Made by a program: the position numbers and the translations under genes. A stretch of 64,000 nucleotides of DNA, from positions 10,475-74,474 of the forward strand of contig PCVY01000064.1 of assembly GCA_002787155.1 (NCBI GenBank). Direction: 5' to 3'. This DNA is from Candidatus Abzuiibacterium crystallinum. Lineage in GTDB: Bacteria; Omnitrophota; Omnitrophia; Omnitrophales; Abzuiibacteriaceae. Under the pieces are notes generated by a model. That model worked only from the letters and a program-made list of their open reading frames with translations. It did not search any database and was not told the origin of the DNA. This document shows, one piece after another, positions 1 through 64,000 of this stretch; within the stretch, counting starts at the first letter, position 1, and each line of letters opens with the position of its first letter.

Positions 1-3000
1 CAGAAGTTTTATGGAGCGCTTTACGTACAGCAGGTATGCTGGATGATGAAGGCCGTCCGACTGAACAATTCAAGAAGTTAAGAGTGCAAATGCGTTTTGA
101 CGGATCTCCTGAACATGTTCAGGCAGTTCTAAAATTGGGCATTCCGGATCAATTTAAATGGTTCCAAAATGACATCATTCGGATGTTGGATGATGCCGGT
201 CGTTCAGAGTTGCGTATCAGCGAAATGGAAGCTTTTCGTGATGAGGTGGAAGAGACAGAAAAGTGGATGAATAGTGACCGCTTTCAAGGTATCAAGCGTC
301 TTTATTCAGCGCGCCAAGTGGTGGAACAGCGCGGAACCATTAAAAAGGTTTATCAGGTGGCACATGACGGAGCTGTCGGAATGTATGCGCGCTTGCGTGA
401 ATTATTTGCTAATCGCGAAACCAACACTACTTACGGGCCTTATTCAGGCGGCCAGATTGTGACCATGAAGCGTTTAATAAAAAATCACATTGTTTATTTA
501 GGCGGTTGGGCAACTTCTGCGCAAGGGGATGACACCGAAGAGCCCGGCGCTGATTTAGCCAGTTATCCTTTAAGCCGTGTTCCGCTTGAAGCGGCTCGTT
601 TGATTCGGGCATTGCTGAAAGCCGATGGCAGCCAACAATATGAGCGAATGCACATGTCTGAATCAGAGCGCAACAAAACAGCCGCATTTGATTTCAGACC
701 TTGGATGATTGCCGATGCGGATACCGGTCACGGCGGGGATGCACACACGCGTAATTTGATCAGGCGTTTTGTGGAAGTGGGCGTGCCGGGTTATCACATT
801 GAAGATCAAAAACCGGGATGCAAGAAATGCGGTCATCAGGGCGGCAAAGTTCTCGTTTCAATTGAAGAGCACATTAAACGCTTAAATGCAGCGCGTTTTC
901 AGCTGGATGTGATGGGTGTGCCGGGTATCGTTGTATCTCGCACGGATTCAGAAGATGCTTCGTTTTTGGATAACAATAGTGACGAACGCGACCACAGTTT
1001 TATTTTAGGAGTTACTAATTTAAATGTTTTGGAGTACAAATTACTGACACTTGCTATTCAAAAACGCTTTTATGATTTGGGTGTTACCACGATCAATGGC
1101 CATGAACTTTATGGTATTACAGATGCGCGCTATCAGGAAGCTATGCAATGGCTCAAAAAACAAGGGCTCTTAGATCAGATTGATGAATTGGTTAAAAGTG
1201 TTGATATGAAGGACAAGGCTAGCGACAGTGATGAAAAAGCCTTGGATAAAGCGACCGCGCTGATGCATGAGAAATGGGTTGAGGAAGCAAATTTAAAAAC
1301 ATACGGGCAGGCAGGTGCTGATGTGATGGCAGAGCGCATCGCAGCAGGCGAGTCGTTCGATATGTCTGTTGAAGAATGGCTCTCTTTTACCAAAAAAGTA
1401 TCCAACCAAGAAGCCCGGGCCAAAGCAAAAGAGCTTGGCATTGAAGTGAGTTGGGATTGGGAATTGGCCCGAACCCCCGAAGGTTACTATCAAATTAAAT
1501 CCGGCATCGAATACGCCATTCACCGCCAGCTTTATTTTGCACCGTTTGCGGACATGCTTTGGATGGAAACCAAGACTGCCAATTTAGAGGAAGCACGCCA
1601 ATTTGCCGAAGGTATTCACGCCGTTTTTCCCGACAAAATGCTAGCCTACAATTTATCGCCTTCCTTTAATTGGGATACCACCGGCATGACGGATGAGGAA
1701 ATGCGCCAATTTCCCGTCGAACTTGGAAAGCTGGGGTATGTTTTTAATTTTATCACTTATGCCGGACACCAAATCGATGGTTTGGCAGCTGAGGAGTTTA
1801 CGCGTGCTTTTATCAAAGATGGCCCCTTGGAACTCGCGCGCGTCCAGCGTCGATTTAGGCTGCATAAATCCCCTTATACCCGGCCACAGAAATTGGTCGG
1901 GGGCGCCATTCAAGATGCAGCGCTCATGGCTTCCACAGGCCGTACGGCTGCTACCAGAGCCATGGGAGGGAAGTCGACTGATAAACAGCATCAAAAACCA
2001 ATTGAATTACCGACTTCGCTTTTAGATGGCTGGCTAGAAACGTGGGTAGAAGTTAACCAATATCCCACAGGGCCTCTCACCGCAGAACTTCAGGCAACTT
2101 TTGATAATCCAGGCGAGTTAATGCTCAATGTTTTTGATCGGGAATTCCAAAGAATTGCCTCAATTATTTTTCGCGATGAAACTGATCGAGAAGGAAAACA
2201 TAATTTATTCATTAAAGATCAGCTCACAGAAGAAGTCTGGCGGAACAAACGCCTCACTACCTTGATGCATTTGTTTTTAATCAAGCGTTTCAAAGCGGAT
2301 ATTGTCAATTATATTCGTCCCACCTTGGCTAACCAAACCATGGCCCGGAGAATGATGAGTCTGGGTTTTTATGTGGAAGCGGCAACGAATGGGGAAGCTA
2401 ATTTAATCATGAGTGCCCACGTCAATATGATGGCAATTGATTCCTTAATTCAATCTGACAAGGCGCTGACAGATTTTATTACAAGGAAAGCTGATGAAAA
2501 ACTCTTGATCACGCAACGAGCTGAACAATTGCAAGCCGATTTGAGCGTGAAACAACTGGAATTAACCAAGGCACGTTTAAATTCTGCGAAAGATGTAGAT
2601 ACCATCACGCAATTGGACGCCGAAGTACGCGAGGCTCTGCGCGCGCTTGATGAGTTTGTTCAATTGGCGGGAGAGCTTGAAGAATTAAAATCAGACGTAT
2701 CACAAACGCCGGCAGACCAAAGGCAGTCATTAGAAGACAAAATTCTAGACATTCGTACCCAGCTTGGTTTAACTGAGCATGCAAGGGGTGAAGCGGTTCA
2801 TTCAGAACTTCGGGAAGAGAAGGTCGAAGTGTCCGGCACGGGAAAACCTGCAAAGGAAAAGGTTGATAATCAATTAAGCATACCCTTTAAACAGCTGCCG
2901 CCCGAACAAAAGATAGAACTGTCCCGCGGCGGAGTCGTTACCGTCAAACAAGCACGGGCCGTTCAAGCTTTGTTGACAAAACTTTTAAGGGAGGATATCT

Positions 3001-4820
3001 CAGCAGTCATCAATCTGCAAATTCTGGCAGAAAAGGGCAGTCATGTGCCCATCAACGAAATACCTGCTGCCACAGAAGGCCAAGCGCCTCAAAAAGTGGT
3101 AGCGGAAGACCAAGTGCAAGCACTGGAAGCAACTAAGTTGGTGAAGGTAGAGCGCGAGAAAGGCGGGAGAGTGACAGTGACTATGCCAACTGTCATTCGA
3201 GCGCTTATCCTTTCTATTTTAAGCGGCGCCCATGTATTTGAGTACGAAGTTGTCCGCGATCCGCGTAAGGGTGCAGGCACGGTTCAAGTGACGGCTCAGC
3301 CAGGTAATGGCCGCCTCGAAAGCAAAACAGCTGCTCTTGCTCTCAAAACTTCACCGGTGATACCGAACGTATCGCCTGAAGTCACAGAAGACGGAGGACT
3401 TTCCCTTGCCGATGCTGATGAACAAGCAGAAAAAGTGCCTGCAAATGCCATTGATTTTATGGCGCTTCGTCAAAGCGTTGCAGATGCTGCTATTCAAATT
3501 ATTATGCAAGCCCATTCCAATAAAGGGGCAGTGGATGACAATCAGCTTCACGTTACCTTTGGGGGTAAAGAAGTGGTTCATGTGGTGTTGCCGGAAAGTT
3601 TATTGGAGTTTGATGATACGTTTGCGAGGGACGCACAAAGGGCAATCGGCGACAAATTTAAAGCGCATGGCGGCTTACTGTTTACCCTAGAGGTTCAAGG
3701 GACAATTATTCATATTAGGCATATCGATGGGACGGGGACGGTCACAAATGATTCCGGAACCCCTGTGGTTGGTTTGCGCGTGGTGGGTGTTAAGAATGAT
3801 GGGCGTTCCGAACTTCGTTTCAGCGATCTTTTAGCTGATCATTTAGAGGTTCTGAAAGGCACCAAAGCACTCGCTGAAAAACAATTGCGCCAATTTAATG
3901 CATTACCCCAAGGTCTTCAATCTACTCAAGAAGAAGATTGGCTGCGCACACAGCTGGGGGAAATTAACGACGCTATCGCTAAATTACTTGCTACCGAGCG
4001 CACCGAACTCCGTAATCATGTCACGCACCCGGAGCATCGGTTTGCAGAAAAGCTACGAATTGGAACCGAATTGGAAGCACTGCAAATGCAGTTAGCCGGA
4101 TTACATCAAAAGCCGGAAAGTGAATTAACTGACACTGAACGGGAGACCATCCAGCAAATTGGAGATGCCATTAAAGCTTTGCAAGATTCTTTAGACCAAC
4201 TTTCAGCTCAGGGCCGCTCGGTTCCGAAACATGCCGAGTTAAGAATTGATTCCAGCACAAATGATATTTCTGTGTTTTTAAGAATCAGTGATCAAATCAA
4301 AACCATGTTTGCACAAGATGAAGAAGCCCACGAACCACAGAGATTGATCGGATGGGTGAGTGGCGTTGTTAATCAATCTGTTAACAGTCAGTCAACCACG
4401 GCCATATCGGAATCGCGTGTTGGGTACGCTGTTTCCCGTGCGGTGGCCTTTGATGAAGCGATGGTCTTTATTTTGGCAGAATTAGCGCGTCATCAAGCTG
4501 CGCCCATCGTCATAGTGACAGATTTTGACACGGATTTAGCCATTGTGAATCAAATCAACGCTACTTTACCGGAAGGGCGCGAAATTCTAACGGCTTCCAA
4601 CGAAGTGGCGGCCGCTAACTTGTTATGGGCAAAGGGTATTCGAAATAGCACTTATCTCACCAGGGAAGAGTTGGACGCAGTGAGATTAAAAAATGTGTTT
4701 AGCCAAATTACCATACTCACAGAAGCAGCCATGAATCGGATTAAATCAGGTATCGATGGTTTAACAGAAATACTGAACCAAGCTGCTCAAGCATATAACA
4801 CCATCGTCACTGCTGTTTAA
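1..4820 (+). CDS. isocitrate lyase-domain giant fusion protein, 5'-partial (ICL catalytic domain with a long-form insertion, then a ~930-aa C-terminal extension of unknown function)
   Basis: The ORF track reports 36..4820, but the frame is open back to nt 3 with no stop, so the gene probably begins upstream of the window. The ICL active-site signature K-K-C-G-H ([12 protein letters not shown]) lies at about nt 823-837. The N-terminal region has a eukaryote/ICL2-like pattern ([37 protein letters not shown]). [19 protein letters not shown] and FNFITYAGH motifs are present. There is a long insertion, typical of long-form ICLs, between the SRTD and NLSPSFNW blocks. The ICL domain ends around nt 2000. 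The remaining ~930 aa have coiled-coil stretches and no domain I recognise. There is no malate synthase signature. Confidence 0.85.
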
Positions 4821-4875
4821 TTTTCAGGCCAGCCGGCGTCTTGCGAAAAGGATGGTTCTGCTTTCGTAAAAAAAC

Positions 4876-4907
4876 TTGGGGTCAGGTCCCGGACCTGACC
4901 CCAGGGG
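4876..4907. repeat. REP-like palindromic element copy 1 (GGGGTCAGGTCC-C-GGACCTGACCCC)
   Basis: Perfect 12-bp arms around a single central base, core 4878-4902, flanked by CTT...AGG. It lies 56 nt after the stop of the upstream giant gene. Confidence 0.85.
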
Positions 4908-4925
4908 TTGAAAGAAGACAAATGA

Positions 4926-7900
4926 ATGAAACAAACAGGTTTTGGTTCCAAGTTACTGTCACTTACCCTCAGTTTTAGTTTATTTACCACCTGCTCCGTT
5001 GGTTTTACCGATCCGTCACTTATCTTGGGGTCAGGTCCGGGACCTGACCCCAGGCACCTCACGCGCACCAAAGCAGCCGGTCATTCTCTTTCCGTTATTC
5101 ATCAATTAACCGCGCTTAACCCAGAAATTGCGCGCGATCTTTGGCGCCGTCAACAACTGCCTGCTGCTGTTACGCGGTTTATCGATTTATCTGTCAAATC
5201 CGAACTCAGAAGTTCAAGCAATGACACTTGGGGTCAGGTCCGGGACCTGACCCCAGGAGTTCATCGGGCGGAATCATCTTTTTCGTCTAAAATGAAACAG
5301 GGATCATCCGTCAGGACAGTTATTTTCCTGGCTGTTTTGAGTCTAACAGTTTATCTGGGTTTTTTGCAAGTGGCACGCTTTCCAAGCGGCAACGTAAAAT
5401 TGGATTGGGCGGCAGCCTCTTTGATGCCTGTGATTGTGACGGGTGTTTTTTTGGTAGGCTTATTTCGAAATCATTTATTATCTTCCGGTCGGCTTTTTTC
5501 AATCTCGATTTTGGCCGCTGCTCTTTATGGTTGGACAACTGTTCTCGCCAAGCCGGTTCTTAATTTCCCGATGACCCAAGTGGGTCCGCTTCCTTACATG
5601 ATCACGCTTTGGGGAGCGGCTATTTTGCTCCTGCATTATGTTTACGATCAACTTTTTCGTATGAGTGGTAAAGTCAATGGGTCAACCAACACTTCATTCA
5701 CGAGTAGCTGGTTGGCACGATTGATACCACTCTATACTGATTTCAAAATTCTTTTCAAACTCAAACGAGCCACTTCCCGAAACGGAGCCGATTTAACCTC
5801 CACACAACAAATGTTAACTATGAATCGCCGTGCGGGTTTTCTCAGGGGAACTTTTTGGCATCTCGGACCTTTTGCGCTGGCCTTGTGGGGGTCACTTTTT
5901 TCCCAGACATTGGGCGCAGGGACACTTTATTTAGCACTTTACCAGGGCTTAAATCCAAATGTTTATGGTGTGATGGCCCCGATTGGTATTGTGCTCTTAC
6001 CGGGCCTGTTGGCTGCTTGGTGGCTTGGGGAAAAGTTCACAGCGCGCAAATTGATCGGCTATGCCATGGTCTTTTCAGGCATGGCGGCCATTTCAGCCGT
6101 GAGTTTAACGCAAGCGTCCGTTCAGGTTCCATTCGCAGCTTTAGCGCTTGGTCTATTATCCGCTGTTTTTTATGGATTACGCCAGATATTTCATAAACAG
6201 TTGTTTAATAAAAATCTGGATGCCTTGTCAGCGGGTGAGCATGCGCAACTGGAGATGGCGGTTAATCGATTAGGCTATTTTTTGGGGACGGTTACGATGA
6301 TTGGCATCGCCGTCATTCAGGCGATTGTGGGGAATCAGCCGATCGGGTGGTTTACTTTTCTGGTACCTTCAATGGCTATTTTAACAATCGCCAATATGTT
6401 TGTCTGGACGGGAATGTGGGTTCTGGTCTTTTTTGTTACACGCCATATCCACGCTTCTCGATTAACGCCGATTTTAGCTACTTTTCCGTTCTGGACCATG
6501 CTCTGGCAGTGGGTTGTGACCGGTCAATTAAACCCAAGTTTAATTGCAATCGGCGGACTTGTGCTTGCAGGCGGCATTTTGGCATCTTATCAAAAGCCCA
6601 CGCAGGTTGACGGTGGTAGCCGATCGGAATTACGGACTTCTGCCGGGATGTCATTGTTTTCCAAACCCCATTTAAGAACCATTTATATTATTTCACACGT
6701 TATCCTTTTTGGTGTGGGACTTTTGGCTTTTCCGACCCTGTCACTGCTGGCATACGAATCAATTCATATAGGGGCAGTGATTAATTTGATGTTTTTTGCC
6801 AGCTTTGTTTTGATTGGTAATGCGTTCATTCATCAGATTTATCAATGGTATGGTTATCGTTTCAATTTTAAGAAACTTGGCGCCGCCATCACATTGAGTC
6901 TGGTGTCGGGTGCGGTCACTCTCTTGGGCGTGATGCTGATTAATGAGCTATTCCCGCTGGGGCAGGAGTTTGCGGGAACAACCTTTAGATTACCATTGGG
7001 ATTTGGACGCGTTCAAATTGATTTTGCACACCCGTTAATTGCACATACGGTGGTTGCGATACCGCGTGTTCTCATGGCGATTGTTTTAGAGGCTTTAAAC
7101 TTGTTGCTATTGGATTTGCCTTTTCGCTTTTATCGTGACCAGCTTAAAAGCCGGCACGAAGGAACGCAATCAAATTTGAAAAAACGAGAAGCATTTTATC
7201 TTTCACGTTTGTATTCACTGGCAGCTTATTATTTTATTTTGGTGTGGCTGCCAAATTACACTTCTGTTTTGTTCATTGGTTTAGTTTTACAACTGCTTCG
7301 TTTGTTTTTACATGTGTCGGCTAATCGAAAGTCTTATTGGGTAAAATCTTGGTTCATACAAAACCACCGTACTTTGCTCGTTATTTTTCCGCTTTTCTAT
7401 CCTTTCGTCAAACTAGCCCGTTCGTTGCATTGGCTGATAACGCCGAAAGAAACGATTAGCGTAGAGGCCAAATCACGTGTTCTGGCAAGCGCTGTGTGGC
7501 ATGCTTATGAACAATACCAGAAGGAACTTCAAGCACTCAATGACAGGGCATTATCGTTGTTTGAACAAGGCGATTGGGCTCACCTGCAGGTAGATTATCA
7601 GCGCCGGCTTGATTTATATAGCCAATCAATCGAAAATGCCAGCCTGGAAATTAGCCGACAAATTGGGAATGGCTTTATCTCAGAGCAAACCATTTGGGAT
7701 CAAGCACGCACGCATTTTGATGTGTTGGTGATTAATCCTTTGGATAAAAAGTTAGCGGATGCCTTTTTTTATACGGTCAAACGGCGCTTTATTCCGGGAA
7801 CTGAAAGCGATATTCGTTTTATTGCTGAAGACGTCCATCTGTTTAGAGGTTCTGAAGACGTGCTGGAACCGGTATTTACCTCTTACAAAAGAAAAGTTTC

Positions 7901-10900
7901 TACCCGGGCAGCGGTAGAAACCATCCTGAGTCATTATGGTTTTAAAATTCCTTATGAAGATCACGAGCGGGATGTGAATCACATTACCGACCTGGTTAAT
8001 AGACAATTACACTTAGAAGAAGGTGAACCAAATGCGAAAGTTGAGCGTTTTGAAATGCTCAATCCCATCTTTACACGATTTAAGAAAATTTACATTGTCG
8101 GAAGAATTCGAGTGAAAGCCAATACCATTCCTTTGGTATTGGTTTTTGACAACCACAGCCAGAAATTAGTATTGGATCAGGTGGTGATGGAGAGCCTGGA
8201 TGTGAGCCGCTTGTTTGGCTTTACACATTCTCAATTTACGGTGGTGACGGATAACTACCAGGCATTGGTTAACTTTCTTCATGAATTGATGCCGCGCAAA
8301 CATCTTTCGCAAATTTATCGGGTGATCGGCCAATACAATTTGGCTAAGGCCGAAATTCTAAAGGATCTATTCAATCTGATTCGTAAACGGCAAGAACGTT
8401 TTCGCTTGAGTGAGGGAGTGAAAGGTAAAGTTGTCATCAGTTTTTCGCTTCCATCTTCTGACATGATGATTAGAGTGCTTAAAGATAGGCCTGATAAACC
8501 TTTATCACCTCGTGAATTCGAAGCAAAACACTACTTTGCCCGCCATGTTTATAAAGCCGGACGCATCGTAGAAATGATCGGCTTACGAAATGTCAGATTT
8601 CCGAAAGCGGCGTTTGAAGCGGATGTTCTTAAAGAATTATTGGAAAAATCAACAGATCCTGAAAACGGTATTGTCGAAGACGGAGAGTTTATAATTTTAA
8701 AACGTTTTTTTGTCCAAAGATATGTAATCCCTCTAGACATTTTCTTTCAACGGGAGAAAGATCCGGAGATCAGACGCCGCATTCTATTGGATTTAGGTCA
8801 ATTGCATAAAGATTTGGCCAGGGTGAATATTTTTAATGTGGATTTTCTCCCTCACAATCATGGTGTTATTGCAGCAGGAACAGCCAATATGCGCGTTGTT
8901 TTATTTGACCTTGATGCCATTGAATTGTTGACCGATCAAAACTTTCTGAGCGTACCCAGATATTCACGGCCTGTTGATGACGGGGACTTTGATTTGGATT
9001 ATTTTATGTATGGCGGTGATGCGGAAGATATGCGAATGGCGGCGCCCTCGAATGATCAGTACCCCGAACAATTCGAACTCTTAAAAGATATACCTCTTGA
9101 CTTAGTAACCGAATTTATGAGAGTTCATGGTGATTTAATACAGCCGGATTTTTATCTTGCCACCCAACGTGATCTCTGGCAGCAAGCTGATGAATTAGTG
9201 CGCACTTTTCCGTATTCTCTGCTGGCGCGGCGGAGAGCCAACCCCATTCACTCAGAATTGCGGCATTTTTCTTTAGCTGAAAGACTCCAAACGCAGGAGT
9301 TCGTTGTGACAACCGAATTGGATGAACCCGACATGACGCCTGATTACTGGAAATTAATCGACCAAGGCTGGGTGCACGGCATGACCATTACGGATTTACC
9401 TTTGATTTCTAAGGTAGAAGATTTATTGAAACGATACCAAGCAAAGAAAACCATTCGCCAAAACCCGTTTGCCATTTTACACCAAACAACAGGTGCAATC
9501 GTCACTGTTGCCGCCGGTGCGCGTTTTCGAGGTAATATCAGGAACCGCATTTTAAGAATGGTGGAAGAGAATGCGGGCGGGATTTTAGCGGTAGCCAGCG
9601 GTGGTTTGATCAGGCGCTTGGCAAGGGTATTGTGGCTAGAATGGCTTCTGCCCATGAATTCATTTAAAATTTTACGAATGGTAAAAAAAATGAAACAAGC
9701 AGGTATCATTCCTAAAGATTTTCTTATCATGGGTGTTGAAAATCCTTTAATTGGGGACCCCGTTACACAGGTTGACCGGCTGGAGGAGAAAATCGAAGCC
9801 GGAGCAGAAGCCATTATGACCCAGCCGCCGCTTTTATGGCATCAATTTGAAGCTTGGTGGCGAGAAGTTGAGAAGAGAGGATTAAACCGAAGGGTGCCTA
9901 TCATTATTGGTTTTCCGTTTATTACTTCACCGGCAAATTTAAGATTTTGGTATTTTCTGACAGGCGTATCTTCACATCACTTAGAAGCACAAGCTTTGCT
10001 AAGTGAGTTTGAAGAAAAACAAAATGAAGGCGCAGAAGCGTTTGCCAAGTTTCGCCAAGAATTTTCAGAAGGCTTACTAAGAAAAATACGGACATTGCCG
10101 CATGCAGCTGGTATTCATCTTTTTCCTTTGAAAGGCATGCCGCAAGTGATCCCAACGCTTAAAGCCAATGATTTAAGGCCGCCTTTACACCATATCCGAA
10201 GGATTGACCGGCTCATTGGTTTATATGATGAACTGGGCGTTCAGCTGGATATTGAAAATGTGGCTTACAAAGATGAGCATGTCAAGCACCTTGAAGGTGT
10301 CTTGTCTGTGATCTACGGCGTGATTAAGAACTTTGATGATAGACCTAAACGAATAACTATTAACCGAGTTTTTTATAAACAGCATTTTTTAGATAGTGTG
10401 ATGGTAAGAGATATCGTTGGTTCTTCTGATTGGGAACTGACCATCGATTTAAAATCATTTGAAAGAGATAAACTATTTAATATCAAACGCTTAAGACATC
10501 AAGTACAGCAAAAGATCTTAGATCGCAAACGTCCTGAAAGAAAAAAGGAAATTTTTATTACAGCGGGGCCATTTAAACGGTATGCGCATAGTTTGATACG
10601 GCAATGGAATGAAGCTTTTTGGCAGCATGTCAAAGCCATGATGAAAGCATTAAAGCGGGATTATCGAGATACGATCGCCGGTTCGCCTGATACGGAAGCG
10701 CCGATTCTTCATTACAATGCGGAACGGTTTTTGTTGGAAGATCTTTTACCCCTCCGCGAACAAGAAAAACAAACGGGAGTGCCTCCTCAGCCGGTGGCGT
10801 ATGTAGAAGGCGGTGTGGCAAGCATTGATTATGCGCGCGGATTTGTGGATCAATTAAAGAAATTGGCAGAAGACCGCGGTTTGGCCGATTTGCTTACCAA

Positions 10901-13517
10901 CGTCACTTATGTGTTAGCTGACCTTTCTTCTTCCATTATTGAACAAGCCAAACAGGAATTAGGCAAAAGCCGTAATGGAATCAAGTTTGACATGTTGCAG
11001 CTGGATGCCGCCAATCCAACCCAAGCACTTGAGAAATATCAAGGTCAAATATTGCGCGGTCATCTAACCAATATCTTAGACAACTTGCCGACCGATTATT
11101 TTGTCCGCCGAGAAACAAAGTCATACATTGTTGAAAGCAGGCCGCGTTGGTCGAAACCTGAAATCATTGCTTTGGCGCGGCAATATCAAATCAAAGAAGA
11201 TGAATTGATCAAGGATTTGCAGAATTTATCCGAAACGGGTGTTCAACATTTCCTGGGAAAATACAGACAATCTTTTCATCGAAGTGCCTATCGGACACCC
11301 GAGCAGTCGGATGAGTTATTCTACCGATTTTGGTATGACTTGTATGGCAATAAAGACAGGCCCGGAACGGGACTGCGGCTAGAAGAACAGCTGGTACCCA
11401 TTAACGATCTTGAGCAATTTCATTTTCTATCTCAAACCGAACTTTCGGGAGCATTGCTAGCCGAAGCCTTAGATGAAGTAGAAGGCGACATCCGTATGCC
11501 GCTTTCTAATCATGCCATTGACGCGGTCTTGGCTTGGCAAAAGTTGCTACATCCGGACGGCGTGATCGAAATCTTTGATATCGTGGTTGATAGATTTGAG
11601 GATTTCCAAACCAAAGAAAATCGACCGAACAAAACAGCAAAATATGACGGCTCGGCCGTTGATTGGATCAATGGAGCACTTTTGCGCGTCATTGGCAAAG
11701 CTCTCATTCCGGGTTTTCACATGACGGTCGAAAATCTAGGCCGTTTCGGTAAACGCTTCAAAACCATGTCCTTGGTCGAAATTCGCCAAAATCAAGAAGT
11801 CACCGTTAAACCGCGAGCAGAACTACGCGTATCATCGGTCCAGGATCGATTAATTGATTTAACCGCTGAAGCGGAAGCGCAAGGGATTGACTTAGATGCT
11901 ATTGCACAAACGCTGAAACAGGAAGACTACTATGTTGAAGACTTGGTGCGCGAAGTTTTGCGGGATGCCATTCAATTTCATCCTTCGGCCGATTTGCTTA
12001 CAGCCGACAATCTCAAAAGGTTGGTTTCTTTACTTGAAATAATTGGTTTGAAGCGGATTGAACCGGTTTCATTTGTTCGGACGGATGACAAAGGCGTTCC
12101 ACTCATGCGATTTTCGCCTGAAGTCGCCGAATTTATGCGTGAGCGAAAGCAAAAAGGGTCATCATTAATCGTGTCGTACCTGGTGTTTAAGCGTGACGGC
12201 GTAGAAGCGGTTTTACAACATGACCCAACTGCCTCTCAAATTGCAATCAACATAGCGCTTTCACCCAATTATGGGGCGTCCAATACGTTGTCGCAAAGCC
12301 AACATGAGTTTTTTGATAATCGATTAGCACCACAGCTTGACTGGCTCGAAGAGATCAATGAAGCACGGCGAGAAATATCTGATTCTAAACTTAAACCCGT
12401 GGGCGTGAGTGCTTATTTAAGTAATGCATGGGGTGCTCAGGATTTAACGATTGATTTTGATGACGAAAAAGCATTTACCGGCTGGCTTGAAGAAATCAAA
12501 GGTTGGATACGAAAGTTTCAAGCGAAAGAAATCGAGGAAGTGGTGTTAAGCGATACCACCGGTGAAGCCAGACCGGCGGATATTACAAAACTATTTAGCG
12601 CTCTCATTCAAGATACGGAATTTAAAGATATCAAATTTGCTTTTCACGGACATGACAGCGGTAACGGTCTTTTAAATGTTTTTGCCGCGCTAAAGGCGGG
12701 TGTTCGGATGATTGATACTTCCATTGGGAATTTAGGCGGCTCGCCTTTCTCTGAAACCACACATACCTATAAAGGACGGAAACCAGGTAACATCACGACC
12801 GAGGATTTAATTTTTTTACTCAAAGCGAAAGGCGTTCCGACGAATATCGATTTTGATCGTCTTTTAGAAGTTGTTCGGGAGTTTGAACGTATTTTGAGTG
12901 ATAATTTTGTTGAAAATACCCGCGTGTTGGGTTTGCACCACTTGCCATTGGCAGAAAGAGAAGATCTATTTAAATTGATGGGACCAAAGGCAAGACGTTC
13001 AGAACTGAAAGCAGTAGAACCAGTTTTAACACAAGCGCCGGCAGCTTTTAGTAATCGTTTACGTTCAGAACTTCGATTGATGTTGGTGCCGCCCTCAACC
13101 GTGACGGCACAAAACATTGGCTTGGCATTCGGCAGGCGAGACACCTTTGAAGTATTAACGCCGGTTCTTTTGCAGCAATTGGCAAGCGCTGGAATTCCTG
13201 TGGTTGTGATTGCGCCCACATCGATTGAAAAAGGCGTCATTGATCAAATCAATCACCAGACGGCAAATGAACATGCTATCTTGATTGCTGAGAGTCTGCA
13301 GGAGGCAGCCTATCAATTAAAAAGGCAGCAAATAGAAGAAACCCGCTTTGTCAGCACCGAGCGCTCAGACCTTGATCTTGCGGCACCTTTTTTTAACGTG
13401 GTTGCTTACTTGCCCAAAGAACAGCTTACCGGGTGGGTATTGTCACAAGTGAAAGCAATTGCCGTCATGATGCAACAATCCCGCGCTAATTACGAAAGAC
13501 TCTTACAAGCCGCTTAG
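4926..13517 (+). CDS. giant multidomain membrane protein (2863 aa as called): EamA/DMT-like permease modules + AceK-like isocitrate dehydrogenase kinase/phosphatase domain + MetF (MTHFR)-like domain + Rossmann methyltransferase-like region + HMG-CoA-lyase-like DRE-TIM metallolyase domain
   Basis: This is an uninterrupted 8.6-kb ORF. The first 122 codons contain two REP palindromes, so the true start is probably the in-frame ATG at 5292 (MKQGSSVRTVIFLAVLS...). About 5292-7400 encodes many TM helices with EamA-type module ends (GEKFTARKLIGYAMVFSGMAA; TGQLNPSLIAIGGLVLAGGILAS). About 7490-9270 encodes an AceK-like domain (FEQGDWAHLQ vs E. coli FEQADWHAVQ; NIFNVDFLPHNHG...VVLFDLDAI vs NIFPGDMLFKNFG...VVFYDYDEI; LARRRANP vs YRRRQRF). 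About 9460-10180 is MetF-like (KIEAGAEAIMTQ...VPIIIGFPFITS...AGIHLFPLKG). About 10795-11740 is Rossmann methyltransferase-like. About 12160-12960 is HMGL-like (FKRDGVEAV; FHGHDSGNGLLNVFAALKAGVRMIDTSIGNLGGSPF...TEDLIFLLKAKG). Confidence 0.8.
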   Translation: MKQTGFGSKLLSLTLSFSLFTTCSVGFTDPSLILGSGPGPDPRHLTRTKAAGHSLSVIHQLTALNPEIARDLWRRQQLPAAVTRFIDLSVKSELRSSSNDTWGQVRDLTPGVHRAESSFSSKMKQGSSVRTVIFLAVLSLTVYLGFLQVARFPSGNVKLDWAAASLMPVIVTGVFLVGLFRNHLLSSGRLFSISILAAALYGWTTVLAKPVLNFPMTQVGPLPYMITLWGAAILLLHYVYDQLFRMSGKVNGSTNTSFTSSWLARLIPLYTDFKILFKLKRATSRNGADLTSTQQMLTMNRRAGFLRGTFWHLGPFALALWGSLFSQTLGAGTLYLALYQGLNPNVYGVMAPIGIVLLPGLLAAWWLGEKFTARKLIGYAMVFSGMAAISAVSLTQASVQVPFAALALGLLSAVFYGLRQIFHKQLFNKNLDALSAGEHAQLEMAVNRLGYFLGTVTMIGIAVIQAIVGNQPIGWFTFLVPSMAILTIANMFVWTGMWVLVFFVTRHIHASRLTPILATFPFWTMLWQWVVTGQLNPSLIAIGGLVLAGGILASYQKPTQVDGGSRSELRTSAGMSLFSKPHLRTIYIISHVILFGVGLLAFPTLSLLAYESIHIGAVINLMFFASFVLIGNAFIHQIYQWYGYRFNFKKLGAAITLSLVSGAVTLLGVMLINELFPLGQEFAGTTFRLPLGFGRVQIDFAHPLIAHTVVAIPRVLMAIVLEALNLLLLDLPFRFYRDQLKSRHEGTQSNLKKREAFYLSRLYSLAAYYFILVWLPNYTSVLFIGLVLQLLRLFLHVSANRKSYWVKSWFIQNHRTLLVIFPLFYPFVKLARSLHWLITPKETISVEAKSRVLASAVWHAYEQYQKELQALNDRALSLFEQGDWAHLQVDYQRRLDLYSQSIENASLEISRQIGNGFISEQTIWDQARTHFDVLVINPLDKKLADAFFYTVKRRFIPGTESDIRFIAEDVHLFRGSEDVLEPVFTSYKRKVSTRAAVETILSHYGFKIPYEDHERDVNHITDLVNRQLHLEEGEPNAKVERFEMLNPIFTRFKKIYIVGRIRVKANTIPLVLVFDNHSQKLVLDQVVMESLDVSRLFGFTHSQFTVVTDNYQALVNFLHELMPRKHLSQIYRVIGQYNLAKAEILKDLFNLIRKRQERFRLSEGVKGKVVISFSLPSSDMMIRVLKDRPDKPLSPREFEAKHYFARHVYKAGRIVEMIGLRNVRFPKAAFEADVLKELLEKSTDPENGIVEDGEFIILKRFFVQRYVIPLDIFFQREKDPEIRRRILLDLGQLHKDLARVNIFNVDFLPHNHGVIAAGTANMRVVLFDLDAIELLTDQNFLSVPRYSRPVDDGDFDLDYFMYGGDAEDMRMAAPSNDQYPEQFELLKDIPLDLVTEFMRVHGDLIQPDFYLATQRDLWQQADELVRTFPYSLLARRRANPIHSELRHFSLAERLQTQEFVVTTELDEPDMTPDYWKLIDQGWVHGMTITDLPLISKVEDLLKRYQAKKTIRQNPFAILHQTTGAIVTVAAGARFRGNIRNRILRMVEENAGGILAVASGGLIRRLARVLWLEWLLPMNSFKILRMVKKMKQAGIIPKDFLIMGVENPLIGDPVTQVDRLEEKIEAGAEAIMTQPPLLWHQFEAWWREVEKRGLNRRVPIIIGFPFITSPANLRFWYFLTGVSSHHLEAQALLSEFEEKQNEGAEAFAKFRQEFSEGLLRKIRTLPHAAGIHLFPLKGMPQVIPTLKANDLRPPLHHIRRIDRLIGLYDELGVQLDIENVAYKDEHVKHLEGVLSVIYGVIKNFDDRPKRITINRVFYKQHFLDSVMVRDIVGSSDWELTIDLKSFERDKLFNIKRLRHQVQQKILDRKRPERKKEIFITAGPFKRYAHSLIRQWNEAFWQHVKAMMKALKRDYRDTIAGSPDTEAPILHYNAERFLLEDLLPLREQEKQTGVPPQPVAYVEGGVASIDYARGFVDQLKKLAEDRGLADLLTNVTYVLADLSSSIIEQAKQELGKSRNGIKFDMLQLDAANPTQALEKYQGQILRGHLTNILDNLPTDYFVRRETKSYIVESRPRWSKPEIIALARQYQIKEDELIKDLQNLSETGVQHFLGKYRQSFHRSAYRTPEQSDELFYRFWYDLYGNKDRPGTGLRLEEQLVPINDLEQFHFLSQTELSGALLAEALDEVEGDIRMPLSNHAIDAVLAWQKLLHPDGVIEIFDIVVDRFEDFQTKENRPNKTAKYDGSAVDWINGALLRVIGKALIPGFHMTVENLGRFGKRFKTMSLVEIRQNQEVTVKPRAELRVSSVQDRLIDLTAEAEAQGIDLDAIAQTLKQEDYYVEDLVREVLRDAIQFHPSADLLTADNLKRLVSLLEIIGLKRIEPVSFVRTDDKGVPLMRFSPEVAEFMRERKQKGSSLIVSYLVFKRDGVEAVLQHDPTASQIAINIALSPNYGASNTLSQSQHEFFDNRLAPQLDWLEEINEARREISDSKLKPVGVSAYLSNAWGAQDLTIDFDDEKAFTGWLEEIKGWIRKFQAKEIEEVVLSDTTGEARPADITKLFSALIQDTEFKDIKFAFHGHDSGNGLLNVFAALKAGVRMIDTSIGNLGGSPFSETTHTYKGRKPGNITTEDLIFLLKAKGVPTNIDFDRLLEVVREFERILSDNFVENTRVLGLHHLPLAEREDLFKLMGPKARRSELKAVEPVLTQAPAAFSNRLRSELRLMLVPPSTVTAQNIGLAFGRRDTFEVLTPVLLQQLASAGIPVVVIAPTSIEKGVIDQINHQTANEHAILIAESLQEAAYQLKRQQIEETRFVSTERSDLDLAAPFFNVVAYLPKEQLTGWVLSQVKAIAVMMQQSRANYERLLQAA
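5024..5054. repeat. REP-like palindromic element copy 2 (GGGGTCAGGTCC-G-GGACCTGACCCC)
   Basis: Same 12-bp arms as copy 1, core 5027-5051, with the same CTT/AGG flanks. It translates as GSGPGPDP in both orientations, which explains the overlapping + and - ORFs in the track. Confidence 0.85.
5227..5257. repeat. REP-like palindromic element copy 3
   Basis: Identical to copy 2, core 5230-5254, and 35 nt upstream of the in-frame ATG at 5292. Confidence 0.85.
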
Positions 13518-13696
13518 AGACGGTCCCCCCCAAGTCTTTTGTGGGTCGTGAGTTAAACAGAAACCATCCCTATCTATTTTTTTCTGACTTGCAATCACTT
13601 AAAAGAGCGTTATAGTTATAATATATTGAAGCCGAACTACATAATCTAATAGACTCATCTTTGGCAGGGTCTCACGCGATCACGAAAGGGGTTTTT

Positions 13697-14698
13697 ATGT
13701 TTAAAAAAGTATACTTACCGGTTCTTATTTTAATCACCATCCTTATTTGTCCTTCTCAGTTACAGGCTGCCAAAGACTCAGGCGATGTGGCCGCTAAAAT
13801 CGACAAAGACGTGATTACCATGAGCGAATTAAACAAAGCAGCCGAATCAGACCTGATGCCGCTTGCTTCACAAATTTATGACATCAAGAAAAAACGGCTC
13901 GATCAAATGGTGGAAGACAAATTGTATGAATTAGAAGCCAAGAAGCAGAAAACGAGCGTTGAAGCATTAAAAGCTGAAATTAATAAGGGCGATGAAGACA
14001 TGAGTGACGATGCGATCGAGGTGTATTATGATTTAAACAAGGCACAATTCGGCAATCGGCCGCTCGAACAAGTTAAGGCTCAAATTAAAAATCTTTTGAT
14101 CCGACGCAAACTTGACAAAAGCAACGATGAATTCTTAGCTGGTTTAAGAAAGAAATACAATGTGGAAGTGATGTTGGAAGAACCGAAAATGGAGTTGGAT
14201 ATAGATGGATACCCTTCACGCGGTCCCGATAACGCCAAGGTGACTGTGGTTGAATTTACCGATTTCCAATGTCCTTTCTGCAAACGGTTTAAAGATACCA
14301 TTGACCAATTGGTAGAAGAATACCCGAACGATGTCAAACACGTTTTTCATCATTTACCGCTTCCCATGCACCGCAATGCCAAAGGGGCACATCATGCCTC
14401 GGTTTGTGCCGACCGCCAGGGTAAATTTTGGGAGATGCGCGAAGTATTATTTAATAATGCCACAGCACTTGAGCGTGAAAATCTAAATAAATATGCCGGG
14501 GAAGTCGGTTTGGATATGGACGCTTTTAGTAAGTGCATGGAAGATCCTGAAATTGATAAATACTTAGACGATGCTGCCAGTTACGCGCAATCGGTCGGAG
14601 CGCGAGGAACACCCACCTCATTTGTGAACGGCACCTTGTTCAGGGGCGCTCAGCCTTATGAACAGCTTAAGCAGGTGGTTGAGACCAAATTAAAATAG
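13697..14698 (+). CDS. periplasmic DsbA-family thiol:disulfide oxidoreductase with an N-terminal chaperone-like domain
   Basis: It has a signal peptide (MFKKVYLPVLILITILICPSQLQA) and a thioredoxin-fold active site CPFC (FTDFQCPFCKRF). The ORF track starts at 13661, but the ATG at 13697 follows a GA-rich RBS. Confidence 0.7.
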   Translation: MFKKVYLPVLILITILICPSQLQAAKDSGDVAAKIDKDVITMSELNKAAESDLMPLASQIYDIKKKRLDQMVEDKLYELEAKKQKTSVEALKAEINKGDEDMSDDAIEVYYDLNKAQFGNRPLEQVKAQIKNLLIRRKLDKSNDEFLAGLRKKYNVEVMLEEPKMELDIDGYPSRGPDNAKVTVVEFTDFQCPFCKRFKDTIDQLVEEYPNDVKHVFHHLPLPMHRNAKGAHHASVCADRQGKFWEMREVLFNNATALERENLNKYAGEVGLDMDAFSKCMEDPEIDKYLDDAASYAQSVGARGTPTSFVNGTLFRGAQPYEQLKQVVETKLK

Positions 14699-14708
14699 TT
14701 TTTTGAGG

Positions 14709-14770
14709 CTTAGGGTCAGGTCTCCGCCTGAGGACGGATTCGTCCTTTGGCGAACGGGACCTGACCCTAA
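14709..14770. repeat. REP-like element variant (arms TAGGGTCAGGTC / GACCTGACCCTA) with a 35-nt insert that carries its own hairpin
   Basis: The same GGTCAGGTC/GACCTGACC arms as the elements at 4.9-5.3 kb enclose GAGGACGGATTCGTCCTT. It sits immediately after the DsbA-like stop, so it may act as a terminator or RNA-stability element. Confidence 0.7.
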
Positions 14771-14804
14771 GTTATTTCATTCCTCCTTATAATCATGCCT
14801 TTGT

Positions 14805-14833
14805 TTGACAATTAGGTTATGAATTGCTATTAT
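14805..14833 (+). promoter_or_regulatory. sigma70-type promoter of the rib operon (TTGACA-17-TATTAT)
   Basis: A consensus -35 lies at 14805-14810, followed by a 17-nt spacer and a -10 TATTAT at 14828-14833, about 45 nt upstream of the ribBA ATG. Confidence 0.55.
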
Positions 14834-14877
14834 CTTTCTTTTACGCAAACCTTTTTGTGAAAGCGAGTTACGAAAAT

Positions 14878-16074
14878 ATGTTCAATCCGATCGAAGAGAT
14901 CATAGCCGATATCAAAGCAGGTCAAATGGTCATTATTGCCGATGACGAATCGCGCGAAAATGAAGGCGATCTTATTTTCCCCGCTCAATCTGTGAATGCT
15001 GATAAGGTTAATTTCATGATTAAACACGGGCGAGGTTTAATTTGCACCCCCATGACGGATGAACGGCTTGAAGCGTTGGGGCTTTCGGATATGGTGAGAC
15101 AAATGGGTGATACCATGAAGACCGCTTTCACGATTTCCGTTGATGCCGCCCTCGGTGTGACCACAGGTATCTCAGCGCATGATCGTGCCCGCACCATTGA
15201 AGTTTTGGCGGATCAAAAATCAACCCGAAAAGATTTGGTCAGTCCCGGACACATTTTTCCTTTACGGGCTAAGAAAGGCGGCGTTTTAAGACGGGCAGGT
15301 CACACCGAAGCTGCGGTTGATTTGTGCCGTTTGGCGGGCTTGGCGCCGGTTGGGGTGATTTGTGAAATTATCAATGATGACGGCACAATGGCACGCCGCG
15401 ATGATTTATTTCAGTTTGCCAAGCGTTTTAAATTGAAAATTGGTACGATTCGCGCACTCATTGAATATCGAAGACGTTCCGAAAAATTAGTGGAAAAAAT
15501 TGCAGAAGCTAAATTACCGACGCGGCATGGCGAATGGTCTCTCAAATTATATCGTTCGACCGTGGATGAGCAGGAGCACATGGCATTGGTTAAAGGCGAT
15601 GTGGATGAAAAGCCAACCATGGTACGCGCTCATTCAGAGTGCTTTACGAGCGAAGTTCTCGGATCGCTTCGTTGCGATTGTCAAGAACAGCTGGATGCCG
15701 CCATGGCGATGATTCATAAAGAAGGAAAAGGCGTTCTGCTTTACATCCGCCAAGAAGGGCGTGGAATCGGGTTATCCAATAAAATCAAAGCGTATGAATT
15801 GCAAGATCAAGGGTTGGATACGGTAGAGGCCAACGAAAAACTGGGTTTTAAGCCGGATTTGAGAGATTACGGAACGGGCGCGCAGATATTAAAAGATTTG
15901 GGATTGTCGCAAATTCGTTTACTAACCAATAATCCCCGCAAAATTGTGGGCCTTGAAGGGCACGGCTTGCATGTGATTGAGCGTATTCAACTGGAAATGC
16001 CGACGCATGAGCATAATGCGAAATATTTAAAAGTTAAGAAATTAAAATTAGGACATTTGCTGAAGGATATTTAA
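14878..16074 (+). CDS. ribBA: bifunctional 3,4-dihydroxy-2-butanone-4-phosphate synthase / GTP cyclohydrolase II
   Basis: DHBP synthase motifs (RENEGDLIFPA, GHTEA) are followed by GTP cyclohydrolase II with the zinc-cysteine motif CxxxxxxxxxxCDC (HSECFTSEVLGSLRCDCQEQL). The start is probably the ATG at 14878 (MFNPIEE); the track start at 14824 overlaps the promoter. Confidence 0.9.
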   Translation: MFNPIEEIIADIKAGQMVIIADDESRENEGDLIFPAQSVNADKVNFMIKHGRGLICTPMTDERLEALGLSDMVRQMGDTMKTAFTISVDAALGVTTGISAHDRARTIEVLADQKSTRKDLVSPGHIFPLRAKKGGVLRRAGHTEAAVDLCRLAGLAPVGVICEIINDDGTMARRDDLFQFAKRFKLKIGTIRALIEYRRRSEKLVEKIAEAKLPTRHGEWSLKLYRSTVDEQEHMALVKGDVDEKPTMVRAHSECFTSEVLGSLRCDCQEQLDAAMAMIHKEGKGVLLYIRQEGRGIGLSNKIKAYELQDQGLDTVEANEKLGFKPDLRDYGTGAQILKDLGLSQIRLLTNNPRKIVGLEGHGLHVIERIQLEMPTHEHNAKYLKVKKLKLGHLLKDI

Positions 16075-16628
16075 TGGCAATGGTTAAAGAAGGTTCTCTC
16101 ATTGGTACGGGTAAGCGTTTTGGAATTGTTGTTTCCCGCTTCAACGAACACGTTACCAAGGCGCTCTTAGACGGAACGCTGAATCACCTGCGCCGTTCGG
16201 GTGTGCGTGAAACAGACATTGAAGCGGCTTGGGTGCCCGGCACTTTTGAAATCCCCCTGACTTTACAAACCATGGCCCGTCAGAAGCAATTTGACGGTCT
16301 TGTGGTTCTGGGGTGTTTGATTCGGGGTGAAACCTCCAATTATGCGCACATTGCCCAAAGTACCACCGACAGCATCATGCAGGTGATGTTAACTTGTGAA
16401 GTGCCAATTGGTTTTGGTTTGCTCACGGTTGATACGCTTGAACAAGCCCTTAACCGATCGGGCGGTAAATTTGGAAATAAAGGAAGGGAAGCGGCAGAAG
16501 CCGTGATTGAAATGGTTAATTTGATCGCTGTTTTAAAACCAACTGATTCGACCAACCGGCAAAATTTTCTCCGCGCTGCCACTCAAACATGGGAGCGTTT
16601 TTCGATGAAGGAGGATATGGATCAATAA
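16074..16628 (+). CDS. ribH: 6,7-dimethyl-8-ribityllumazine synthase
   Basis: GTGKRFGIVVSRFNE...WVPGTFEIP matches lumazine synthase. The gene overlaps the ribBA stop by 1 nt (TAATG). Confidence 0.9.
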   Translation: MAMVKEGSLIGTGKRFGIVVSRFNEHVTKALLDGTLNHLRRSGVRETDIEAAWVPGTFEIPLTLQTMARQKQFDGLVVLGCLIRGETSNYAHIAQSTTDSIMQVMLTCEVPIGFGLLTVDTLEQALNRSGGKFGNKGREAAEAVIEMVNLIAVLKPTDSTNRQNFLRAATQTWERFSMKEDMDQ

Positions 16629-16686
16629 GGTTTAAACCAAATTCAATATCAGGAGTTTCAACCTACTTTGCTCTTTACCAATTGCT

Positions 16687-17130
16687 ATGCGTAAAAGAAC
16701 TCAAGCACGTGAATATGCGCTCCAAATTTTGTATCAAATCAATCTCACCAAAGGAGACGTTGAAAGTGTGCTGCAAGATTTCTGGATTTACCAGCCCGCC
16801 GGCGAAGACGTGATGCAATTTACAAACCGCATTGTCAAAGGCGCATTGACTTTTCAACCGGAGATTGATCAGATTATTCAAAAATACACGGAAAACTGGG
16901 ATCTGGAACGCATGGCCGTCGTTGACCGCAACATCCTTCGTCTCTCAACTTTTGAGCTGATTTATCTGGAAGACATTCCGCCAAAAGTTGCCATTAACGA
17001 GGCAGTTAACTTAGCTAAAAAGTTCTCACAATTAGAGTCCGGTAAATTCGTCAATGGTGTTCTTGATAAAATTACGCATTCAGAACCTAAACGGACCGCA
17101 CCGGGTGAGACACCCGTCAAGAAATCATAA
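16687..17130 (+). CDS. nusB: transcription antitermination factor NusB
   Basis: REYALQILYQ...ERMAVVDRNILRLSTFEL is a NusB family signature, and the gene sits in the conserved position within the rib cluster. Confidence 0.85.
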   Translation: MRKRTQAREYALQILYQINLTKGDVESVLQDFWIYQPAGEDVMQFTNRIVKGALTFQPEIDQIIQKYTENWDLERMAVVDRNILRLSTFELIYLEDIPPKVAINEAVNLAKKFSQLESGKFVNGVLDKITHSEPKRTAPGETPVKKS

Positions 17131-17138
17131 ATAAACGT

Positions 17139-18242
17139 ATGCCTGCTTTATCCAACCCTCACCATGCGCGCTTTATGGCGCGGGCGCTTCAACTGGCGGC
17201 TCGCGGCAGGGGCCGTGTGAGCCCTAATCCTTTGGTGGGAGCCTGTGTGGTGCGCAACGGACATATCATTGCGGAGGGCTATCACGCTAATTTTGGCGGA
17301 CCGCATGCTGAAATCGTAGCGCTCAAGCGTTTGGGCAAAAGAGCAAAAGGGGCAACTTTATACGTCACACTGGAACCATGTTCCACTTGGGGTAAAACGC
17401 CGCCCTGTACGGATTTTATTCGGCAGAATGGCATTAAACACGTGGTCATCGGCTGCCAAGATCCTAATCCGCTTCATGCCGGACGAGGCATTCGTCTCTT
17501 ACGTCAAAAAGGCATTCGTGTGACTGCCAATATTCTGCGCGAAGAAGCCGTGAAACTAAATGAGGCTTTTGCCAAATGGATTAAAACACAAATGCCTTTT
17601 GTGATTTTAAAAATGGCCGAAAGTTTAGACGGTAAAATTGCAACCGAAACCGGGGATTCCAAATGGGTTTCCGGCAAAGCGGCACGTGAATGGGCGCATT
17701 CATTGAGAGCTTCGGTTGACGGTATTTTGGTCGGAAAAAATACCATTTTAAAAGATAACCCGCGCTTAACGGCACGTCACGGCCGTTTCAAAAGAACAAA
17801 CCCCTGGCGTTTGGTGCTTGATACCAAAGCTCAATTGTCAAATCGTCACCGCATTTTTCATCAATCCGGAACAACGGTTTTAGTTTGCGGCGAAAGTTAT
17901 CTCAACCGAGCGGTTCAGAAGCATCGTCGTTCTCATATCAGTGTGATGCCTGTTAAACTAAAGGATCAAAAAATTGATCTGCGTGAGTTAGTGATCAAAT
18001 TGGGCCGCTTAGGCGTCACGTCGCTTCTGGTGGAAGGCGGCGGTGAAACGGCAGCTAGTTTTCTAAAATCTCATTTGGTCGATAAAATTTATTTTGTGAT
18101 TGCGCCTAAGATTATCGGTGGAAAGCATGCCCCCACAGCCGTTGAGGGGGATGGCATTCGCTTGCTGAAAGAAGCTAAAACGATTTTGCGGGTACAAGTG
18201 CGCTTACTTGATCGCGATTTGCTGGTGGAAGGATACTGTTAG
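17139..18242 (+). CDS. ribD: bifunctional diaminohydroxyphosphoribosylaminopyrimidine deaminase / 5-amino-6-(5-phosphoribosylamino)uracil reductase
   Basis: It has the CMP/dCMP-type deaminase zinc motif (HAEIVAL...PCSTWGKTPPC) and a C-terminal RibD reductase domain. Confidence 0.88.
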   Translation: MPALSNPHHARFMARALQLAARGRGRVSPNPLVGACVVRNGHIIAEGYHANFGGPHAEIVALKRLGKRAKGATLYVTLEPCSTWGKTPPCTDFIRQNGIKHVVIGCQDPNPLHAGRGIRLLRQKGIRVTANILREEAVKLNEAFAKWIKTQMPFVILKMAESLDGKIATETGDSKWVSGKAAREWAHSLRASVDGILVGKNTILKDNPRLTARHGRFKRTNPWRLVLDTKAQLSNRHRIFHQSGTTVLVCGESYLNRAVQKHRRSHISVMPVKLKDQKIDLRELVIKLGRLGVTSLLVEGGGETAASFLKSHLVDKIYFVIAPKIIGGKHAPTAVEGDGIRLLKEAKTILRVQVRLLDRDLLVEGYC

Positions 18243-18243
18243 T

Positions 18244-18852
18244 ATGTTTTCTGGTATTATTGAAAAAATTGGAAAAGTCCGTCAAGTGCGGAAAAAAAAT
18301 GGCAGGGCGCTTGTGGAAATCGAATTCTCGCCTTGGCGCAACCGCCTCAAAATAGGCGAAAGCATTGCTGTTGACGGTACTTGTCTGACGGTGATCAAAT
18401 CAGGCAAACGTTTTTTTCAAGCCGAAGTGGTTAAGGAAACATTGGCGTGCACTACTTTGGGGCAGCTTCAGCCGCGGGGGCGTGTTAATTTGGAAAGATC
18501 TTTGAAATTAAATGATCGTCTGGGAGGGCACCTTGTGAGCGGCCACATTGACGGCAAGGGCGTCATTGTGAAAAAACTGAGACACGGGCGGAATTTCACT
18601 TACCAAATCAAAGTTCCTCAGGCCATGCAGTCTTTTTTGATTCCGAAAGGCTCAATTGCCGTTGACGGGATTAGCCTGACTTTACAAAAAGTGTTGAAAA
18701 ATACGTTTGAAGTTGCCATCATACCTCATACGGCTTATGTCACTTGCTTAGGCAGAAAAGAGGTTGGCCATTCAGTTAATTTAGAAGCTGATCTAGTGGT
18801 GAAACAAATAGATCAGTACTTAAAACGTTCAAAGAATCGGTCGAAACATTAG
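18244..18852 (+). CDS. ribE: riboflavin synthase alpha subunit
   Basis: MFSGIIE..G. and the internal repeat GHLVSGHIDG are characteristic. The track start at 18208 overlaps ribD, so the ATG at 18244 is more likely. Confidence 0.85.
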   Translation: MFSGIIEKIGKVRQVRKKNGRALVEIEFSPWRNRLKIGESIAVDGTCLTVIKSGKRFFQAEVVKETLACTTLGQLQPRGRVNLERSLKLNDRLGGHLVSGHIDGKGVIVKKLRHGRNFTYQIKVPQAMQSFLIPKGSIAVDGISLTLQKVLKNTFEVAIIPHTAYVTCLGRKEVGHSVNLEADLVVKQIDQYLKRSKNRSKH

Positions 18853-18866
18853 AACAGCCATACTTT

Positions 18867-18971
18867 ACCCCGTACCACGGAAAGCGCCATTGTCGTGCGG
18901 AGAAAGTGGCGGGTAAATTTTTCTGATAGATTATTTCCTGAAGCTACGGCCGAGCAGCCGTGGTACGGGGT
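18867..18971 (+). promoter_or_regulatory. long perfect inverted repeat (14-bp arms ACCCCGTACCACGG / CCGTGGTACGGGGT enclosing 77 nt), a candidate structured leader or terminator-like element
   Basis: The arms lie at 18867-18880 and 18958-18971. The element starts 15 nt after the ribE stop and ends 18 nt before the next ATG. No U-tract follows it. Confidence 0.5.
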
Positions 18972-18989
18972 CACTAAAAGGAGACAGCA

Positions 18990-19352
18990 ATGAAAAAAGC
19001 AGGCGTGCTTGTGTTAGCGTTATTAATGATGGTACCGCCTTTGGTATTTGCCGAGTCATCAGAGGATGCCTCAGTGATGACTGGGAGTAAAAGCGGTGTT
19101 TGTTTTCAATGTCCAGCAGAAAAACTGGGTCGGGGGATGTCCAACATTGTTTATAGCACTTTGGAAACTCCTTATCGCATTGGCCGTGAGATGGAAGTTG
19201 CTAATCCGATTGCCGGTTTTACATCCGGTTTGGTGAAAGGCGTTTTCTGGACCGTTGGCCGCGCAGTTGTTGGCGTGATTGAAGTGGGTACTTTTCTCAT
19301 TCCGACCAGACCTTTGATGCATGAATTTGATGCTGGTTGGTGGACCGCTTAA
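18990..19352 (+). CDS. small secreted protein, possibly the exosortase-associated TIGR04073-like family
   Basis: It has a signal peptide (MKKAGVLVLALLMMVPPLVFA) and an RG..N...E.P plus G..E.GTFLIP pattern. There is a good RBS (AAAAGGAG). Confidence 0.5.
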   Translation: MKKAGVLVLALLMMVPPLVFAESSEDASVMTGSKSGVCFQCPAEKLGRGMSNIVYSTLETPYRIGREMEVANPIAGFTSGLVKGVFWTVGRAVVGVIEVGTFLIPTRPLMHEFDAGWWTA

Positions 19353-19360
19353 AATCAGTT

Positions 19361-19600
19361 ATCAGGGATCAGGGATTGGGGGACAGGTGTTAATGCTTAA
19401 TAATTCAGTTTCCTCTACAGGCAGTTTTTATCTTTAAAGTGTGTGAGAAAAGTTACCGAATGACTGAGTCAGTACAACAGGAACGATTAAGAAAAAGTTA
19501 AATTGAATACGCTAGTGCTGCAGTATTATTTTAAAGTCATTTTTTTTGTTAATGGTGATTATGCCGGCCTGATCCCTGATCCCTAATCCCTGTTCCCTGA
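19361..19600. repeat. inverted arrays of the heptamer CAGGGAT flanking a ~180-bp AT-rich spacer
   Basis: The left array, 19361-19385, reads atCAGGGATCAGGGATtggggga. The right array, 19571-19600, reads GATCCCTGATCCCTAATCCCTGTTCCCTGA, about 4 heptads in inverted orientation. The right array abuts the cobO ATG at 19600. Confidence 0.6.
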
Positions 19601-20172
19601 TGAAGTCTCCACAAACCAAACCCAACCGCGATCCCGAAGTCTTAAAAAAGAAAAAAGGTTTAATCCTGGTTTACACCGGAGACGGAAAAGGTAAAACCAC
19701 CGCTGCGCTGGGGGTTGCTTTTCGTGCGCTTGGCTGGGGAATGAAGGTAGCCATGATTCAATTTATCAAAGGGAATTGGAAATATGGCGAAATGAATTCG
19801 GCAAAGCAATTCGGGGGTCACTTTGAACTCATTCAAAAAGGTGAGGGGTTCACTTGGGATACGCAAAACCCTGAACGTGACAAGCAATTGGTGAATGAAG
19901 CATGGGCGCTCTGCCGCGAGAAAATGTTAAGCGGTCAATATCAAGTGCTCATTTTTGATGAAATCAATTATGTCATTGATTATGGTTATTTAGACGTGAA
20001 GGAAGTAATCAAAGGTTTACGCGAGAAGCCCGAGAGCGGCCATGTTATCCTGACGGGCCGCAATGCTAAGAAAGAATTAATCGACATGGCTGATCTCGTG
20101 ACCGAAATGGTTGAAACCAAGCATCCTTTTAAAGATCAGAAAATTCCCGCTCAGAAGGGTATTGATTTCTGA
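19600..20172 (+). CDS. cobO: cob(I)yrinic acid a,c-diamide (cobalamin) adenosyltransferase
   Basis: It carries the P-loop GDGKGKTTAALG typical of CobA/CobO/BtuR-type corrinoid adenosyltransferases. Confidence 0.85.
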   Translation: MKSPQTKPNRDPEVLKKKKGLILVYTGDGKGKTTAALGVAFRALGWGMKVAMIQFIKGNWKYGEMNSAKQFGGHFELIQKGEGFTWDTQNPERDKQLVNEAWALCREKMLSGQYQVLIFDEINYVIDYGYLDVKEVIKGLREKPESGHVILTGRNAKKELIDMADLVTEMVETKHPFKDQKIPAQKGIDF

Positions 20173-20190
20173 TGCTTAGCAGAACTCTTC

Positions 20191-20219
20191 TTGACAATTA
20201 ATTTTGAGGCGTGTAATAT
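20191..20219 (+). promoter_or_regulatory. sigma70-type promoter (TTGACA-17-TAATAT) driving the riboswitch and the TonB-dependent receptor
   Basis: A consensus -35 lies at 20191-20196, followed by a 17-nt spacer and a -10 at 20214-20219. Confidence 0.55.
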
Positions 20220-20267
20220 TTCACTCGCTCAGGATTTATTGAGTCTGAGTTGATCTTTTTAAAATTT

Positions 20268-20425
20268 CAATCCGTTGAGACAAGTGAGGGAAGTGCGGTG
20301 AAAAGCCGCCGCTCCCCCGGAACGGTAAGTGCAACGAAAGCGATGGAGTTCCACTGCTCGTGGTAACGCACGAACGGGAAGGAATCGTGACTAGGAAAAA
20401 GCACAAGCCCGGAGACCTCAGTCTT
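20268..20425 (+). promoter_or_regulatory. cobalamin (B12) riboswitch aptamer
   Basis: It matches the RF00174-type consensus blocks: GGGAAgtgcGGTGaAAagCC...GCtCCCCcGgAAcGGTaag, the B12 box CCACTG, ...GGGAAGGaa...GCCcGGAGACCTcag. It is followed by hairpins, including AAAATTGGCA/TGCCAATTTT at about 20441-20468, and sits upstream of the receptor RBS. Confidence 0.8.
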
Positions 20426-20564
20426 GACTAACCAGTGGTTCGGCTTGATTAAAATTGGCAACTGCCAATTTTAATCTTCGCTCACCAAGTGTTGAGCGAA
20501 CTTACAAAGTAAGTGAGTCGAAGCACCAGTCTCTCGTAAACTTTACGCGGGTAAAGGAGCAGAA

Positions 20565-22880
20565 ATGAAACGCATTTTCTCTTTCCACAGTATTTTTCTC
20601 ATTGCACTCTGTTGCTTTCTATCTCATTCAATTGTTTTTGCTGAATCTTCTACGCAAAATGATGCTTCAGAAACCGAAAGCACTTTAAAAGATAAACTTT
20701 CGGAAGCCAAAGATAAATTAACCGACGTTATCAAATATCCTTTTGAAGTCCTTAAAAAACCCATTGATGCTTTGAAATTACCAACTCTTGTTTACGGTAT
20801 CCTGCCGGTATCTGCTTCACGTTTACCTGGTCTCGTCAATCAAATTCAGGATTTTCCTAACAATATTACACTCAAAGATTCAGTTGAATTAGCTAGAACA
20901 AAACCTTCCACATTTCAAGAGGCTGTGCGTGATGTGGAGGGAGTGTTGACTTACGACCAAGTAGGGAATGGGTTAGATGAAACTTTTGGATTGCGAGGTT
21001 TCCCGGATGGCTCACTGATTTTCTTAGTCGACGGTGTCCGCGTAAATGAGATTGACGGAGGCGTTGTCAATTATCCTTTGGTCCGAATGGAAAACATTGA
21101 TGCCATTGAAATAGCACCTGGTTCTTCATCAGCAGTCTATGGTTCTGGTGCATTTGCGGGCGTGGTGAATGTCACAACACGCCAACCCAGTGAAAAACCG
21201 GTCACTTTCTTTGGCGGCGTCGAATGGACAAGTTTTCGCGGTATTCGTTTTCGTGATGGCCTGAGCGGCACTTTGGAAGATAAATGGTCGCCTTTGGGCG
21301 GTAAGCTTACTTATTATTTTAATGGGGCACGTGATCAAGCCAAAGGATTTCGTAACAACGGTGAATGGCGAATCACTTCTTTTGATTTGAAAACGGGTTA
21401 TGAATTGCCGGATGAAATAGGCGGAATCCGTTTTGGTTTAAAGTATGTGGATGATGCTACTTCGAATCCAGGCGCTCTCACTTTGGATGAATTTCGCCAA
21501 AATTGGCGTCAATCAATCACAGATTTGGATGGCCGCAAATTTAAGAATACAATTTTGCAATTGGATGCTAATCACAAATTTTGGGGTGAGCGTTTAAACG
21601 CGTCCATTCAAGCGTCTATTCGCCGTAATCGGATTGAGTTTATAACGACTTCAAGAACATTTACAGATTTTACGGATGGCTTTAATCCGGATACTGATTT
21701 GGTGAGCGTTAGAACACGTGAGAAAAATTTAATTGGTCAATTAAGTTATGATCACACATGGGGCTGGTTCCGTAACCAATCATTAATTGGGTTTGAATTA
21801 AACCGAGCCATGAATCACGATAAAGAACAAGATGCCTTTGGTGGTCATGTGGTTGAAACCACAGCGCTTGAAGATTTGAGAAGTTCAGAAGTGTCAAACG
21901 TAGGTCTTTTTTGGAATGAAAGACTTCATTTAAATGAATGGATTATTGGTCATTTTGGCATCCGGAATGATCATTATTGGTTGGCAATGGTCAATGGCCT
22001 CAATCATGCTAAGGATTTAAATCGTCATTGGCATAGCACCAATGTTTCCACCGGTTTAGTTTTGAAGCCCATCGAATCAATTGATTTATTCGGAAACTAT
22101 TCAGAAGCATTTCGCATCCCATCTCTTAGCGATTTCAAAACTTTTGGAGATGATTTGCCGCCTAATCTTAGACCTGAAAAATCTGATAACTTTGAATTGG
22201 GAACCAGGTTACGTTACCAAGATAAGGCATCTTTTAAGTTAAGCTATTTTGAAATTATTACACGAGATGAAATCTTGTTTGATAGTTCGGCCATCACAAA
22301 TTCTAATCCGTTTGGCCGTAATATCAATGCCGGCAAAACCAGACGCAACGGCATTGAGACCAGGCTTGATTTACATCCTATTGACGAAGTAAATTTCTAC
22401 GGTACTTATACTTATGCCCGAGCTAAAATACGAAAAACGGTTGACGATGCTGCTTCATCAGGCGCGCCATTCTTGAATCGGCCTTTGGGTCAAGTCCCGC
22501 AACATCGTTTTACAGTTGGTATGACTGCACGTCCATTCAAACGCCTAGGTCCTAAATTTGAAGGATTCCAGTTACACATGGATGGTGTGCTGGTGGGTAA
22601 GCAATTTATTCAATCATTTGAGAGTACGACGCAAAGTTTATTAAACGGTGCAGGATCAGGTACGATTAAACCTTATGCCGTTTGGAACTTAAAATTATCT
22701 TACGAATTTAAAAAGAAAGAGCTTTTCTTTAAAATTAACAATCTTTTCGACAAACGTTATTATTCGCGTGCCGTTGCAGCGACTTCATTTGGAACTCTTT
22801 TGAGTCCAGCCGGCGATTATTTATTTGTCAACCCTGCTGCACCGCGTGAATTTGTGCTAGGTTTTAATTATGAATTTTAA
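20565..22880 (+). CDS. TonB-dependent outer-membrane receptor (BtuB-like, under riboswitch control)
   Basis: It has a signal peptide, plug-domain motifs, a C-terminal beta-barrel ending with an aromatic residue (...GFNYEF) and a good RBS (AAAGGAG). Confidence 0.85.
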   Translation: MKRIFSFHSIFLIALCCFLSHSIVFAESSTQNDASETESTLKDKLSEAKDKLTDVIKYPFEVLKKPIDALKLPTLVYGILPVSASRLPGLVNQIQDFPNNITLKDSVELARTKPSTFQEAVRDVEGVLTYDQVGNGLDETFGLRGFPDGSLIFLVDGVRVNEIDGGVVNYPLVRMENIDAIEIAPGSSSAVYGSGAFAGVVNVTTRQPSEKPVTFFGGVEWTSFRGIRFRDGLSGTLEDKWSPLGGKLTYYFNGARDQAKGFRNNGEWRITSFDLKTGYELPDEIGGIRFGLKYVDDATSNPGALTLDEFRQNWRQSITDLDGRKFKNTILQLDANHKFWGERLNASIQASIRRNRIEFITTSRTFTDFTDGFNPDTDLVSVRTREKNLIGQLSYDHTWGWFRNQSLIGFELNRAMNHDKEQDAFGGHVVETTALEDLRSSEVSNVGLFWNERLHLNEWIIGHFGIRNDHYWLAMVNGLNHAKDLNRHWHSTNVSTGLVLKPIESIDLFGNYSEAFRIPSLSDFKTFGDDLPPNLRPEKSDNFELGTRLRYQDKASFKLSYFEIITRDEILFDSSAITNSNPFGRNINAGKTRRNGIETRLDLHPIDEVNFYGTYTYARAKIRKTVDDAASSGAPFLNRPLGQVPQHRFTVGMTARPFKRLGPKFEGFQLHMDGVLVGKQFIQSFESTTQSLLNGAGSGTIKPYAVWNLKLSYEFKKKELFFKINNLFDKRYYSRAVAATSFGTLLSPAGDYLFVNPAAPREFVLGFNYEF

Positions 22881-23286
22881 ACATTTATGTTTTATTAGTC
22901 TTTACTTGGCTTGGTTTGGCATTGGTTTCTTCTTGCCGAAACTAACCATGGCCATTGTCTTTGCTTCCGAAGGGCAAGCGGTGTCAAACACGTTTGTAGA
23001 AGCGGTTGTGATGTCCGATGAACAGCGCCGTTATTTTGATCCCTTACCGGTGTACCCAACCATATCACGGCGTACGGGTGAGGAAGGGCGCGTGGTGATT
23101 GAATTTACCATCTTACCCAATGGCAATACGGCTAATCAGTATATTGTTCAGTCTTCCGGTCACGACCATCTTGATCAGGCTGCCTTGGCGGCTAGTCAGA
23201 AATGGCATTTTGATCCGGTCCAAATTGATGGGCATGCGATATCATCTACACGGCGAATCCCTATAGAATTCAAGCTGAAAAATTGA
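22870..23286 (+). CDS. minimal TonB-family energy transducer (TM anchor + TonB C-terminal domain)
   Basis: The C-terminal domain pattern is YPTISRRTGEEGRVVIEFTILPNGNTANQYIVQSSGHDHLDQAALAASQKWHFDP, with an N-terminal TM helix. It overlaps the receptor gene by 11 nt. Confidence 0.7.
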   Translation: MNFKHLCFISLYLAWFGIGFFLPKLTMAIVFASEGQAVSNTFVEAVVMSDEQRRYFDPLPVYPTISRRTGEEGRVVIEFTILPNGNTANQYIVQSSGHDHLDQAALAASQKWHFDPVQIDGHAISSTRRIPIEFKLKN

Positions 23287-23333
23287 ACTTTTACCTCAAA
23301 GATTACCGCCTGGTCTATAAACCCCTTCTCAGC

Positions 23334-23362
23334 TTGACTTGCCCTTCCGTACAGTTTAAAAT
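23334..23362 (+). promoter_or_regulatory. sigma70-type promoter (TTGACT-17-TAAAAT)
   Basis: A -35 lies at 23334-23339 and a -10 at 23357-23362, about 35 nt upstream of the 23397 ORF. Confidence 0.45.
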
Positions 23363-23396
23363 GCATTTAGCAAATTCTTAATAGACGAGTACTTAA

Positions 23397-23738
23397 ATGG
23401 AAAATACCTCAAAACAGCAAACAGAACCATCAGCCGAGATCCAAGAAGGTAAATTCTTTGCCATTAGCGGCTATCTTTTCGTCCTGTGTTTTGTACCGCT
23501 TTTACTTAAGAAAGACAATAAGTTTGCCCAATTTCATGGAAGGCAAGGCCTTGTCCTGTTTATCTTTGAATTGGCGGCTGCGATTGTTAAATCCGTACCG
23601 GTCATCGGCGATGTTATTTTCTCTTTTGCTTACGTCATCTTTGGCATTGCTTCCTTGATCGGTATTGTCCGCGTGTTGATGAATGAATACTGGGAAATGC
23701 CCCTGGTTCACAACATCGCACGTAAAATAACATTATAA
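23397..23738 (+). CDS. small membrane protein (DUF4870-like)
   Basis: The ISGYLFVLCFVPLLLKKDNKFAQFHGRQGLVLFI pattern is typical of DUF4870 small membrane proteins. It has 2-3 TM helices. Confidence 0.5.
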   Translation: MENTSKQQTEPSAEIQEGKFFAISGYLFVLCFVPLLLKKDNKFAQFHGRQGLVLFIFELAAAIVKSVPVIGDVIFSFAYVIFGIASLIGIVRVLMNEYWEMPLVHNIARKITL

Positions 23739-23785
23739 TATTCCGTTTGATTTGCAAATATCTTGTTTGAAAGGAAGGACATGTC

Positions 23786-25303
23786 ATGCCTTTTGGAAAG
23801 AAAAAGCCGTCTGAATCAACCGCAGAATACACTCTCGTTTTAAATCCTGTTCGTAGCGAGTTATCAAAAAGCCGCATGATCGAACGTATTGCACAGGTGT
23901 TTCCGCTTGGTGTTGAAGAAGCCGCAGATTTGGTTGAAAACACACCGATCATTTTACTCGAGGGATTAGACAGAGAAACCGGCGATCAAGTCAGGCTTTA
24001 CTTTACGGAGACAGGTGCTGATTTGATTCTGACGGATGACAAAGCTTTCCAAAAACGCTGTTTCAGAGCCATTTGGCCGTCTCCGCCAACCTTTGATTTC
24101 TTGCAAACTTCATCCGTATCCGAAAGAAAAGATGTGCCAGCGGAGCAAACGGCGTCAGAGGAAGAGGATGTTGCCAAACTTTTTTCGCAAGCCTCATCTT
24201 TAAGCGAATCATCAAGCCAGGAAGATACTTATTTGCCGCCCGGCCCTCAAACGGTCAAAGAAGATGTTTCATTTTTTCAAACGGAATCTGCTCAAAACGA
24301 AGAAACGTGGGATCGCGACCAGCTTAAAAATATTGAACGTGAAACAGAAGATGCGCTTTTAGCCAAACGTGTAACAGATTTGACGCAGGAGAAAGAACGT
24401 TTACAAGAACTCCTCTTGGATTTGCAGAAGGAAAATGAGGAATTGCGTCATGAAAAAACCAAATTTGCGTCCGAACAGACCAATGAACGTGAAAATCAAG
24501 AGATCGAACGCCGGCATTTGGAAGCCCGTTTAAAATCGGAAGAAACTTCGCGCCAGGAAGAAAAAGAAACACGTGATGCGCAGTTATCGCAACTCAATTC
24601 GATTACCGAAAATCAAAAACTTGAATTGTCTCGCTTAGAAAAAAAATTGTGGGAAACAACCACATCGCTTGAATCGCGTCAAACCGAGATTGAACAATTA
24701 AGAGGAGAACTTCAAGCGGGACGCTCAGAAATGGACGTTATCAAGCAATCCCTTCGGGCAGCCGAGCAGCGAATTGCGAGCCAAGCAGCCATTGACGGGA
24801 ATCGCGTTAAAGAATTGGAGCAGAAAATCCACGAAAAAGAAGCCGAGCTAACCACTTGGCGCCAAAAAACAGAAAATTGGTCCAAAGCACATGCTTCTTT
24901 AAATCAGGATTTACAAATGCTCAGGCAAAAATATATTGGCGAAATTGAACAATTGACCAGTCGGCAAAAGGAATTACAAATGCAATTGGAAGTGGCTCAA
25001 CGTCAAATTCGGGAATTTAACAGTATTGCCGAACAGCAGGAAATGGTCAACCGGAAAAACCAGATTGCGGCACAACTCATTCAAAAAGAAAATCGTTTGA
25101 AAGAGTTGAAACAGCAGGAAGAAATGATTAAGCATGAAGTCACGGAACGGCAGGAAATCATGCAAACTTCCCGGGAAGAACAACAAACACTTGAGGAAGA
25201 AATTATCAAAGACCGCCAAGCGCAAAAGTTTCTTCTCGAACAACTCAAACTGAAAGACAAAAGCCGCACTGCTCCGGGTGAACGATTTCAGGTTAAGAAA
25301 TAG
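23786..25303 (+). CDS. coiled-coil protein with an N-terminal ribosomal L7/L12 C-terminal-domain-like module
   Basis: The N-terminus aligns with the L7/L12 CTD (EYTLVLNPVRSELSKSRMIERIAQVFPLGVEEAADLVENTPIILLEGLDRETGDQVRLYFTETGADLIL vs [67 protein letters not shown]). It is followed by an acidic linker and ~300 aa of heptad-rich E/Q/K/R coiled coil. Confidence 0.6.
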   Translation: MPFGKKKPSESTAEYTLVLNPVRSELSKSRMIERIAQVFPLGVEEAADLVENTPIILLEGLDRETGDQVRLYFTETGADLILTDDKAFQKRCFRAIWPSPPTFDFLQTSSVSERKDVPAEQTASEEEDVAKLFSQASSLSESSSQEDTYLPPGPQTVKEDVSFFQTESAQNEETWDRDQLKNIERETEDALLAKRVTDLTQEKERLQELLLDLQKENEELRHEKTKFASEQTNERENQEIERRHLEARLKSEETSRQEEKETRDAQLSQLNSITENQKLELSRLEKKLWETTTSLESRQTEIEQLRGELQAGRSEMDVIKQSLRAAEQRIASQAAIDGNRVKELEQKIHEKEAELTTWRQKTENWSKAHASLNQDLQMLRQKYIGEIEQLTSRQKELQMQLEVAQRQIREFNSIAEQQEMVNRKNQIAAQLIQKENRLKELKQQEEMIKHEVTERQEIMQTSREEQQTLEEEIIKDRQAQKFLLEQLKLKDKSRTAPGERFQVKK

Positions 25304-25309
25304 TTATCC

Positions 25310-25732
25310 ATGCCAGACGAACAACCCATCGAACTTGTTTTAAGTAAAATCAAGATCGACGAAAACCGCAGCGAACAAATTATCATTTTAAAAGAGAAAA
25401 ACGGTTCCCGCTATTTACCGGTCGTGATTGGCATTGCAGAAGTCAATGCCATCAAACTCAAACTAAGCGGCATTGAACCGCCTCGCCCGATGACCCACGA
25501 TCTCTTATTGCGCGTCATTGAATCGATGGGGGGTGCGCTGGAGGGGATTCTCATTAATCGATTAGAAAATAGCACGTTTTACGCCAAGCTGCTTGTCACG
25601 CGTAACGGAAGCGGTGAAGCCATCGAGATTGATGCTCGACCTTCTGATAGTATTGCACTCGCGTTAAGGGCCAATGCCCGTATCGAAGCCAATCCTAGCG
25701 TTTTGGATCAAGCGGGGGTTGATGGTTTGTAG
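25310..25732 (+). CDS. bifunctional nuclease (BFN/DUF151) domain protein
   Basis: RPMTHDLL...IDARPSDSIALALRANARI matches the PF02577 core. Confidence 0.7.
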   Translation: MPDEQPIELVLSKIKIDENRSEQIIILKEKNGSRYLPVVIGIAEVNAIKLKLSGIEPPRPMTHDLLLRVIESMGGALEGILINRLENSTFYAKLLVTRNGSGEAIEIDARPSDSIALALRANARIEANPSVLDQAGVDGL

Positions 25733-25743
25733 GCAGACGGTTT

Positions 25744-26463
25744 TTAAATCCTTAAATTCCAACCATGGTTTGAATATTTTTCTCTCACCAATCGTTCGAC
25801 TTCTTTAAGCGGTATTTTTGATAAAGGCGCATACGCGCCCCAATTTAATTGAAGAGCATTTTTGATAGCTTGCACATTCAAAGAAACATTGGTCAGAAAA
25901 TCTTGATGCGAACGTTGATGGCGGTACTCCGGTTGGCGTTTTGGATTTTGTAAATATTTTGAAATCTTTGCAATATCAAAGTTGATTAAAAAAGAACCAT
26001 GAAACAAAGCGGCATAACGGCCGCGCCGTTGTGCATTGCCGGAGAACTTCAGGTGATTGATGGCGAGGTCGGTAATGCCTTCCACAGTTACCTCTTGAGA
26101 CAGGAGGGAGCGGAAGACAGCTTGATGCTGTTGCATGATCCAGTGATTGGTTTGGGTGATGTTACGCGAATCAGGGCCCGTTGACAGGGCAGTGATTAAT
26201 GAAAAATTTAAACAGCCGGGTCCCTGCAAAACGGTACCGCCGCCGCTCATGCGGCGCAAAATCGAAATGCGGTCTTGCGCGCAGGCGTCCAAAATAACAT
26301 CAGCAGTGTGATGGCAGCCGTAGCCTAAAACGACAAAATATTGTTCGGGCTGCCAAAACCGGAGAATTTCTTTAGGCGTTTCTTGGTCACACCCGTTGAG
26401 CAGAGCCTCATCGAGGGCAAGATTTTCTTCGGGAGACGGTAAAGTTAGATCGATAAATTCCAT
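25744..26463 (-). CDS. lipoate-protein ligase / octanoyltransferase family protein (BPL_LplA_LipB)
   Basis: RRMSGGGTVLQGPGCL matches the LplA/LipB-type adenylate/octanoyl-binding motif. It is the only - strand gene and is divergent from the PDH genes. Confidence 0.65.
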   Translation of the reverse strand: MEFIDLTLPSPEENLALDEALLNGCDQETPKEILRFWQPEQYFVVLGYGCHHTADVILDACAQDRISILRRMSGGGTVLQGPGCLNFSLITALSTGPDSRNITQTNHWIMQQHQAVFRSLLSQEVTVEGITDLAINHLKFSGNAQRRGRYAALFHGSFLINFDIAKISKYLQNPKRQPEYRHQRSHQDFLTNVSLNVQAIKNALQLNWGAYAPLSKIPLKEVERLVREKYSNHGWNLRI

Positions 26464-26528
26464 ATTTCGATTTTATGCAAATTAGTGTATATTATAGGCT
26501 CATTTGGCTGGATTAAAACTGGAAAACC

Positions 26529-29228
26529 ATGTTCTCTCAAATGACATCAGAAAAATCAGATAAAAAAGCACAGGAAGCGACTAAAGATACCATCAAATGG
26601 ATGCATTCTTTAGAGTATCTTTTTGAATCAATTTTGAAAAATAAAGATATTCAAAACGCTTCTTTTCTTTTGGACAAGATTTTTGAACGTTTCAGAGCGA
26701 TGGGTATTCATGTGCCCGCGCCTGTCAATACGCCATACGTGAATACGATACCCTCGGAGAAAGAAGCTGCTTATCCCGGGAACCGTGAAATTGAAAGGCG
26801 TATCAAAAGTTATGTCCGCTGGAATGCCATGGCGATGGTTGTTAATGCCAACAGACGGCATAGCGGATTAGGCGGACATATTTCCACCTATGCGTCTGCC
26901 GCAACCATCTATGAAGTTGGGTTTAATCATTTCTTCAGGGGCGCAGATCCGAAAGCGGGGAGACCGGCTGACATTATTTATTTTCAGGGCCACGCTTCAC
27001 CCGGCAATTACGCACGTGCCTATTTAGAAAGAAGGTTGAGCGCAAGTCATCTTCATCATTTTAGACAGGAATTAGCCGAAGGTGGCGGTCTCTCATCTTA
27101 TCCTCATCCTTATCTGATGCCTGATTTCTGGCAATATCCCAGCGTCTCCATGGGACTTTCACCCATCATGTCTATTTACCAAGCACGTTTTTTAAGATAT
27201 TTATCTGCGCGCGGTTTTATTAAAGAAGAGCCGCGCGTTTGGTGTTTTGTGGGCGACGGCGAATCAGACGAACCTGAAACGCTCGGTGCTTTAACGCTGG
27301 CAGGGCGGGAACATTTGGATAATCTCGTTTGGGTGATTAATTGTAATTTGCAGCGCTTAGACGGTCCCGTGCGGGGCAACGGGAAGATTATTCAAGAATT
27401 GGAAGGTATCATGCGGGGTGCCGGATGGAACGTCATTAAAGTGATTTGGGGTTCTGACTGGGATGCGTTGCTCAAGAAAGATCATCATGGCTTGTTGGTC
27501 AAGCGTATGGAAGAAGCAGTTGACGGGGACTACCAAAAATATTCAGTGGCGCCCGGTAGTTATATCCGTAAACATTTCTTTGGAAAATATCCGGAACTTT
27601 TGCAAATGGTGAATCACTTAACGGATGATGAGCTCAGGCGTTTGCTGCGGGGAGGTCATGATCCGCAAAAAGTTTACAATGCTTACAAAGCAGCTGCCGA
27701 ACACAAGGGCCAGCCGACTGTTATTCTGGCGAAGACCATTAAAGGATACGGGTTGGGGGAAGCTGGTGAAGGACGGAATATTACCCATCAACAAAAGAAA
27801 CTCAACGAAAAAGAGCTCCGCGAATTTCGTTCGCGTTTCGACATTCCGATCAAAGACGAAGAAATTACCGAGACGCCTTTTTATCGTCCGCCGGTTGACA
27901 GCCCCGAGAATAAATATTTATTGGAACGACGAAAAGTGTTGGGAGGATTTCTTCCCGAGCGCAACGTCAAGGCACCGCCGCTTCAAATTCCCGGCTTAGA
28001 GAATTTTAAGGACATGCTCAGCGGTTCCGGAGAATTGAAAGCAGCTACGACCATGGCTTTTGTGCGCATGTTGGGCAAGTTGTTGCAGAACAAAGAAATT
28101 GGAAAACAGGTGGTACCGATTATTCCGGATGAAGCGCGCACCTTTGGCATGGACGCCCTGTTTAGACAAATCGGCATCTATTCATCCAAAGGTCAATTGT
28201 ATGAACCAGTTGATAAAGAATCATTTCTTTATTACAACGAACAAAAGAACGGGCAGATTTTGGAAGAAGGGATTTCCGAGGCCGGTTCGATGTCGTCTTT
28301 TATTGCGGCGGGAACGGCCTATAGTACTTTAAGCGTTAACATGATGCCTTTCTTTATTTATTATTCCATGTTCGGTTTTCAGCGGGTGGGTGATTTAATT
28401 TGGGCAGCTGCCGATTCGCGCGCGAAAGGCTTTTTATTAGGTGCGACGGCAGGCCGGACAACCTTGAGCGGTGAAGGTTTACAGCATCAGGATGGTCATA
28501 GTCTTTTAGCCGCTAGCACGGTTCCGACCATTGAAGCTTATGACCCGGCATTTGCTTATGAAATTGCCATCATTACCCGCGAGGGCATGAAGCGTATGTA
28601 TCAAGACGGAGAAGAGATTATTTATTACATGACGCTTTACAATGAATTGTACGAAATGCCCGCCATGCCAAAAGGCTCGGAAGAAGGCATTCTGAAAGGG
28701 ATGTATAAATTTAAAGAAGGTCCCAAAGATAAAAAACACAAAGTTCATTTGTTAGGCAGCGGTCCGATTATTCGCGAAGCCTTACGCGCTCAAGAAGTGT
28801 TAGCCAAATCCTACGATGTATCGGCGGACGTGTGGAGCGTGACCAGTTACAAGAAACTACGAAGCGATGCTTTAAATGCAGCGCGTTGGAATATGCTTCA
28901 TCCCAATGAAACGCCCAAAAAATCCTATATGGAGACCATTTTGGCAAACGAAAAAGGCGCTTTTGTGGCAGTGTCTGATAACATGAAAATCGTAGCTGAC
29001 CAGATTGCGCCATGGGTACCGGGCGGACTGATGACGCTCGGCACAGACGGTTTTGGACGCAGTGACACACGGGAGCATTTAAGACGGTTTTTTGAAATCG
29101 ATGCCGAAATGGTCGTGCTGGCAACCTTAACGTCACTGAAAAATAAAGGTGCAATTGAAGTGTCTGTTGTTCAGAAAGCCATCCAAGATTTACAGTTGGA
29201 TCCTGAAAAACCGTATCCACAGTACTAA
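26529..29228 (+). CDS. aceE: pyruvate dehydrogenase E1 component (homodimeric type)
   Basis: The length (899 aa) and the ThDP-binding motif GDGE-N (CFVGDGESDEPE...NCNLQRLDG) are typical of AceE. Confidence 0.9.
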   Translation: MFSQMTSEKSDKKAQEATKDTIKWMHSLEYLFESILKNKDIQNASFLLDKIFERFRAMGIHVPAPVNTPYVNTIPSEKEAAYPGNREIERRIKSYVRWNAMAMVVNANRRHSGLGGHISTYASAATIYEVGFNHFFRGADPKAGRPADIIYFQGHASPGNYARAYLERRLSASHLHHFRQELAEGGGLSSYPHPYLMPDFWQYPSVSMGLSPIMSIYQARFLRYLSARGFIKEEPRVWCFVGDGESDEPETLGALTLAGREHLDNLVWVINCNLQRLDGPVRGNGKIIQELEGIMRGAGWNVIKVIWGSDWDALLKKDHHGLLVKRMEEAVDGDYQKYSVAPGSYIRKHFFGKYPELLQMVNHLTDDELRRLLRGGHDPQKVYNAYKAAAEHKGQPTVILAKTIKGYGLGEAGEGRNITHQQKKLNEKELREFRSRFDIPIKDEEITETPFYRPPVDSPENKYLLERRKVLGGFLPERNVKAPPLQIPGLENFKDMLSGSGELKAATTMAFVRMLGKLLQNKEIGKQVVPIIPDEARTFGMDALFRQIGIYSSKGQLYEPVDKESFLYYNEQKNGQILEEGISEAGSMSSFIAAGTAYSTLSVNMMPFFIYYSMFGFQRVGDLIWAAADSRAKGFLLGATAGRTTLSGEGLQHQDGHSLLAASTVPTIEAYDPAFAYEIAIITREGMKRMYQDGEEIIYYMTLYNELYEMPAMPKGSEEGILKGMYKFKEGPKDKKHKVHLLGSGPIIREALRAQEVLAKSYDVSADVWSVTSYKKLRSDALNAARWNMLHPNETPKKSYMETILANEKGAFVAVSDNMKIVADQIAPWVPGGLMTLGTDGFGRSDTREHLRRFFEIDAEMVVLATLTSLKNKGAIEVSVVQKAIQDLQLDPEKPYPQY

Positions 29229-29329
29229 TACCGTTAGACATTTGATGATGGAAGTTTCTGGAAGGCGCTGTGTTTGTTATTTGCCGCAACGGGTTGTAAA
29301 GGGCATGCAATTTCAAATGTCTAACGGTA
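29229..29329 (+). promoter_or_regulatory. 17-bp perfect inverted repeat (TACCGTTAGACATTTGA / TCAAATGTCTAACGGTA) with a 67-nt loop between aceE and aceF
   Basis: The arms lie at 29229-29245 and 29313-29329 and are followed by a T-rich stretch. The aceF RBS (GAAGGAG) is 28 nt downstream. Confidence 0.55.
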
Positions 29330-29370
29330 CTAAAAATATTTTTCTTATCATTTTTTGAAGGAGATGACGA

Positions 29371-30705
29371 ATGGATGTTCGAGTTCCGATCTTAGCCGAA
29401 GGAATTAATGCGGGCACTGTCATTAAAGTACTGGTGTCCGAAGGGGATACCGTCAAGAAAGACCAGGATTTGGTTGAAATTGAAACAGAAAAAGCTGCAG
29501 CGCCTATCCCGTCCCCAGTGGCCGGCAAAGTAAATCGTATCCACGTGAAAGAAGGTGATGCCGTTAGCGTCGGACAAGTCATCATTTCTATCTCAGAAAG
29601 CGGCACTAAAAGCGCACCCGCTCAAACGGCACCAGAAGTACCTCAAAAATCTGCTCAGCCGGCCATTCCAGCGCCTGCACAAGTTATGCCGCCTGCGCCT
29701 CAGGCTTTCCAAGCGTCAGCATCTCAATTTGGGCCTGCGGCATCGCCGACAGTTCGTAAATTAGCCAGGGAGTTGGGTATTGACCTTACCCGCGTTCGGG
29801 GTAGTGAGCACGGCGGACGGATTGTGGTTGAAGATTTGAGGAATTATATTCAACAATTGCAGGCTGTCGCACTTAATCAAGCCGGGACTTCCTCGGCGCC
29901 TGCATCAGCTTCACCGGCATTGCCTCAGGTTGATTTTCGAAAGTGGGGCCCTGTCAAACGTGAGAAGCTTTCGTCTCTTCGAAAGAAAATCGGAGAAAAA
30001 ATGGTTGCTTCTTGGACCCATTTACCTCACGTGACTCAATTTGATGAAGCCGATGTTTCAGACATGCTGGATTTGAGGAAAAAATACGTAGCCAATTTTG
30101 AAAAACAAGGCACACGGCTCACATTGACGGTTTTAATTTTAAAAGCAGTCGTCGATGTCCTAAAACGGCATCCAATCTTTAATGCAAGCATTGATGACCG
30201 GGCAGGTGAAATTGTTTTCAAGCAATATTATCATTTTGGCATTGCGGTGGATACCGAGCAAGGACTCATTGTGCCGGTGATTCGAAATGTGGATCAAAAG
30301 AACTTGGTTCAGTTGGCGAAGGAATTACAGGAATTGGCGCAAAAGACACGTGACCGAAAAGTAGCTTTAGATGATCTGCAGGGCGGCACTTTTACGATTA
30401 CCAATCAGGGCGGTATCGGCGGGGCTCATTTCACACCGATTATTAATGCGCCTGAGGCGGCTATTTTAGGCCTGGGACAAGGGATGCGTAAACCCGTTGA
30501 TGTGAAAGGTGAGATTAAACTCAGAACCATGGTTCCGCTTTGTTTATCATATGATCATCGCTTAATTGACGGAGGTAAAGCTGCTAAATTTATCCGAGAA
30601 TTACGCGAATCAATCGAGGCTTTTAGCGAACAACCACTGATAGATGCGATGAGTGCGAAAAAATTGCCAAGCGGGAAAGATAAATTAGCGGGGAGCAAGA
30701 AATGA
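29371..30705 (+). CDS. aceF: dihydrolipoamide acetyltransferase (PDH E2), single lipoyl domain
   Basis: It has one lipoyl domain (IETEKAAAPIPSP), an Ala/Pro-rich linker, an E3-binding domain and a catalytic domain with DHRLIDG. Confidence 0.88.
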   Translation: MDVRVPILAEGINAGTVIKVLVSEGDTVKKDQDLVEIETEKAAAPIPSPVAGKVNRIHVKEGDAVSVGQVIISISESGTKSAPAQTAPEVPQKSAQPAIPAPAQVMPPAPQAFQASASQFGPAASPTVRKLARELGIDLTRVRGSEHGGRIVVEDLRNYIQQLQAVALNQAGTSSAPASASPALPQVDFRKWGPVKREKLSSLRKKIGEKMVASWTHLPHVTQFDEADVSDMLDLRKKYVANFEKQGTRLTLTVLILKAVVDVLKRHPIFNASIDDRAGEIVFKQYYHFGIAVDTEQGLIVPVIRNVDQKNLVQLAKELQELAQKTRDRKVALDDLQGGTFTITNQGGIGGAHFTPIINAPEAAILGLGQGMRKPVDVKGEIKLRTMVPLCLSYDHRLIDGGKAAKFIRELRESIEAFSEQPLIDAMSAKKLPSGKDKLAGSKK

Positions 30706-32132
30706 AAACAATTAAAACAGAAATTGTGGTTTTAGGTGCCGGACCGGGAGGGTATGCAGCAGCTTTTTATGCGGCCGACAAAGGCAAAAAAGTTATCTTA
30801 GTTGAACGTGACAAACAATTGGGAGGCACCTGTTTGCTGCGGGGGTGCATTCCATCCAAAGCACTTTTACATGCTACTGAATTTATAAGGGAAAGAGACT
30901 ATTCTAAAGAGCGCGGCATCGAATATCAGACACCGCGAGTTGATTTGGGCCGCTTAAACATCTGGAAAAATAAAGTTGTTGCAAAATTAAGTGATGGGGT
31001 CATGGGGCTGAGCCGCCGTCGGAAAATAGATGTGATGCATGGGCGCGGTTATTTTGAGAGTTCGGATATTTTACGTGTGGAAACAAGCGAAGGGCAGAAA
31101 TTTCTCGAGTATGACAAGGTGATCATTGCGGTAGGTTCGCAGCCGGCGCTTCCCAAAGCCTTTGATTTAGGCAACAAACGTATCATGACTTCAACCGAAG
31201 CACTTGAAGTAGAAGAAATTCCGAAAGACTTGCTTGTGATCGGTGGCGGCTATATTGGGATGGAATTGGGAACCGTCTACGCCTCCCTTGGAAGCCGTGT
31301 GGTCGTGATTGAAGCACTCGATGGTATTTTGAGCGGTCTTGATGCCGATTTGGCGCGGCCAGTCATGCAGTATGCGCAAAAACACTTCAAAGAAGTGCGT
31401 GTTAAAACCAAAGTATCCAAAATGGCAACAAAGGGTAAGAAAATTTTTGTGGAATCGGAATCAAACGGACAAAAGAAAGAAGAACTTTACGACCGGGTTC
31501 TAGTATCGGTTGGCCGTGTTCCCAATTGCCAGGATTTAGGACTCGAAAACACCAAAGTGCAGCGAGACGACAAGGGATTCATTCAAGTGGACGCCATGCA
31601 GCAGACCGCCGATTCTAAAATCATGGCGATCGGAGATGTTGTGGGGGGCGCTTTGTTGGCTCATAAAGCGGCGCGTGAGGCACGTATTGCCGTTGATGTT
31701 TTTACCGGTGAAGAAAATTCCTTCGACAATGTAATCATTCCGGCGGTTGTTTTTACGGACCCCGAGGTGGCTTGGTGCGGTTTGACGGAAGCCGAAGCTA
31801 AAAAGAAGGGCATCGAGGTGAAAGTAGTCCGTTTTCCTTGGGGAGCTTCAGGACGTGCTCTTTCACTTGATCGGCCTGATGGCGTGACGAAACTGATCAT
31901 TGAACCCCATACCGAGCGTGTGGTAGGCGTTGGTATTACAGGTAAAGGTGCGGGTGAACTTATCAGTGAAGGTGTTTTTGCTATTGAAATGGGTGCCACT
32001 GCAAGAGATTTGGCCGAATCTATCCATCCGCATCCGACGCTTTCTGAGACGTTAATGGAAAGTGCAGAAATGTTTTATGGGTATGCGACGCATACCTACG
32101 CCCCAAAGCGTTCTACCGCTCTAGATGCCTAA
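30702..32132 (+). CDS. lpdA: dihydrolipoyl dehydrogenase (E3)
   Basis: It has an FAD-binding GAGPGGY and a redox-active disulfide GGTCLLRGCIPSK. It overlaps aceF by 4 nt. Confidence 0.9.
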   Translation: MKTIKTEIVVLGAGPGGYAAAFYAADKGKKVILVERDKQLGGTCLLRGCIPSKALLHATEFIRERDYSKERGIEYQTPRVDLGRLNIWKNKVVAKLSDGVMGLSRRRKIDVMHGRGYFESSDILRVETSEGQKFLEYDKVIIAVGSQPALPKAFDLGNKRIMTSTEALEVEEIPKDLLVIGGGYIGMELGTVYASLGSRVVVIEALDGILSGLDADLARPVMQYAQKHFKEVRVKTKVSKMATKGKKIFVESESNGQKKEELYDRVLVSVGRVPNCQDLGLENTKVQRDDKGFIQVDAMQQTADSKIMAIGDVVGGALLAHKAAREARIAVDVFTGEENSFDNVIIPAVVFTDPEVAWCGLTEAEAKKKGIEVKVVRFPWGASGRALSLDRPDGVTKLIIEPHTERVVGVGITGKGAGELISEGVFAIEMGATARDLAESIHPHPTLSETLMESAEMFYGYATHTYAPKRSTALDA

Positions 32133-32150
32133 GTTCCGCAATCAAAAGCA

Positions 32151-32178
32151 TTGAACTTGATTCGAGTTTCAATATAAT
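32151..32178 (+). promoter_or_regulatory. sigma70-type promoter (TTGAAC-16-TATAAT) upstream of trxB
   Basis: A -35 lies at 32151-32156 and a -10 at 32173-32178. Confidence 0.45.
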
Positions 32179-32233
32179 ATTCAACGTGATTCAACTAATG
32201 TCTTCATTCTCTTGATTCTAAATGTGACTTAAT

Positions 32234-33154
32234 ATGCCTCAGAATTTCGACGTGATCATTATTGGCGGAGGTGGTGCTGGCTTGACAGCGGCATTGTATG
32301 CCTCCCGCGCTAAGCTCTCCACGGCTTTATTTGAAAAATTAGTTCCCGGCGGTCAAATTGCTTTGACCGATATTGTTGAAAATTACCCCGGTTTTCCTGA
32401 CGGCGTGACGGGCGGTGAAATTGCAACTCGGATGGAACAGCAAGCAAAAAAATATGGGACGCAGATTATTTATGAAGGGGTTGAGCAAATTCAATCGGCT
32501 AATAAGTCATTTGAGGTCAAAACCGCTAAAAACGCTTATCAAGCCAAAGCCATTATAATTGCTTCAGGCGCTTTTTACAGGCAATTAGGTGTGCCTGGTG
32601 AAAAAGAACTGATTGGCAAAGGTGTTTCCTATTGCGCTGTTTGTGACGGCGCTTTCTTCAAGAATCAGGAATTGGTGGTGGTGGGCGGTGGCGATTCGGC
32701 CATGCAGGAAGGGCTTTTCTTAACACGGTTTGCTTCGAAAATCACGGTCGTGCATCGGCGTGATCAATTACGTGCGAGCCCCATTTTGCAGGAGCGTGCT
32801 AAAAACCATGAAAAGATAAATTTTATTTGGAATTCGGTGGTCTCGGGAGTGGAAGGTAAAGATAAAATGACAGCTGTTAAAATTAAGAATGTTAAAACTC
32901 AAGAAGAAAAACCATTCAAAGCCAACGGACTTTTCGTTTTTATCGGCCAAGATCCTGCCACCAGTTATTTGAAAGGTTTTGTGGATTTAGATGAAAAAGG
33001 TTATGTGGAAACAAAGGAAAACTTAGAAACATCCGTACCAGGTGTTTTTGCGTGTGGTGAAGTGCGTGCAGGAGCAGTCAAACAGCTTGTTTCGGCCTGC
33101 GGCGAAGGTTGTGAGGCAGCATTAGCGGCTCAACACTATATCGAGAATACGTGA
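32234..33154 (+). CDS. trxB: thioredoxin-disulfide reductase
   Basis: It has GGGGAG FAD and NADPH motifs and a redox-active CAVC (SYCAVCDGAFF). Confidence 0.88.
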   Translation: MPQNFDVIIIGGGGAGLTAALYASRAKLSTALFEKLVPGGQIALTDIVENYPGFPDGVTGGEIATRMEQQAKKYGTQIIYEGVEQIQSANKSFEVKTAKNAYQAKAIIIASGAFYRQLGVPGEKELIGKGVSYCAVCDGAFFKNQELVVVGGGDSAMQEGLFLTRFASKITVVHRRDQLRASPILQERAKNHEKINFIWNSVVSGVEGKDKMTAVKIKNVKTQEEKPFKANGLFVFIGQDPATSYLKGFVDLDEKGYVETKENLETSVPGVFACGEVRAGAVKQLVSACGEGCEAALAAQHYIENT

Positions 33155-33173
33155 GGAATCGAGAGGAGCGTCT

Positions 33174-33482
33174 ATGAGGCGAGATGATTTTGAGAAGCAT
33201 ATGAACCAACTGCTTAATCTGCTCAAGAAAATTCTAAAGAATTATCCCGGCGGAGGGCAGGCTGCGCAATTTTTAGATGCCAATCATGCAGACAAGATTA
33301 ATGTTAATGTTTGTTTCTTTAATTTTCTTCCGCTATCCGAAGATGATATTGAAGAATTGGAAGAAGCTTGTGATGATTTGCTGGATCAGGAAACAGGTGA
33401 GCTGTCGGCCGAGGCCAAGTCAGAATTTACTTGGGATAAAAATGACGAGGATTTTCTAAAACAAAACGGCATGACTTTTTAG
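33174..33482 (+). CDS. hypothetical acidic protein
   Basis: There is a good RBS (GAGGAG). It is acidic (EDDIEELEEACDDLLDQE). I recognise no family. Confidence 0.45.
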   Translation: MRRDDFEKHMNQLLNLLKKILKNYPGGGQAAQFLDANHADKINVNVCFFNFLPLSEDDIEELEEACDDLLDQETGELSAEAKSEFTWDKNDEDFLKQNGMTF

Positions 33483-33501
33483 ATCGATTTTAAGGAAACC
33501 G

Positions 33502-34320
33502 TTGACGCGGAAGCCTTTACTTCTCTTTTTTCTTTTCCTTTTCCTTTTAATTTACCGTCCTTTTTCATTTTCCATGGCTTGGGCGGCTTATGATCACAGC
33601 GAATGGAATGATTTAACAGGCAAATATGTTCATTCCAATCTTGTCGATTATAAGTCGTTTCTGACTGAAATTGACAAGCTCGATTATTATTTAAAACGTT
33701 TGGCCGATATCCCCATCGAAATCTTTTCCGAGTATTCCCGCGAAGAAAGAATGGCATTCTGGATGAATGCATATAACGCAACCGTGGTTCGTATTATATT
33801 GAGTTTTTATCCCATCACATCTGTTGAAGAAATTCCGCATTTTAAGGAATATCGGGTGGTGGTCGCCGGGCTTTCTTATTCGCTGACACAAGTCAGAGAA
33901 AATATTTTTCGGCAAGGGTTTCGTGATGAAAGAGCAACGTTGGCTTTGGTTGATGGCACCAAAACGGCACTTCCATTACAGGCTGAAGCTTATATGGGAC
34001 CCCAACTTATCGATCAACTCACCGATCAGATCAATGCTTTTTTGACCAATGAAACTTATAATCAGATTAGGGTGAAACAAAAAAAGATTCGTTTATCTCC
34101 GCTTTTTGAAGAATTAGCACAAGATTTTGTGCTAGGATATGGCAGACCGGCAGCGAAAAGCCGGTATTCGGCATCAGAAAGAGCTGTGATCAGTTTTATT
34201 ATGATACATATCCGCGATGACGAGGTTGTGCAGTGGTTAAAACAAGAAAAGTTTAAAATCAGTTACTTGCCAAAAAACATGCAGCTAAACGATCTTTCCG
34301 GCGACGGGACATTTGAGTGA
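33502..34320 (+). CDS. secreted DUF547-family protein
   Basis: It has a TTG start with RBS AAGGA, a signal peptide and the FWMNAYNATVV motif, which matches the DUF547 NaYN core. Confidence 0.55.
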   Translation: MTRKPLLLFFLFLFLLIYRPFSFSMAWAAYDHSEWNDLTGKYVHSNLVDYKSFLTEIDKLDYYLKRLADIPIEIFSEYSREERMAFWMNAYNATVVRIILSFYPITSVEEIPHFKEYRVVVAGLSYSLTQVRENIFRQGFRDERATLALVDGTKTALPLQAEAYMGPQLIDQLTDQINAFLTNETYNQIRVKQKKIRLSPLFEELAQDFVLGYGRPAAKSRYSASERAVISFIMIHIRDDEVVQWLKQEKFKISYLPKNMQLNDLSGDGTFE

Positions 34321-35126
34321 TGAAAATCAAAGTCGCTTGCATCCAAATGAATTCAACGGATCACTTGGAGTTTAATCTGCATCGTGCCATTCAATATGCC
34401 TATTATGCACACCAGGATGGTGCTGAGTTGATTGTTTATCCGGAAATGTTTTTATTTCGAGGTAAACCTTCCCAGTTTTCTGCGGTGGCTAAACGCACGC
34501 AAGAAGTCCTTCACAAGTTCAAGCAAATGGCTTGTTTTAGCCGCGTACCGATGGTTCTGGGGAGTATTATTGAGCGAAGCAAACAGCCAAAAAAGTTTTT
34601 TAATAGTTCTTTGATGATTTCACCGCAAGGAAAAGAAGTAGCGCATTATCGGAAAAGGCATTTGTTTGATGTCGAGACTCCGAAAAAACAAAAGTGTCAT
34701 GAATCACGTGATTTCTTACCGGGGAAAGAAATGGTGACAGCCGACATAGCCGGCATCAGGTTTGGTTTTGCCATTTGCTACGACCTTCGTTTTCCGGGCC
34801 ATTTTAGACGTCTAGCGCTTGCCGGGGCAGAAGTCATTGTTTTACCATCTAATTTTTTAAAAGAAACTGGCAAAGCCCATTGGTTAAGTTTGATTCGTGC
34901 GCGTGCCATTGAAAATCAAGTGTATATGCTAGCGCCGGCACAAGTCGGTAAACACCCTGCCACTGCTCAGATGAGTTATGGCCATAGCTTAATTGTTGAT
35001 CCTTGGGGTGAAGTGCTTGCGGAGGGGAATGGAAAAAGCCCAGAAGTGCTGATGGCATCAATAGATACGTCAAAGGTAAAAGCCCTTCGTAAAAGCTTTC
35101 CTGTATTAAAATCTAGCCTCGATTAA
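34320..35126 (+). CDS. carbon-nitrogen hydrolase family protein (nitrilase/omega-amidase-like)
   Basis: The E-K-C catalytic triad context is present (YPEMF...; RKRHLF; FGFAICYDLRFP). The ATG at 34320 overlaps the upstream stop. Confidence 0.75.
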   Translation: MKIKVACIQMNSTDHLEFNLHRAIQYAYYAHQDGAELIVYPEMFLFRGKPSQFSAVAKRTQEVLHKFKQMACFSRVPMVLGSIIERSKQPKKFFNSSLMISPQGKEVAHYRKRHLFDVETPKKQKCHESRDFLPGKEMVTADIAGIRFGFAICYDLRFPGHFRRLALAGAEVIVLPSNFLKETGKAHWLSLIRARAIENQVYMLAPAQVGKHPATAQMSYGHSLIVDPWGEVLAEGNGKSPEVLMASIDTSKVKALRKSFPVLKSSLD

Positions 35127-35266
35127 GGAGAATTCCGGATTCATCCGATAAGGTGTGAAAAATGGGTGAAAACAGATAAATCAGCGTTTGACATTAAGAA
35201 GCCCAATCATATATAATTAACTCTCGAATTTGAAAGTAGTTACGAAAATTCTAAGCTTTAATTTCC

Positions 35267-35310
35267 CGCGCGAAGGTGCATGAATGGCATGCGAATTCGC
35301 GTTTTTTATT
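35267..35310 (+). terminator. rho-independent terminator candidate
   Basis: A composite hairpin CGCGAAggtGCATGaatggCATGCgaaTTCGCG is followed by TTTTTTATT. Confidence 0.45.
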
Positions 35311-35347
35311 CTCCGGGGGCATTAAAGATAATTCGTGATGTGAGGCC

Positions 35348-36175
35348 ATGCAAAAGATAATTCGGTGCTTTGAATTTGCCATTTTTGTCACCTTAATCAT
35401 TGTTTCCAGCTTGGTGATCGAACCCGGCCAATCACAAGCAACTTTTTTTGGTGATGTGAAGACAGGGTTTTATGATTTAAAATCCGACCGTTACGGCGTA
35501 TCGTATTTTATCCCCAAGAGTTATACGGCTGATCATGAATGGCCGCTGGTCGTGGTGCTCTATACAGATGAGGGTGAAAAAGGATCTCAGTCGGTTGAAA
35601 AATGGACGGCTGAGTTAACCAAAAGGAATGAGCCGGGTCTTTTTATTGCTCATTTAAGACCTCAAGATGTGCCGTTTAGTTCTGACAAGCGTATTTTGAA
35701 ACGCATCGAAGAATTTAAAAGCATTCATCGCATCGATCCGAAAAAAGTTTTACTAACCGGTTTTGGTGAAGCAGCTCATTACGCATTTTATTTTGCTCTA
35801 CGTTATCCCGAGACTGTTTCGGCAGCGGCCTTGATGGGCGGCGGCGCAGACGGCCCGTTTGCTGAGTTTTACAAGGATGCACAAAACGGAGCTAAAAAAT
35901 TACCGATTTTGGTGCTTTATGGTGATCAGGATAAAACAATCACGAAAGATAGTTTTATTCCTTTACATGAGCAGCTGTATCAAGAAGGTTATCGCTTGGA
36001 GTTGGAAGAATACGAGGGATTACAGCATTTGATTTACCCGGAATTTCGTAAACGCGCGTTGGATTGGTTTAGCCAATTGACAGTGACGCAAGCAGCCGAT
36101 CAAATGGCGGAACGTCCGTCCATGGGTGCGCTGCACACGTTTGTTTCAATTGTCCGCGGCGTTTTGCAAGGTTAA
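35348..36175 (+). CDS. alpha/beta-hydrolase fold protein (esterase paralog lacking the nucleophile Ser)
   Basis: It is homologous to the next gene, but the nucleophile elbow reads GFGEA instead of GxSxG. Confidence 0.65.
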   Translation: MQKIIRCFEFAIFVTLIIVSSLVIEPGQSQATFFGDVKTGFYDLKSDRYGVSYFIPKSYTADHEWPLVVVLYTDEGEKGSQSVEKWTAELTKRNEPGLFIAHLRPQDVPFSSDKRILKRIEEFKSIHRIDPKKVLLTGFGEAAHYAFYFALRYPETVSAAALMGGGADGPFAEFYKDAQNGAKKLPILVLYGDQDKTITKDSFIPLHEQLYQEGYRLELEEYEGLQHLIYPEFRKRALDWFSQLTVTQAADQMAERPSMGALHTFVSIVRGVLQG

Positions 36176-36180
36176 TTAAA

Positions 36181-36897
36181 ATGGTTTCAATCAGGCAGTT
36201 GGGATTGGCAGGTATTTTGTTCTTTGTCTTAAGTGTGGCAGGTTGTCAGTCATTGCGCCGTGCAGTTGTCAGTGAGCCGTTTGCATCAAAACAAATCGGT
36301 CATTTTACTTATTCGCAATTTGTACCTGAGACAGCCCGGAATTATCGTTCTGATCGGTCGCTATTTTTGGTTTTACACCCGTCCGGAAGTTCTGGAGAGG
36401 AATTTATTCAGCGCTGGATTCCCCTGTTAAACAATGGGCATGCCGTTATTTTAGCACCGACGGCGACAAATGAATTACCATACGGATCTCCCGAATTCGA
36501 AGATGTGTTATGGCAGGTATTAAACCAGTTCGGGTTTGAAGCTGATTCGCAGGAAGGGCGTCTATTTTTGATTGGCGAATCCAATGGAGCCATTTTTGGG
36601 TTTAGGCTGGTAGCGCAACATCCAAGCCGGTTTGAGAAAACAGTCCTGATTTCAGGTGCTTTGGAAAGTCAAGCATTACACGAATTATTAGATTCACCGA
36701 AACGGGTAAGCGCTCACTTGTTGATGGTGCATGGCCAGCAGGATGAATTGTTTGATATCGAAGCCATCAAAACGCAAGTGAAGATCTTAGAAGAGAATCA
36801 AGTGCCCGTCGAACTTCGTGTGATTCAGGACATGAAACATGGTGCAGATCCTTTTACGGAAGAAGAAATTGCGAAGTGGTTGAATTCATCCCATTAA
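36181..36897 (+). CDS. alpha/beta-hydrolase fold esterase/lipase (lipoprotein)
   Basis: It has a lipobox LSVAGC, a GESNG nucleophile elbow and a conserved His near the C-terminus. Confidence 0.7.
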   Translation: MVSIRQLGLAGILFFVLSVAGCQSLRRAVVSEPFASKQIGHFTYSQFVPETARNYRSDRSLFLVLHPSGSSGEEFIQRWIPLLNNGHAVILAPTATNELPYGSPEFEDVLWQVLNQFGFEADSQEGRLFLIGESNGAIFGFRLVAQHPSRFEKTVLISGALESQALHELLDSPKRVSAHLLMVHGQQDELFDIEAIKTQVKILEENQVPVELRVIQDMKHGADPFTEEEIAKWLNSSH

Positions 36898-36924
36898 TTT
36901 TGTTAAAAAAGATAAGGAAAAGAT

Positions 36925-38607
36925 ATGAAGTTAAAAGGCGCTAAAATCATGATTAAATGTTTGGAAGATCTGGGCGTGGAATACGTCTTTGGTCTGCCCG
37001 GCGGCGCTATTTTACCGACTTTCGATGCGCTTTATGATTCAAAATTAAAATTGATTTTGGTGAGGCATGAGCAAGGAGCTTCACACATGGCAGATGGTTA
37101 CGCCAGAGCAACCGGTAAACCCGGCGTTTGCATGGTGACCTCCGGCCCGGGCGCAACCAATACCGTGACTGGTTTGGCGACAGCTTATATGGATTCAGTT
37201 CCTGTTATTTGCATCACAGGGCAGGTGGCAACTCATGCGATCGGAAGCGATGCTTTCCAGGAAGCGGATGTGGTGGGTGTCACGCGTCCCGTCACCAAAC
37301 ATAACTATTTGGTGAAGGACGTAAATGACTTAACTCGGATTATGCGGGAGGCGTTTTATGTTGCAACGTCAGGTCGTCCGGGACCTGTGTTGATTGATTT
37401 TCCTGTCGACGTGAGCCGTGCCGAAACAGAATATGTGTTTCCCGAAAAAGTCTCTATCCGTAGTTACAATCCGGTCTTGGAAGGTAACGACGATGACATT
37501 AAATGTGCTGCCGAACTAATTCGTAAGAGTAAGCGGCCTTGCTTGTATGTCGGTGGCGGCGCTATTGGTTCGGGTGCGCGCAAAGAAGTGATTGAACTGG
37601 TTGAGAAAACCGGTATTCCGATTACCACAACCGTTTTGGGACTGGGCATTTTTCCGGAAACCCACACTTCTTCACTTCGGATGCTGGGGATGCATGGGAC
37701 GGTTTATGCGAATTATTCGGTTCAAAAATCAGATTTGTTAATTGCCGTAGGCGCTCGTTTTGATGACCGCGTGACGGGCAAAATCGACTTGTTTGCACCG
37801 CATGCCAAGATTATTCATATGGATATTGACCCGTCATCCATTGCCAAGACGGTTCAGGTGGATGTTTCAATTGTGGGTGATGTGAAACATATTTTAAAAA
37901 AGTTAAACCGTTTGGTCTCGGACAAACGCAAGGCAATGAAACCATGGCTGAAACAAATTGAAGAGTGGAAGCAAAAACATCCTTTGCGTTACACACAGCC
38001 GGATAACGAGAAACTCAGGCAGCAGTTTATCATTGATAAGATTGGGGAAATCACCAATCACAAAGCAGTGGTTACCACGGGTGTGGGCCAACATCAAATG
38101 TGGGCCGCTCAGTGGTATAAATTTACCGCACCACGCAGCATGATTACCTCCGGCGGCTTGGGGACAATGGGCTTTGGATTTCCTTCAGCAATCGGCGCCC
38201 AGTTGGGTCGGCCCGGGGAACCTGTGATTTGCATTGATGGTGATGGCTCATTTCAAATGACCATGTGTGAGTTGGTGACCGCTGCTTATTACAAGATTCC
38301 CGTGAAGGTGTTTATCTTGGACAACGCTTACTTAGGCATGGTGCGGCAATGGCAGGAGCTTTTTTATGAACACCGTTACTCGGGGGTGGATTTGGGACCT
38401 TCTAATCCGGATTTTGTGGCTTTGGCAGAGAGCTGCGGCGTCAAAGGACTTCGGATGGAAAAGAAAGATGAAGTGGTTTCTGTGATTAAGCAAGCCTTGG
38501 CACATGAAGGACCTGTTGTGATACATTGTGTTTGTGCCAAACAAGATAATGTGTACCCAATGGTGCCAACGGGTCAAGCACTTGATTCTGTACTAGATAT
38601 GGCCTAA
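36925..38607 (+). CDS. ilvB: acetolactate synthase large subunit
   Basis: It has a ThDP enzyme architecture with GDGSFQM...N.YLGMVRQWQ. Confidence 0.9.
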   Translation: MKLKGAKIMIKCLEDLGVEYVFGLPGGAILPTFDALYDSKLKLILVRHEQGASHMADGYARATGKPGVCMVTSGPGATNTVTGLATAYMDSVPVICITGQVATHAIGSDAFQEADVVGVTRPVTKHNYLVKDVNDLTRIMREAFYVATSGRPGPVLIDFPVDVSRAETEYVFPEKVSIRSYNPVLEGNDDDIKCAAELIRKSKRPCLYVGGGAIGSGARKEVIELVEKTGIPITTTVLGLGIFPETHTSSLRMLGMHGTVYANYSVQKSDLLIAVGARFDDRVTGKIDLFAPHAKIIHMDIDPSSIAKTVQVDVSIVGDVKHILKKLNRLVSDKRKAMKPWLKQIEEWKQKHPLRYTQPDNEKLRQQFIIDKIGEITNHKAVVTTGVGQHQMWAAQWYKFTAPRSMITSGGLGTMGFGFPSAIGAQLGRPGEPVICIDGDGSFQMTMCELVTAAYYKIPVKVFILDNAYLGMVRQWQELFYEHRYSGVDLGPSNPDFVALAESCGVKGLRMEKKDEVVSVIKQALAHEGPVVIHCVCAKQDNVYPMVPTGQALDSVLDMA

Positions 38608-38658
38608 ATGAGGCTATCACTGGGATGATGATTAATTGACATTGAAGAGGAGTCAAAC

Positions 38659-39207
38659 ATGGTTCACGTTCTGTCGGCGTTGGTTGAAAATCACTTTGGC
38701 GTGTTAGCGCGTGTTTCGGGGCTTTTTTCGGCGCGCGGATTTAACATTGATAGTTTAGCGGTCGGAGAAACGGAAGACCCCACGATTTCCCGCATGACCA
38801 TTGTCGTTCATGGCAATGAACGTGTGTTGGATCAAATTATGAAACAATTGAGCAAATTAATCGACATTATTCATGTCGAAGATCTCACAGGGTATGAAAG
38901 TATTGAGCGTGAATTATTATTAATTAAGATTTCAGCCAATGCAACCAACCGAGCTAATGTGATGCAGATTGTTAACACGTTCAGGGGGAAGGTGGTTGAT
39001 TTGAGCCCCAAATCATTGGCCATTGAAGTGACAGGCACAAAAAGCAAAGTGGATGCGATTATTGAACTTTTGAGGCCCTTTGGCATTATTGAAGTGGTGC
39101 GAACAGGCACCATTGCGCTGGCGCGCAAATTGGAATTAAAATTATCGGCATCCCGAACGGGAAAGAAAAAGTCTGCAAAAAAGAAAACGAGCAAAAGTCG
39201 TCAGTAA
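38659..39207 (+). CDS. ilvN: acetolactate synthase small (regulatory) subunit
   Basis: It has an ACT domain with the start HVLSALVENHFGVLARVSGLFSARGFNI. Confidence 0.88.
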   Translation: MVHVLSALVENHFGVLARVSGLFSARGFNIDSLAVGETEDPTISRMTIVVHGNERVLDQIMKQLSKLIDIIHVEDLTGYESIERELLLIKISANATNRANVMQIVNTFRGKVVDLSPKSLAIEVTGTKSKVDAIIELLRPFGIIEVVRTGTIALARKLELKLSASRTGKKKSAKKKTSKSRQ

Positions 39208-39225
39208 TCTTGGAGGTTTGTTTTT

Positions 39226-40257
39226 ATGATCAAAATTTATTATGACAAAGACGCCGATCTAAATTTACTGAAAGGCAAAAAGGTTGCTATCGTTGGTTAT
39301 GGTATTCAAGGCCGCGGTCAGGGACTTAATTTGCGTGATTCCGGTGTTGAAGTGATCATTGCCCAGCGTAAAGGCGGTAAAAATTATGACATTGCCGTTG
39401 AAGATGGTTTTCAGCCGGTCAGCGCCCGTGAGGCAGCTGAACAAGCAGATCTGATTCAGATTCTGACCCAGGACCATCTCCAGGCAGAAATTTACCACCA
39501 GGATATTGCGCCGGTCTTAAAAGAGGGTAAGTCGCTTGTTTTTTCGCACGGGTTTAACATTCATTTTGGTTACATTAAACCGCCCAAGACAGTAGATGTT
39601 TTTATGGTAGCACCCAAGGGCCCTGGTGCTTTGGTGCGAACACAATTTTTGGCGGGCGGTGGCGTGCCCTGTCTCTTAGCGGTTCACCAGAATGTCAGCG
39701 GTCAAGCAGCCGGAATTGGTTTGGCTTACGCAAAAGCCATCGGCGGTACACGCGCAGGCGTGATCGAAACTAATTTTAAAGAAGAAACCGAGACTGATTT
39801 GTTTGGCGAGCAAGTCGTCCTTTGCGGCGGTTTATCTGAATTAATTCGTGCTGGTTTTGAAACCTTAGTTGAAGCAGGTTATGCGCCTGAAATGGCCTAC
39901 TTCGAATGCTTGCATGAAGTGAAGTTAATCACAGATGCGGTATTTGCCGGCGGTATTTCGGGAATGCATCGCCGCGTTTCTGATACGGCCGAGTATGGCG
40001 ATTATACACGCGGAAAACGCGTTATTAACCCGCAAGCCCGGCAGGAAATGAAAAAGATTCTTTCTGAAATCCAGTCAGGCGCTTTTGCAAAAGAATGGAT
40101 TGAAGAAAATAAAAAAGGCAGACCTCAATATAAAAAATTGCGCGATGCTTGTGATGCGCACCAAATTGAGAAAGTGGGCGCTCAATTACGGGGGATGATG
40201 CCTTGGATTGCAGCATCGCTTGAGCAGAAAACGAAACAGCCTTCACACTCAAGATGA
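39226..40257 (+). CDS. ilvC: ketol-acid reductoisomerase
   Basis: It has a Rossmann motif [17 protein letters not shown] and is a class I KARI. Confidence 0.9.
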
Positions 40258-40340
40258 TGGTCAGTGTGGATGAGTTCTTAATTGTTTTAGATTAAGCGGT
40301 AAAAGGGACACACAATGACCGGAAAAGATTTAGATGGCCT

Positions 40341-41891
40341 ATGTCGACAAACAATAGAAAAATTTATATTTTTGATACCACCTTACGGGATGGCGAACAA
40401 TGTCCCGGCGCTTCCCTTACGCCCGATGAAAAAGTTGAGGTTGCGAAGCAATTAGAACGCCTCAACGTTGATATCATCGAGGCCGGTTTCCCGGCAGCCT
40501 CTCCGGGCGAAATCGAAGCCATTCAGAAAGTTTCCAAGGTTGTTCGGACACCCATTATTTGCGGTTTGGCACGCATGGTGGAAAAAGACATTGATGCTGT
40601 CCGCCAGGCTTTGCGTTTTGCCAAACGAAAACGGCTTCACGTCTTCTTGGCAACTTCGAAAATTCACCGCGATTTCAAGCTTCATAAAGACACAAGCGAA
40701 ATCTTAAAATTAGCCGTCCGGAACATCCGTTACGGCAAGAAATTCTTTGACGATATCGAATTTTCTCCGGAAGATGCTTCACGGACCGAAAGAGATTTTT
40801 TGGTTGAAGTGGTAGGCGCTGCCGTGGAAGCCGGCGCTACCACGGTGAATATTCCGGATACGGTTGGCTATGCTTTGCCTACGGAATTCGGTCAGTTAAT
40901 CGCCTATTTGGTCGAACAAATTCCGGCATTGGGAAAAACAGTTAATCTGTCGGTTCATTGCCATAATGATCTTGGTTTGGCAGTTGCTAATTCGTTATCA
41001 GCGATTCAAAACGGAGCCAACCAAGTTGAGTGTACCGTCAATGGCATCGGTGAGCGCGCCGGCAATGCTGCCATGGAAGAAATTGTCATGACCCTCAACA
41101 CCCGCAAAGACAATTTCTCTGACAATTGTTATACGGATGTCAAGACGAAAGAGATTACGAAAGCTTCTCGTTTGGTTTCTCGTTTGACCGGCATGGTGGT
41201 GCAGCCGAACAAAGCCATTGTCGGGCGAAATGCTTTTTCGCATGAATCGGGTATTCATCAAGACGGGATCTTAAAATTGCGTCAAACCTACGAAATCATC
41301 GATCCAAAAGATGTGGGTTTGTCGGGCAGCCAATTAATTTTAGGTAAACACTCGGGGCGGCATGCCTTCCGCGAACGGCTTGAGAAATTGAATTTTCACT
41401 TGAGTGTTAAACAAATAGACGTTGCTTTTAAACGTTTTAAGGATTTGGCAGATCAAAAAAAATATGTTTTTGATCAAGACATTGAAGCTTTGGTGGAGGA
41501 ACAGATATCAAAGATTCCGGAAACATGGCAATTGGTTTATTTGAACACCTCAAGCGGTACGAAAGCAAAGCCAAAAGCCGAAATTCATTTGAAGCGTCAA
41601 AAAAAGGTTTACAAAGCTTCCTCCAGCGGCGACGGACAAGTGGACGCTTGTTATAAAGCGATTGAAAAGATTCTCAAAATGAAATTGAAGTTAGTTGATT
41701 ATTCCATTCAATCGGTGACAAGCGGTAAAGATGCTGTCGGTGAAGTCAATGTGAAGTTGTTGCATCAAAACAGGGAAGTGAGCGGCCGCGGAACCAGTAC
41801 AGATGTGATTGAAGCCAGCGTGAAGGCTTATTTGTTTGCCGTCAATAAAATTTGCTCACAGCAAATTAGAACCAAACTGGCACCTGTTTAA
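40341..41891 (+). CDS. leuA: 2-isopropylmalate synthase
   Basis: It has DTTLRDGEQ and HCHNDLGLAVANSLSA (DRE-TIM) motifs and a C-terminal LeuA regulatory domain. Confidence 0.9.
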   Translation: MSTNNRKIYIFDTTLRDGEQCPGASLTPDEKVEVAKQLERLNVDIIEAGFPAASPGEIEAIQKVSKVVRTPIICGLARMVEKDIDAVRQALRFAKRKRLHVFLATSKIHRDFKLHKDTSEILKLAVRNIRYGKKFFDDIEFSPEDASRTERDFLVEVVGAAVEAGATTVNIPDTVGYALPTEFGQLIAYLVEQIPALGKTVNLSVHCHNDLGLAVANSLSAIQNGANQVECTVNGIGERAGNAAMEEIVMTLNTRKDNFSDNCYTDVKTKEITKASRLVSRLTGMVVQPNKAIVGRNAFSHESGIHQDGILKLRQTYEIIDPKDVGLSGSQLILGKHSGRHAFRERLEKLNFHLSVKQIDVAFKRFKDLADQKKYVFDQDIEALVEEQISKIPETWQLVYLNTSSGTKAKPKAEIHLKRQKKVYKASSSGDGQVDACYKAIEKILKMKLKLVDYSIQSVTSGKDAVGEVNVKLLHQNREVSGRGTSTDVIEASVKAYLFAVNKICSQQIRTKLAPV

Positions 41892-41962
41892 GAAACGTTT
41901 GGCAGGCCCTTGGGGGCTCATGGTCAAACATCACAAAAGCAAAAATAGGTTGGGGTCGGTGC

Positions 41963-42823
41963 ATGTTGAATGAAGAAGTGAAGGTGTTTGGATTATTTGG
42001 ATATCCACTTTCACATTCACTTTCGCCAGCAATGCAAAATGCGGCGCTGAGAACCGCCGGCATTCCGGGTGTTTACCTTGCCTTCGAACGTGACCGCCGG
42101 CATTTTTTAAGGTTGCTGAGAAATCGCCGGAAGTTGATTTTAGACGGGTTTAACCTAACCGTTCCCCACAAAGAAACCATACTGCCGTTTTTAGATCGGA
42201 TTGACCAAGTCGCAAAGGATGTCGGAGCGGTCAACACGGTTAAGCGGGCAGGAAAGCATTGGATTGGTTTCAACACAGATGTGGACGGGTTTTTGCGGGC
42301 GCTTCAAGAAGCTGGGTTGCGCCTCAAAGGAAAGAAGACCTTGCTATTGGGTGCCGGCGGTGCGGCAAAAGCGGCTGCTTATGCATTGGTTTGGAAAGGT
42401 GTCCGGGAACTTCGTATTTTTAATCGGACCCAAAACCGCGGGCGACAATTGTGCCGAGTGATCCAAAAAAAATTTCCGCACTCAAAAGTCATGCATGTGC
42501 GTAACAAGTCGGAGTTGAAACAAGCATTGTTTGAAACGGATTTGCTGGTCAATGCGACCAGCGCGGGATTGAGACATCAAAGTCAGCCGCTGATCCCTCG
42601 ATCGTTATGGCCAAAAGGAAAAAGAGTTTTTGTCTTTGATATGATGTATGGCCGCCGGCCGACCGAGTTAATTCGTACAGCCAAGCGTTTAAGACACCGG
42701 ACCCTTGATGGCGAAACCATGTTACTTCATCAAGGCGCGAGAGCATTTGAAATTTGGACAGGGCGGAAAGCGCCCTTGGCAGTCATGAGAAAGGCGTTGC
42801 GGCATGCAATCATGGGTTCCTGA
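41963..42823 (+). CDS. aroE: shikimate dehydrogenase
   Basis: It has GLFGYPLSHSLSP.MQNAA and NLTVPHK motifs and a GAGGAAKA NADP site. Confidence 0.88.
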   Translation: MLNEEVKVFGLFGYPLSHSLSPAMQNAALRTAGIPGVYLAFERDRRHFLRLLRNRRKLILDGFNLTVPHKETILPFLDRIDQVAKDVGAVNTVKRAGKHWIGFNTDVDGFLRALQEAGLRLKGKKTLLLGAGGAAKAAAYALVWKGVRELRIFNRTQNRGRQLCRVIQKKFPHSKVMHVRNKSELKQALFETDLLVNATSAGLRHQSQPLIPRSLWPKGKRVFVFDMMYGRRPTELIRTAKRLRHRTLDGETMLLHQGARAFEIWTGRKAPLAVMRKALRHAIMGS

Positions 42824-43592
42824 CGTATTTTTGTTTTTGTGGGGTATTTTCGTGGGCAGTTTCTTAAACGTTTGCGTGCACCGTTTTCTGAAAGAAGAAT
42901 CCATTATTGCACCCAGATCTTATTGTCCCAATTGTCGCAAATCCATTGCTTGGTATGACAATATTCCGCTGATCAGTTATATTCTGCTGGGCGGCCGATG
43001 TCGAAATTGTCATTTGCCGATTGCAATGCGTTATTTTTTCGTAGAATTGTTAACAGGTTTAATTTTTCTGGGATCCGTGCGTTATTTTGGCTGGACGGCG
43101 CAAGGGGGGGCGAGCATTGTTCTTTTAACGCTTTTACTTGGTATCAGCGCTGCTGATTTGGAAGAACAAATTATTCCGGATGAGATGAGTTTGTCGGGGA
43201 TTCTGTTGGGATGGCTTTTTAGTGTCACATTTCCGACCCTGCAGTCGGAGACAAGCCGCTGGATGGCATTGGGTCAAAGTTTTCTGGGGGCGCTTGTGGG
43301 CGGCGGTATGATTTATCTGACCGGTGTATTTGGCCAATTTGTGTTTCGCAAGGAAAGCATGGGAGGCGGAGATGTGAAGTTGATGGCCATGCTCGGAGCT
43401 TTTCTCGGATGGGCAAACGTACTCATGGTCTTTTTTATTGCACCTTTTTTAGCTTTGCCGATTGGGTTATACGTGAAATTTAAGAAAAAAGAAGAATACA
43501 TTCCGTTCGGGCCTTTTCTATCGTTGGGCGGTGTTCTGGTTTTATTTTTTGGCGAGCCTTTAATTAGAATTTTTTTTCATTATTACTTTTAA
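42804..43592 (+). CDS. type IV prepilin-like leader peptidase (A24 family)
   Basis: It has an N-terminal Cys tetrad (CPNC...CRNC) and TM-rich catalytic Asp motifs. It is embedded between aroE and aroC. Confidence 0.8.
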   Translation: MQSWVPDVFLFLWGIFVGSFLNVCVHRFLKEESIIAPRSYCPNCRKSIAWYDNIPLISYILLGGRCRNCHLPIAMRYFFVELLTGLIFLGSVRYFGWTAQGGASIVLLTLLLGISAADLEEQIIPDEMSLSGILLGWLFSVTFPTLQSETSRWMALGQSFLGALVGGGMIYLTGVFGQFVFRKESMGGGDVKLMAMLGAFLGWANVLMVFFIAPFLALPIGLYVKFKKKEEYIPFGPFLSLGGVLVLFFGEPLIRIFFHYYF

Positions 43593-43609
43593 CGAAAGGT
43601 TAATTCGAT

Positions 43610-44740
43610 ATGGGTAGAATCTTACAATTCATGACGGCAGGGGAATCGCACGGCGCCTACATGTCAGCCATCCTTCAGGGCGTGCCCAGCGGGCTTGCGA
43701 TTGATCATGCTTTCATCAAAGGCGAATTGGCACGCCGGCAACAAGGTTATGGACGCGGTGGACGGCAGAAAATTGAGCAAGACGAAGTGGCGCTCACAGC
43801 AGGCCTTTATCAAGGTAAAACAATCGGTGCTCCGATTGCTTTCTTATTGGCTAATAAGGATGTTAAAATCGATAAATTACCGCAACTCTTCAGGCCTAGG
43901 CCGGGACATGCGGATTTGGCCGGCTGCTTAAAGTATGACCAAGGGATTCGCGAAATTCTTGAGCGCGCCAGTGCCCGTGAAACCGTTATGCGGGTTTCTG
44001 TGGGAGCACTCGCTAAATTATTCTTGAAAGAGTTTGGCATCGAAATTATTTCCCATGTGGTTCAGATTGGGTCGGTGAGGCTGGAAGAAAAAGAATTATC
44101 GTTTCACGACATCGTGAAAGGTGTGAAGGGATCGGAAGTGAATTGCATTTGTGAAAAAACGAGCCGGAAAATGATGGCCGAAATTGACCAAGCATTGAAA
44201 GACCGTAATACTCGTGGCGGTGTTTTTGAAGTGCGCGCCAAGGGGATACCGGTCGGTTTGGGCTCGCATGTTCATTACGAGCGTAAATTAGATGCGCGGA
44301 TTGCCATGGGGCTCATTTCGCTTCAGTCAGTCAAAGCAGTTGAATTCGGTTTAGGTCATCGATTGGCGGCAACTCCGGGGTTGAAAGCGCACGATGAAAT
44401 TGCTCATCAGAAAAACAAGGGTTATTACCATCTCACCAATCGCGCCGGCGGCATTGAAGGCGGTATGAGCAACGGGGAAGAAATAGTGGTAAGTGCTACC
44501 ATGAAACCCATTTCCACTTTAAGACAGCCGTTAAAATCGGTCAACATGAAGACCAAAGAGGTTGAGCGTGCAGATTTTGAACGTTCGGATATATGCGCGG
44601 TTCCCGCAGGCGGTGTGATTGGAGAAGCCATTGTGGCTTTCGAACTGGCGGATGCTTTTCTTGAGAAATTCGGCGGTGATTCGCTGAATGAAACCAAACG
44701 TCATTACGATCAATACCTCAAGTATTTAAGTAAGCGTTGA
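43610..44740 (+). CDS. aroC: chorismate synthase
   Basis: It has GESHG, RPGHAD and GRSSARET-like motifs. Confidence 0.9.
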   Translation: MGRILQFMTAGESHGAYMSAILQGVPSGLAIDHAFIKGELARRQQGYGRGGRQKIEQDEVALTAGLYQGKTIGAPIAFLLANKDVKIDKLPQLFRPRPGHADLAGCLKYDQGIREILERASARETVMRVSVGALAKLFLKEFGIEIISHVVQIGSVRLEEKELSFHDIVKGVKGSEVNCICEKTSRKMMAEIDQALKDRNTRGGVFEVRAKGIPVGLGSHVHYERKLDARIAMGLISLQSVKAVEFGLGHRLAATPGLKAHDEIAHQKNKGYYHLTNRAGGIEGGMSNGEEIVVSATMKPISTLRQPLKSVNMKTKEVERADFERSDICAVPAGGVIGEAIVAFELADAFLEKFGGDSLNETKRHYDQYLKYLSKR

Positions 44741-45243
44741 TGAAACATATTTTTCTAATCGGCATGATGGGTTCGGGGAAATCCTCAACCGCCGTTGCTC
44801 TTGCTCAACGGTTGCAAATGCCATGTGAAGATTTGGACACCAGCATTGAACACATTGGCGAACAAACGGTCAAGCAAATCTTTGAAGACAAAGGCGAACT
44901 ACACTTTCGGCAGTTAGAAAAATTGGCGCTGAGAGAGGCTGTGAAAAAATCCAGCCGGGTCATTGCGACGGGCGGCGGTATTATTTTGGATCAATCGAAC
45001 ATTAATCTGATGAAATCGGCGGGGACAATCGTCTTTTTACGCACATCACTTCAAATGCTTTTGAGCCGGCTGCAGAATACGGCTGATCGTCCCTTATTGG
45101 GTTCTGATCATCCTCAAGTTGCTTTGGAAAAAATCTGGCATGAACGCGCTTCACTTTATGAAACAGCCGCTGATTTGATTGCGGATACAGATGGGAAGAC
45201 AGCCGATGAAGTGGCAGGAGATATTGAAGGCTTGTTAACATGA
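44740..45243 (+). CDS. aroK: shikimate kinase
   Basis: It has a P-loop GMMGSGKSS. The ATG overlaps the aroC stop (ATGA). Confidence 0.88.
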   Translation: MKHIFLIGMMGSGKSSTAVALAQRLQMPCEDLDTSIEHIGEQTVKQIFEDKGELHFRQLEKLALREAVKKSSRVIATGGGIILDQSNINLMKSAGTIVFLRTSLQMLLSRLQNTADRPLLGSDHPQVALEKIWHERASLYETAADLIADTDGKTADEVAGDIEGLLT

Positions 45244-46385
45244 AAACAGTCAAAGTACGTTTACAGTCGCATGCTTATGACGTCAGAATTGGCAAAGGGT
45301 TGATTCGCCAATTGGGTATTTATTTAAAGCAATTAAAAGCGGGACCACGCATTTTGCTTGTGTCAAGCCGTGATATTGTGCGCCAAACACGTTTGACACC
45401 CTTTTTGAGCCGGTTATTGACTCGGAACGGTTTTCAAGTCTTTCATTATGAATTTGTCCGCGGACATGAAACGGACAAATCAATCAAAGGCCTCACGTCA
45501 TTATGGCGCGCGATGTATCAGGCGAAGCTTGATCGTTCGAGCACCGTGATAGCGGTTGGCGGCGGGGTGATTGGAGATGTCACAGGTTTTGCGGCTGCAA
45601 CTTATTTACGCGGTATTCGTCTGGTTCAAATACCGACAACGCTTTTGAGTCAGGTAGATAGTGCTATCGGCGGCAAAACAGCTATTGATTTTGAAGGTGG
45701 TAAAAATCTAATCGGTGCTTTTTATCAACCCGCGTTGGTAGTAGCTGATATCGATTTGTTGCGCACCCTATCAGCCGATGTTTTTCGCGACTCATTTGCT
45801 GAGGTTGTAAAATATGGGGTGATCCAAGACGTGACTTTGTTTAAGAAGCTCGAAACCAAAGGGCGCGTTTTGATGGATCATGTGAGCCAAAATGTGCTGA
45901 ATGTGTATGATTTTCGTTTTCTGGAAGAAGTGGTGTATCGATGTGTCCGCGTGAAAGCGGGGGTGGTTTCACGCGATGAACGTGAAACGAAGGGCTTGAG
46001 GACCATGTTAAATTATGGTCATACATTTGCACATGTCTTAGAAAGCCTTTCCAATTACCGTTTGACGCACGGTAAAGCAGTCGGCATCGGGATGGTAATG
46101 GCTGCTCAGCTGTCTTTTCGTTTAGGGCTGGTGCAGCACGCTTTTGTGGACCGCCAGCAAGCGCTGCTTAGGAAGATGCAGCTTGCAAGTTCTCTCGGCA
46201 GACAGGTGTTTGGTAAACCTGTGAAGCGGGAACGTGTGAAGGCTTTATTTTTTCGTGATAAAAAAGTTTCGAAAGGAAAAATTAAATTAGTACTACCGAC
46301 TCGATTAGGGCAGGTCAAAACCGTGATGCTTCGTCCTGCGGATTGGCAGTATGTGCACGATGGTTTTAAGCAAATTGGATTGTAA
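45240..46385 (+). CDS. aroB: 3-dehydroquinate synthase
   Basis: It has GGGVIGD NAD-binding and metal-binding His motifs. It overlaps aroK by 4 nt. Confidence 0.88.
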   Translation: MKTVKVRLQSHAYDVRIGKGLIRQLGIYLKQLKAGPRILLVSSRDIVRQTRLTPFLSRLLTRNGFQVFHYEFVRGHETDKSIKGLTSLWRAMYQAKLDRSSTVIAVGGGVIGDVTGFAAATYLRGIRLVQIPTTLLSQVDSAIGGKTAIDFEGGKNLIGAFYQPALVVADIDLLRTLSADVFRDSFAEVVKYGVIQDVTLFKKLETKGRVLMDHVSQNVLNVYDFRFLEEVVYRCVRVKAGVVSRDERETKGLRTMLNYGHTFAHVLESLSNYRLTHGKAVGIGMVMAAQLSFRLGLVQHAFVDRQQALLRKMQLASSLGRQVFGKPVKRERVKALFFRDKKVSKGKIKLVLPTRLGQVKTVMLRPADWQYVHDGFKQIGL

Positions 46386-46494
46386 AATGAAGAACTGGAA
46401 TTACGTCATCGGTTTTGTGTTGGGTTTTGGTTTGGTTCAGGTAGCCAAATGGGCCAGTACAAATTACCTATGGATTTTATTTCATCGTTAATGA

Positions 46495-47628
46495 ATGACT
46501 GAGCAAGAAGCTCTCTTCTTTTTGGCTCAAGCAGGATTGCTGTCCGCGCAAAAATTTAAACTACTTTTAAACGGAGCAGTCTCGTTTGAACGTCTTCTCG
46601 TTGACCCCCAAAGCTATCGGTCTGCCTTTCCAGACCTCATGACAGAAGAATGGTTGGAACGTCTTAAAACGGCTCGAGCGGCTACAACAGTCGAGCAATT
46701 GCAGCAGAAGTGTGCATTACAAAGCATCACAATCCTCACCATTTTAGATGCTGATTATCCGTCAGCTTTAAAGGAAATTCACGATCCTCCCCCCGTTTTA
46801 TATATAAAAGGAAAGTTCTTAGAAGCTGATCAAGCCGCCATTGCTGTCGTTGGCGCTAGGGCAGCCAGTTCTTATGGACTTAAAACCGCTCATCAATTTG
46901 CATCAAAGCTTGCCGAAGCCGGCATCACTGTTGTTTCAGGTATGGCGCGTGGTATCGATACAGAAGCCCATCACGGTGCTTTAAATGTCCGTGGGCGAAC
47001 CATCGCTGTGCTGGGGTCGGGTCTTGATGTGATTTATCCTCGGGAGAACAAAAAACTTTTTGCAAAAATAGCTGCTTCCGGAGTAGTCGTGAGCGAATTT
47101 CCGCTTGGCACGCCGCCGTTGGCATTTCATTTTCCGGTTCGCAATCGTCTCATTGCAGGTTTATCAATGGGTGTTTTGGTGGTAGAAGCGCATCAGAGAA
47201 GCGGTTCACTGATTACGGCTTCGTGCGCCATTGATGAAGGCAGAGAAGTGTATGCCGTTCCGGGCCGCATTGATTCATTTGGTTCGCAAGGAACCCATGA
47301 ATTAATTCGACAAGGTGCGCGTTTGGTGGTTTCGCCGGAAGATTTGTTAAGTGATTTAAGATCTATCTTAAGGGAACAATTAAGAACTTGGACTGTCCGG
47401 GAAGATAAACCGGTCATACAGATCCAACACACAGCTCATCTGAGTGAATCTGAGAAAGAAATAATTCAATTGCTTGAGGCAAATCCATCTACTGCCCATG
47501 AAATAGAGGAAAAATTGGCGCCAGGATCTCTCAGGATGATTACCGAGATGGAGCTGAAAGGCTTGATTCACAGGCGCTCGGACGGCCGGTATGAACGCGC
47601 TAGCCGGTTCGTTGACGTTGAATCATGA
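46495..47628 (+). CDS. dprA: DNA processing protein DprA (Smf)
   Basis: It has a Rossmann-like DprA core GMARGIDTEAH...NRLIAG and a C-terminal winged-helix region. Confidence 0.85.
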   Translation: MTEQEALFFLAQAGLLSAQKFKLLLNGAVSFERLLVDPQSYRSAFPDLMTEEWLERLKTARAATTVEQLQQKCALQSITILTILDADYPSALKEIHDPPPVLYIKGKFLEADQAAIAVVGARAASSYGLKTAHQFASKLAEAGITVVSGMARGIDTEAHHGALNVRGRTIAVLGSGLDVIYPRENKKLFAKIAASGVVVSEFPLGTPPLAFHFPVRNRLIAGLSMGVLVVEAHQRSGSLITASCAIDEGREVYAVPGRIDSFGSQGTHELIRQGARLVVSPEDLLSDLRSILREQLRTWTVREDKPVIQIQHTAHLSESEKEIIQLLEANPSTAHEIEEKLAPGSLRMITEMELKGLIHRRSDGRYERASRFVDVES

Positions 47629-47809
47629 TTTGACATTTCTTCAAATCTCAGGTAACTTTCCATAAGTCCTTTGTCGATGAAAGGGTGTTGGTTAAAGTAA
47701 CACAGCCCGAATATCGATAGACTAAATTGAGCATTTTAAAGGTTACAGGGTCTTATTAATCTTGTCAACGTCACTGGATTTTTGGTTTTAATGTGAAAGG
47801 AGTTCTTTT

Positions 47810-48235
47810 ATGGCAGATGAACATGTCCAACCCATAGGTGGTAGCGCGAGTGGACCGGAATCAGCACACAAAGGCAAGCGTTTTGCGGTTGCCGTCATCG
47901 ATTTAATTATTATGCCCATCTTATTGGGAATTGTTGCCGGATTGATTTTGCTGGCGGCACCTGAAGTGGTGCGTAATGTGCTCTTGATTTTGATTAACAT
48001 TGGATGGCTTATTTTCCGGGACCTTGTATTTTCACCGGGCCGGAAGATGGTCGGACTCAAATTGGTCAGTTTAACGGGCGAGAAAGTGACCTTTTTGCAG
48101 GCTTTCATTAGAAATATTTTAATTATGATTCCTTTTGTTCTGTTGATTGGCTACATCCTTGAAACGGTCATGATCTTGGTCAAAGGCGACCGATTGGCGG
48201 ATACTTGGGCAAAAACTCGGGTGGTTTCGGCTTAA
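47810..48235 (+). CDS. RDD-family membrane protein
   Basis: The IFRDLVFSPGRKMVGLKLVS RDD motif and flanking TM helices are present. RBS AAAGGAG. Confidence 0.65.
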   Translation: MADEHVQPIGGSASGPESAHKGKRFAVAVIDLIIMPILLGIVAGLILLAAPEVVRNVLLILINIGWLIFRDLVFSPGRKMVGLKLVSLTGEKVTFLQAFIRNILIMIPFVLLIGYILETVMILVKGDRLADTWAKTRVVSA

Positions 48236-48248
48236 AATTAATTAATCA

Positions 48249-48286
48249 AAAATGCCTTCCCATTGCGGAAGGCATTTTTGTTTTTG
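48249..48286 (+). terminator. rho-independent terminator (AAAATGCCTTCC-cattgc-GGAAGGCATTTT + TGTTTTTGG)
   Basis: A 12-bp perfect stem is followed by a U-tract immediately after the RDD gene stop. Confidence 0.75.
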
Positions 48287-48293
48287 GAGTCTT

Positions 48294-48677
48294 ATGGCCC
48301 GGTCAAAACCAAAACAGCTAAGCTTGCAGAGCCTGGAGAATATGATCAGCTCTCTTGAGCAGAATCAAAAAGTTCAAGCAGGGGATATGGTTTACATTAA
48401 AAAACACCTGGATAAGATATGGGAACATGTGGTTTCTACTAATGATCGTCTACAGACTCTTGAAATCCAGGCTAATTTGGTTGCGCGGTTAATTTCAACT
48501 CTGGCTGTTGAAAAGCTGGGAGTCAGCTCGTTCAGTCTCTTGAAAATGATTAAACGGATCGAAAAAGACACCATTGCGGCTGATCAGATACAGCATTTGG
48601 AGCACCTCTACCGCCTGGAACCTAAAGAAAGTGTTGTCAAGCCGTCTCCTAAAAAGCGCCGCCCTAGGAAGAAATGA
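48294..48677 (+). CDS. hypothetical protein with a basic C-terminal tail (KKRRPRKK)
   Basis: The track start at 48252 lies inside the terminator stem. The ATG at 48294 is preceded by a GGAG RBS. Confidence 0.5.
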   Translation: MARSKPKQLSLQSLENMISSLEQNQKVQAGDMVYIKKHLDKIWEHVVSTNDRLQTLEIQANLVARLISTLAVEKLGVSSFSLLKMIKRIEKDTIAADQIQHLEHLYRLEPKESVVKPSPKKRRPRKK

Positions 48678-48767
48678 GTTTTAACTCCGTCTGAATAACG
48701 TCCGATAAAACTTGTTTACAAGCCTAACTATTCCGGTTAAAATACACATTATCTTAAAGTTCAAGCG

Positions 48768-48796
48768 AGCGGTTGATAACAACCGCTATTTTTTTG
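48768..48796 (+). terminator. rho-independent terminator (AGCGGTTG-ataa-CAACCGCT + ATTTTTTT)
   Basis: A perfect 8-bp stem is followed by a U-tract. Confidence 0.65.
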
Positions 48797-48823
48797 AGAA
48801 AACTCCTTAACTCATTTTGTAAT

Positions 48824-49027
48824 ATGAAGATACAGCTAAACGGTGAAGAGCGTGAAATCGAAAACGATCTCACCATTGACTCCTTATTAAAGCAGTTTCA
48901 TCTCCAAGTTAAAGGTGTTGCCATCGAACTCAATCATCAGGTAATCCTTCCTCATGAATGGCAGTTTGTTTCTATCCGGGAAGGGGATGCGATAGAGATT
49001 GTCCAGTTTGTAGGGGGCGGTATTTAA
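48824..49027 (+). CDS. thiS: ThiS/MoaD-like ubiquitin-fold sulfur-carrier-like protein
   Basis: MKIQLNGEE...ELNHQVILPHEWQFVSIREGDAIEIVQFVGGGI has a ThiS-like length and pattern. The C-terminus is GGGI rather than GG. Confidence 0.6.
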   Translation: MKIQLNGEEREIENDLTIDSLLKQFHLQVKGVAIELNHQVILPHEWQFVSIREGDAIEIVQFVGGGI

Positions 49028-49042
49028 ACCAACCGAAGTGTT

Positions 49043-51142
49043 ATGGCTAAAAGACTCGTTATTGTTGAATCGCCTGCAAAGGCAAAAACCATTGGAAAGT
49101 ATCTCGGAAGAGACTACATTGTCGAGGCTTCCTTTGGCCACGTCAGAGACTTACCGAGAAGCAAGATGGGTGTTGATGTTGATAATCAATTTGAGCCCAA
49201 ATATGTCGTTCCCACCAAAGCACGGAAGCGTGTCACCAAACTCAAGAAAACTGCCAAAGGCAAGGATGTTTTCCTAGCACCCGATCCTGACCGGGAAGGC
49301 GAAGCGATCAGTTGGCATTTGTTTGAATTACTTGAAAAGAATCCGAAGTCGATTAAGCGAGTCGAGTTTCATGAAATTACAAAAGATGCCGTTCGCCGCG
49401 CTTTTGAACATCCCCGCGAAATTGATCAGCGGTTGGTCAACGCCCAACAAGCCCGCCGGATTTTAGACCGGATCGTTGGTTATGAAATTAGTCCGCTTTT
49501 ATGGAAAAAAGTCGGAAAAGGTCTCAGTGCGGGCCGTGTGCAATCGATCGCATTGCGTCTCATTGTGGAACGCGAAGATGAGATTCGCCGGTTTGTGCCT
49601 AAAGAGTATTGGTCTTTAGAAGCTCAATTATCTTCCAAGCGGCCTGAGGAGAAAGATAAAGTATTTGTGGCGAAATTGGATCGCGTCAACCAAGAAAAAA
49701 TTGATCTTAACAATGCCGAGGAAACGGAAAAAATAAAGACAGCTTTAGAAAAAAGTGAATTCCAAGTTTCTTCCATTGAAAAGAAAGAGCGAAACCGCAA
49801 ACCACAAGCACCTTATACAACCAGTAAACTTCAACAGGAAGCGTATAACCGGCTTGGTTTTCCGGCCGCTAAAACCATGCGGATTGCTCAAAGTCTTTAT
49901 GAAGGTGTGGAGATCGGTGAAGATGCAGCGGTTGGTTTAATTACCTATATGCGCACCGACTCGGTACGGGTGGCGCAAACAGCTTTGGATGAAGTGACAA
50001 AATACATTAAAGAGCATTTTGGTCCTGAATATTTACCGGAAACGCCCCATGTTTATAAGTCTAAGAAGAGCGCCCAAGAAGCACATGAAGCGATTCGCCC
50101 CACCTCGGCTTACCGCCCGCCGGAGAAAATTAAATCCTATCTCTCGATGGATGAGTTTAAGTTGTATGAATTAATTTGGTGCAAATTTGTTGCCAGCCAA
50201 ATGGCGCATGCGAAAGATCAAGTGACGTCGATTGAAATTTTGGCTGCAGAAAAATATATCTTTAAAACCACCGGAACCATTAATGTTTTTCCGGGCTTCT
50301 TAAAAGTATTTGCCGATGCTCTCCACGCCAAAAAGAAGAAAGAAAAGGAAGAGCAAAAAGAAGGTGAAGAAACCCATCAAGCCTTGCCGGAATTGATACA
50401 AGGAGAAAGTTTGGATTTGCATGAATTAATCAGTAGCCAACATTTTACAAAACCACCGGCGCGTTTTAACGATGCCAGTTTGGTCAAAGCTTTGGAAGAA
50501 GATGGAATCGGACGGCCGAGCACGTACGCCCCTACCATTCATACTTTGTTGGCACGCGAATATGCCGAGAGGCAGAGCGGTGCGCTGGTACCAACCGATT
50601 TAGGAGAGGTGGTGGTTAAGCAGCTCGTCGAACATTTTCCCACCATCATGGATATTGAATTTACTGCCAACATGGAAGATGAACTCGATAAGATCGAGGA
50701 AGGTGATGTTGATTGGGTTCAGGTTTTAAAGAATTTTTATCCTCCGTTTCATCAAGCGGTCGAAACCGCCCAAGTGGAAATGAAGGATATGAAACAGGAG
50801 TTAATCGAGACAGAAGAAACTTGTGAAAAATGCGGTAAACCAATGGTGATACGTCGTGGTCGTTACGGTAAGTTCTTGGCATGTTCTGGTTTTCCCGAAT
50901 GTCGTAATACAAAGCCTATTTCAACCGGCGTGGCTTGTCCGCAGCCCGATTGTTCAGGTACTTTGGTTAAGCGCCGTTCAAGACGCGGTCAACCTTTTTA
51001 CGGCTGTTCCAACTACCCAAAGTGTACTTTTATTGCCAATAAACTTCCCAAACCCGAAGAAGATAAAGCCGATCAATCATCGGCTTCGGAAACGAACCAC
51101 GATTCACACAAGCCATCGGTAAACGATTCAACGCCACAGTAA
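49043..51142 (+). CDS. topA: DNA topoisomerase I
   Basis: It has a TOPRIM start (LVIVESPAKAKTIGKYLG), an active-site Tyr region and two C-terminal C4 zinc ribbons. Confidence 0.92.
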   Translation: MAKRLVIVESPAKAKTIGKYLGRDYIVEASFGHVRDLPRSKMGVDVDNQFEPKYVVPTKARKRVTKLKKTAKGKDVFLAPDPDREGEAISWHLFELLEKNPKSIKRVEFHEITKDAVRRAFEHPREIDQRLVNAQQARRILDRIVGYEISPLLWKKVGKGLSAGRVQSIALRLIVEREDEIRRFVPKEYWSLEAQLSSKRPEEKDKVFVAKLDRVNQEKIDLNNAEETEKIKTALEKSEFQVSSIEKKERNRKPQAPYTTSKLQQEAYNRLGFPAAKTMRIAQSLYEGVEIGEDAAVGLITYMRTDSVRVAQTALDEVTKYIKEHFGPEYLPETPHVYKSKKSAQEAHEAIRPTSAYRPPEKIKSYLSMDEFKLYELIWCKFVASQMAHAKDQVTSIEILAAEKYIFKTTGTINVFPGFLKVFADALHAKKKKEKEEQKEGEETHQALPELIQGESLDLHELISSQHFTKPPARFNDASLVKALEEDGIGRPSTYAPTIHTLLAREYAERQSGALVPTDLGEVVVKQLVEHFPTIMDIEFTANMEDELDKIEEGDVDWVQVLKNFYPPFHQAVETAQVEMKDMKQELIETEETCEKCGKPMVIRRGRYGKFLACSGFPECRNTKPISTGVACPQPDCSGTLVKRRSRRGQPFYGCSNYPKCTFIANKLPKPEEDKADQSSASETNHDSHKPSVNDSTPQ

Positions 51143-51152
51143 AGGTGGGAGC

Positions 51153-52022
51153 ATGAATCAATACCAAGTTCGTTTTTTTCGGTATTTAGAAGTTGAGCGC
51201 AATGCTTCAAACTATACGATCAAAAATTATCAAATAGATCTTCGTGATTTCTTTGAGTTCTTGAATAGTAAATCGCCCATCCAAATTGATTATTTGGAAA
51301 TCCGCCGTTATCTCGGTTTTCTCAAAGAAAAAAATTATCAAAAAAGTACTATTTCAAGAAAATTAGCCTGCCTTCGGTCTTTCTTCAAGTTCCTAACCCG
51401 TGAAAATTTTGTGAAGTCGAACCCCGCGGCAGGCATTCAATCTCCTAAAAAAGAGAAAAAACTGCCGGCTTATCTTGAATTAAGTGAGATTGAACAATTG
51501 TTGAATGCGCCCAATGGTAAAAATTGGGAAGAAAAGCGTGACCAGGCCATTTTGGAAACGCTTTACAGCGCCGGTATTCGCGTCGGTGAACTCATGGGGC
51601 TCAATGATGATGACGTCGAGCTTTTAAGCGGATATTTAAAAGTCAGAGGCAAGGGTAAGAAAGAACGCATTGTGCCTGTCGGCGCCATGGCCGTCAAAGC
51701 GCTTCAAGCCTATTTGGGTGTACGCCCAAAGCATTTAAAAGAAAAAGGAGCGCTGTTTGTGAATCGATTTGGCACACGCTTAACCGACCGAAGTGTGCGG
51801 CGTCTCTTAATTAAATATGCCAAGCGTATCGGTTTGAAAAAAGAAATTTCCCCGCACATGCTGCGCCATACTTTTGCGACACATTTGTTAGACCGTGGGG
51901 CAGATTTGCGAAGTGTGCAGGAATTGTTGGGCCACGAAAATTTATCAACGACGCAGATTTATACACATGTTTCAACCAAACGTTTACGGGAAGCATTCGA
52001 CAGCGCGCATCCGCGTGCTTAG
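51153..52022 (+). CDS. xerC: tyrosine recombinase XerC/XerD family
   Basis: It has RHTFATHLL and LGH..L.TTQIYTHV catalytic motifs. C versus D cannot be decided from the sequence. Confidence 0.8.
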   Translation: MNQYQVRFFRYLEVERNASNYTIKNYQIDLRDFFEFLNSKSPIQIDYLEIRRYLGFLKEKNYQKSTISRKLACLRSFFKFLTRENFVKSNPAAGIQSPKKEKKLPAYLELSEIEQLLNAPNGKNWEEKRDQAILETLYSAGIRVGELMGLNDDDVELLSGYLKVRGKGKKERIVPVGAMAVKALQAYLGVRPKHLKEKGALFVNRFGTRLTDRSVRRLLIKYAKRIGLKKEISPHMLRHTFATHLLDRGADLRSVQELLGHENLSTTQIYTHVSTKRLREAFDSAHPRA

Positions 52023-52033
52023 GAAATGATGGC

Positions 52034-53338
52034 ATGAGTTTATTTTATCTTTTATACGAACCATTGCTGGCGATTTTCGGTTTATTTTATTTGCCGCATT
52101 TGATTTTGCGCCTCAAGCAAGCGCCTGACCATCGCCGGTTGCTCAGGGAAAGATGGGGGCATGTTGAATTAAAAATTAAAGCAGCGCGGATCATATGGAT
52201 TCATGCGGTGAGTGTTGGTGAAGTCATGGCAGCCAAGGAATTTATTCGTTTGCTGCAAATGATGCATCCCGAAACAGGCATTGTGATTTCCACCACGACG
52301 CCGACCGGTCAAAAGGTCGCGCAGCCATTGGCAGGACCGATGGTGCAAGTCGTGTATTTTCCGTTTGATTTTTCATCGAGTGTTAAACGGGCGCTTCAAT
52401 CCATCCGGCCCGCTTGTCTGATTATGATGGAAACGGAAATCTGGCCGAACATCATTCGATGGGCTGAAAAAATGAATATTCCGATCGGCATTATGAATGG
52501 ACGGATTTCAGACCGTGCTTTTCGGCGTTATCAATGGGTTAAACACTGGATGGGCCAATTGTTGCCGAAGCTGGCATTTTGTTTGGTTTCTAATAAAAAA
52601 GATCAAGAACGCTTCCTGTCACTGGGCTTGCCGGCGTCAAAGGTGCAGCTCACCGGCAATATGAAATTTGATATTGAAGGCGTCAGGAATCCCATACAAG
52701 TGGAGCGCTTGAAAGCACGTTGGCAATTTGAAGGCAAACAAGTTTGGGTAGCAGGGAGTACGCATGAGGGTGAAGAAGCGCTGGTTTTGAAAGTTTTTAG
52801 CCGATTGAAACCCGCTGTTCCAAATTTGGTATTGGTTTTAGCGCCGCGGCATCCTGAAAGAACCGCGCAAGTCAAGCAGTTGACGGCTCAAACGAAGTAT
52901 CATTTTGCTTTAGCTGATGAAAAAGTCGATGCATCGCCCGATATTGTTATTTTAAATGTGATGGGCGAGCTATCCAATTATTTTGGATTGGCAGACCTTG
53001 TTTTTATGGGCGGTAGTTTAATTGAGCACGGCGGGCAGAATCCCATTGAACCTGCTCGTGAACGCAAAGGTATTTTGCACGGGCCGCATGTTTCAAATTT
53101 TCAATCTGTGTATGAGCAGTTAGACCGCGCAGGAGGCGCTGTCATGATCCATGATGAAGAGACCATGTACAGCCAGGCGGAAGCGATGTTGCATAATCGA
53201 GAAGCTGTTCAAACCATGGGATTATATGCTTTTGGCGTGGTCGAGGCTTTAAAAGGGGCGTCTTTACGTAATTTAAGATTATTAGAACCTTGGTTAAATT
53301 CATCACATGTGATGAATGAATCGATGAGGGAAAGGTAG
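52034..53338 (+). CDS. waaA: 3-deoxy-D-manno-octulosonic acid (Kdo) transferase
   Basis: It has an N-terminal membrane anchor and a GT30 fold (IWIHAVSVGE). Confidence 0.85.
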   Translation: MSLFYLLYEPLLAIFGLFYLPHLILRLKQAPDHRRLLRERWGHVELKIKAARIIWIHAVSVGEVMAAKEFIRLLQMMHPETGIVISTTTPTGQKVAQPLAGPMVQVVYFPFDFSSSVKRALQSIRPACLIMMETEIWPNIIRWAEKMNIPIGIMNGRISDRAFRRYQWVKHWMGQLLPKLAFCLVSNKKDQERFLSLGLPASKVQLTGNMKFDIEGVRNPIQVERLKARWQFEGKQVWVAGSTHEGEEALVLKVFSRLKPAVPNLVLVLAPRHPERTAQVKQLTAQTKYHFALADEKVDASPDIVILNVMGELSNYFGLADLVFMGGSLIEHGGQNPIEPARERKGILHGPHVSNFQSVYEQLDRAGGAVMIHDEETMYSQAEAMLHNREAVQTMGLYAFGVVEALKGASLRNLRLLEPWLNSSHVMNESMRER

Positions 53339-53344
53339 ATAGCT

Positions 53345-54379
53345 ATGACAATCCGTAATTACTTTAGGTTAATCATTGAAAACAAACACGGCGCTCAAGC
53401 CGGTTGGTTTTGGCGGCCTTGGCTTTGGCTCATTCGTTTGATGTACGAATCATCCGTCAATTTGAGAGCGTCACTTTATGCGGTTGGTTTTTGCCGGTCT
53501 AAGAAACTTTCAATCCCCGCGGTCAGTGTCGGCAATATCACATGGGGCGGTGTCGGTAAGACGCCTCTCACTTTGTATTTAAGCCGCTTTTTACTCAAAG
53601 AACACAAAGTGCCGCTGATTTTGACACGAGGCTACAACGCAGACGAAGTACGCGAGTATCAGGCAAATTTAGCACAAGCGGTGATTGGTGTCGGGAAAAA
53701 TCGATATGAAATTGCCAAGCGCTTGCTCAAAAAACAAAAAGCAGACATTGCCATTCTGGACGATGGTTTTCAACATTGGCAATTGCATCGTGATTTGAAC
53801 TTGGTGGTTATCAATGCCCTCAATCCGTTTGGAAACGGCACCTTGATTCCGACCGGTATTTTACGCGAACCCTTGACCAGCCTAAAACGGGCACACATGA
53901 TTATTTTTAATGACGTCAATTTAATTGATAGAAAAAACTTTGAAACACTCAGAGATCAGGTTAAACAATTGGTGCCGACCGCCGAAATCATTGAGGCCCA
54001 ACGCGAGCCCATTTTCTTTTATCAGGCCAAATCCGGCGGGCGGATTGATGTCGATCGGATGCGGGGGAGGCGAGTCACCACTTTTTCGGGCGTTGGAACT
54101 CCGCGAAGTTTTCAACTGGTGCTTTCTAAATTAGGAATTAAAACCATTCGTAATTTTGAGTTTAGTGATCACCATGCTTTTACAGCAAGAGAGTTAAAGG
54201 AAATTAACGAAGTATGCGAAAGCAGTCAGTCAGATTCGATTATCACCACCGAGAAAGATTTCTTTCGGCGCCGAAAGCTGATCACGCAGATTGTAGACCC
54301 TTTGATTTTGAGAGTGTATGTGCGTATAACGGTGGGTGAGGAAATTTTGAAGGATCGCATCCGCAAACTGTTTAGTTGA
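53345..54379 (+). CDS. lpxK: tetraacyldisaccharide 4'-kinase
   Basis: It has a P-loop VGNITWGGVGKTP. Confidence 0.85.
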   Translation: MTIRNYFRLIIENKHGAQAGWFWRPWLWLIRLMYESSVNLRASLYAVGFCRSKKLSIPAVSVGNITWGGVGKTPLTLYLSRFLLKEHKVPLILTRGYNADEVREYQANLAQAVIGVGKNRYEIAKRLLKKQKADIAILDDGFQHWQLHRDLNLVVINALNPFGNGTLIPTGILREPLTSLKRAHMIIFNDVNLIDRKNFETLRDQVKQLVPTAEIIEAQREPIFFYQAKSGGRIDVDRMRGRRVTTFSGVGTPRSFQLVLSKLGIKTIRNFEFSDHHAFTARELKEINEVCESSQSDSIITTEKDFFRRRKLITQIVDPLILRVYVRITVGEEILKDRIRKLFS

Positions 54380-54385
54380 TGAGCA

Positions 54386-56335
54386 ATGATCCAATTATTA
54401 GCTTATTGGGCGCTTAAAATATTGGCGCGTTTGGCTCAGTTATTGCCAAATGCTTGTTATCCCTTCACCGCAACACTATTAGGGAAACTAGCTTACTGTT
54501 TAGACAAAAGACGTTACGTTGCTTACGCAAATTTAAAAGCAGCCTTTCAAACCCGCTATTCGCCTAAGGAATTAAAGGGCATTATTCAACGGCAATATGA
54601 ACATTTATGCTATTGCTTTCTTGAAATCCTTAATTTCCCAAAGATGGATCAAGCTTACATCAATCAATTTGTTACCATGGAGAATGGTCATTGGTACGAA
54701 GAAGCTGTCCAAAAAAAGCGTCGGGCCATGTTAATGACGGCACATTTTGATAACTGGGAAATGCTTCAAACCTACTCGGGTATCAGGGGATATCCGCTGT
54801 ATGTGCTCGTGCGAGATCAACGGCACACCAAACTGAATGATTTTCTCAATCAGCTTAGGGAATCGCATGGCGCTACCCCCATCTCAACAACGGGAATGGG
54901 GCTAAGAGACTTGGTCCGAACGTTAAAACAAGGCAACCCGGTTGGTGTTTTAGGTGATCAAGGCGGCGGGCGTGACGGTAGTTATGTAAGATTTTTTGGC
55001 CGTAAAACAACAGCCCCGAAAGGTTTGATGAGCATGGCGCTGCGTTGCGAAGCAGACGTTATACCGTGTTTTTCCGTCCGTGAGAAAGGATTGTATCATC
55101 GCATTATCATGAAAGCACCCCTTCTACTGAGTCAAACGGGGGATGAACTTAAAGATGATCTTATCAATAATCAGCTATTTTTAGATCAGCTTGAGCCCAT
55201 GATTCAAGCTTATCCGGAGCAATGGTTATGGATTCATAAGCGCTGGAAATTTTGTTTCACAAAACGTGTGGTAGTACTCGAAGATGAGCGGGCAGGACAT
55301 GCCGCACAAGCACGCGCCGTTGGCCAGCAATTCCATGAACTTCATCGCGAACTGCCTCACTATGACGAATTTCAAATTGATCGCGTACCGGTTCGTTACA
55401 AAAGTAAGCGGCATCGATTTCTTTTTACCTATTTGTCATGGATCATGCACCCGTTTGCACAAAGCCGCCTGTCGTGGCTCAATTTCTTTTTTACTCATGA
55501 AACCACAAATCAGCTCAATCAAATTCCGCATGCTGATTTTGTGGTAACCTGCGGCGCAGGTTTGACGCCGCTTGCGTGGTGGCTAAAAAGTGAATTTTTA
55601 TCGAAGATTATTATGGTCATGAAACCCGCTTTTCCTTTTTCACGCTTTCGTTATGACGTGATGGTGGTGCCAAAACATGATCAAACGACGCATTTACGCG
55701 GCAAGACAATCCCAACCAGTGCTGCGCTCTGTTGGATCGATAAAAAACAAATGGAAAGTGAAGGCGAGCGTTTATCCGGCCAGTTGAAGCTGAATGGTGC
55801 GCGTCGAATCTCGATTTTTATAGGCGGCGAAACAAAAAAATATCGGCTGAATGATCATCGTGTTGATCAGTGGTTAGCGGCTGCCAATCAGCTAAGTCAA
55901 AAAGAAAAATTTGATCTCTTGGTCACAACGTCACGGCGCACGTCTGTTTTGACGGCGGAGACGGTCAAACGGACTTTGAGCGCTAATCAGAGATGCCGTT
56001 TGCTGGTTATTGCCAATGAAAAGAATATCGAGAATGTCACTTTAGGTATGCTGGCACTTTCCGATATTGTGGTCGTGACAGAAGATAGCGTTTCGATGAT
56101 TTCCGAAGCGCTGGCGGCTGGTAAACGTGTTTTGGTGATGAAAGTGGGCAATGGCCAATTATCGGAAAAACATCAATTATTCCAACAAACTTTAAAAAAT
56201 GACGGTTTAATCGAAACGGCTACGGAAGTGGATTTTGAAGAGAAAATCGGTCAATTGATGGCAAAGCATGCGGTGATGTTTCCCATTGAAAATGAATTAA
56301 GTCAGTTACGGAGCATTTTGCGAGAAGAATTATGA
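54386..56335 (+). CDS. lipid A late acyltransferase (LpxL/HtrB family) fused to a C-terminal ELM1/DUF1022-like domain
   Basis: The N-terminal ~300 aa have the HFDNWE (HX4E-type) acyltransferase motif. The C-terminal ~330 aa resemble the Mito_fiss_Elm1-type GT-B-like domain. Confidence 0.6.
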   Translation: MIQLLAYWALKILARLAQLLPNACYPFTATLLGKLAYCLDKRRYVAYANLKAAFQTRYSPKELKGIIQRQYEHLCYCFLEILNFPKMDQAYINQFVTMENGHWYEEAVQKKRRAMLMTAHFDNWEMLQTYSGIRGYPLYVLVRDQRHTKLNDFLNQLRESHGATPISTTGMGLRDLVRTLKQGNPVGVLGDQGGGRDGSYVRFFGRKTTAPKGLMSMALRCEADVIPCFSVREKGLYHRIIMKAPLLLSQTGDELKDDLINNQLFLDQLEPMIQAYPEQWLWIHKRWKFCFTKRVVVLEDERAGHAAQARAVGQQFHELHRELPHYDEFQIDRVPVRYKSKRHRFLFTYLSWIMHPFAQSRLSWLNFFFTHETTNQLNQIPHADFVVTCGAGLTPLAWWLKSEFLSKIIMVMKPAFPFSRFRYDVMVVPKHDQTTHLRGKTIPTSAALCWIDKKQMESEGERLSGQLKLNGARRISIFIGGETKKYRLNDHRVDQWLAAANQLSQKEKFDLLVTTSRRTSVLTAETVKRTLSANQRCRLLVIANEKNIENVTLGMLALSDIVVVTEDSVSMISEALAAGKRVLVMKVGNGQLSEKHQLFQQTLKNDGLIETATEVDFEEKIGQLMAKHAVMFPIENELSQLRSILREEL

Positions 56336-58479
56336 GAGTCTTACAGATTTTACCGGAGTTAAATGTCGGCGGTGTTGAAAGAGGTGTCATTGATCTTGCC
56401 CGCGCTATGAAAGCAAGAGGGGAAGAGATCCAAGTCATCTCAAACGGCGGGAAATTGGTTCAAGATTTGGTGAAATTAGGGGTGCCGCATTATGCATTGC
56501 CTGTTCATGAAAAATCTCCGCGTGTCTTAAGGCTTGTCAAAGAGGTGGCGAGCATCATCGAACGCGAACGGATCGATGTCATTCATGCCAGAAGCCGCGT
56601 GCCGGCTTGGGTGGCTTATTTGGCTGCTCGACGAACCAATTGCGATTTCATCACCACTTGCCATGGCTATTATTCAAAACACTTTTTTAGCAAAGTGATG
56701 GGCTGGGGCAAACGTGTGATTGTGATTTCGCACAGTGTCGGCCGGCGCATGATCGACGATTTTCACGTTCCACCCGAACGTGTCCGGTTAATCCACCGCG
56801 GTATCGATTTATCACAATATATATTTGATCCGGACAAATATAACAAACCGGCGGGTGGTAAGTTTATCATTGCCAATGTGGGCCGTATTACGCCGATTAA
56901 GGGACAAAAAGAATTTATTCAAGGGATCCAATTGTTAAGCAAACAGATCCCCAACATCGAAGCGTGGATTATTGGCGGTCACGATAAAGACAAACAAGAA
57001 TATTGGGATGAACTTCATTTGTTGGTGAATCAACTCGGATTAACCAAACATGTGAAATTTTTAGGCAGTCGAAGTGATGTGCCTAAACTCTTAAAACAAG
57101 CCGACTTGTTGGTGCTGGCGACTAAAATCCCGGAAGCGTTCGGACGCGTGATTGCAGAGGCCGGCGCTGTTGGAACGGCGGTGGTAGCTTCAAGAATAGG
57201 CGGTATTCTTGATGTTATTGACGAAGGAAAGAATGGTTTGCTTTTTAACCCGTTAAACCCGGAAGAGATGGTAAAGGCCATGTCGCATCTTCTGCGGCAC
57301 CGGGCACAATGTTTCGAGTTTGCACATCGATTGCGTCAGAAGGTAGTGAAGGAGTTCAGCCTTGACCAAATGGTGGATAAAACATTGGATGTGTATCGTG
57401 AAACCAGAGGTGAAAAGAAAATTCTTATCACCAAATTAGGTGCGGTAGGCGATTTAACGCTGGCGATCCCCAGTTTTCGCATGATTCGAAAAAGATATCC
57501 GAACGCCTTTATCGGTCTGGTGGTTGATCCGAAACTGGTTCCGTTGGTGGAGCGATGCCCTTATTTAAGTGAAGTCTACACATTTGACCGGTCTAAGCCG
57601 GTACGCCGTTGGCGGCGGCTTTTGCGGTTGGCGCGGCGGTTACGCAGCGAACATTTTGATATTTCCATTGATTTGCAAAATAACTCAAAAACGCACTGGT
57701 TAACTTTTCTTTCCAGAATCCCTAAACGCATTGGATATGCCCGTGGATTGACCGGATTTCTATTGACTCACCCGGTTGCAGAGCCCAAACAGGTTTTGCC
57801 GCCTATTCGGCATCAATTTGAATTATTAAAACGCATTGGGATAGCACAATTTGATGAAACACTTGAAATGTGGATTGATCCTCAAGCAAAGGAAGAAGTT
57901 CAAGATTACTTAAACGAGGCGGCTATTGATTGGCAGAAACCAATAGTCGGATTTGCGCCCGGTTCCAGTCCTCGGTGGTTAACGAAACGGTGGCCCATCA
58001 AAAATTTTGTTGCTTTGGCCAAACGTTTGCATGAGTCCTGCCAGGCGCAAATTATTTTACTGGGTGGAGCCAACGAAAAAGACTTAGCTATGCCGTTCAG
58101 GGACATTGATCCGCCCATCAAAGTTCTAGATCTCATTGGCAAAACCAATTTTGCTCAATTGTTAGCTTACATAGATACTTTAGACGTTCTGGTGTCAGGT
58201 GACAGTGCCCCGATGCATTTTGCTGCCTCGCTTCAAACCAAGCTCGTTGCTTTGTTCGGTCCGACGGAACCAAAAAAACACCTCCCTCCGGGTTCGGATC
58301 ATATGGTCTTTGTCAAACGTCTTCCATGTCAACCTTGTTATCGGGGTGCTTGTCATTATCAGAAAAAACTAGCTTGTTTGACTGAGATCGATGCGGAAGA
58401 AGTGTGCCAGGCAGTTAAAAAACAATTAAAATTGGTTCAAAAGATTTCAAAAGAAAAATCAAACATTATCAACGAATAA
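56332..58479 (+). CDS. bifunctional glycosyltransferase: N-terminal GT4 (RfaG-like) + C-terminal GT9 (heptosyltransferase-family) domain
   Basis: GT4 motifs are present (E..GRVIAEAGAVGTAVVASRIGG...NGLLF). The GT9 module starts at about nt 57410 (KILITKLGAVGDLTLAIPSF). Confidence 0.75.
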   Translation: MRVLQILPELNVGGVERGVIDLARAMKARGEEIQVISNGGKLVQDLVKLGVPHYALPVHEKSPRVLRLVKEVASIIERERIDVIHARSRVPAWVAYLAARRTNCDFITTCHGYYSKHFFSKVMGWGKRVIVISHSVGRRMIDDFHVPPERVRLIHRGIDLSQYIFDPDKYNKPAGGKFIIANVGRITPIKGQKEFIQGIQLLSKQIPNIEAWIIGGHDKDKQEYWDELHLLVNQLGLTKHVKFLGSRSDVPKLLKQADLLVLATKIPEAFGRVIAEAGAVGTAVVASRIGGILDVIDEGKNGLLFNPLNPEEMVKAMSHLLRHRAQCFEFAHRLRQKVVKEFSLDQMVDKTLDVYRETRGEKKILITKLGAVGDLTLAIPSFRMIRKRYPNAFIGLVVDPKLVPLVERCPYLSEVYTFDRSKPVRRWRRLLRLARRLRSEHFDISIDLQNNSKTHWLTFLSRIPKRIGYARGLTGFLLTHPVAEPKQVLPPIRHQFELLKRIGIAQFDETLEMWIDPQAKEEVQDYLNEAAIDWQKPIVGFAPGSSPRWLTKRWPIKNFVALAKRLHESCQAQIILLGGANEKDLAMPFRDIDPPIKVLDLIGKTNFAQLLAYIDTLDVLVSGDSAPMHFAASLQTKLVALFGPTEPKKHLPPGSDHMVFVKRLPCQPCYRGACHYQKKLACLTEIDAEEVCQAVKKQLKLVQKISKEKSNIINE

Positions 58480-58501
58480 AATCTACCCTGATAGATTAAG
58501 A

Positions 58502-59518
58502 ATGGTCATTGCTTGCGTTTTAAAAAATTGGTTGGGTGATGTGGTGTTTTCGACACCGGCTATCCGGGCGCTCCGGTATCATTTTCCTTTGGCCACCATT
58601 GTTTGCTTAGCGCCCAAACGGTGCGTTCCGATTTTGGAAGCGAATCCGTATGTGGATCAGGTCATGGTATTTGACGAGCGTCATGAACACCGGGGCTGGC
58701 TCGCCAAACTGAAACTGATTTCTGATTTAAAACGCCTTAAAATTGATCGCGCTTATTTATTTCACCGGTCTTTTACCCGCGCGCTTCTTTTAACGCTTGG
58801 CGGTGCAAAGAACCGTATTGGTTATTTGCACAAATGGCGGCAATTTTTACTAACACAAGCTTATCAAGAGCCCGAGGGTGTTCATCATGCAGTGGATGTT
58901 TCGCTCGAGTTGCTTCGTCAAAGCGGGTTGGCGGTAACGGGTGATGCTTTATATGAGTTTTATTTCAATAAAAATGATTTAGAAGAAGTCAAATCCTTGC
59001 TGAAAAGAACATCATTTAAAGCGGGCAGATTGGTTGCGGTCAATCCAGGCGCCAATTGGCCGCCCAAACGATGGCCGGTTGAACATTTTGCCGAACTGGT
59101 TCAAGAACTGACAACTCGATTTCAAGTCAATGTGATTATCACAGGCGGGGAAGCAGACCAGCCGCTTGCGGATATCATTTTACGTGCAAATGATCCAGAG
59201 CGCGTGGTATCCATATGCGGGCAGAGCAGTTTACGCCAGCTTGGGGCTTTGTTTTCGCTTTGTTCCCTTGTCATTTCATCAGACAGCGGACCGCTTCACA
59301 TTGCGGGAGGTGTCGGTACCAACGTGATTGGGATTTTTGGACCGACGGATCCTGTGCGGACGGGGCCGCGTGGCCGCGGAAAAAATATTATCATACATTA
59401 TGTTCCCGAAGGCCAAACAGTACCTTGGTATGGGGAAAATTTTCCGGGCAAGGGGTGGATGGACCGAATTTCGGCGGCAGAGGTGATGGCAGCCATTGAG
59501 AAAGAGAAGTTGCTATGA
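58502..59518 (+). CDS. GT9 family glycosyltransferase (ADP-heptose:LPS heptosyltransferase-like)
   Basis: It has an LGDVVFSTPAIRAL N-terminal motif and a GT9 C-terminal nucleotide-sugar pocket (SSDSGPLHIAGGVGTNVIGIFGPTDP). Confidence 0.8.
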   Translation: MVIACVLKNWLGDVVFSTPAIRALRYHFPLATIVCLAPKRCVPILEANPYVDQVMVFDERHEHRGWLAKLKLISDLKRLKIDRAYLFHRSFTRALLLTLGGAKNRIGYLHKWRQFLLTQAYQEPEGVHHAVDVSLELLRQSGLAVTGDALYEFYFNKNDLEEVKSLLKRTSFKAGRLVAVNPGANWPPKRWPVEHFAELVQELTTRFQVNVIITGGEADQPLADIILRANDPERVVSICGQSSLRQLGALFSLCSLVISSDSGPLHIAGGVGTNVIGIFGPTDPVRTGPRGRGKNIIIHYVPEGQTVPWYGENFPGKGWMDRISAAEVMAAIEKEKLL

Positions 59519-60453
59519 AAATTTTACCGGATGCTATCAACCGTATTTTAGTGATTTCACTCACAAATTTAGGCGATGTCATTCTCACCACACCTGTCAT
59601 GGCACAATTGCATGCGGCTTATCCCCATGCTGCCATCACGGTCTTGATTGGTCCGAAAGGCCGCGAATTAATTGCAGGGAGCGGGACTGTCCGCGAAGTC
59701 ATTGTCTATGATAAAAAAGCAAACTGGCAAGATAAAATAACGCTCATCCGACAACTCAGGCAAAAACATTTTGATCTTGTGATTGATTTACGCAATACCT
59801 TAATCCCGTTTCTCATCCAAGCAAAACGATTTAATTTTCCGGTTTTTGGCAGGCAGCCTGTTGCTATGCGAGCACGGCATTTGAGCCGTTTGGATTTCTT
59901 GGAGTTACCTCAGACAAAAGAAACCTTTGAATTTTTCAATGAACAAGACGCTGAAACGTGCTGGCGTAAAATGAAGGGATTGAATGTTGATCGTCACTAT
60001 GGGGTGGTGGTGTTAGCGCCGGGGGCAGGTAGTTTTGAGAAGCGGTGGCCGGCAGCTTCCTTTGGAAAAGTAGGCCGTTACTTTACCGCACAACAAAAGC
60101 AAGTTGTCGTTGTCGGCAGCCTTGCTGAAAAAGAATTAGGAAAGCAAATTCAGGAGTTTGATCCGTTTCAGATTGCTAATGCTTGCGGTGCGTTGACGCT
60201 TCGGGAATTGGCCGCTTTCTTAAAAGAAGCTGATTGCGTGGTGTCTAATGACAGCGCCATTATGCATTTGGCCAACGAGCAAAACGTTTCTACCGTCGCA
60301 TTATTTGGGCCTACCAATCCAAATCAATACGCAGCTTATAAATCTGGTAACCGCGTGATCCAAGCCGAAAGCAATCTTCGAGAGATATCCGGTATTTCGC
60401 CTGAAAGGGTCATCAAAGCGTGTGAGGATATTTTGAATGCCAATGTCCATTGA
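59515..60453 (+). CDS. GT9 family glycosyltransferase (heptosyltransferase-like)
   Basis: It has ILVISLTNLGDVILTTP...SNDSAIMHLANEQNVSTVALFGPTNP. It overlaps the upstream gene by 4 nt. Confidence 0.8.
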   Translation: MKILPDAINRILVISLTNLGDVILTTPVMAQLHAAYPHAAITVLIGPKGRELIAGSGTVREVIVYDKKANWQDKITLIRQLRQKHFDLVIDLRNTLIPFLIQAKRFNFPVFGRQPVAMRARHLSRLDFLELPQTKETFEFFNEQDAETCWRKMKGLNVDRHYGVVVLAPGAGSFEKRWPAASFGKVGRYFTAQQKQVVVVGSLAEKELGKQIQEFDPFQIANACGALTLRELAAFLKEADCVVSNDSAIMHLANEQNVSTVALFGPTNPNQYAAYKSGNRVIQAESNLREISGISPERVIKACEDILNANVH

Positions 60454-61501
60454 TCCGCACCATTTGAAAAAGCTCCTGGTAGTTCGTGCTGATCGAATGG
60501 GTGATGTGGTGATCACAACGCCCGTTTTTCCTGCCATCAAACATCAATTTCCCAAAATTCATTTGGCTGTTTTGGTTGACAGGGCATACGGTGCTTTCAT
60601 TGAAGGCAATCCGTATGTGGATGAATTGCTGGTTTACGACAAGCAAGGAACCGAGAAAAGTTTGTGGGGAGCTTACACCTTTATTCGACGTTTGGAAGCA
60701 AAAAAATTTGATGCCGCCATTCTTTTTCATCCCCGCAACCGTATGTATTGGACTGCCTTTTTAGCTCATATTCCCATCCGCGTCGGCTATCGCGCCAAGA
60801 ATTTTGCCCTTTTAACCCATTCAATTCCGTACAATAAGCCGGCAGGGGAAAAGCATGAAGCAGAATATAATTTTGAGTTACTCCGCCTGCTTGGTATTCA
60901 GGAGCCAAGGGTGAAGGAGCCTTTTATTCCATTTTGCGATGTTTATCGGGATAAACTGGACGTTTTGCTGGACACCCGCATGAAATATGTTGTGTTTAAT
61001 CCGAGCGCAAGCACACCATCAAAAATTTGGCCGGCAGCTTATTTTGCTCAAGTTGCCGATTACATCTACGAGAAACATCAAGCAACGCCTGTCATGATCG
61101 GAAGCAAATCTGATTTACCTTTTAGCCAAGCGATGTCTCAAAAAATGAAGTCGCGGGCAATTGATTTGACCGGCAAGTTAGATGTTGGTTCTTTGGCTTG
61201 GCTTTTCAGGCGTGCTCGGCTTTTTGTGTCAAATGATACGGGGCCGGTTCATGTGGCAGCTGCTGTGAACACGCCGGTTGTTTCGATATTTTTGAGGAAT
61301 TTACCGGGCTTAGGGCCAACCCGCTGGCGGCCGCTTGGATTTAACGGTCATTATTTACTGGAAGATCTTGTGAAGACAGCGGCATTTGCCAATCACGGCA
61401 AAATTGAAGAATCTATGTTAAAGTCTTTGACACCCGGTGCGGTGATCCGATTGATCGAAGAAAAGAAGTGGCTGGAATCCTATGGCGCTAAAACTGAATA
61501 G
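60437..61501 (+). CDS. GT9 family glycosyltransferase (heptosyltransferase-like)
   Basis: It has LLVVRADRMGDVVITTP...SNDTGPVHVAAAVNTPVVSIF. Confidence 0.8.
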   Translation: MPMSIDPHHLKKLLVVRADRMGDVVITTPVFPAIKHQFPKIHLAVLVDRAYGAFIEGNPYVDELLVYDKQGTEKSLWGAYTFIRRLEAKKFDAAILFHPRNRMYWTAFLAHIPIRVGYRAKNFALLTHSIPYNKPAGEKHEAEYNFELLRLLGIQEPRVKEPFIPFCDVYRDKLDVLLDTRMKYVVFNPSASTPSKIWPAAYFAQVADYIYEKHQATPVMIGSKSDLPFSQAMSQKMKSRAIDLTGKLDVGSLAWLFRRARLFVSNDTGPVHVAAAVNTPVVSIFLRNLPGLGPTRWRPLGFNGHYLLEDLVKTAAFANHGKIEESMLKSLTPGAVIRLIEEKKWLESYGAKTE

Positions 61502-62606
61502 CATCTTAATGGTACACCCGTTTGGAATTGGGGACGTACTTTTTATGACGCCGCTCATTCATGCGCTTAAAACTCAAGGAGTCAATCACATTGATCTGGT
61601 GTTAGGCAGCCGAACACAAACTATTTTTGAAAATCATCCGGGCATTCGTGAAATTCATGTGATTGATCGTGACCGTTTGGCGTCTCAATCATGGTTAAAA
61701 AACTTTAAAGAAATCACATCTTTATTAGGGCGGTTACGCCGTCATCGGTATGATGCGTTCATTGATCTTTCTCTGGGGCGGCAATATTCGTTTTTGACCT
61801 GGCTCTGTTTAAATATCCCCGTTCGGATCGGGTTCGATTATAAAAATCGGGGGATTTTTCTGAATCGCAAACTTAAATTGCAAGGCGGCTTTAGAGAAAA
61901 ATCTGTTGTTGAATATTATAGTGATTTACTCAAACTGATTGACATCAACCTGGCTGAAAAAGAGCTCGAATTTTATGTGCAGCCTCAGGACGAAAAAGAA
62001 GCAGAGTTATTCCTTAAGCAAATGCAGCTTGATGTTTCATCGCGCTTATTAGCGGTTGCACCGGGCGGGGGAGAGTCCTGGGGCAAAGATGCCAGGCTCA
62101 AACAATGGCCTCTTTCACACTTTCATGCGTTAATTAAGCAATTGCAGACCAAAAAGTATTTGAATGGCATCGATCGCGTTCTGATTTTAGGCAGCAAGAA
62201 TGATAAAGCGCTTGGAGAAGCGCTCAGGGCTTGCGATCCTTCTTTTTATGTAAACGGTTGCGCTCAAACCTCGTTGCGCGTTACCGCTGCCATTTTAAAA
62301 AAGGTAACGTGCTTGATTGCCAACGACGGCGGATTGGTTCATTTGGCGTGCGCTGTCAAAACGCCCGTGATGGCTATTTTTGGTCCGGTTGACCCCCGCG
62401 TGTATGGGCCTTATCCAATCCTGCCGACGCGCATTGCTTTGGTGAATGAAAATGGTCCTGAGTGCAGACCTTGTTATCAAAATATGCGTTACAATAGCGC
62501 CTGTATGCATATCGAATGTTTAAATGGATTGTCGGCGATACAAGTCATTCAACAAGCCGAAGAAAAAGGATTTTTTCAAGCTTTTCGACAAAAGGTGCAT
62601 TCCTAA
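61482..62606 (+). CDS. GT9 family glycosyltransferase (heptosyltransferase-like)
   Basis: It has ILMVHPFGIGDVLFMTP...ANDGGLVHLACAVKTPVMAIFGPVDP. Confidence 0.8.
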   Translation: MALKLNSILMVHPFGIGDVLFMTPLIHALKTQGVNHIDLVLGSRTQTIFENHPGIREIHVIDRDRLASQSWLKNFKEITSLLGRLRRHRYDAFIDLSLGRQYSFLTWLCLNIPVRIGFDYKNRGIFLNRKLKLQGGFREKSVVEYYSDLLKLIDINLAEKELEFYVQPQDEKEAELFLKQMQLDVSSRLLAVAPGGGESWGKDARLKQWPLSHFHALIKQLQTKKYLNGIDRVLILGSKNDKALGEALRACDPSFYVNGCAQTSLRVTAAILKKVTCLIANDGGLVHLACAVKTPVMAIFGPVDPRVYGPYPILPTRIALVNENGPECRPCYQNMRYNSACMHIECLNGLSAIQVIQQAEEKGFFQAFRQKVHS

Positions 62607-63442
62607 TGTTAGCCAAGCCTTATTTGTCAACGTTCTTAAGAATCTATTTAATTATCAGTTGGGTTGTGATGAGTGCGGGTTGCAGTCAATGGGACCGGAG
62701 CCATCTGTCAAACGCATCTATCCCTAAACTGGAAAAACCTCATTTTAAAATTCCTGTGGGTGAACGAATGGTTTTTAGCATTCGATGGCTGGGCATGGAA
62801 GTGGGGACCGCAGCAGTTAAAGTGGAAGAAATTGTCAAAATGAATGAGCGGGACGCTTACCATGTGTCTGTCCATGTACGGTCTAACAAATTCATTGATC
62901 TTTTTTATCCTGTCCGTGACGAGCATCATAGTTATATTGATGTCGAACATCTTTATTCCTTGCGGTATGAGCGCAAAATGAAGCAGCGTGATTATCGTGC
63001 CGATGAGTTGATCACATTTGATCAGGTTAATCACAAAGGTTTGTATGAGTCAAAAAGAAGCGGTGATACCAAAGAAATGATCATTCCCGAGAATGTTCAA
63101 GATCCGGTTTCCTGTACTTACTGGTTTCGCATGCAGCCGCTTGAGCCCGGAACAGTGATTCATATTCCGGTGAATGTGGATGAGAAAAACTGGACGTTGG
63201 AAGTACACGTTGAAGATTTTGAACAAGTGGTTGTTGACGGATTTGGTCAAATGGTTGCCATCCGAACGGAACCCATTTTTAAATTTCAAGGACTTTTCAT
63301 GAGCCGTGGTCGTGTGTGGGGTTGGATGGGAACGGATGAGCGCCGGACACCCCTTGTGATGAAAACCAAAATTAAAATTCTAGGTGCGATCAATGTTGTG
63401 ATCAAAGAATATGAAGCAGGTGATTATCATGTCGAAGCCTAG
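62606..63442 (+). CDS. hypothetical lipoprotein (possibly DUF3108-like)
   Basis: The ATG at 62606 is just past the upstream gene. The lipobox is LAKPYLSTFLRIYLIISWVVMSAGCSQ. The track start at 62516 would overlap the upstream gene by 90 nt. Confidence 0.5.
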   Translation: MLAKPYLSTFLRIYLIISWVVMSAGCSQWDRSHLSNASIPKLEKPHFKIPVGERMVFSIRWLGMEVGTAAVKVEEIVKMNERDAYHVSVHVRSNKFIDLFYPVRDEHHSYIDVEHLYSLRYERKMKQRDYRADELITFDQVNHKGLYESKRSGDTKEMIIPENVQDPVSCTYWFRMQPLEPGTVIHIPVNVDEKNWTLEVHVEDFEQVVVDGFGQMVAIRTEPIFKFQGLFMSRGRVWGWMGTDERRTPLVMKTKIKILGAINVVIKEYEAGDYHVEA

Positions 63443-64000
63443 CCGGCGGCGCTTTCGATTGCGATGGGGATGGTTAATCCTTTTGGTTTTACTGCTGATA
63501 GGGATTTCATTCCATTTTGCAGCCCGCTCAGAAATACCGGTACTGATGTATCATTTTGTGAGTCCCGTCGGTCAGCTCAAAGACAATCAATTAGTTATTT
63601 CCGATGAGACGCTTGATCGTCAGCTTCGTTGGCTTAAAAAATGGGGCTATCGTGTTTACTCGCTGGATGAATATGCAGATTGGCGTCTAAAAGGCATGCC
63701 GTCTCACGAGAAAGGTGTGGTTTTAACTTTTGATGACGGCAATCAGGATTTCTACGACACGATTTTTCCCATCTTACAGGTGCATCAAGTACCGGCTGCT
63801 AGTTTTCTGGTTTGGGATAATCTGGCTAACGGTAAAATGGGCAGCATGAGCATTAACCAAGCGCGCGAATTGTTAACAAGTTCTTTGGTGACTTTGGGAG
63901 TCCACACGATTCATCATAAGAACATGGTCCGTCTTTCTCAATCTGAATTAGAGGAAGAAACCACGGAAGCAAAACGGTTGCTGGAAAATGCGCTGCCAGT
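63429..64000 (+). CDS. polysaccharide deacetylase (NodB homology domain), 3'-partial
   Basis: It has a signal/TM anchor and the NodB motif 1 TFDDG (VVLTFDDGNQDFYDTIFPIL). The frame is open to the window end. It is absent from the ORF track because no stop lies in the window. Confidence 0.7.
   Translation, partial: MSKPSRRRFRLRWGWLILLVLLLIGISFHFAARSEIPVLMYHFVSPVGQLKDNQLVISDETLDRQLRWLKKWGYRVYSLDEYADWRLKGMPSHEKGVVLTFDDGNQDFYDTIFPILQVHQVPAASFLVWDNLANGKMGSMSINQARELLTSSLVTLGVHTIHHKNMVRLSQSELEEETTEAKRLLENALP

Follow-up and report, generated by a model that had tools for sequence, protein, structure and literature searches.

A giant isocitrate lyase protein of the Omnitrophota built of modules delimited by a repeated pentapeptide: a candidate polyprotein precursor

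Results

Organization of the locus

The analyzed window, 64,000 nt of contig PCVY01000064.1 from Candidatus Abzuiibacterium crystallinum, opens inside the gene for a giant protein that contains an isocitrate lyase (ICL), hereafter the ICL giant. Upstream lies a giant with a malate-synthase-like module and a class I aldolase (the MS giant), and downstream one with AceK, an HMG-CoA-lyase-like module, and membrane modules (the AceK giant). The anatomy of the ICL giant is directly established. It is a chain of modules: a leader, a 102-aa module, an ICL2-type isocitrate lyase, a helical spacer, a 330-aa orphan, a second helical module, and a Rossmann-like C-terminal domain. The features of its gene and surroundings are listed below (window coordinates, strand, description; amino acids are numbered along the full-length protein).

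1..4820, +, ICL giant gene, the part inside the window, which leaves out the leader (aa 1-74) and the first motif, HSELR (aa 75-79)
1..200, +, module s1, its C-terminal part; the module (aa 80-181 of the full-length protein) is a small orphan between leader and ICL2
201..215, +, delimiter motif RSELR (aa 182-186), ending 4 residues ahead of the ICL2 alignment
216..2489, +, complete ICL2-type isocitrate lyase module (aa 187-944), from the 6edw alignment, E 6.4e-257
822..836, +, catalytic KKCGH motif, from the alignment to 6edw
2004..2489, +, ICL2 C-terminal regulatory domain (aa 783-944), from 6edw and from 8g8k at E 5.4e-17
2490..2798, +, helical (coiled-coil-like) spacer (aa 945-1047), predicted from a single-sequence model
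2799..2813, +, delimiter motif HSELR (aa 1048-1052), from the motif scan
2814..3803, +, orphan module s3 (aa 1053-1382, 330 aa), with no sequence relative; single-sequence pLDDT ~25-55
3804..3818, +, delimiter motif RSELR (aa 1383-1387), from the motif scan
3819..4229, +, module s4 (aa 1388-1524), with long helices predicted
4230..4244, +, delimiter motif HAELR (aa 1525-1529), from the motif scan
4245..4817, +, terminal module s5, with the family-defining C-terminal domain at ~4416-4754
4875..4905, no strand, palindromic hairpin (-27.9 kcal/mol) between the genes of the ICL and AceK giants
4926..13517, +, AceK giant, 2,863 aa, same design as the ICL giant
13697..14698, +, DsbA/thioredoxin-like gene directly downstream of the AceK giant

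Integrity of the reading frame

The ICL giant is encoded in frame 3, which is open from the window edge to a stop codon at 4818-4820. The sequence-only reading had expected the protein to run past that edge, and extension upstream bears this out: an ATG start, preceded by a G-rich Shine-Dalgarno-like stretch, lies 342 nt upstream of the window (L001 9476), for a full length of 1,720 aa. The NCBI annotation gives a shorter product of 1,545 aa, as might be expected were the long frame an artefact of frameshift, misassembly, or a decaying fusion, with the C-terminal part a separate or dead gene. That reading is already refuted and its probability is negligible. An independent ENA assembly (L006) is base-identical across 19,895 nt, which excludes frameshift and misassembly, and its gene caller also gives 1,720 aa; the AceK giant on the same stretch is unchanged on 11 contigs. 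None of the 1,720 codons is a stop, and the other frames are stop-rich, with 44 and 53 stops in the C-terminal extension, where the random chance of 776 open codons is ~4e-21. Moreover, codon-position GC is coding-like over the full length, and the final 135 aa form a conserved domain with a predicted fold at pLDDT >90. The open reading frame is real. A plasmid or phage origin of the locus was also rejected: megablast returned no match, and the remaining DNA of the window is housekeeping chromosome that encodes an ordinary, self-sufficient metabolism.

A complete ICL2 module

The ICL matches Pfam PF00463 (E 2.6e-130; 435.9 bits, cutoff 26) and TIGR01346 (439.9 bits, cutoff 275.9), and aa 191-944 align continuously with residues 36-785 of the 786 of Mycobacterium tuberculosis ICL2 (6edw, E 6.4e-257). 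This end-to-end alignment agrees with the ICL2- and eukaryote-like character assigned to the enzyme from its letters alone. The DADTGHGG and HIEDQ metal-site motifs and the KKCGH loop are conserved in the alignment; the earlier placement of KKCGH at 823-837 was one base off. Both the inserted helical domain and the ~160-aa C-terminal regulatory domain of the ICL2 subtype are present (query 191-944 versus 6edw), and 8g8k is a separate match to aa 783-944 (E 5.4e-17). The ICL2 module is complete and probably active.

The 754-aa module thus resembles M. tuberculosis ICL2 (AceAa/AceAb; PDB 6EDW, 6EE1) end to end, including the eukaryote-like inserted domain and the regulatory domain. The mycobacterial enzyme is a free-standing protein of 766 aa, whereas the ICL giant adds a 186-aa N-terminal part and 776 C-terminal residues. 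Its size, considered exceptional in the sequence-only reading, is less so among ICL2 proteins: ICL proteins of more than 1,000 aa are not unprecedented, and ICL2-malate synthase fusions of ~1,416 aa (Thermodesulfobacteriota, Bythopirellula, 'bacterium HR37'), 55-59% identical, are frequent in the set of closest ICL2 homologues. In those long ICL2 proteins, however, the extension is a recognizable malate synthase (PF20659 and PF01274), and none is seen with the extension of the ICL giant.

The regions outside ICL2

An uncharacterized extension of ~930 aa had been described behind the ICL. Since ~170 aa of it are the ICL2 regulatory domain, the region without homologues is 776 aa (window 2490-4817); these and the 186 N-terminal residues are what the ICL2 assignment leaves without explanation. 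A known domain in the extension was sought in Pfam, NCBIfam, and PDB sequences, which yielded nothing except ICL2, the regulatory domain at aa 783-944 included. Residues 830-1472 in window numbering have no match in these collections, in 5.8 billion clustered proteins, or in 1.84 billion representatives. A word-index homologue search with the extension returned the ICL giant itself only, pattern scans with the extension or the C-terminal domain found no match in GTDB representative genomes and JGI metagenomes, and no homologue was found for module s1. Exhaustive phmmer gave six proteins, each matching the last ~135 aa only.

Coiled-coil segments had been suspected in the extension, and long helices are predicted at aa 945-1050 and 1388-1529, in a low-confidence single-sequence AlphaFold model (pLDDT 47.5 over aa 945-1529). 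The last ~50 residues of the spacer at aa 945-1047 resemble the end of module s4. Rather than a single scaffold or regulatory module joined to the ICL, as had been proposed, the extension is a series of separate modules with the pentapeptide [RHK][SA]ELR at their borders, and ICL2 has its own complete regulatory domain.

A pentapeptide at module borders

In a six-frame translation of 73.8 kb, [RHK][SA]ELR occurs 17 times in the three adjacent giants and nowhere else. One mark of a proteolytically processed polyprotein is a repeated conserved site at its module borders, and such a site was found. Among 12 family proteins from four organisms there are 81 copies against 0.27 expected, with up to 18 per protein, and none of the 17 local copies falls inside a recognized domain (P ~5e-4), all being placed at module borders. 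The E, L, and R of the motif are invariant and the flanking residues are unconserved. Every synonymous codon for Arg (six), Leu (six), and Glu (two) occurs at the motif, which argues for selection on the protein; an origin as a DNA or RNA element, such as a recombination site or recoding signal, was rejected on these grounds.

The borders are close. Motifs stand 4 aa before ICL2, 6 aa after AceK, and 6 aa before the aldolase, with the next at the aldolase end, and the enzyme modules span whole free-standing homologues: ICL2 36-785 of 786, AceK 8-573 of 582, and aldolase 2-338 of 349. The single-sequence model places the motifs in low-confidence linkers adjoining helices. RSELR, HSELR, or RAELR was not found in this context in the literature searched.

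The repeat may be a site at which the chain is cut, or else unprocessed multi-domain scaffolds may use it as a hinge or to bind a common partner, and their C-terminal domains would gather the three giants as a membrane-tethered glyoxylate-shunt assembly. The latter is close to the idea put forward in the sequence-only reading. Binding would fit better than cutting in two placements: some members have a copy at the beta2-alpha2 junction of the folded C-terminal domain, and L008b has one only 5 residues short of its C-terminus. The C-terminal domain and leader common to the three adjacent giants would also suit an assembly, and ICL2-malate synthase fusions show that covalent coupling of shunt enzymes is viable. 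Even so, we regard intact scaffolds as unlikely, because an invariant five-residue site in unconserved linkers, repeated this often, exceeds the needs of a hinge. ICL2 and class I aldolase are homo-oligomers, moreover, and tethering such enzymes in tandem beside multi-pass membrane modules would be awkward.

Leader and C-terminal domain

The leaders of the ICL and MS giants are homologous (E 5e-9), and the layout comprises a positive n-region, an 11-aa hydrophobic core, and a small-x-small c-region. A Sec-type signal peptide is defined by a positive n-region, a hydrophobic core of 7-15 aa, and small residues at -3/-1, and a simple hydropathy and charge count finds the signal-peptide layout in all 11 leaders of the family. 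Prepilin-type and Tat-type leaders were dismissed by eye (no G/F-E5 site, no twin arginine).

The C-terminal domain, a predicted five-strand Rossmann-like alpha/beta fold followed by a terminal helix, occupies the extreme C-terminus in 15 of 16 family proteins. It lacks conserved Cys/His and a Ser/His/Asp set, and was rejected as a protease (clan CD-like); nor is it an active HAD-superfamily phosphatase, the DxD nucleophile at the end of strand 1 not being conserved. In our reading the domain is non-catalytic and marks the family. It resembles no known secretion signal. Two minimal members (P0003, P0006) consist of leader and C-terminal domain and are motif-free, which fits modules inserted as passengers between the two.

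Neighboring giants and relatives

A link between the ICL protein and the neighboring megaprotein, suspected at the outset, is confirmed: the three adjacent giants have in common a homologous leader, the delimiter motif, and a homologous C-terminal domain. The parts of the AceK giant are as follows.

5196-5210, 6621-6635, 9249-9263, 11814-11828, 13062-13076, +, five delimiter motifs
5301-7328, +, region of hydrophobic stretches
7470-9230, +, AceK module
9654-9974, +, weak MTHFR-like match, below the Pfam cut-off
11958-12914, +, HMG-CoA-lyase-like module
13098-13499, +, C-terminal domain

AceK scores above its Pfam cut-offs (PF20423, 199 bits; PF06315, 129.8 bits) and below the NCBIfam equivalog (340.7 versus 488 bits). 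The malate-synthase-like match in the MS giant is partial (PF01274, 44.2 bits over 125 aa; TIGR01344, 50.6 bits versus a cutoff of 594.5). As in the E. coli aceBAK operon, the predicted activities are ordered malate-synthase-like, ICL, AceK on one strand. Unlike those of aceBAK, they are buried in modular proteins of 1,720-2,863 aa, together with the aldolase, the HMG-CoA-lyase-like module, and the weak MTHFR-like region.

The same design is found in a few other uncultured Omnitrophota, and relatives in other metagenomes carry PGK, enolase, PGM, GDH, and ACC modules. At all four of the relatives' loci with flanks, a gene conserved at 64-86% lies between giants and encodes a signal-peptide-like N-terminus. 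It has a weak ChaN/Tiki match in two of four members (PF04187, best E 9.5e-4, 18.9 bits versus a cutoff of 27.7) and invariant DAHVN, RDQALVENL, and GGFHK motifs, which we take to resemble those of the Tiki/TraB/ChaN superfamily, for which paired GxxH-type motifs are a criterion; the protein has no PDB sequence match. Tiki proteins are metalloproteases. The Tiki/ChaN superfamily also includes non-proteases. Within ~110 kb of the present genome, neither the Tiki-like gene nor any candidate protease gene was found. A DsbA/thioredoxin-like gene 57% identical to the one behind the AceK giant follows the minimal member P0003 in another organism.

Discussion

We propose, at a probability of about one half, that the ICL giant is a polyprotein precursor cut at the pentapeptide. 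A Sec-type signal-peptide-like leader would head the precursor, followed by the small module, ICL2, the helical spacer, two modules, and the C-terminal domain. A single dedicated enzyme would recognize [R/H/K]-[S/A]-E-L-R; the likeliest candidate is an endopeptidase, which would cut the chain into separate proteins. Because the giants share one design, we further propose that the three genes would deliver the glyoxylate-shunt set, in aceB-aceA-aceK order, as three processed precursors. Motif statistics, sharing among paralogues, and occurrence in other organisms are matters of observation, and it is cleavage, the identity of the enzyme, and the destination of the products that we infer from them.

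Several lines of evidence favor processing: the frequency of the motif, selection on it at the protein level, its position at borders and in linkers, the homologous leaders, the shared C-terminal domain, the minimal members, and the Tiki-like gene. Other observations count against it. Motifs inside the C-terminal domain and near the C-terminus of L008b are unexpected for a pure cleavage site, a candidate protease gene is absent from the ~110 kb inspected in this genome, the Tiki/ChaN match is below the Pfam threshold in a superfamily that is not all proteases, and the family, sampled in few organisms, is small. In addition, the Sec-type leader predicts export, yet the known enzymology of ICL (catalytic Cys), malate synthase (acetyl-CoA), and AceK (ATP, IDH) calls for a cytoplasmic setting.

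The logic would not be without precedent. In MARTX toxins CPD cuts after Leu between effectors; viral polyproteins are processed precursors, as are cyanobactin precursors with repeated recognition sequences; and gingipain polyproteins have a signal peptide, modules cut at Arg/Lys, and a C-terminal sorting domain. Like the giants, these place passengers split by a short repeated site between a leader and a conserved terminal domain. They differ in showing no kinship of sequence or fold with the giants, whose C-terminal domain is Rossmann-like and whose passengers belong to central metabolism.

The likeness to MARTX and gingipain polyproteins could be taken further, with the giants as exported effector or surface polyproteins: the leader would drive inner-membrane crossing, processing would occur in the periplasm or host, and the modules would act on or in a partner cell, with AceK, ICL, and malate synthase possibly diverting the carbon flow of the host. 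Consistent with this are the signal-peptide layout of all family leaders, the signal-peptide-like N-terminus of the candidate Tiki-like enzyme, and the DsbA-like gene kept directly downstream in two organisms. Host dependence has been proposed for the Omnitrophota, most of whose giant proteins have signal peptides or TM helices (PMC10066038; bioRxiv 10.64898/2026.06.07.730766); 176 complete genomes of the phylum otherwise lack the glyoxylate shunt. We nonetheless judge effectors improbable: no secretion system or host is linked to the locus, the rest of the window encodes ordinary self-sufficient metabolism, ~19 hydrophobic stretches in the AceK giant would be odd in a delivered effector, and the C-terminal domain is unlike known secretion signals.

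Cleavage into smaller products has been proposed for the 'Archaeovorins' (bioRxiv 10.1101/2023.11.21.568195) and for 'multi-enzyme metabolic cluster' long proteins (bioRxiv 10.64898/2026.06.07.730766) of the same phylum; in these long proteins many metabolic Pfam domains are tiled along one chain, mostly with a signal peptide and/or TM helices. The 2023 preprint describes the cleavage points of giant proteins as unknown (bioRxiv 10.1101/2023.11.21.568195), and the Omnitrophota reports, which concern proteins of at least 10,000 aa, name none and find shunt enzymes absent from 176 complete genomes (bioRxiv 10.1101/2023.11.21.568195; bioRxiv 10.64898/2026.06.07.730766). The present giants share with the 'multi-enzyme metabolic' long proteins an Omnitrophota origin, many metabolic domains per chain, and leaders or TM segments. 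At 1.7-2.9 kaa, however, they are far below the 10-kaa catalogue threshold (bioRxiv 10.64898/2026.06.07.730766), and those reports do not describe the leader, pentapeptide delimiter, C-terminal domain, or linked Tiki-like gene.

On the question of whether the giant proteins of the Omnitrophota work as single chains or in pieces, a short invariant delimiter at module borders, unmistakable in its excess over chance, gives a direct, testable cleavage hypothesis. The locus places a glyoxylate-shunt set, its malate-synthase match partial, in a phylum where a 176-genome survey found none, and it raises the puzzle of cytoplasmic enzymes behind export-type leaders. More broadly, and tentatively, some Omnitrophota may make enzymes of central metabolism (ICL2, malate-synthase-like, AceK, aldolase, PGK, enolase, PGM, GDH, and ACC) as signal-peptide-led polyproteins, cut at [RHK][SA]ELR by a dedicated new enzyme, possibly of the Tiki/ChaN type. 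If true, this would be a bacterial, virus-like polyprotein strategy, and it would supply the missing cleavage code for the giant proteins of the Omnitrophota.

Reading frame of the ICL giant

Frame 3 of the window has no stop from base 3 up to the stop codon at 4818–4820, and upstream contig DNA (PFGO01000040.1, assembly GCA_002781965.1, phylum Omnitrophota) carries the frame 342 nt past the window's 5' edge, as the sequence-only reading had anticipated, to an ATG behind a G-rich Shine-Dalgarno-like stretch. The product, hereafter the ICL giant, has 1,720 aa; the NCBI gene call is shorter (1,545 aa). Over 19,895 nt a second, independent ENA assembly, made from a different sample, has the same sequence, and the gene caller there also gives 1,720 aa. 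The extension contains no in-frame stops, versus 44 and 53 in the remaining frames, and has coding-like GC at its codon positions. These data exclude a frameshift or misassembly as the source of the long frame, count against the C-terminal part being a separate gene, and leave almost no chance that the ICL giant is an artefact.

An ordinary ICL2 within a modular protein

Pfam and TIGRFAM isocitrate lyase matches lie far above cut-off. Residues 191–944 align in one unbroken stretch with M. tuberculosis ICL2 (6edw, residues 36–785/786, E 6.4e-257), an end-to-end match that takes in KKCGH (nt 822–836), the metal-site motifs and the eukaryote-like insertion and so confirms the proposed eukaryote/ICL2-like lyase. 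Because residues 783–944 align as the ICL2 C-terminal regulatory domain, ~170 aa of the supposedly uncharacterised ~930-aa extension are known ICL2; the claim holds for the 776 C-terminal residues (window 2490–4817), which are still unexplained, as are 186 N-terminal residues. The closest relatives (53–59% identical) are spread over many phyla, and by sequence the module is an ordinary ICL2. Many of these relatives are ICL2-malate synthase fusions of ~1,416 aa, so that long ICL proteins have precedent; none of the nearest relatives, fusions included, was seen to carry the extension.

Five copies of the pentapeptide [RHK][SA]ELR (aa 75, 182, 1048, 1383 and 1525) split the ICL giant into several modules, and the extension is thus not one module attached to ICL.

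Modules of the ICL giant (window 1–4820, + strand)
aa 1–74: leader, signal-peptide-like
aa 80–181: module s1, orphan
aa 187–1047: ICL2 (up to 944) and helical spacer (from 945)
aa 1053–1382: module s3, orphan
aa 1388–1524: module s4, helical
aa 1530–1720: terminal module s5, containing the C-terminal domain

In the six-frame translation of 73.8 kb, all 17 copies fall within the ICL giant and its two giant neighbours (7 upstream, 5 downstream). All synonymous codons are used, which indicates selection on the peptide and rules out a DNA- or RNA-level role. Recognised domains are free of the motif, and several copies lie close to domain ends: 4 aa ahead of ICL2, 6 aa ahead of a class I aldolase, whose far end abuts the following copy, and 6 aa behind AceK. 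Flanking positions show no conservation. No Pfam or NCBIfam model covers the leader, motif or C-terminal domain, and a literature search did not find [RHK][SA]ELR as a named motif. The ~55 residues ahead of HSELR (aa 1048) resemble those ahead of HAELR (aa 1525; window 2658–2813 and 4071–4244), a probable repeated helical spacer unit.

Neighbouring genes

The upstream giant (2,008 aa) combines a divergent malate-synthase-like region with a complete class I aldolase. The downstream giant (2,863 aa, window 4926–13517) has ~19 hydrophobic stretches, a complete AceK, an HMG-CoA-lyase-like module and a weak MTHFR-like match under the Pfam cut-off. Together the three mirror the order aceB-aceA-aceK. 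Each neighbour opens with a homologue of the ICL giant's leader and closes with the C-terminal domain that the ICL giant also has. The suggested link to the neighbouring megaprotein therefore survives in the common leader, motif and C-terminal domain, though not as one coupling extension. Elsewhere the window is ordinary housekeeping, covering riboflavin and pyruvate dehydrogenase, the synthesis of branched-chain and aromatic amino acids, and LPS core.

Strong hairpins lie 3' of the malate-synthase giant (9364–9408 of L001, the longer source stretch; −28.6 kcal/mol, U-rich tail) and the ICL giant (window 4875–4905; −27.9 kcal/mol, a perfect palindrome without a U tail on the + strand). A DsbA/thioredoxin-like gene (window 13697–14698) lies directly 3' of the AceK giant; its counterpart (57% identical; 1286–2356 of L014, from another organism) directly follows P0003, a minimal family member, so that synteny with a periplasmic-type oxidoreductase is conserved. 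Outside the window, ~1.4 kb 5' of the malate-synthase giant, a 117-aa gene (L001 1543–1896) matches 23S_rRNA_IVP and bAvd, the family to which the accessory protein of diversity-generating retroelements belongs; the surrounding 3 kb showed no reverse transcriptase. A 113-aa gene (window ~23400–23740) with a weak match to the magnetosome protein MamF/MmsF adjoins a TonB-dependent receptor and a TonB gene.

The family in this genome and in relatives

A fourth member (P0004; 1,393 aa, 6 motifs) lies on a different contig of the same genome. MAG GCA_964387845.1 encodes giants in a row, of 4,770 aa (RidA, UDPGP, HEAT and PGM Pfam domains; 16 motifs), 2,595 aa (GDH; 18 motifs) and 4,508 aa (MeaB, methylmalonyl-CoA mutase, biotin carboxylase). 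Two JGI metagenome contigs add giants with PGK, PGM, acetyl-CoA carboxylase, GDH, UDPGP, enolase and PPDK modules and with leader, motif and C-terminal domain as in the ICL giant. Twelve family proteins hold 81 motifs, versus 0.27 expected. Motif-bearing proteins are otherwise 20–35% identical, the likeness being confined to the two terminal elements, and pattern-based genome and metagenome scans are insensitive for sequences this divergent. P0003 and P0006, which are small, have just the leader and the C-terminal domain, and this suggests that the enzymes are passengers inserted between both.

Several side observations concern individual members. In P0002, P0007, L016b, L017a and L017b the folded C-terminal domain itself contains RSELR-like sequences (TPTRSELRFV, TPTRAELKII), at the strand 2/helix 2 junction (equivalent to window ~4520–4540 in the ICL giant, without the motif); the delimiter thus equals the local consensus of this domain. 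A called gene in a relative (L013 4046–4867) starts MHRSELRV, the motif being residues 3–7; its frame is open upstream and the start uncertain. In L016, giant frames 2187–4790 and 4794–9818 are in register, split by a single TGA (4791–4793) for which readthrough, selenocysteine and a sequencing error are conceivable explanations; the second lacks both a leader and a nearby start codon. An enolase module (L017 6161–9841) looks permuted, its C-terminal TIM-barrel domain (aa 365–658) preceding the N-terminal domain (aa 796–894). Ala is last in 13/15 family C-termini (window 4809–4817 and 13506–13514 included) and Ala-Ala in 7/15 (e.g., QAA, IAA, EAA), recalling ssrA-type or tail-specific-protease recognition tails.

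Possible cleavage at the motif

An invariant short site within unconserved linkers implies recognition by a single trans-acting factor, and proteolysis there would free separate enzymes from the giants. The enzyme modules are complete and free-standing, and several are of types that are normally homo-oligomeric; with the invariant border motif, this makes proteolytic release the simplest reading, to which we give a probability of about 0.5. A candidate processing enzyme may be encoded between motif-bearing giants in relatives, where a 507–560-aa gene occurs in 4/4 loci with flanks.

Positions of the 507–560-aa gene
L008 22751–24325
L013 1608–3290
L016 9932–11524
L017 9950–11542

Its products are 64–86% identical across loci, with a signal-peptide-like N-terminus and invariant DAHVN..EAQK, RDQALVENL and GGFHK; in the databases they match only Pfam PF04187 (ChaN, Tiki superfamily), and that below threshold.

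Several observations count against cleavage. No gene for a candidate enzyme was found in the ~110 kb examined from the Ca. Abzuiibacterium crystallinum genome. In some members the motif lies within the C-terminal domain where it is folded, and in one case 5 residues from a C-terminus. The export-type leader is at odds with enzymes that depend on acetyl-CoA, on ATP or on a catalytic cysteine in reduced form. That the giants are uncut scaffolds whose motif serves for binding is a possible, though distinctly less probable, account. We consider it unlikely that the giants are exported effectors or surface polyproteins, which such a leader would fit.

Long proteins from Omnitrophota in which metabolic domains are tiled, with signal peptides or TM helices, have been described (bioRxiv 10.1101/2023.11.21.568195; bioRxiv 10.64898/2026.06.07.730766). 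Neither preprint gives cleavage points, and the former calls this information lacking. The giants described here are alike in their tiled domains; neither preprint describes the motif that marks their module borders. Proteolytic release at these borders may reflect a dedicated bacterial polyprotein-processing system; if so, it would act at [RHK][SA]ELR, a motif not named in the literature searched.

Follow-up and report, generated by a model that had tools for sequence, protein, structure and literature searches.

A recurrent R[SA]ELR pentapeptide as the probable module delimiter of a family of giant multi-enzyme proteins from Omnitrophota

Two giant proteins, p1 and p2, encoded in the 64,000-nucleotide stretch of Candidatus Abzuiibacterium crystallinum (Omnitrophota) DNA analysed here (the window) carry a recurrent pentapeptide in very strong excess, with selection acting on the peptide itself. 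This pentapeptide very probably delimits the modules of an undescribed modular protein family of Omnitrophota. The fuller statement, that the delimiter is also a recognition site for endoproteolytic cleavage of a precursor, is drawn from the anatomy of the proteins alone and has, in our view, about an even chance of being right. Omnitrophota are marked by giant multi-enzyme proteins. A strict delimiter combined with a fixed leader and a C-terminal domain offers a testable answer to how polypeptides with many unrelated enzymes and transmembrane (TM) helices are made useful, namely that the giants may be precursors that get cut. The features of p1 and p2 are the following, with positions given in the window.

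1..4820, + strand: giant ORF p1 (ORF call), truncated by the 5' window edge
201..215, + strand: RSELR, 3 residues ahead of the start of the isocitrate lyase homology
2799..2813, + strand: HSELR, after the isocitrate lyase domain and a coiled-coil tail
3804..3818, + strand: RSELR, junction between a 335-aa module and a 65-aa segment
3999..4013, + strand: RTELR, newly found, the sole Thr variant
4230..4244, + strand: HAELR, newly found, final delimiter ahead of the p1 C-terminal module
4398..4817, + strand: conserved C-terminal module of p1, ~140 aa (profile search and alignment; p1/p2 homology 19.7 bits)
4926..13517, + strand: giant ORF p2, 2,863 aa (ORF call, Pfam, homology)
4926..5195, + strand: N-terminal leader of p2, Sec-like signal peptide MKQTGFGSKLLSLTLSFSLFTTCSVG followed by FTDP, then ~60 aa up to the first motif
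5196..5210, + strand: KSELR, end of the p2 leader; the TM module starts 33 residues later
6621..6635, + strand: RSELR, between two TM modules; aligned to RSELR of P0124 (residue 95) and P0128 (residue 420)
9249..9263, + strand: HSELR, 12 residues past the end of the AceK kinase domain; aligned to RSELR of P0124 (residue 1026) and P0127 (residue 371)
11814..11828, + strand: RAELR, newly found, junction preceding the HMGL-like module; aligned to RSELR of P0127 (residue 1198)
12996..13010, + strand: RSELK, downstream of the HMGL-like module
13062..13076, + strand: RSELR, 22 residues after RSELK and immediately ahead of the C-terminal module
13089..13514, + strand: conserved C-terminal module of p2, Rossmann-like alpha/beta domain of 5 strands closed by a long terminal helix; last residues ..LLQAA

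The preliminary description of this DNA listed seven copies of the motif, and all seven coordinates translate in frame to the pentapeptides it gave; it overlooked the HSELR at 2799-2813, the RTELR at 3999-4013, the HAELR at 4230-4244 and the RAELR at 11814-11828. The excess that it claimed is real. SELR occurs 7 times in p1 and p2 together (4,457 aa), where composition would give 0.125 (Poisson P 8.6e-11), a count reached by 0 of 20,000 shuffles, and the excess survives a look-elsewhere correction since SELR ranks first in over-representation among all tetrapeptides. Chance or composition as the source of the motif is ruled out by these shuffles and this ranking. SELR is absent from the other 45 ORFs of the window (15.5 k aa). 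Neither of the two outcomes that the preliminary description named as refuting the motif was seen: its frequency in the local proteome is at chance level, and its positions are kept in homologues. All 11 window sites of the form [R/H/K]-[S/A/T]-E-L-[R/K] fall in the two giant ORFs, and the full pattern gives one chance match in the 15.5 k aa of the other 45 ORFs. ELR tripeptides are preceded by [RKH][STA] in 10 of 10 cases in p1 and p2 and in 0 of 6 in the other window ORFs. The motif had been described as confined to two giants, which holds inside the window and not beyond it: a third giant gene lying directly upstream of p1 and encoding a malate synthase/aldolase protein (p0) has 7 sites, and COV74_08640 (P0131), also encoded by the Ca. 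Abzuiibacterium crystallinum genome, has 6. Together, p0, p1 and p2 contain 19 sites against 0.155 expected (P = 3e-33), while the genes neighbouring family members at other loci contain none in 11.8 k aa.

The complete p1 ORF encodes 1,720 aa, its true start lying 343 nt upstream of the window (full-length gene in L001 and L008). Its order is a signal-like leader, HSELR, a 107-aa module, RSELR, isocitrate lyase, HSELR, the 335-aa module, RSELR, 65 aa, RTELR, 77 aa, HAELR and the C-terminal module; the isocitrate lyase Pfam match reaches 2.5e-130, and the homology covers residues 182/189-944 of the full-length protein. In p2, the signal peptide and leader are followed by KSELR, a 10-TM module, RSELR, a TM region with AceK, HSELR, an MTHFR-like/methyltransferase-like module, RAELR, an HMGL-like TIM barrel, RSELK, 22 aa, RSELR and the C-terminal module. 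Both the regulatory and the kinase domain of AceK are complete (Pfam), and p2 brings together modules that elsewhere are separate genes.

The sites respect the boundaries of these modules. None of the 19 sites of p0, p1 and p2 falls inside a domain envelope, although the envelopes make up 63% of the residues (P = 5e-9), and 9 of the 19 lie at most 9 residues from a domain edge. For instance, sites at 1201 and 1580 flank the aldolase Pfam match (1212-1583), and many modules start with a TM helix 7-20 residues after the motif. The positions of the motif are kept in homologues: at 27-36% identity, p2 566 corresponds to P0124 95 and P0128 420, p2 1442 to P0124 1026 and P0127 371, and p2 2297 to P0127 1198. 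Not all neighbouring domains are separated by a site, a point against the fuller statement above: in p2 the TM region and AceK adjoin without one, although P0124 and P0128 have a site there. At L019, a syntenic locus, neither the malate synthase nor the isocitrate lyase protein has the extra modules, and the 107-aa module, which follows the leader in p1, stands at the end of malate synthase; it is bounded by the motif on both sides in p1, and in L019 by a degenerate ASEFR upstream and an RSELR only downstream. The cargo modules are shuffled among genes as motif-bounded cassettes.

The family was collected with a profile of the common C-terminal module, the relatives coming from other metagenomes, and comprises 127 sites in 23 proteins (40,453 aa). 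Its cargo modules include malate synthase, isocitrate lyase, class I aldolase, AceK, HMGL-like, PGM and other domains, as well as polytopic transporters and unknown domains. The consensus is [R>H,K]-[S>A]-E-L-[R]; the 23 proteins hold more perfect copies of it than copies with a single mismatch (58). Outside the five positions, the flanks show no sequence conservation. Ser is enriched at -1, +1 and +2 and Pro upstream, whereas Pro at +1 occurs in 0 of 127 sites; for a disorder-type composition of the flanks, no significant enrichment was found in p0, p1 and p2 (P = 0.12). A longer hidden repeat around the motif is ruled out, as the flanks are unconserved and the modules have no mutual homology. 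Some spacers between sites are as short as 12-22 aa, which is too short for a domain, so these are not modules themselves. Over the 104 sites with DNA, Leu and Arg are each written with all 6 of their codons and Ser with both of its codon families, in line with the codon variation noted before on fewer copies. Since all synonymous codons occur at every position, the peptide is conserved and the nucleotide sequence is not.

Every full-length member has a common layout, in which a Sec-like signal peptide and leader (~50 aa) are followed by the motif, a cargo module and the motif again, repeatedly, up to the C-terminal domain, the first motif standing at residue 52-95 (signal peptides judged by inspection). 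Occurrence of the motif goes together with this leader and this C-terminal domain. The p2 leader has weak homology to that of p1 and holds an element of the family, ..RFIDLS.., recognised by comparing leaders. The C-terminal domain (~140 aa) is Rossmann-like and ends in ..Q-x-A; an AF2 model of the p2 domain (pLDDT 88.6) is a 5-stranded alpha/beta Rossmann-like fold with a long helix, and the stretch at the preceding RSELR (13062..13076) is modelled at low confidence without secondary structure. Searches with this domain gave no match in Pfam or NCBIfam and none in a protein homologue search with the domain alignment, and a fold search against the PDB returned generic Rossmann-like matches only (E > 0.01) and no specific one. 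Leader, delimiter and C-terminal domain define a new protein family without a Pfam or NCBIfam model. The C-termini of the distant giants P0122 and P0123 were considered as the same domain, which a profile search did not bear out, and no analogous recurring motif was found in these two proteins.

These traits suggest how the giants might be used. A single precursor would carry a Sec-type signal peptide with its leader, cargo modules separated by the motif, and the C-terminal domain; a site-specific endoprotease would recognise the motif and cut the precursor into separate proteins, as in polyprotein processing. The cut might fall after the last Arg of the motif, since the residue that follows is never Pro. 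As at processing sites, the consensus is short and strict, the flanks are unconserved, selection acts on the peptide, and positions are kept while their neighbours diverge. The sites also lie between independently folding modules, with the exception of a canonical copy found inside the folded C-terminal domain of several family members, at the beta2/alpha2 junction, where cleavage would destroy the domain. By a crude count of TM parity, P0140 and p2 have sites on either face of the membrane, an awkward result if one protease acts in one compartment. No protease domain was detected in p0, p1 or p2 (Pfam). A candidate protease is a Tiki-like protein whose gene adjoins motif-bearing genes at five loci from other genomes (L009, L013, L014, L016 and L018); these loci come from fairly close relatives (61-86% identity), so that conserved gene order could account for the adjacency. 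The protein (~520 aa) has a signal peptide and weak similarity to the Tiki/ChaN/TraB superfamily, scoring 18.9 bits (E = 1.6e-3) against PF04187, below the cut-off of 27.7, and a PDB profile search with it gave no match. A tblastn search of the window and of L008 was negative, and the gene was not found at L011, L012 or L019. The homologous domain of P0122/P0123 gave an AF2 model with a pLDDT of 44, which does not confirm membership of the superfamily. By eye, ..DAHVN.. and ..GGFH.. motifs were noticed in the Tiki-like protein.

The preliminary description had left room for a docking or cleavage motif, which agrees with the anatomy of the sites, and the two differ in what happens to the giant. 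An uncleaved docking or recognition site, bound by a partner (for example a chaperone, scaffold or targeting factor, or the protein's own C-terminal domain) and so organising or folding the modules of the intact protein, would likewise account for strictness, junction position and conservation. It would also accommodate the copy inside the C-terminal domain, a domain always present in the family, and sites on both membrane faces pose no problem for it. Tandem sites 12-22 residues apart and a site closing every leader nevertheless look more like processing spacers than binding valency, Pro is excluded at +1, and the model of the C-terminal domain shows no recognisable peptide-binding fold; we consider docking rather unlikely, while still a serious competitor. 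A purely structural role, in which the pentapeptide opens each module as a helix N-cap and first turn (Ser/Ala as cap, then Glu-Leu-Arg) and nothing recognises it in trans, draws on the C-terminal domain, where helix alpha2 begins at the homologous position straight after strand beta2, and on the small residue at position 2 and the exclusion of Pro after the motif, which suit helix initiation. Yet caps tolerate many sequences, whereas here five positions hardly vary among unrelated modules and among organisms at 27-36% identity, and copies with a single mismatch are few; ordinary proteins of the same genomes do not use the motif, and spacers of 12-22 residues are not modules. We regard this role as improbable.

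The earlier proposal that the motif holds Ser sites for phospho-regulation by the AceK-like domain is not supported. Position 2 is Ser in 98, Ala in 28 and Thr in 1 of the 127 sites (77%, 22% and <1%), which makes obligate phosphorylation unlikely, the acceptor hydroxyl not being conserved; the pattern, as far as sequences tell, looks like a requirement for a small residue and not for a phospho-acceptor. Family proteins that have neither an AceK nor an IDH domain (P0140, P0131, P0137 and p0) carry the motif just as densely, and its sites are at junctions and leader ends, not in catalytic domains. AceK itself recognises the folded IDH dimer, not a linear peptide. Despite the full AceK regulatory and kinase domains of p2 and an Arg-flanked Ser followed by Glu at most sites, we hold it very improbable that the sites are phospho-acceptors for AceK or any other Ser kinase regulating the fused enzymes. 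Least credible is a feature of the DNA, that is, recombination microhomology or an insertion scar left by in-frame shuffling of cassettes, with no function of the peptide. The shuffling of modules at motif boundaries and some codon bias (Arg at position 1 rich in CGY, AGY under-used for Ser) would fit such an origin, but the full synonymous variation at every position already largely refutes it. The coding frame is kept by every copy of the motif (the window has just two SELR strings out of frame, at nt 14862 and 24768, both chance hits), and a neutral scar would have decayed at 27-36% protein identity, where the motif persists.

The reading as a cleaved delimiter can be compared with known precursors. 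The gingipain and HagA proteins of Porphyromonas gingivalis, cargo of the type IX system, have a Sec signal, modules split at Arg/Lys sites and a C-terminal domain for export, and their precursors are cut. The proteins studied here share with them an N-terminal Sec-like signal, several modules and a conserved C-terminal domain. They differ in that this domain is a beta-sandwich in type IX cargo and Rossmann-like alpha/beta here (AF2), that the site is a specific pentapeptide and not any Arg/Lys, and that the cargo consists of central-metabolism enzymes and transporters instead of protease and adhesin domains; the phylum is another one, and cleavage is here a proposal. MARTX toxins of Vibrio are likewise giant and modular, with conserved terminal regions and interchangeable internal modules freed by cleavage at short inter-domain sites. 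They use their own cysteine protease domain, which cuts after Leu, have Gly-rich repeats, and leave the cell by type I secretion, lacking a signal peptide at the N-terminus; neither a MARTX-type cysteine protease domain nor Gly-rich terminal repeats gave a Pfam match in p0, p1, p2 or relatives. In Kex2/furin polyproteins and in PEXEL/RxLR/TEXEL proteins, a short Arg/Leu motif tens of residues after the signal peptide is recognised by a dedicated protease, and Kex2 sites recur between cargo units. The first motif here also stands within tens of residues after the signal peptide, as in PEXEL/RxLR proteins. The consensus differs (KR, RxxR, RxLxE/Q/D, RxLR and RRLxx against R[SA]ELR), and those systems belong to the eukaryotic secretory pathway with peptides or effectors as cargo, as opposed to whole metabolic enzymes. 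Viral polyproteins, which 3C-like or other viral proteases cut, resemble the giants in that a single ORF encodes many functional proteins set apart by a short site, conserved and with a small residue beside Glu/Gln, and in that internal TM segments set the topology; the giants belong to a cellular genome, hold housekeeping enzymes and have no protease in cis. The phosphorylation site of AceK on isocitrate dehydrogenase (Ser113 in E. coli) shares with the motif an Arg-Ser dipeptide, in addition to the AceK domain of p2; the Ser is not conserved here, the sites are in linkers and not in an IDH fold, and proteins without AceK carry the motif too. In the literature, the motif string turned up in software names only, and a search on cleavage of bacterial polyproteins gave no match.

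The delimiter provides a simple sequence rule to parse giant ORFs into functional units, and cleavage would predict exact cut sites that can be searched in existing metaproteomes. A wider proposal sees the long multi-enzyme ORFs of Omnitrophota as cellular polyproteins, in which one Sec-targeted precursor holding several enzymes and transporters would be cut at R[SA]ELR by a dedicated protease, possibly the Tiki/TraB-like neighbour, with leader and C-terminal domain directing targeting or processing; we put it forward tentatively, the balance being somewhat against it. If it were true and the 10-150 kAA giants of Omnitrophota shared the delimiter, their expression logic would be closer to viral polyproteins than to bacterial operons. 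In two preprints, the 'multi-enzyme metabolic cluster' giants of this phylum are long ORFs tiling many unrelated metabolic Pfam domains, most with a signal peptide and/or TM helices, and both cover proteins of at least 10 kAA (bioRxiv 10.64898/2026.06.07.730766; bioRxiv 10.1101/2023.11.21.568195). The proteins described here come from the same phylum and measure 0.5-5.7 kAA. Term searches of these preprints returned no mention of polyprotein or cleavage in either, and in bioRxiv 10.64898/2026.06.07.730766 none of motif, linker or processing and a single one of 'C-terminal'; likewise, neither a delimiter peptide nor the layout with leader and C-terminal domain was seen in the text covered.

In p0, p1 and p2, the gene order is aceB-aceA-aceK, and these genes of the Ca. 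Abzuiibacterium genome are carried inside multi-module giant proteins. The glyoxylate shunt was reported absent from 176 Omnitrophota genomes (bioRxiv 10.64898/2026.06.07.730766), in contrast with the aceB, aceA and aceK found here inside giants. If the wider proposal above were true, export signals would precede glyoxylate-shunt enzymes, a hint that these act at an extracytoplasmic or host-directed site. A phage origin, considered because of the giant ORFs, the one-strand gene orientation and the steady GC skew, was ruled out, as megablast against phages gave no match and the window is housekeeping bacterial DNA. Compared with genome contigs in a collection that leaves out the source MAG, the malate synthase part of p0 matched archaeal malate synthases only, at 28% identity.

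Each of the seven coordinates at which the preliminary description placed an RSELR-type pentapeptide translates to the peptide reported (7/7). SELR occurs 7 times in the window ORFs of the giant proteins p1 and p2 for 0.125 occurrences expected (Poisson P = 8.6e-11), a count equalled in 0 of 20,000 shuffles, and since no other tetrapeptide in these two ORFs is as strongly over-represented, its post-hoc choice cannot account for the enrichment. The 45 other window ORFs (15.5 k aa) contain no SELR, which bears out the claimed enrichment. [RKH][STA] stands before all 10 ELR tripeptides of the giants and before 0 of 6 in the other window ORFs. The seven sites are real and the motif set is broader than proposed, as the ELR contexts add four sites and bring the in-window number to 11:

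2799, + strand: HSELR
3999, + strand: RTELR
4230, + strand: HAELR
11814, + strand: RAELR

The sole match outside the giants in the window is a KSELK in the shikimate dehydrogenase gene, at chance level. Save for this match, the confinement to two giants holds within the window and fails beyond it, because p0, a third giant, and P0131, a family protein from the same genome, also carry sites. Codons vary freely among the motif copies, as had been stated.

Contigs with the same genes place the true start of p1 343 nt upstream of the window, giving a full length of 1,720 aa. The third giant gene lies directly before it:

L008:3336-9359: p0, 2,008 aa, malate synthase and class I fructose-bisphosphate aldolase

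The order p0, p1, p2 corresponds to aceB-aceA-aceK, and the closest GTDB representatives of the malate synthase part of p0 are Thermoproteales archaeal proteins (about 28% identity). With 7 sites in p0 and 6 in full-length p1, the three giants hold 19 sites in 6,591 aa for 0.155 expected (P = 3e-33).

Anatomy and comparisons identify the R[SA]ELR-type motif as a module delimiter. Homology-defined domains cover 63% of p0, p1 and p2 residues, and none of the 19 sites falls inside them (P = 5e-9); nine lie at most 9 residues from a domain edge. In p0, the aldolase Pfam match (1212-1583) is flanked by sites 1201 and 1580, and site 932 stands 4 residues past the end of the malate synthase homology. 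The ICL homology of p1 starts at site 182 or 7 residues later; in p2, site 1442 is 12 residues past the end of the AceK kinase domain, and sites 91 and 566 enclose a 10-TM module common to the related protein P0122. Across 23 family proteins, inter-site spacers range from 12 to 1,652 residues (median 194), and many modules open with a TM helix 7-20 residues past a motif. Between homologous modules at 27-36% identity the junction motif is kept and adjacent residues differ, so that the positions are conserved in related proteins (P0124, P0127 and P0128):

p2 566: P0124 95 and P0128 420, conserved junction
p2 1442: P0124 1026 and P0127 371, conserved junction
p2 2297: P0127 1198, conserved junction

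One junction of P0124 and P0128 is missing from p2. Synteny with the window (giant genes, then DsbA-like, then ribBA) is seen at L012 and L019. In L019 the proteins with malate synthase, ICL and AceK are far shorter, each having a leader, the enzyme and the C-terminal module separated by motifs, and the additional modules of the window proteins are insertions at these junctions. A 107-aa module follows the leader in p1; in L019 it is joined to the end of malate synthase, with a degenerate ASEFR as its upstream boundary.

All three giants begin with a signal-peptide-like N-terminus and a leader of 45-60 residues, which the first motif closes (3/3); the leaders of p0 and p1 are homologous. The regions concerned, in proteins with Sec-like signal peptides, are:

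window 1-215: p1
window 4926-5195: p2
L008:3336-3560: p0

In relatives the signal peptides read S-x-A|Y-[PS]-D-[IV]-P. Glyoxylate-shunt and glycolytic enzymes of cytoplasmic type are placed behind Sec-like, export-type signal peptides, and since p0 and p1 have no further TM segment, a naive topology would put their enzymes outside the cytoplasm. At the other end, p1 and p2 share homology over their last 140 residues. This C-terminal module is predicted with confidence (pLDDT 88.6) to form a Rossmann-like domain of five strands and a long terminal helix, and the motif directly before it falls in an unstructured stretch of the model. A structure search with the module gave no specific structural relative, and none of the Pfam/NCBIfam models matches leader or module. 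Canonical RSELR/RAELR also occurs within the folded C-terminal domain, where strand beta2 meets helix alpha2, in P0126, P0135, P0138, P0140, L012 and L014. The equivalent position in p2 is:

window 13215-13235, + strand: ..APTSIEKG.., with TSIEK instead of the motif

A profile of the C-terminal module retrieved 20 proteins from 1.84 billion representative proteins, with the module C-terminal in 20/20, and family proteins terminate in ..Q-x-A. Canonical sites are present in 12 of the 19 new proteins (2-16 each, expected <0.15). Together with genes from their loci, the profile-search proteins form a set of 23 (40,453 aa) with 127 sites, about 3.1 per 1,000 aa; non-family neighbour genes at these loci (11.8 k aa) have 0 sites. 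The invariance of Glu and Leu in the consensus is built in, since the search pattern fixed both:

Composition of the motif at the 127 sites
Position 1: R 108, K 11, H 8
Position 2: S 98, A 28, T 1
Position 3: E, set by the search pattern
Position 4: L, set by the search pattern
Position 5: R 123, K 4

Flanks are not conserved apart from an enrichment of Ser at -1, +1 and +2 and of Pro upstream; Pro at +1 occurs in 0/127. Perfect sites outnumber single-mismatch variants, of which there are 58. Every synonymous codon family occurs among the 104 sites with DNA. A mild codon bias was seen at motif sites in L001, L008, L009, L011-L014 and L016: Arg at position 1 is CGT/CGC in about 76% of sites (background 48%) and Ser at position 2 is AGY in 9/79 (background 32%), with position 5 near background. 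In L014, two adjacent ORFs resemble one family gene broken by a single stop codon, 2187-4790 having the leader and no C-terminal module, and 4794-9818 the C-terminal module and no leader.

The motifs had been tentatively read as phospho-sites of AceK. This finds no support in sites of which 22% have Ala and almost none Thr, which occur also in proteins without AceK, and which are located in junctions. The alternative reading, a docking or cleavage motif, agrees with the anatomy. We infer that the motif is recognized by a putative site-specific endoprotease, which would free the modules, because the pentapeptide is strict with free flanks, a site closes every leader, tandem sites have spacers below domain size, and Pro is excluded at +1. 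However, sites fall on both faces of the membrane in a crude count of TM parity, and the simple cleavage model is further weakened by the cytoplasmic-type enzymes that follow export-type signal peptides.

One lead for the putative endoprotease is a protein of about 520 aa with a signal peptide. It directly adjoins motif-bearing giant genes in five loci of other genomes:

L009:22751-24322, beside giant gene
L013:2-1504, beside giant gene
L014:9932-11524, beside giant gene
L016:9950-11542, beside giant gene
L018:8013-10004, beside giant gene

The protein is conserved and contains ..YI(L/Q)DAHVN.. and ..IAGGFHK.., and its domain forms the fused N-terminus of P0122 and P0123, two related giants lacking R[SA]ELR-type sites, and of two L018 genes (one site each). 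Its match to a ChaN/Tiki-superfamily model is sub-threshold, and further searches and a model did not confirm the fold. Neither the window nor its upstream flank yielded this protein, and it was likewise missing from the called genes of L011 (same genome) and of L012 and L019, the two syntenic loci.

The closest functional analogues are polyprotein systems, namely gingipain/HagA precursors, MARTX toxins, Kex2/furin substrates, PEXEL-type motifs and viral polyproteins. To our knowledge, none of the five agrees with the present family in consensus, in domain content or in host, and where membership could be tested their defining features were not found. We therefore see the motif as akin to the sites that delimit or process other modular precursors, carried by a new protein family. 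Catalogues exist of Omnitrophota 'multi-enzyme metabolic cluster' giants that bear signal peptides and TM helices (bioRxiv 10.64898/2026.06.07.730766; 10.1101/2023.11.21.568195); term searches of both preprints returned neither a delimiter motif nor polyprotein processing nor a layout of leader and C-terminal domain.

The window (64 kb) is bacterial chromosome, and all its credible genes lie on the + strand. Identical database proteins assign it to a MAG listed as Candidatus Omnitrophica bacterium CG11 or Candidatus Abzuiibacterium crystallinum, of the phylum Omnitrophota. Ordinary genes lie 3' of the giants (DsbA-like, a rib operon with nusB, pyruvate dehydrogenase, ilv/leu, aro, topA, xerC, lipid A and LPS-core genes), among other features:

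13661-14698, + strand: DsbA-like thioredoxin-fold protein with SurA-like N-terminal region, directly 3' of the last giant
19600-20172, + strand: corrinoid adenosyltransferase gene, just 5' of the riboswitch
20234-20436, + strand: cobalamin riboswitch (72 bits), upstream of the TonB-dependent receptor
20565-22880, + strand: TonB-dependent receptor
22870-23286, + strand: TonB
23397-23738, + strand: 113-aa ORF, weak MamF/MmsF annotation not reproduced by Pfam scan
23786-25303, + strand: 505-aa acidic Glu/Gln-rich coiled-coil ORF, no real Pfam match

The order giant, DsbA-like, ribBA-ribH-nusB-ribD is kept in L012 and L019. GC skew stays above or close to zero (2 of 32 2-kb windows at 0.000 and -0.005) and its cumulative curve climbs almost monotonically across the 64 kb, which places the window within one replichore.

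What the first reader, a model, noticed from the sequence alone, without database searches (positions are those of the whole stretch)
5292..13517. 2863-aa membrane-anchored megaprotein combining AceK-like IDH kinase/phosphatase, MetF-like, methyltransferase-like and HMG-CoA-lyase-like domains, immediately downstream of the ICL fusion
Directly seen in the sequence, the segments along the protein are: (i) about 500 aa of EamA/DMT-type permease repeats plus further TM helices. (ii) A domain with conserved AceK blocks, including the catalytic-loop and Mg-binding equivalents (D.L.HN.G ... FDLD). (iii) A MetF/MTHFR-like TIM barrel. (iv) A Rossmann methyltransferase-like region. (v) A DRE-TIM metallolyase domain very similar to HMG-CoA lyase (RDG; FHGHDSGNG...GNLGG). 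In E. coli the glyoxylate shunt is aceB-aceA-aceK. Here ICL is followed by a single polypeptide that carries the AceK-like regulator plus an acetyl-CoA-dependent Claisen-type lyase/synthase fold. That fold could in principle substitute for malate synthase (glyoxylate + acetyl-CoA) or cleave a CoA ester. Fusion to a membrane transporter-like domain suggests a metabolite-sensing or channeling megacomplex. I know of no described AceK fused to other enzymes or to a membrane domain.
Basis: partly seen in the sequence, partly recalled or inferred. Interest (0 to 1): 0.9.

Follow-up and report, generated by a model that had tools for sequence, protein, structure and literature searches.

The report
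Motif-punctuated enzyme string, probable bacterial polyprotein
A real 2863-residue gene of an uncultured Omnitrophota bacterium strings membrane modules, an AceK-like regulator and an HMG-CoA-lyase-like enzyme on one chain, and a five-residue peptide ([R/H/K]-[S/A]-E-L-R) marks every module border here and in the two neighbouring giant genes, which suggests, but does not show, that the chain is cut into separate enzymes like a viral polyprotein.

Summary
The ORF is real: 4926..13517, + strand, 2863 aa. The identical protein is annotated in a Candidatus Omnitrophica MAG and was read on 11 contigs.

AceK (E 1e-58 and 2e-37) and an HMGL-like DRE-TIM domain (E 1e-13) are confirmed. The MetF-like, methyltransferase-like and EamA-like calls are weak or unsupported.

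Malate synthase lies in a third giant gene just upstream of the window. The order aceB-aceA-aceK is therefore kept, and the HMGL-like domain need not replace malate synthase.

The pentapeptide [RHK]-[SA]-E-L-R sits at every module border. It occurs 42 times in 15,656 aa of eight related giants (0.36 expected) and 0 times in 14,705 aa of ordinary genes in this window. Its codons vary. All these giants share a signal-peptide-like leader and a C-terminal Rossmann-like domain of about 140 aa.

Other AceK-bearing giants, two of them named Candidatus Omnitrophota by NCBI and the rest unnamed, use other delimiters: G[AS]RLA, D.AML[AG] and GFG.

Best reading: the delimiter is a recognition site, most probably for a processing protease. 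Cleavage is inferred, not shown. The AceK domain has Arg at the otherwise near-invariant ATP-binding lysine.

The parts
4926..13517 (+). Complete ORF of the 2863-aa protein (called M in this report), stop codon included.
   Evidence: The identical protein P0001 was read on 11 contigs.
4926..5210 (+). Leader, aa 1-95. It has a signal-peptide-like hydrophobic start, conserved HLTRTKA and IDLS blocks, and ends with the first delimiter, KSELR (5196-5210).
   Evidence: It aligns with the leaders of P0008, P0019 and P0015. Homologous leaders occur on U, I, L4b and L4c.
5211..6620 (+). Membrane module 1, aa 96-565, with about 10 hydrophobic segments. It may belong to the DMT/EamA superfamily.
   Evidence: It is 44% identical to P0002 aa 773-1204. 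EamA E 0.26. EmrE E 0.02. Hydropathy.
6621..6635 (+). Delimiter RSELR, aa 566-570.
6636..7469 (+). Membrane module 2, aa 571-848, with 5-8 hydrophobic segments. It is joined to AceK with no delimiter between them.
   Evidence: M aa 566-1446 aligns with P0008 aa 95-1030 at 31% identity, E 2e-123. Hydropathy.
7470..9230 (+). AceK-like isocitrate dehydrogenase kinase/phosphatase domain, aa 849-1435. The equivalents of D457, N462, D475 and D477 are kept as D1306, N1311, D1328 and D1330. K336 is replaced by R1183 (nt 8472-8474) and K461 by H1310.
9249..9263 (+). Delimiter HSELR, aa 1442-1446.
9264..11813 (+). Module of unknown function, aa 1447-2296. It contains a short local MTHFR-like match (aa 1611-1696, nt 9756-10013). 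No significant methyltransferase match.
   Evidence: No PDB sequence match. The structure model failed.
11814..11828 (+). Delimiter RAELR, aa 2297-2301.
11958..12896 (+). HMG-CoA-lyase-like DRE-TIM metallolyase domain, aa 2345-2657. R2346, D2347, E2379, H2574 and H2576 are kept. The C266 equivalent is S2606.
12996..13076 (+). Two delimiters, RSELK (aa 2691-2695) and RSELR (aa 2713-2717), with a 17-residue spacer between them.
   Evidence: The first 15 residues of the model that starts at SELR are predicted unstructured.
13077..13514 (+). Shared C-terminal alpha/beta (Rossmann-like) domain, aa 2718-2863, ending in ..QAA.
1..4820 (+). The neighbouring ICL giant gene (I). It is 1720 aa in full and starts 342 nt before the window. 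It has the same plan, with delimiters at 201-215, 2799-2813, 3804-3818, 3999-4013 and 4230-4244, and the C-terminal domain at 4245-4817.
4877..4903 (.). Perfect 12-bp G+C-rich hairpin in the 105-nt spacer between the ICL giant and M.
   Evidence: A similar hairpin follows the upstream giant U.

Best explanation
M is the third of three consecutive 'string-of-enzymes' genes of an Omnitrophota bacterium.
- U carries malate synthase and class I aldolase.
- I carries isocitrate lyase.
- M carries two membrane modules, an AceK-like domain, an unknown module and an HMGL-like lyase.

Each gene is built on one plan: a signal-peptide-like leader, then complete enzyme-sized modules, then a common Rossmann-like C-terminal domain. 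Every border is marked by the pentapeptide [R/H/K]-[S/A]-E-L-R.

Shown:
- The modular plan.
- The extreme enrichment of the pentapeptide, its restriction to the giants, and its position at module borders.
- That selection acts on the peptide, not on the DNA.
- Its conservation in a related organism whose modules are arranged differently.
- The existence of other delimiters in other giants of this kind.

Inferred:
- The delimiter is read by a trans-acting factor that co-evolves with it. This is most probably an endopeptidase that cuts the precursor into separate enzymes, so the genes act as operons fused at the protein level.
- After release, or while still tethered by membrane module 2, the AceK-like module would control isocitrate dehydrogenase. 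It would thereby control flux into the glyoxylate shunt made by the ICL and malate synthase modules of the two preceding genes.
- The HMGL-like module would cleave a 3-hydroxy-3-methyl-acyl-CoA-type ester to yield acetyl-CoA.
For: - Motif statistics. [RHK][SATPL]ELR occurs 42 times in 15,656 aa of eight giants against 0.36 expected. In this window it occurs 10 times in 4,457 aa of giants and 0 times in 14,705 aa of ordinary ORFs, Fisher p = 5e-7. SELR/AELR is the most enriched 4-mer in each giant in an unbiased scan.
- Peptide-level selection. Leu and Arg codons differ between copies. Nothing is conserved beyond the five residues. The flanks are rich in S, P and Q and poor in aromatic residues.
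- Position. The motifs bracket Pfam domains. In M, AceK ends at aa 1435 and the motif is at 1442; a motif at 2297 precedes HMGL at 2345. In P0008 the order is SELR400, AceK 425-1007, SELR1027. In P0083 it is AMLA396, AceK 407-962, AMLV965. In P0019, TauE, AceK and a methyltransferase each lie between motifs. Where AceK directly follows a delimiter (P0008, P0083), the module ends match the native ends of free-standing AceK. In M the C-terminal end does; the N-terminal side is joined to membrane module 2.
- Flexibility. The motif and the 11 residues after it are predicted unstructured ahead of the C-terminal domain.
- Module shuffling with the motif kept. The related contig L004 (81% identity in the best segment) carries iPGM, enolase, PrpD, citrate synthase and RidA in one giant, malate synthase alone in a second, and malate synthase plus ICL in a third. 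All are delimited by R[SA]ELR.
- Delimiters are the same in all giants of one genome or contig and differ between giants from different sources. They are G[AS]RL[AS] 13 times in P0053 (GARL 11 against 0.2 expected), [GA]ARL[AS] in P0139, D.AML[AG] in P0083 (AML 12 against 0.97), and GFG 10 times against 1.18 in the three giants of L005.
- Functional linkage. The order MS/ICL, then AceK, then a DMT-like module plus an acyl-CoA enzyme recurs in L005. P0003 carries AceK, malate synthase and ICL on one chain.
- Published work states that cleavage is suspected but that no cleavage points are known.
Against: - No cleavage has been observed and no cognate protease was identified. The shared C-terminal domain has no conserved Ser, His, Cys or Asp-type triad and looks like a HAD-type Rossmann-like core.
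- The leader looks like a Sec signal peptide. If it works as one, it would place the cytoplasmic-type enzymes of U and I outside the cytoplasm. It would also put some delimiters on each side of the membrane in M, which one protease could not easily reach.
- Some borders lack a delimiter: membrane module 2 to AceK in M, and malate synthase to ICL in L4c. So at least some fusions work uncut.
- From memory, uncleaved ICL-malate synthase fusions exist in nematodes.
- The AceK module has Arg at the ATP-binding lysine, which is K in 119 of 121 homologues. Its kinase activity is therefore uncertain.
- No IDH gene was seen in the window.
Confidence: 0.5

Rival explanations
1. Uncleaved membrane-anchored multi-enzyme protein (a metabolon on a string). 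The chain stays intact. The pentapeptide is a linker cap, or a docking site for a scaffold, chaperone or partner, rather than a cut site. The membrane modules hold AceK and the lyase at the membrane.
For: - The membrane module plus AceK is a conserved unit (M aa 566-1446 aligns with P0008 aa 95-1030).
- Some borders have no delimiter.
- Preprints read Omnitrophota multi-enzyme giants as membrane-anchored proteins.
- From memory, uncleaved multi-enzyme chains such as AROM and the nematode ICL-malate synthase fusion are known.
Against: - A passive linker need not keep five exact residues while its flanks drift.
- A passive linker need not change in concert in all giants of a genome.
- Module content and order are shuffled between close relatives. 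That fits independent units better than a fixed assembly line.
- In P0053 one delimiter lies 12 residues from the C-terminus, where nothing is left to link.
- From general knowledge, enzymes that form different oligomers (ICL, aldolase, citrate synthase, enolase) would be strained on one chain.
Confidence: 0.3
2. Exported enzyme arrays. The leader is a working Sec signal. The chains are moved across the inner membrane and processed outside the cytoplasm at the delimiters. The enzymes act in the periplasm, on the cell surface or in a host or prey cell, in keeping with the proposed epibiotic lifestyle of Omnitrophota.
For: - The leaders have a basic start, a hydrophobic core and small residues before a conserved YPDIP or YSS stretch.
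- Nearly all giants end in small-Ala, a type of C-terminus that, from memory, PDZ-bearing periplasmic proteases bind (and sequences).
- Preprints classify 39% of long Omnitrophota proteins as signal peptide plus transmembrane helices, and 9% as signal peptide only.
Against: - AceK, ICL, malate synthase, aldolase, enolase and citrate synthase need ATP, CoA esters or phosphorylated intermediates. From general knowledge these are not available outside the cytoplasm.
- No secretion or injection genes were seen next to the giants. The ORFs scanned, up to 54.4 kb, are ordinary housekeeping genes.
Confidence: 0.1
3. Artefact: an assembly chimera, a run of fused pseudogenes, or a chance open frame.
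For: None found. The source is a metagenome-assembled genome.
Against: - The identical 2863-aa product was read on 11 contigs, and the two places shown come from different ENA samples.
- There is no stop in 8.6 kb at 45% G+C.
- Significant domain matches lie along the length of the protein.
- Homologues with the same plan exist in other organisms.
Confidence: 0.01

Closest known systems
Omnitrophota giant 'multi-enzyme metabolic cluster' proteins (bioRxiv 10.64898/2026.06.07.730766) and Archaeovorin-type giant proteins (West-Roberts et al., bioRxiv 10.1101/2023.11.21.568195)
   Same: - Same phylum.
- Many unrelated enzyme domains tile one polypeptide.
- Signal peptide and/or many transmembrane helices.
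- Cleavage into smaller products has been suspected.
   Different: - The proteins here are 1.2-3.3 kAA, not 10-147 kAA.
- They carry central-carbon enzymes: the glyoxylate shunt, AceK, aldolase, enolase and citrate synthase. One preprint scored the shunt (K01637 ICL, K01638 aceB) as absent in all 176 of its complete genomes.
- Neither text mentions a delimiter motif, a shared leader or a shared C-terminal domain. 'Motif' and 'linker' occur 0 times in the 2026 text, and the 2023 text says cleavage points are unknown.
E. coli aceBAK operon and AceK (PDB 3eps, 3lc6)
   Same: - Gene order: malate synthase, isocitrate lyase, AceK.
- Both AceK Pfam domains are present.
- Full-length alignment to 3eps.
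- Catalytic D457, N462, D475 and D477 are kept.
   Different: - Each enzyme is embedded in a giant multi-module gene.
- The AceK domain is about 25% identical to the canonical proteins and scores below NCBI's equivalog cut-off (340.7 against 488 bits).
- K336 is Arg and K461 is His.
- A membrane module is attached to its N-terminus.
Viral polyproteins (for example picornavirus 3C or coronavirus 3CL sites) - general knowledge
   Same: - Several complete proteins are translated as one chain.
- A short, lineage-specific peptide recurs at every junction.
- The junction peptide differs between lineages while the plan stays the same.
   Different: - This is a cellular chromosome encoding central-metabolism enzymes.
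- No protease module was identified in the chain.
- Cleavage is not demonstrated.
HMG-CoA lyase / DRE-TIM metallolyase superfamily (PDB 6nds, 1ydo, 2cw6)
   Same: - The Pfam HMGL-like match is above its cut-off.
- The R-D and E signature and the HxH metal ligands are present.
- The best matches are HMG-CoA lyases.
   Different: - It scores 87.7 bits against a subfamily cut-off of 246.
- The N-terminal half is divergent and contains an insertion.
- The C266 equivalent is Ser.
- The substrate is unknown. From memory, R-citramalyl-CoA lyase of Chloroflexus belongs to the same family and would link the domain to glyoxylate assimilation. This is a lead, not a result.
Uncleaved multifunctional enzymes (nematode ICL-malate synthase fusion, fungal AROM) - general knowledge
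   Same: Consecutive pathway enzymes sit on one chain. L4c carries malate synthase and ICL with no delimiter between them.
   Different: As far as I know, those proteins have no repeated junction motif, no common leader and no common C-terminal domain.

Membership tests
AceK (isocitrate dehydrogenase kinase/phosphatase) | Both Pfam domains (PF20423 regulatory, PF06315 kinase) score above their gathering scores and lie in the native order. | tested here: met
   199 bits against a cut-off of 25, and 129.8 bits against 29.3, at aa 854-1430. The domain aligns to 3eps residues 13-551 of 578.
AceK (isocitrate dehydrogenase kinase/phosphatase) | NCBIfam equivalog score (NF002804). | tested here: not met
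   340.7 bits against a cut-off of 488.
AceK (isocitrate dehydrogenase kinase/phosphatase) | Catalytic-loop Asp and Asn, and the two Mg-binding Asp residues (E. coli D457, N462, D475, D477). | tested here: met
   D1306, N1311, D1328 and D1330. These columns are conserved in 115-120 of 121 homologues.
AceK (isocitrate dehydrogenase kinase/phosphatase) | ATP-binding lysine (E. coli K336). | tested here: not met
   R1183, codon AGA. The column is K in 119 of 121 sequences, and M is the only one with R.
AceK (isocitrate dehydrogenase kinase/phosphatase) | A phosphorylatable isocitrate dehydrogenase substrate in the same genome. | not testable with these tools
   No IDH gene in the 64-kb window or in the fetched flanks. 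The rest of the genome is not available.
HMG-CoA lyase / DRE-TIM metallolyase | Pfam HMGL-like above its gathering score, with the D-R-E signature and the HxH metal ligands. | tested here: met
   51.8 bits against a cut-off of 29. R2346, D2347, E2379, H2574 and H2576 are present.
HMG-CoA lyase / DRE-TIM metallolyase | HMG-CoA lyase subfamily score (NF004283) and the active-site Cys (human C266). | tested here: not met
   87.7 bits against a cut-off of 246. The Cys equivalent is S2606.
MTHFR / MetF | A match to the TIM-barrel model over most of its length, above the gathering score. | tested here: inconclusive
   20.3 bits on the whole protein (cut-off 24). 24.9 bits on the isolated segment, but only profile positions 157-236 of 287. 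No PDB sequence match. The model is unusable.
SAM-dependent methyltransferase | A significant match to a Rossmann-fold methyltransferase model. | tested here: not met
   The best matches are Methyltransf_12 and Methyltransf_25, E 0.12-0.16. No homology to the true methyltransferase module of P0019.
EamA / DMT transporter superfamily | A significant match to EamA repeats or to a DMT structure. | tested here: inconclusive
   EamA E 0.26 over profile positions 4-132 of 135. EmrE E 0.02-0.05 with profile A4. About 10 hydrophobic segments.
Omnitrophota multi-enzyme giant proteins (2026 preprint, class 1) | [quoted passage not shown] | tested here: met
Omnitrophota multi-enzyme giant proteins (2026 preprint, class 1) | Length of at least 10,000 aa (the catalogue threshold). 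| tested here: not met
   2863 aa.
Polyprotein (processed precursor) | A conserved short site at each junction between complete functional units. | tested here: met
Polyprotein (processed precursor) | Demonstrated proteolytic cleavage at those sites. | not testable with these tools
   This needs proteomics or expression experiments.
Polyprotein (processed precursor) | A cognate protease, either within the chain or encoded elsewhere. | tested here: inconclusive
   No protease domain in U, I or M. The C-terminal domain is a HAD-like Rossmann-like fold without conserved catalytic residues. The only peptidase among the window ORFs scanned (up to 54.4 kb) is a prepilin peptidase at 42804-43592.

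The most novel reading that the evidence does not exclude
These genes are true cellular polyproteins. Central-carbon enzymes (malate synthase, ICL, AceK, aldolase, enolase, citrate synthase and others) are translated as one chain. They are then cut at a lineage-specific pentapeptide ([RHK][SA]ELR here; G[AS]RLA, D.AML[AG] and GFG in other giants) by a dedicated protease that co-evolves with its site. The delimiters would then give the first map of cleavage points for Omnitrophota giant proteins in general.
Probability: 0.45. Interest if true: 0.9.

Novelty: new variant of a known kind. Interest (0 to 1): 0.75.

Why it matters
Two preprints on giant genes of Omnitrophota leave open whether the products work as one chain or are cut. 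One of them says explicitly that no cleavage points are known.

The delimiter peptides found here turn that question into a concrete test. They predict exactly where the new termini should lie. They can be searched for in existing metaproteomes, and they can be mutated.

Their change from one lineage to another offers a handle for finding the factor that reads them, by co-variation.

If cleavage is confirmed, this would be a cellular counterpart of viral polyproteins applied to core metabolism. It would also change how these genomes are annotated. For example, a glyoxylate shunt hidden inside giant ORFs could be missed by whole-protein orthology calls. That is my inference: one preprint scored the shunt absent in its 176 genomes, and I did not test those genomes.

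Even without cleavage, the shared leader, delimiter and C-terminal domain define a family-wide building plan that has not been described in the papers searched.

Tried and rejected
- The search for homologous proteins was used three times: with the whole protein, with the AceK region, and with a profile of the C-terminal domains. It returned only 3, 4 and 0 hits. Even the source protein was missed in the last two searches, because only the 8000 candidates sharing the most words are scored.
- Two genome-contig scans found no relative among GTDB species representatives. One used the whole protein, the other the C-terminal-domain alignment A3.
- PDB sequence searches of aa 1443-1825 and aa 1802-2301 found nothing significant.
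- AF2 on aa 1447-2297 without an alignment gave pLDDT 38, so no fold search was run on it.
- The afdb50 fold library was not available.
- The C-terminal domain as a built-in protease: rejected. Only L, D and A are invariant, and the fold is a HAD-like Rossmann-like core.
- The delimiter as a DNA-level repeat or recombination site: rejected, because the codons vary.
- The delimiter as a phosphorylation site for AceK: rejected, because the Ser is Ala in a third of the copies.
- A repeated linker domain: rejected, because the flanks are not conserved.
- The 5292 start: rejected.
- Literature searches found no description of the delimiters or of AceK fusions. The terms were Omnitrophota with giant genes, polyprotein with Omnitroph, and Velamenicoccus with giant protein or proteome.
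Full report
**Names used in this report**
- M is the 2863-aa protein of the finding.
- I is the ICL-containing giant gene immediately upstream of M.
- U is the giant gene upstream of I, outside the window.
- L4a, L4b and L4c are three giant genes on a related contig, locus L004.
- L005 is a locus from another lineage.
- P-numbers are proteins returned by the database searches.

**1. The observation**

The + strand carries one uninterrupted ORF from 4926 to 13517, 2863 aa.

That start is correct. Residues 1-95 align block for block with the N-terminal leaders of three homologous proteins, P0008, P0019 and P0015.

The identical protein is P0001, which NCBI lists as a hypothetical protein of 'Candidatus Omnitrophica bacterium CG11_big_fil_rev_8_21_...'. 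It was read on 11 contigs, and the two places shown come from different ENA samples. An assembly chimera is therefore excluded.

The rest of the window is an ordinary bacterial chromosome. Among the ORFs scanned, up to 54.4 kb, normal-sized genes encode:
- a DsbA-like protein, riboflavin synthesis enzymes, NusB and CobO;
- a TonB-dependent receptor;
- pyruvate dehydrogenase E1, E2 and E3;
- enzymes of branched-chain and aromatic amino-acid synthesis;
- TopA, XerC/D, KdtA and LpxK.

**2. Domain claims**

*AceK: confirmed.* AceK_regulatory covers aa 854-1154 (E 1.3e-58) and AceK_kinase covers aa 1157-1430 (E 1.7e-37). The region aligns with E. coli AceK (PDB 3eps) from residue 13 to 551 of 578.
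- In an alignment of 121 AceK-like kinase regions, M keeps the equivalents of D457, N462, D475 and D477.
- M has Arg (R1183, codon AGA) at the K336 position, which is Lys in 119 of the 121. It has His at the K461 position.
- It scores below NCBI's equivalog cut-off, 340.7 against 488 bits.
- It is about 25% identical to canonical AceK proteins.

*HMGL-like: confirmed.* The Pfam match covers aa 2345-2649 and scores 51.8 bits against a cut-off of 29. HMG-CoA lyase structures are the best PDB matches, with E values down to 8e-19.
- The R-D pair (R2346, D2347), E2379 and the HxH ligands (H2574, H2576) are present.
- The Cys266 equivalent is Ser.

*MetF-like: weak.* The call rests on a local match of about 85 residues. 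It scores 20.3 bits on the whole protein and 24.9 bits on the isolated segment, and covers 28% of the profile.

*Methyltransferase-like: not supported.* The best E values are 0.12-0.16.

*EamA-like: weak.* EamA scores E 0.26, and EmrE scores E 0.02 with a two-sequence profile.

The region aa 1447-2297 has no PDB sequence relative. Its single-sequence AF2 model is unusable, with pLDDT 38.

**3. The surroundings change the picture**

Fetching the source contig showed two things.
- The ICL gene really starts 342 nt before the window and is 1720 aa long.
- A third giant gene, U (2008 aa), precedes it. U carries a malate synthase TIM barrel and a class I fructose-bisphosphate aldolase.

The order malate synthase, ICL, AceK is the order of E. 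coli aceB-aceA-aceK, but each enzyme sits inside a giant gene.

The same neighbourhood recurs in another lineage, locus L005:
- a 4023-aa giant with malate synthase and ICL;
- then a 1081-aa AceK protein, P0055;
- then P0002 (2140 aa), whose membrane module is 44% identical to M aa 128-557 and which ends in enoyl-CoA hydratase domains.

P0003 (4875 aa) has AceK, malate synthase, ICL and an aldo-keto reductase on one chain.

**4.

Reading the translations, I saw 'SELR' again and again. In M the pentapeptide [RHK]-[SA]-E-L-R lies at aa 91, 566, 1442, 2297 and 2713, and a variant, RSELK, lies at 2691. In the window part of I it lies at five sites.

These positions are the module borders:
- after the leader;
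- between the two membrane modules;
- 7 residues after the end of the AceK match;
- 44 residues before the HMGL match;
- just before the C-terminal domain.

U has seven copies.

*Statistics.*
- Across eight giants (U, I, M, L4a, L4b, L4c, P0008, P0019) the pattern occurs 42 times in 15,656 aa, against 0.36 expected from composition.
- In the window it occurs 10 times in the 4,457 aa of the two giants and never in the 14,705 aa of the 39 ordinary ORFs. Fisher p = 4.6e-7.
- An unbiased k-mer scan ranks SELR or AELR first in each giant.

*Selection acts on the peptide.*
- Codons differ between copies. Leu is TTG, CTT, CTC, TTA or CTA; Arg is CGT, CGG, AGA, CGC or CGA.
- Nothing outside the five residues is conserved.
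- The flanks are enriched in S, P and Q and depleted in aromatic residues, as expected of linkers.
- In the AF2 model that starts at the last SELR, the motif and the next 11 residues are unstructured. They are followed by a confidently folded domain.

**5. A common building plan**

All the giants share two further elements.

*A leader.* It has a basic start, a hydrophobic stretch, small residues, a conserved block (YPDIP or YSS..SLVRPE), and then the first delimiter at residue 60-100.

*A C-terminal domain of about 140 aa.*
- M against P0008: 39% identity, E 4e-25. M against P0019: E 4e-22.
- Weaker but alignable similarity to U, I, L4a and L4b.
- With the two window copies as its alignment, AF2 gives pLDDT 80.2 and pTM 0.72, with a beta-alpha fold of five strands.
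- Only L, D and A are invariant. I therefore do not regard it as an enzyme, and in particular not as the protease.

Nearly all complete giants end in small-Ala (QAA, IAA, AAAA, KMA, QSA, QFA, KSA, VAA, AAA, LSA, VSA, WAA, SSA). I is the exception, with TAV. Only 5 of 39 ordinary ORFs in the window end in Ala.

**6. Conservation and shuffling**

A JGI contig from a related organism, L004 (81% identity in the best segment), carries three giants with the same leader, the same delimiter and (where the end is on the contig) the same C-terminal domain, but with different module content:
- L4a, at least 3309 aa: iPGM, enolase, PrpD, a Macro domain, citrate synthase and two RidA domains.
- L4b, 1155 aa: malate synthase alone.
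- L4c, at least 954 aa: malate synthase and ICL, with no delimiter between them.

The delimiters flanking the orthologous malate synthase module are kept, while the adjoining linkers and the neighbouring modules differ. The modules behave as independent cassettes bounded by the pentapeptide.

**7. Other delimiters**

The exhaustive HMMER search with the AceK region found 887 relatives. About 17 of the best 150 cluster representatives are longer than 900 aa. NCBI names two of them (P0015, P0076) Candidatus Omnitrophota. The other eight looked up carry no name.

| Protein or locus | Delimiter | Count against expectation |
|---|---|---|
| P0008, P0019, P0015 | RSELR, with the same leader (P0008 and P0019 also the same C-terminal domain; P0015 is partial) | - |
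| P0053 (6037 aa) | G[AS]RL[AS] | 13 copies; GARL 11 against 0.2, p = 4e-16 |
| P0139 (5421 aa) | [GA]ARL[AS] | 11 copies |
| P0083 (4536 aa) | D-x-A-M-L-[AG] | AML 12 against 0.97 |
| Three giants of L005 | GFG | 10 against 1.18 |

These delimiters also bracket Pfam domains.
- In P0083 the order is AMLA396, AceK 407-962, AMLV965. The AMP-binding and His-phosphatase domains also lie between delimiters.
- In P0019, TauE, AceK and a methyltransferase each lie between delimiters.

Three of the four delimiters share a core of small residue, any residue, Leu: [SA]-E-L, [AS]-R-L and [AS]-M-L.

The delimiter is the same in all giants of one genome or contig and differs between giants from different sources.

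**8. Interpretation**

A five-residue peptide that is strictly kept, that is confined to the junctions of giant genes, and that changes in concert in all giants of a genome is most simply read as a site recognised by a trans-acting factor that co-evolves with it.

The most likely factor is an endopeptidase. The genes would then be polyprotein precursors, in effect operons fused at the protein level. These points favour that reading:
- In P0008 and P0083, where AceK directly follows a delimiter, the module ends coincide with the native termini of the free-standing enzyme. In M the C-terminal end does; the N-terminal side is joined to membrane module 2.
- Module content is shuffled between close relatives.
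- One delimiter in P0053 lies 12 residues from the C-terminus, where nothing is left to link.
- From general knowledge, enzymes that form different oligomers would be awkward to fold on one chain.

These points count against it:
- No cleavage is shown.
- No protease was found.
- Some junctions have no delimiter: membrane module 2 to AceK in M, and malate synthase to ICL in L4c.
- The leader looks like a Sec signal. Taken at face value, that would export cytoplasmic-type enzymes, and it would place delimiters on both sides of the membrane in M.

I put the polyprotein reading at about 0.5. I put an uncleaved membrane-tethered multi-enzyme protein, with the motif as a docking or linker element, at about 0.3. 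I put exported enzyme arrays at about 0.1, and an artefact at about 0.01.

**9. What M itself would do (inferred)**
- The AceK-like module would act on isocitrate dehydrogenase. This rests on its conserved catalytic Asp and Asn residues and its conserved linkage to malate synthase and ICL in three lineages. It would set the split between the TCA cycle and the glyoxylate shunt.
- Its Arg at the ATP-binding lysine makes normal kinase activity uncertain.
- It is attached to a conserved membrane module (M aa 566-1446 aligns with P0008 aa 95-1030). It may therefore work at the membrane unless it is released.
- The HMGL-like module has the DRE-TIM catalytic set and probably cleaves a 3-hydroxy-acyl-CoA to give acetyl-CoA.
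- In L005 the corresponding place is taken by an enoyl-CoA hydratase. This suggests a shared role in supplying acetyl-CoA from acyl-CoA esters.
- Membrane module 1 may be a DMT-type transporter.
- The function of aa 1447-2296 is unknown.

**10. Comparison with what is known**

Multi-enzyme, membrane-associated giant proteins of Omnitrophota have been described in two preprints. M is a small member of that general kind.

I did not find any of the following in those preprints, or in any other paper in the library:
- the delimiter peptides and their lineage-specific forms;
- the common leader and C-terminal domain;
- the glyoxylate shunt plus AceK carried by such genes.

The 2023 preprint states that information on cleavage points is lacking. 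The 2026 text never uses the words 'motif' or 'linker', and it scored the shunt absent in its 176 genomes.

I therefore rate this as a new variant of a known kind. It makes an open question, whether the chains are cut or stay intact, directly testable.

Noticed in passing
L003:1381-7407 (upstream of the window; in window coordinates about -4,700 to -456): A third giant gene, U (2008 aa). Its order is leader, malate synthase, three short unknown modules, class I aldolase, an unknown module, then the shared C-terminal domain. It has seven delimiters.
   Followed up: yes
window 4877-4903; also L001 about 4625-4660: Perfect G+C-rich hairpins lie in the short spacers between the giant genes. The one before M is a 12-bp stem with an A-run before it, so it looks like a terminator only on the - strand. 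The one after U is followed by a T-rich tract. Their role (terminator, attenuator or RNA stabiliser) is unknown.
   Followed up: partly
C-termini of U, I, M, L4a, L4b, P0002, P0003, P0008, P0014, P0016, P0019, P0053, P0055, P0139: Nearly all giants of this kind end in small-Ala (..QAA, ..SA, ..AAA), against 5 of 39 ordinary ORFs in the window. This resembles the non-polar C-terminal tails bound by PDZ-bearing or tail-specific proteases and by ClpX (from memory). It could be the handle for the processing machinery.
   Followed up: partly
window 4926-5010 (M aa 1-28), and the leaders of U, I, L4b, L4c, P0008, P0015, P0019: The leaders look like Sec signal peptides with a signal peptidase I-type site. 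Yet U and I have no other hydrophobic segment, apart from one marginal stretch in I, and they carry enzymes that need cytoplasmic substrates. This topology paradox is unexplained.
   Followed up: partly
P0002 aa 1-455, P0003 aa 1-600, P0014, P0016, P0053 aa 1-544, P0139 aa 1-590: Giants that use the other delimiters, or that show none (P0003, P0014, P0016), start with a conserved domain of about 500 aa. It carries the blocks (V/L)IHIQDxH and (I/L)(T/V/S)GG(F/Y/L)HT. Pfam finds nothing, tested on P0053 only. From memory the blocks recall TraB/TIKI-type proteases, which would make the domain a candidate processing enzyme. Not tested.
   Followed up: no
window 8472-8474 (M R1183): The AceK-like domain has Arg at the ATP-binding lysine, the only such case among 121 homologues. 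The first AceK copy of P0015 is clearly degenerate (Q, N, S at catalytic positions). P0009 and P0015 each carry two AceK copies.
   Followed up: partly
L004:13547-16408 (L4c): Malate synthase and ICL are fused directly with no delimiter between them. From memory, this is the same enzyme pair as in the bifunctional nematode glyoxylate-cycle protein.
   Followed up: partly
window 23786-25303: A 505-aa ORF whose only match is a weak ribosomal L7/L12 C-terminal domain near its N-terminus (E 2e-5). Otherwise unknown.
   Followed up: no
window 1-64000: All convincing genes lie on the + strand, and the cumulative GC skew rises steadily over the first 20 kb profiled. The only - strand ORF of at least 150 aa that is not nested in a + strand gene is 25744-26463. 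This is consistent with a long stretch of co-oriented genes on the leading strand.
   Followed up: no
window 42804-43592: A prepilin (type IV leader) peptidase gene lies among the aromatic amino-acid synthesis genes. It is the only peptidase among the window ORFs scanned (up to 54.4 kb). There is no evidence linking it to the delimiters.
   Followed up: no
window 40341-41891: A normal, stand-alone LeuA (HMGL-like plus LeuA_dimer) is encoded in the same window. The DRE-TIM module inside M is therefore an additional, divergent paralogue and not the organism's isopropylmalate synthase.
   Followed up: partly
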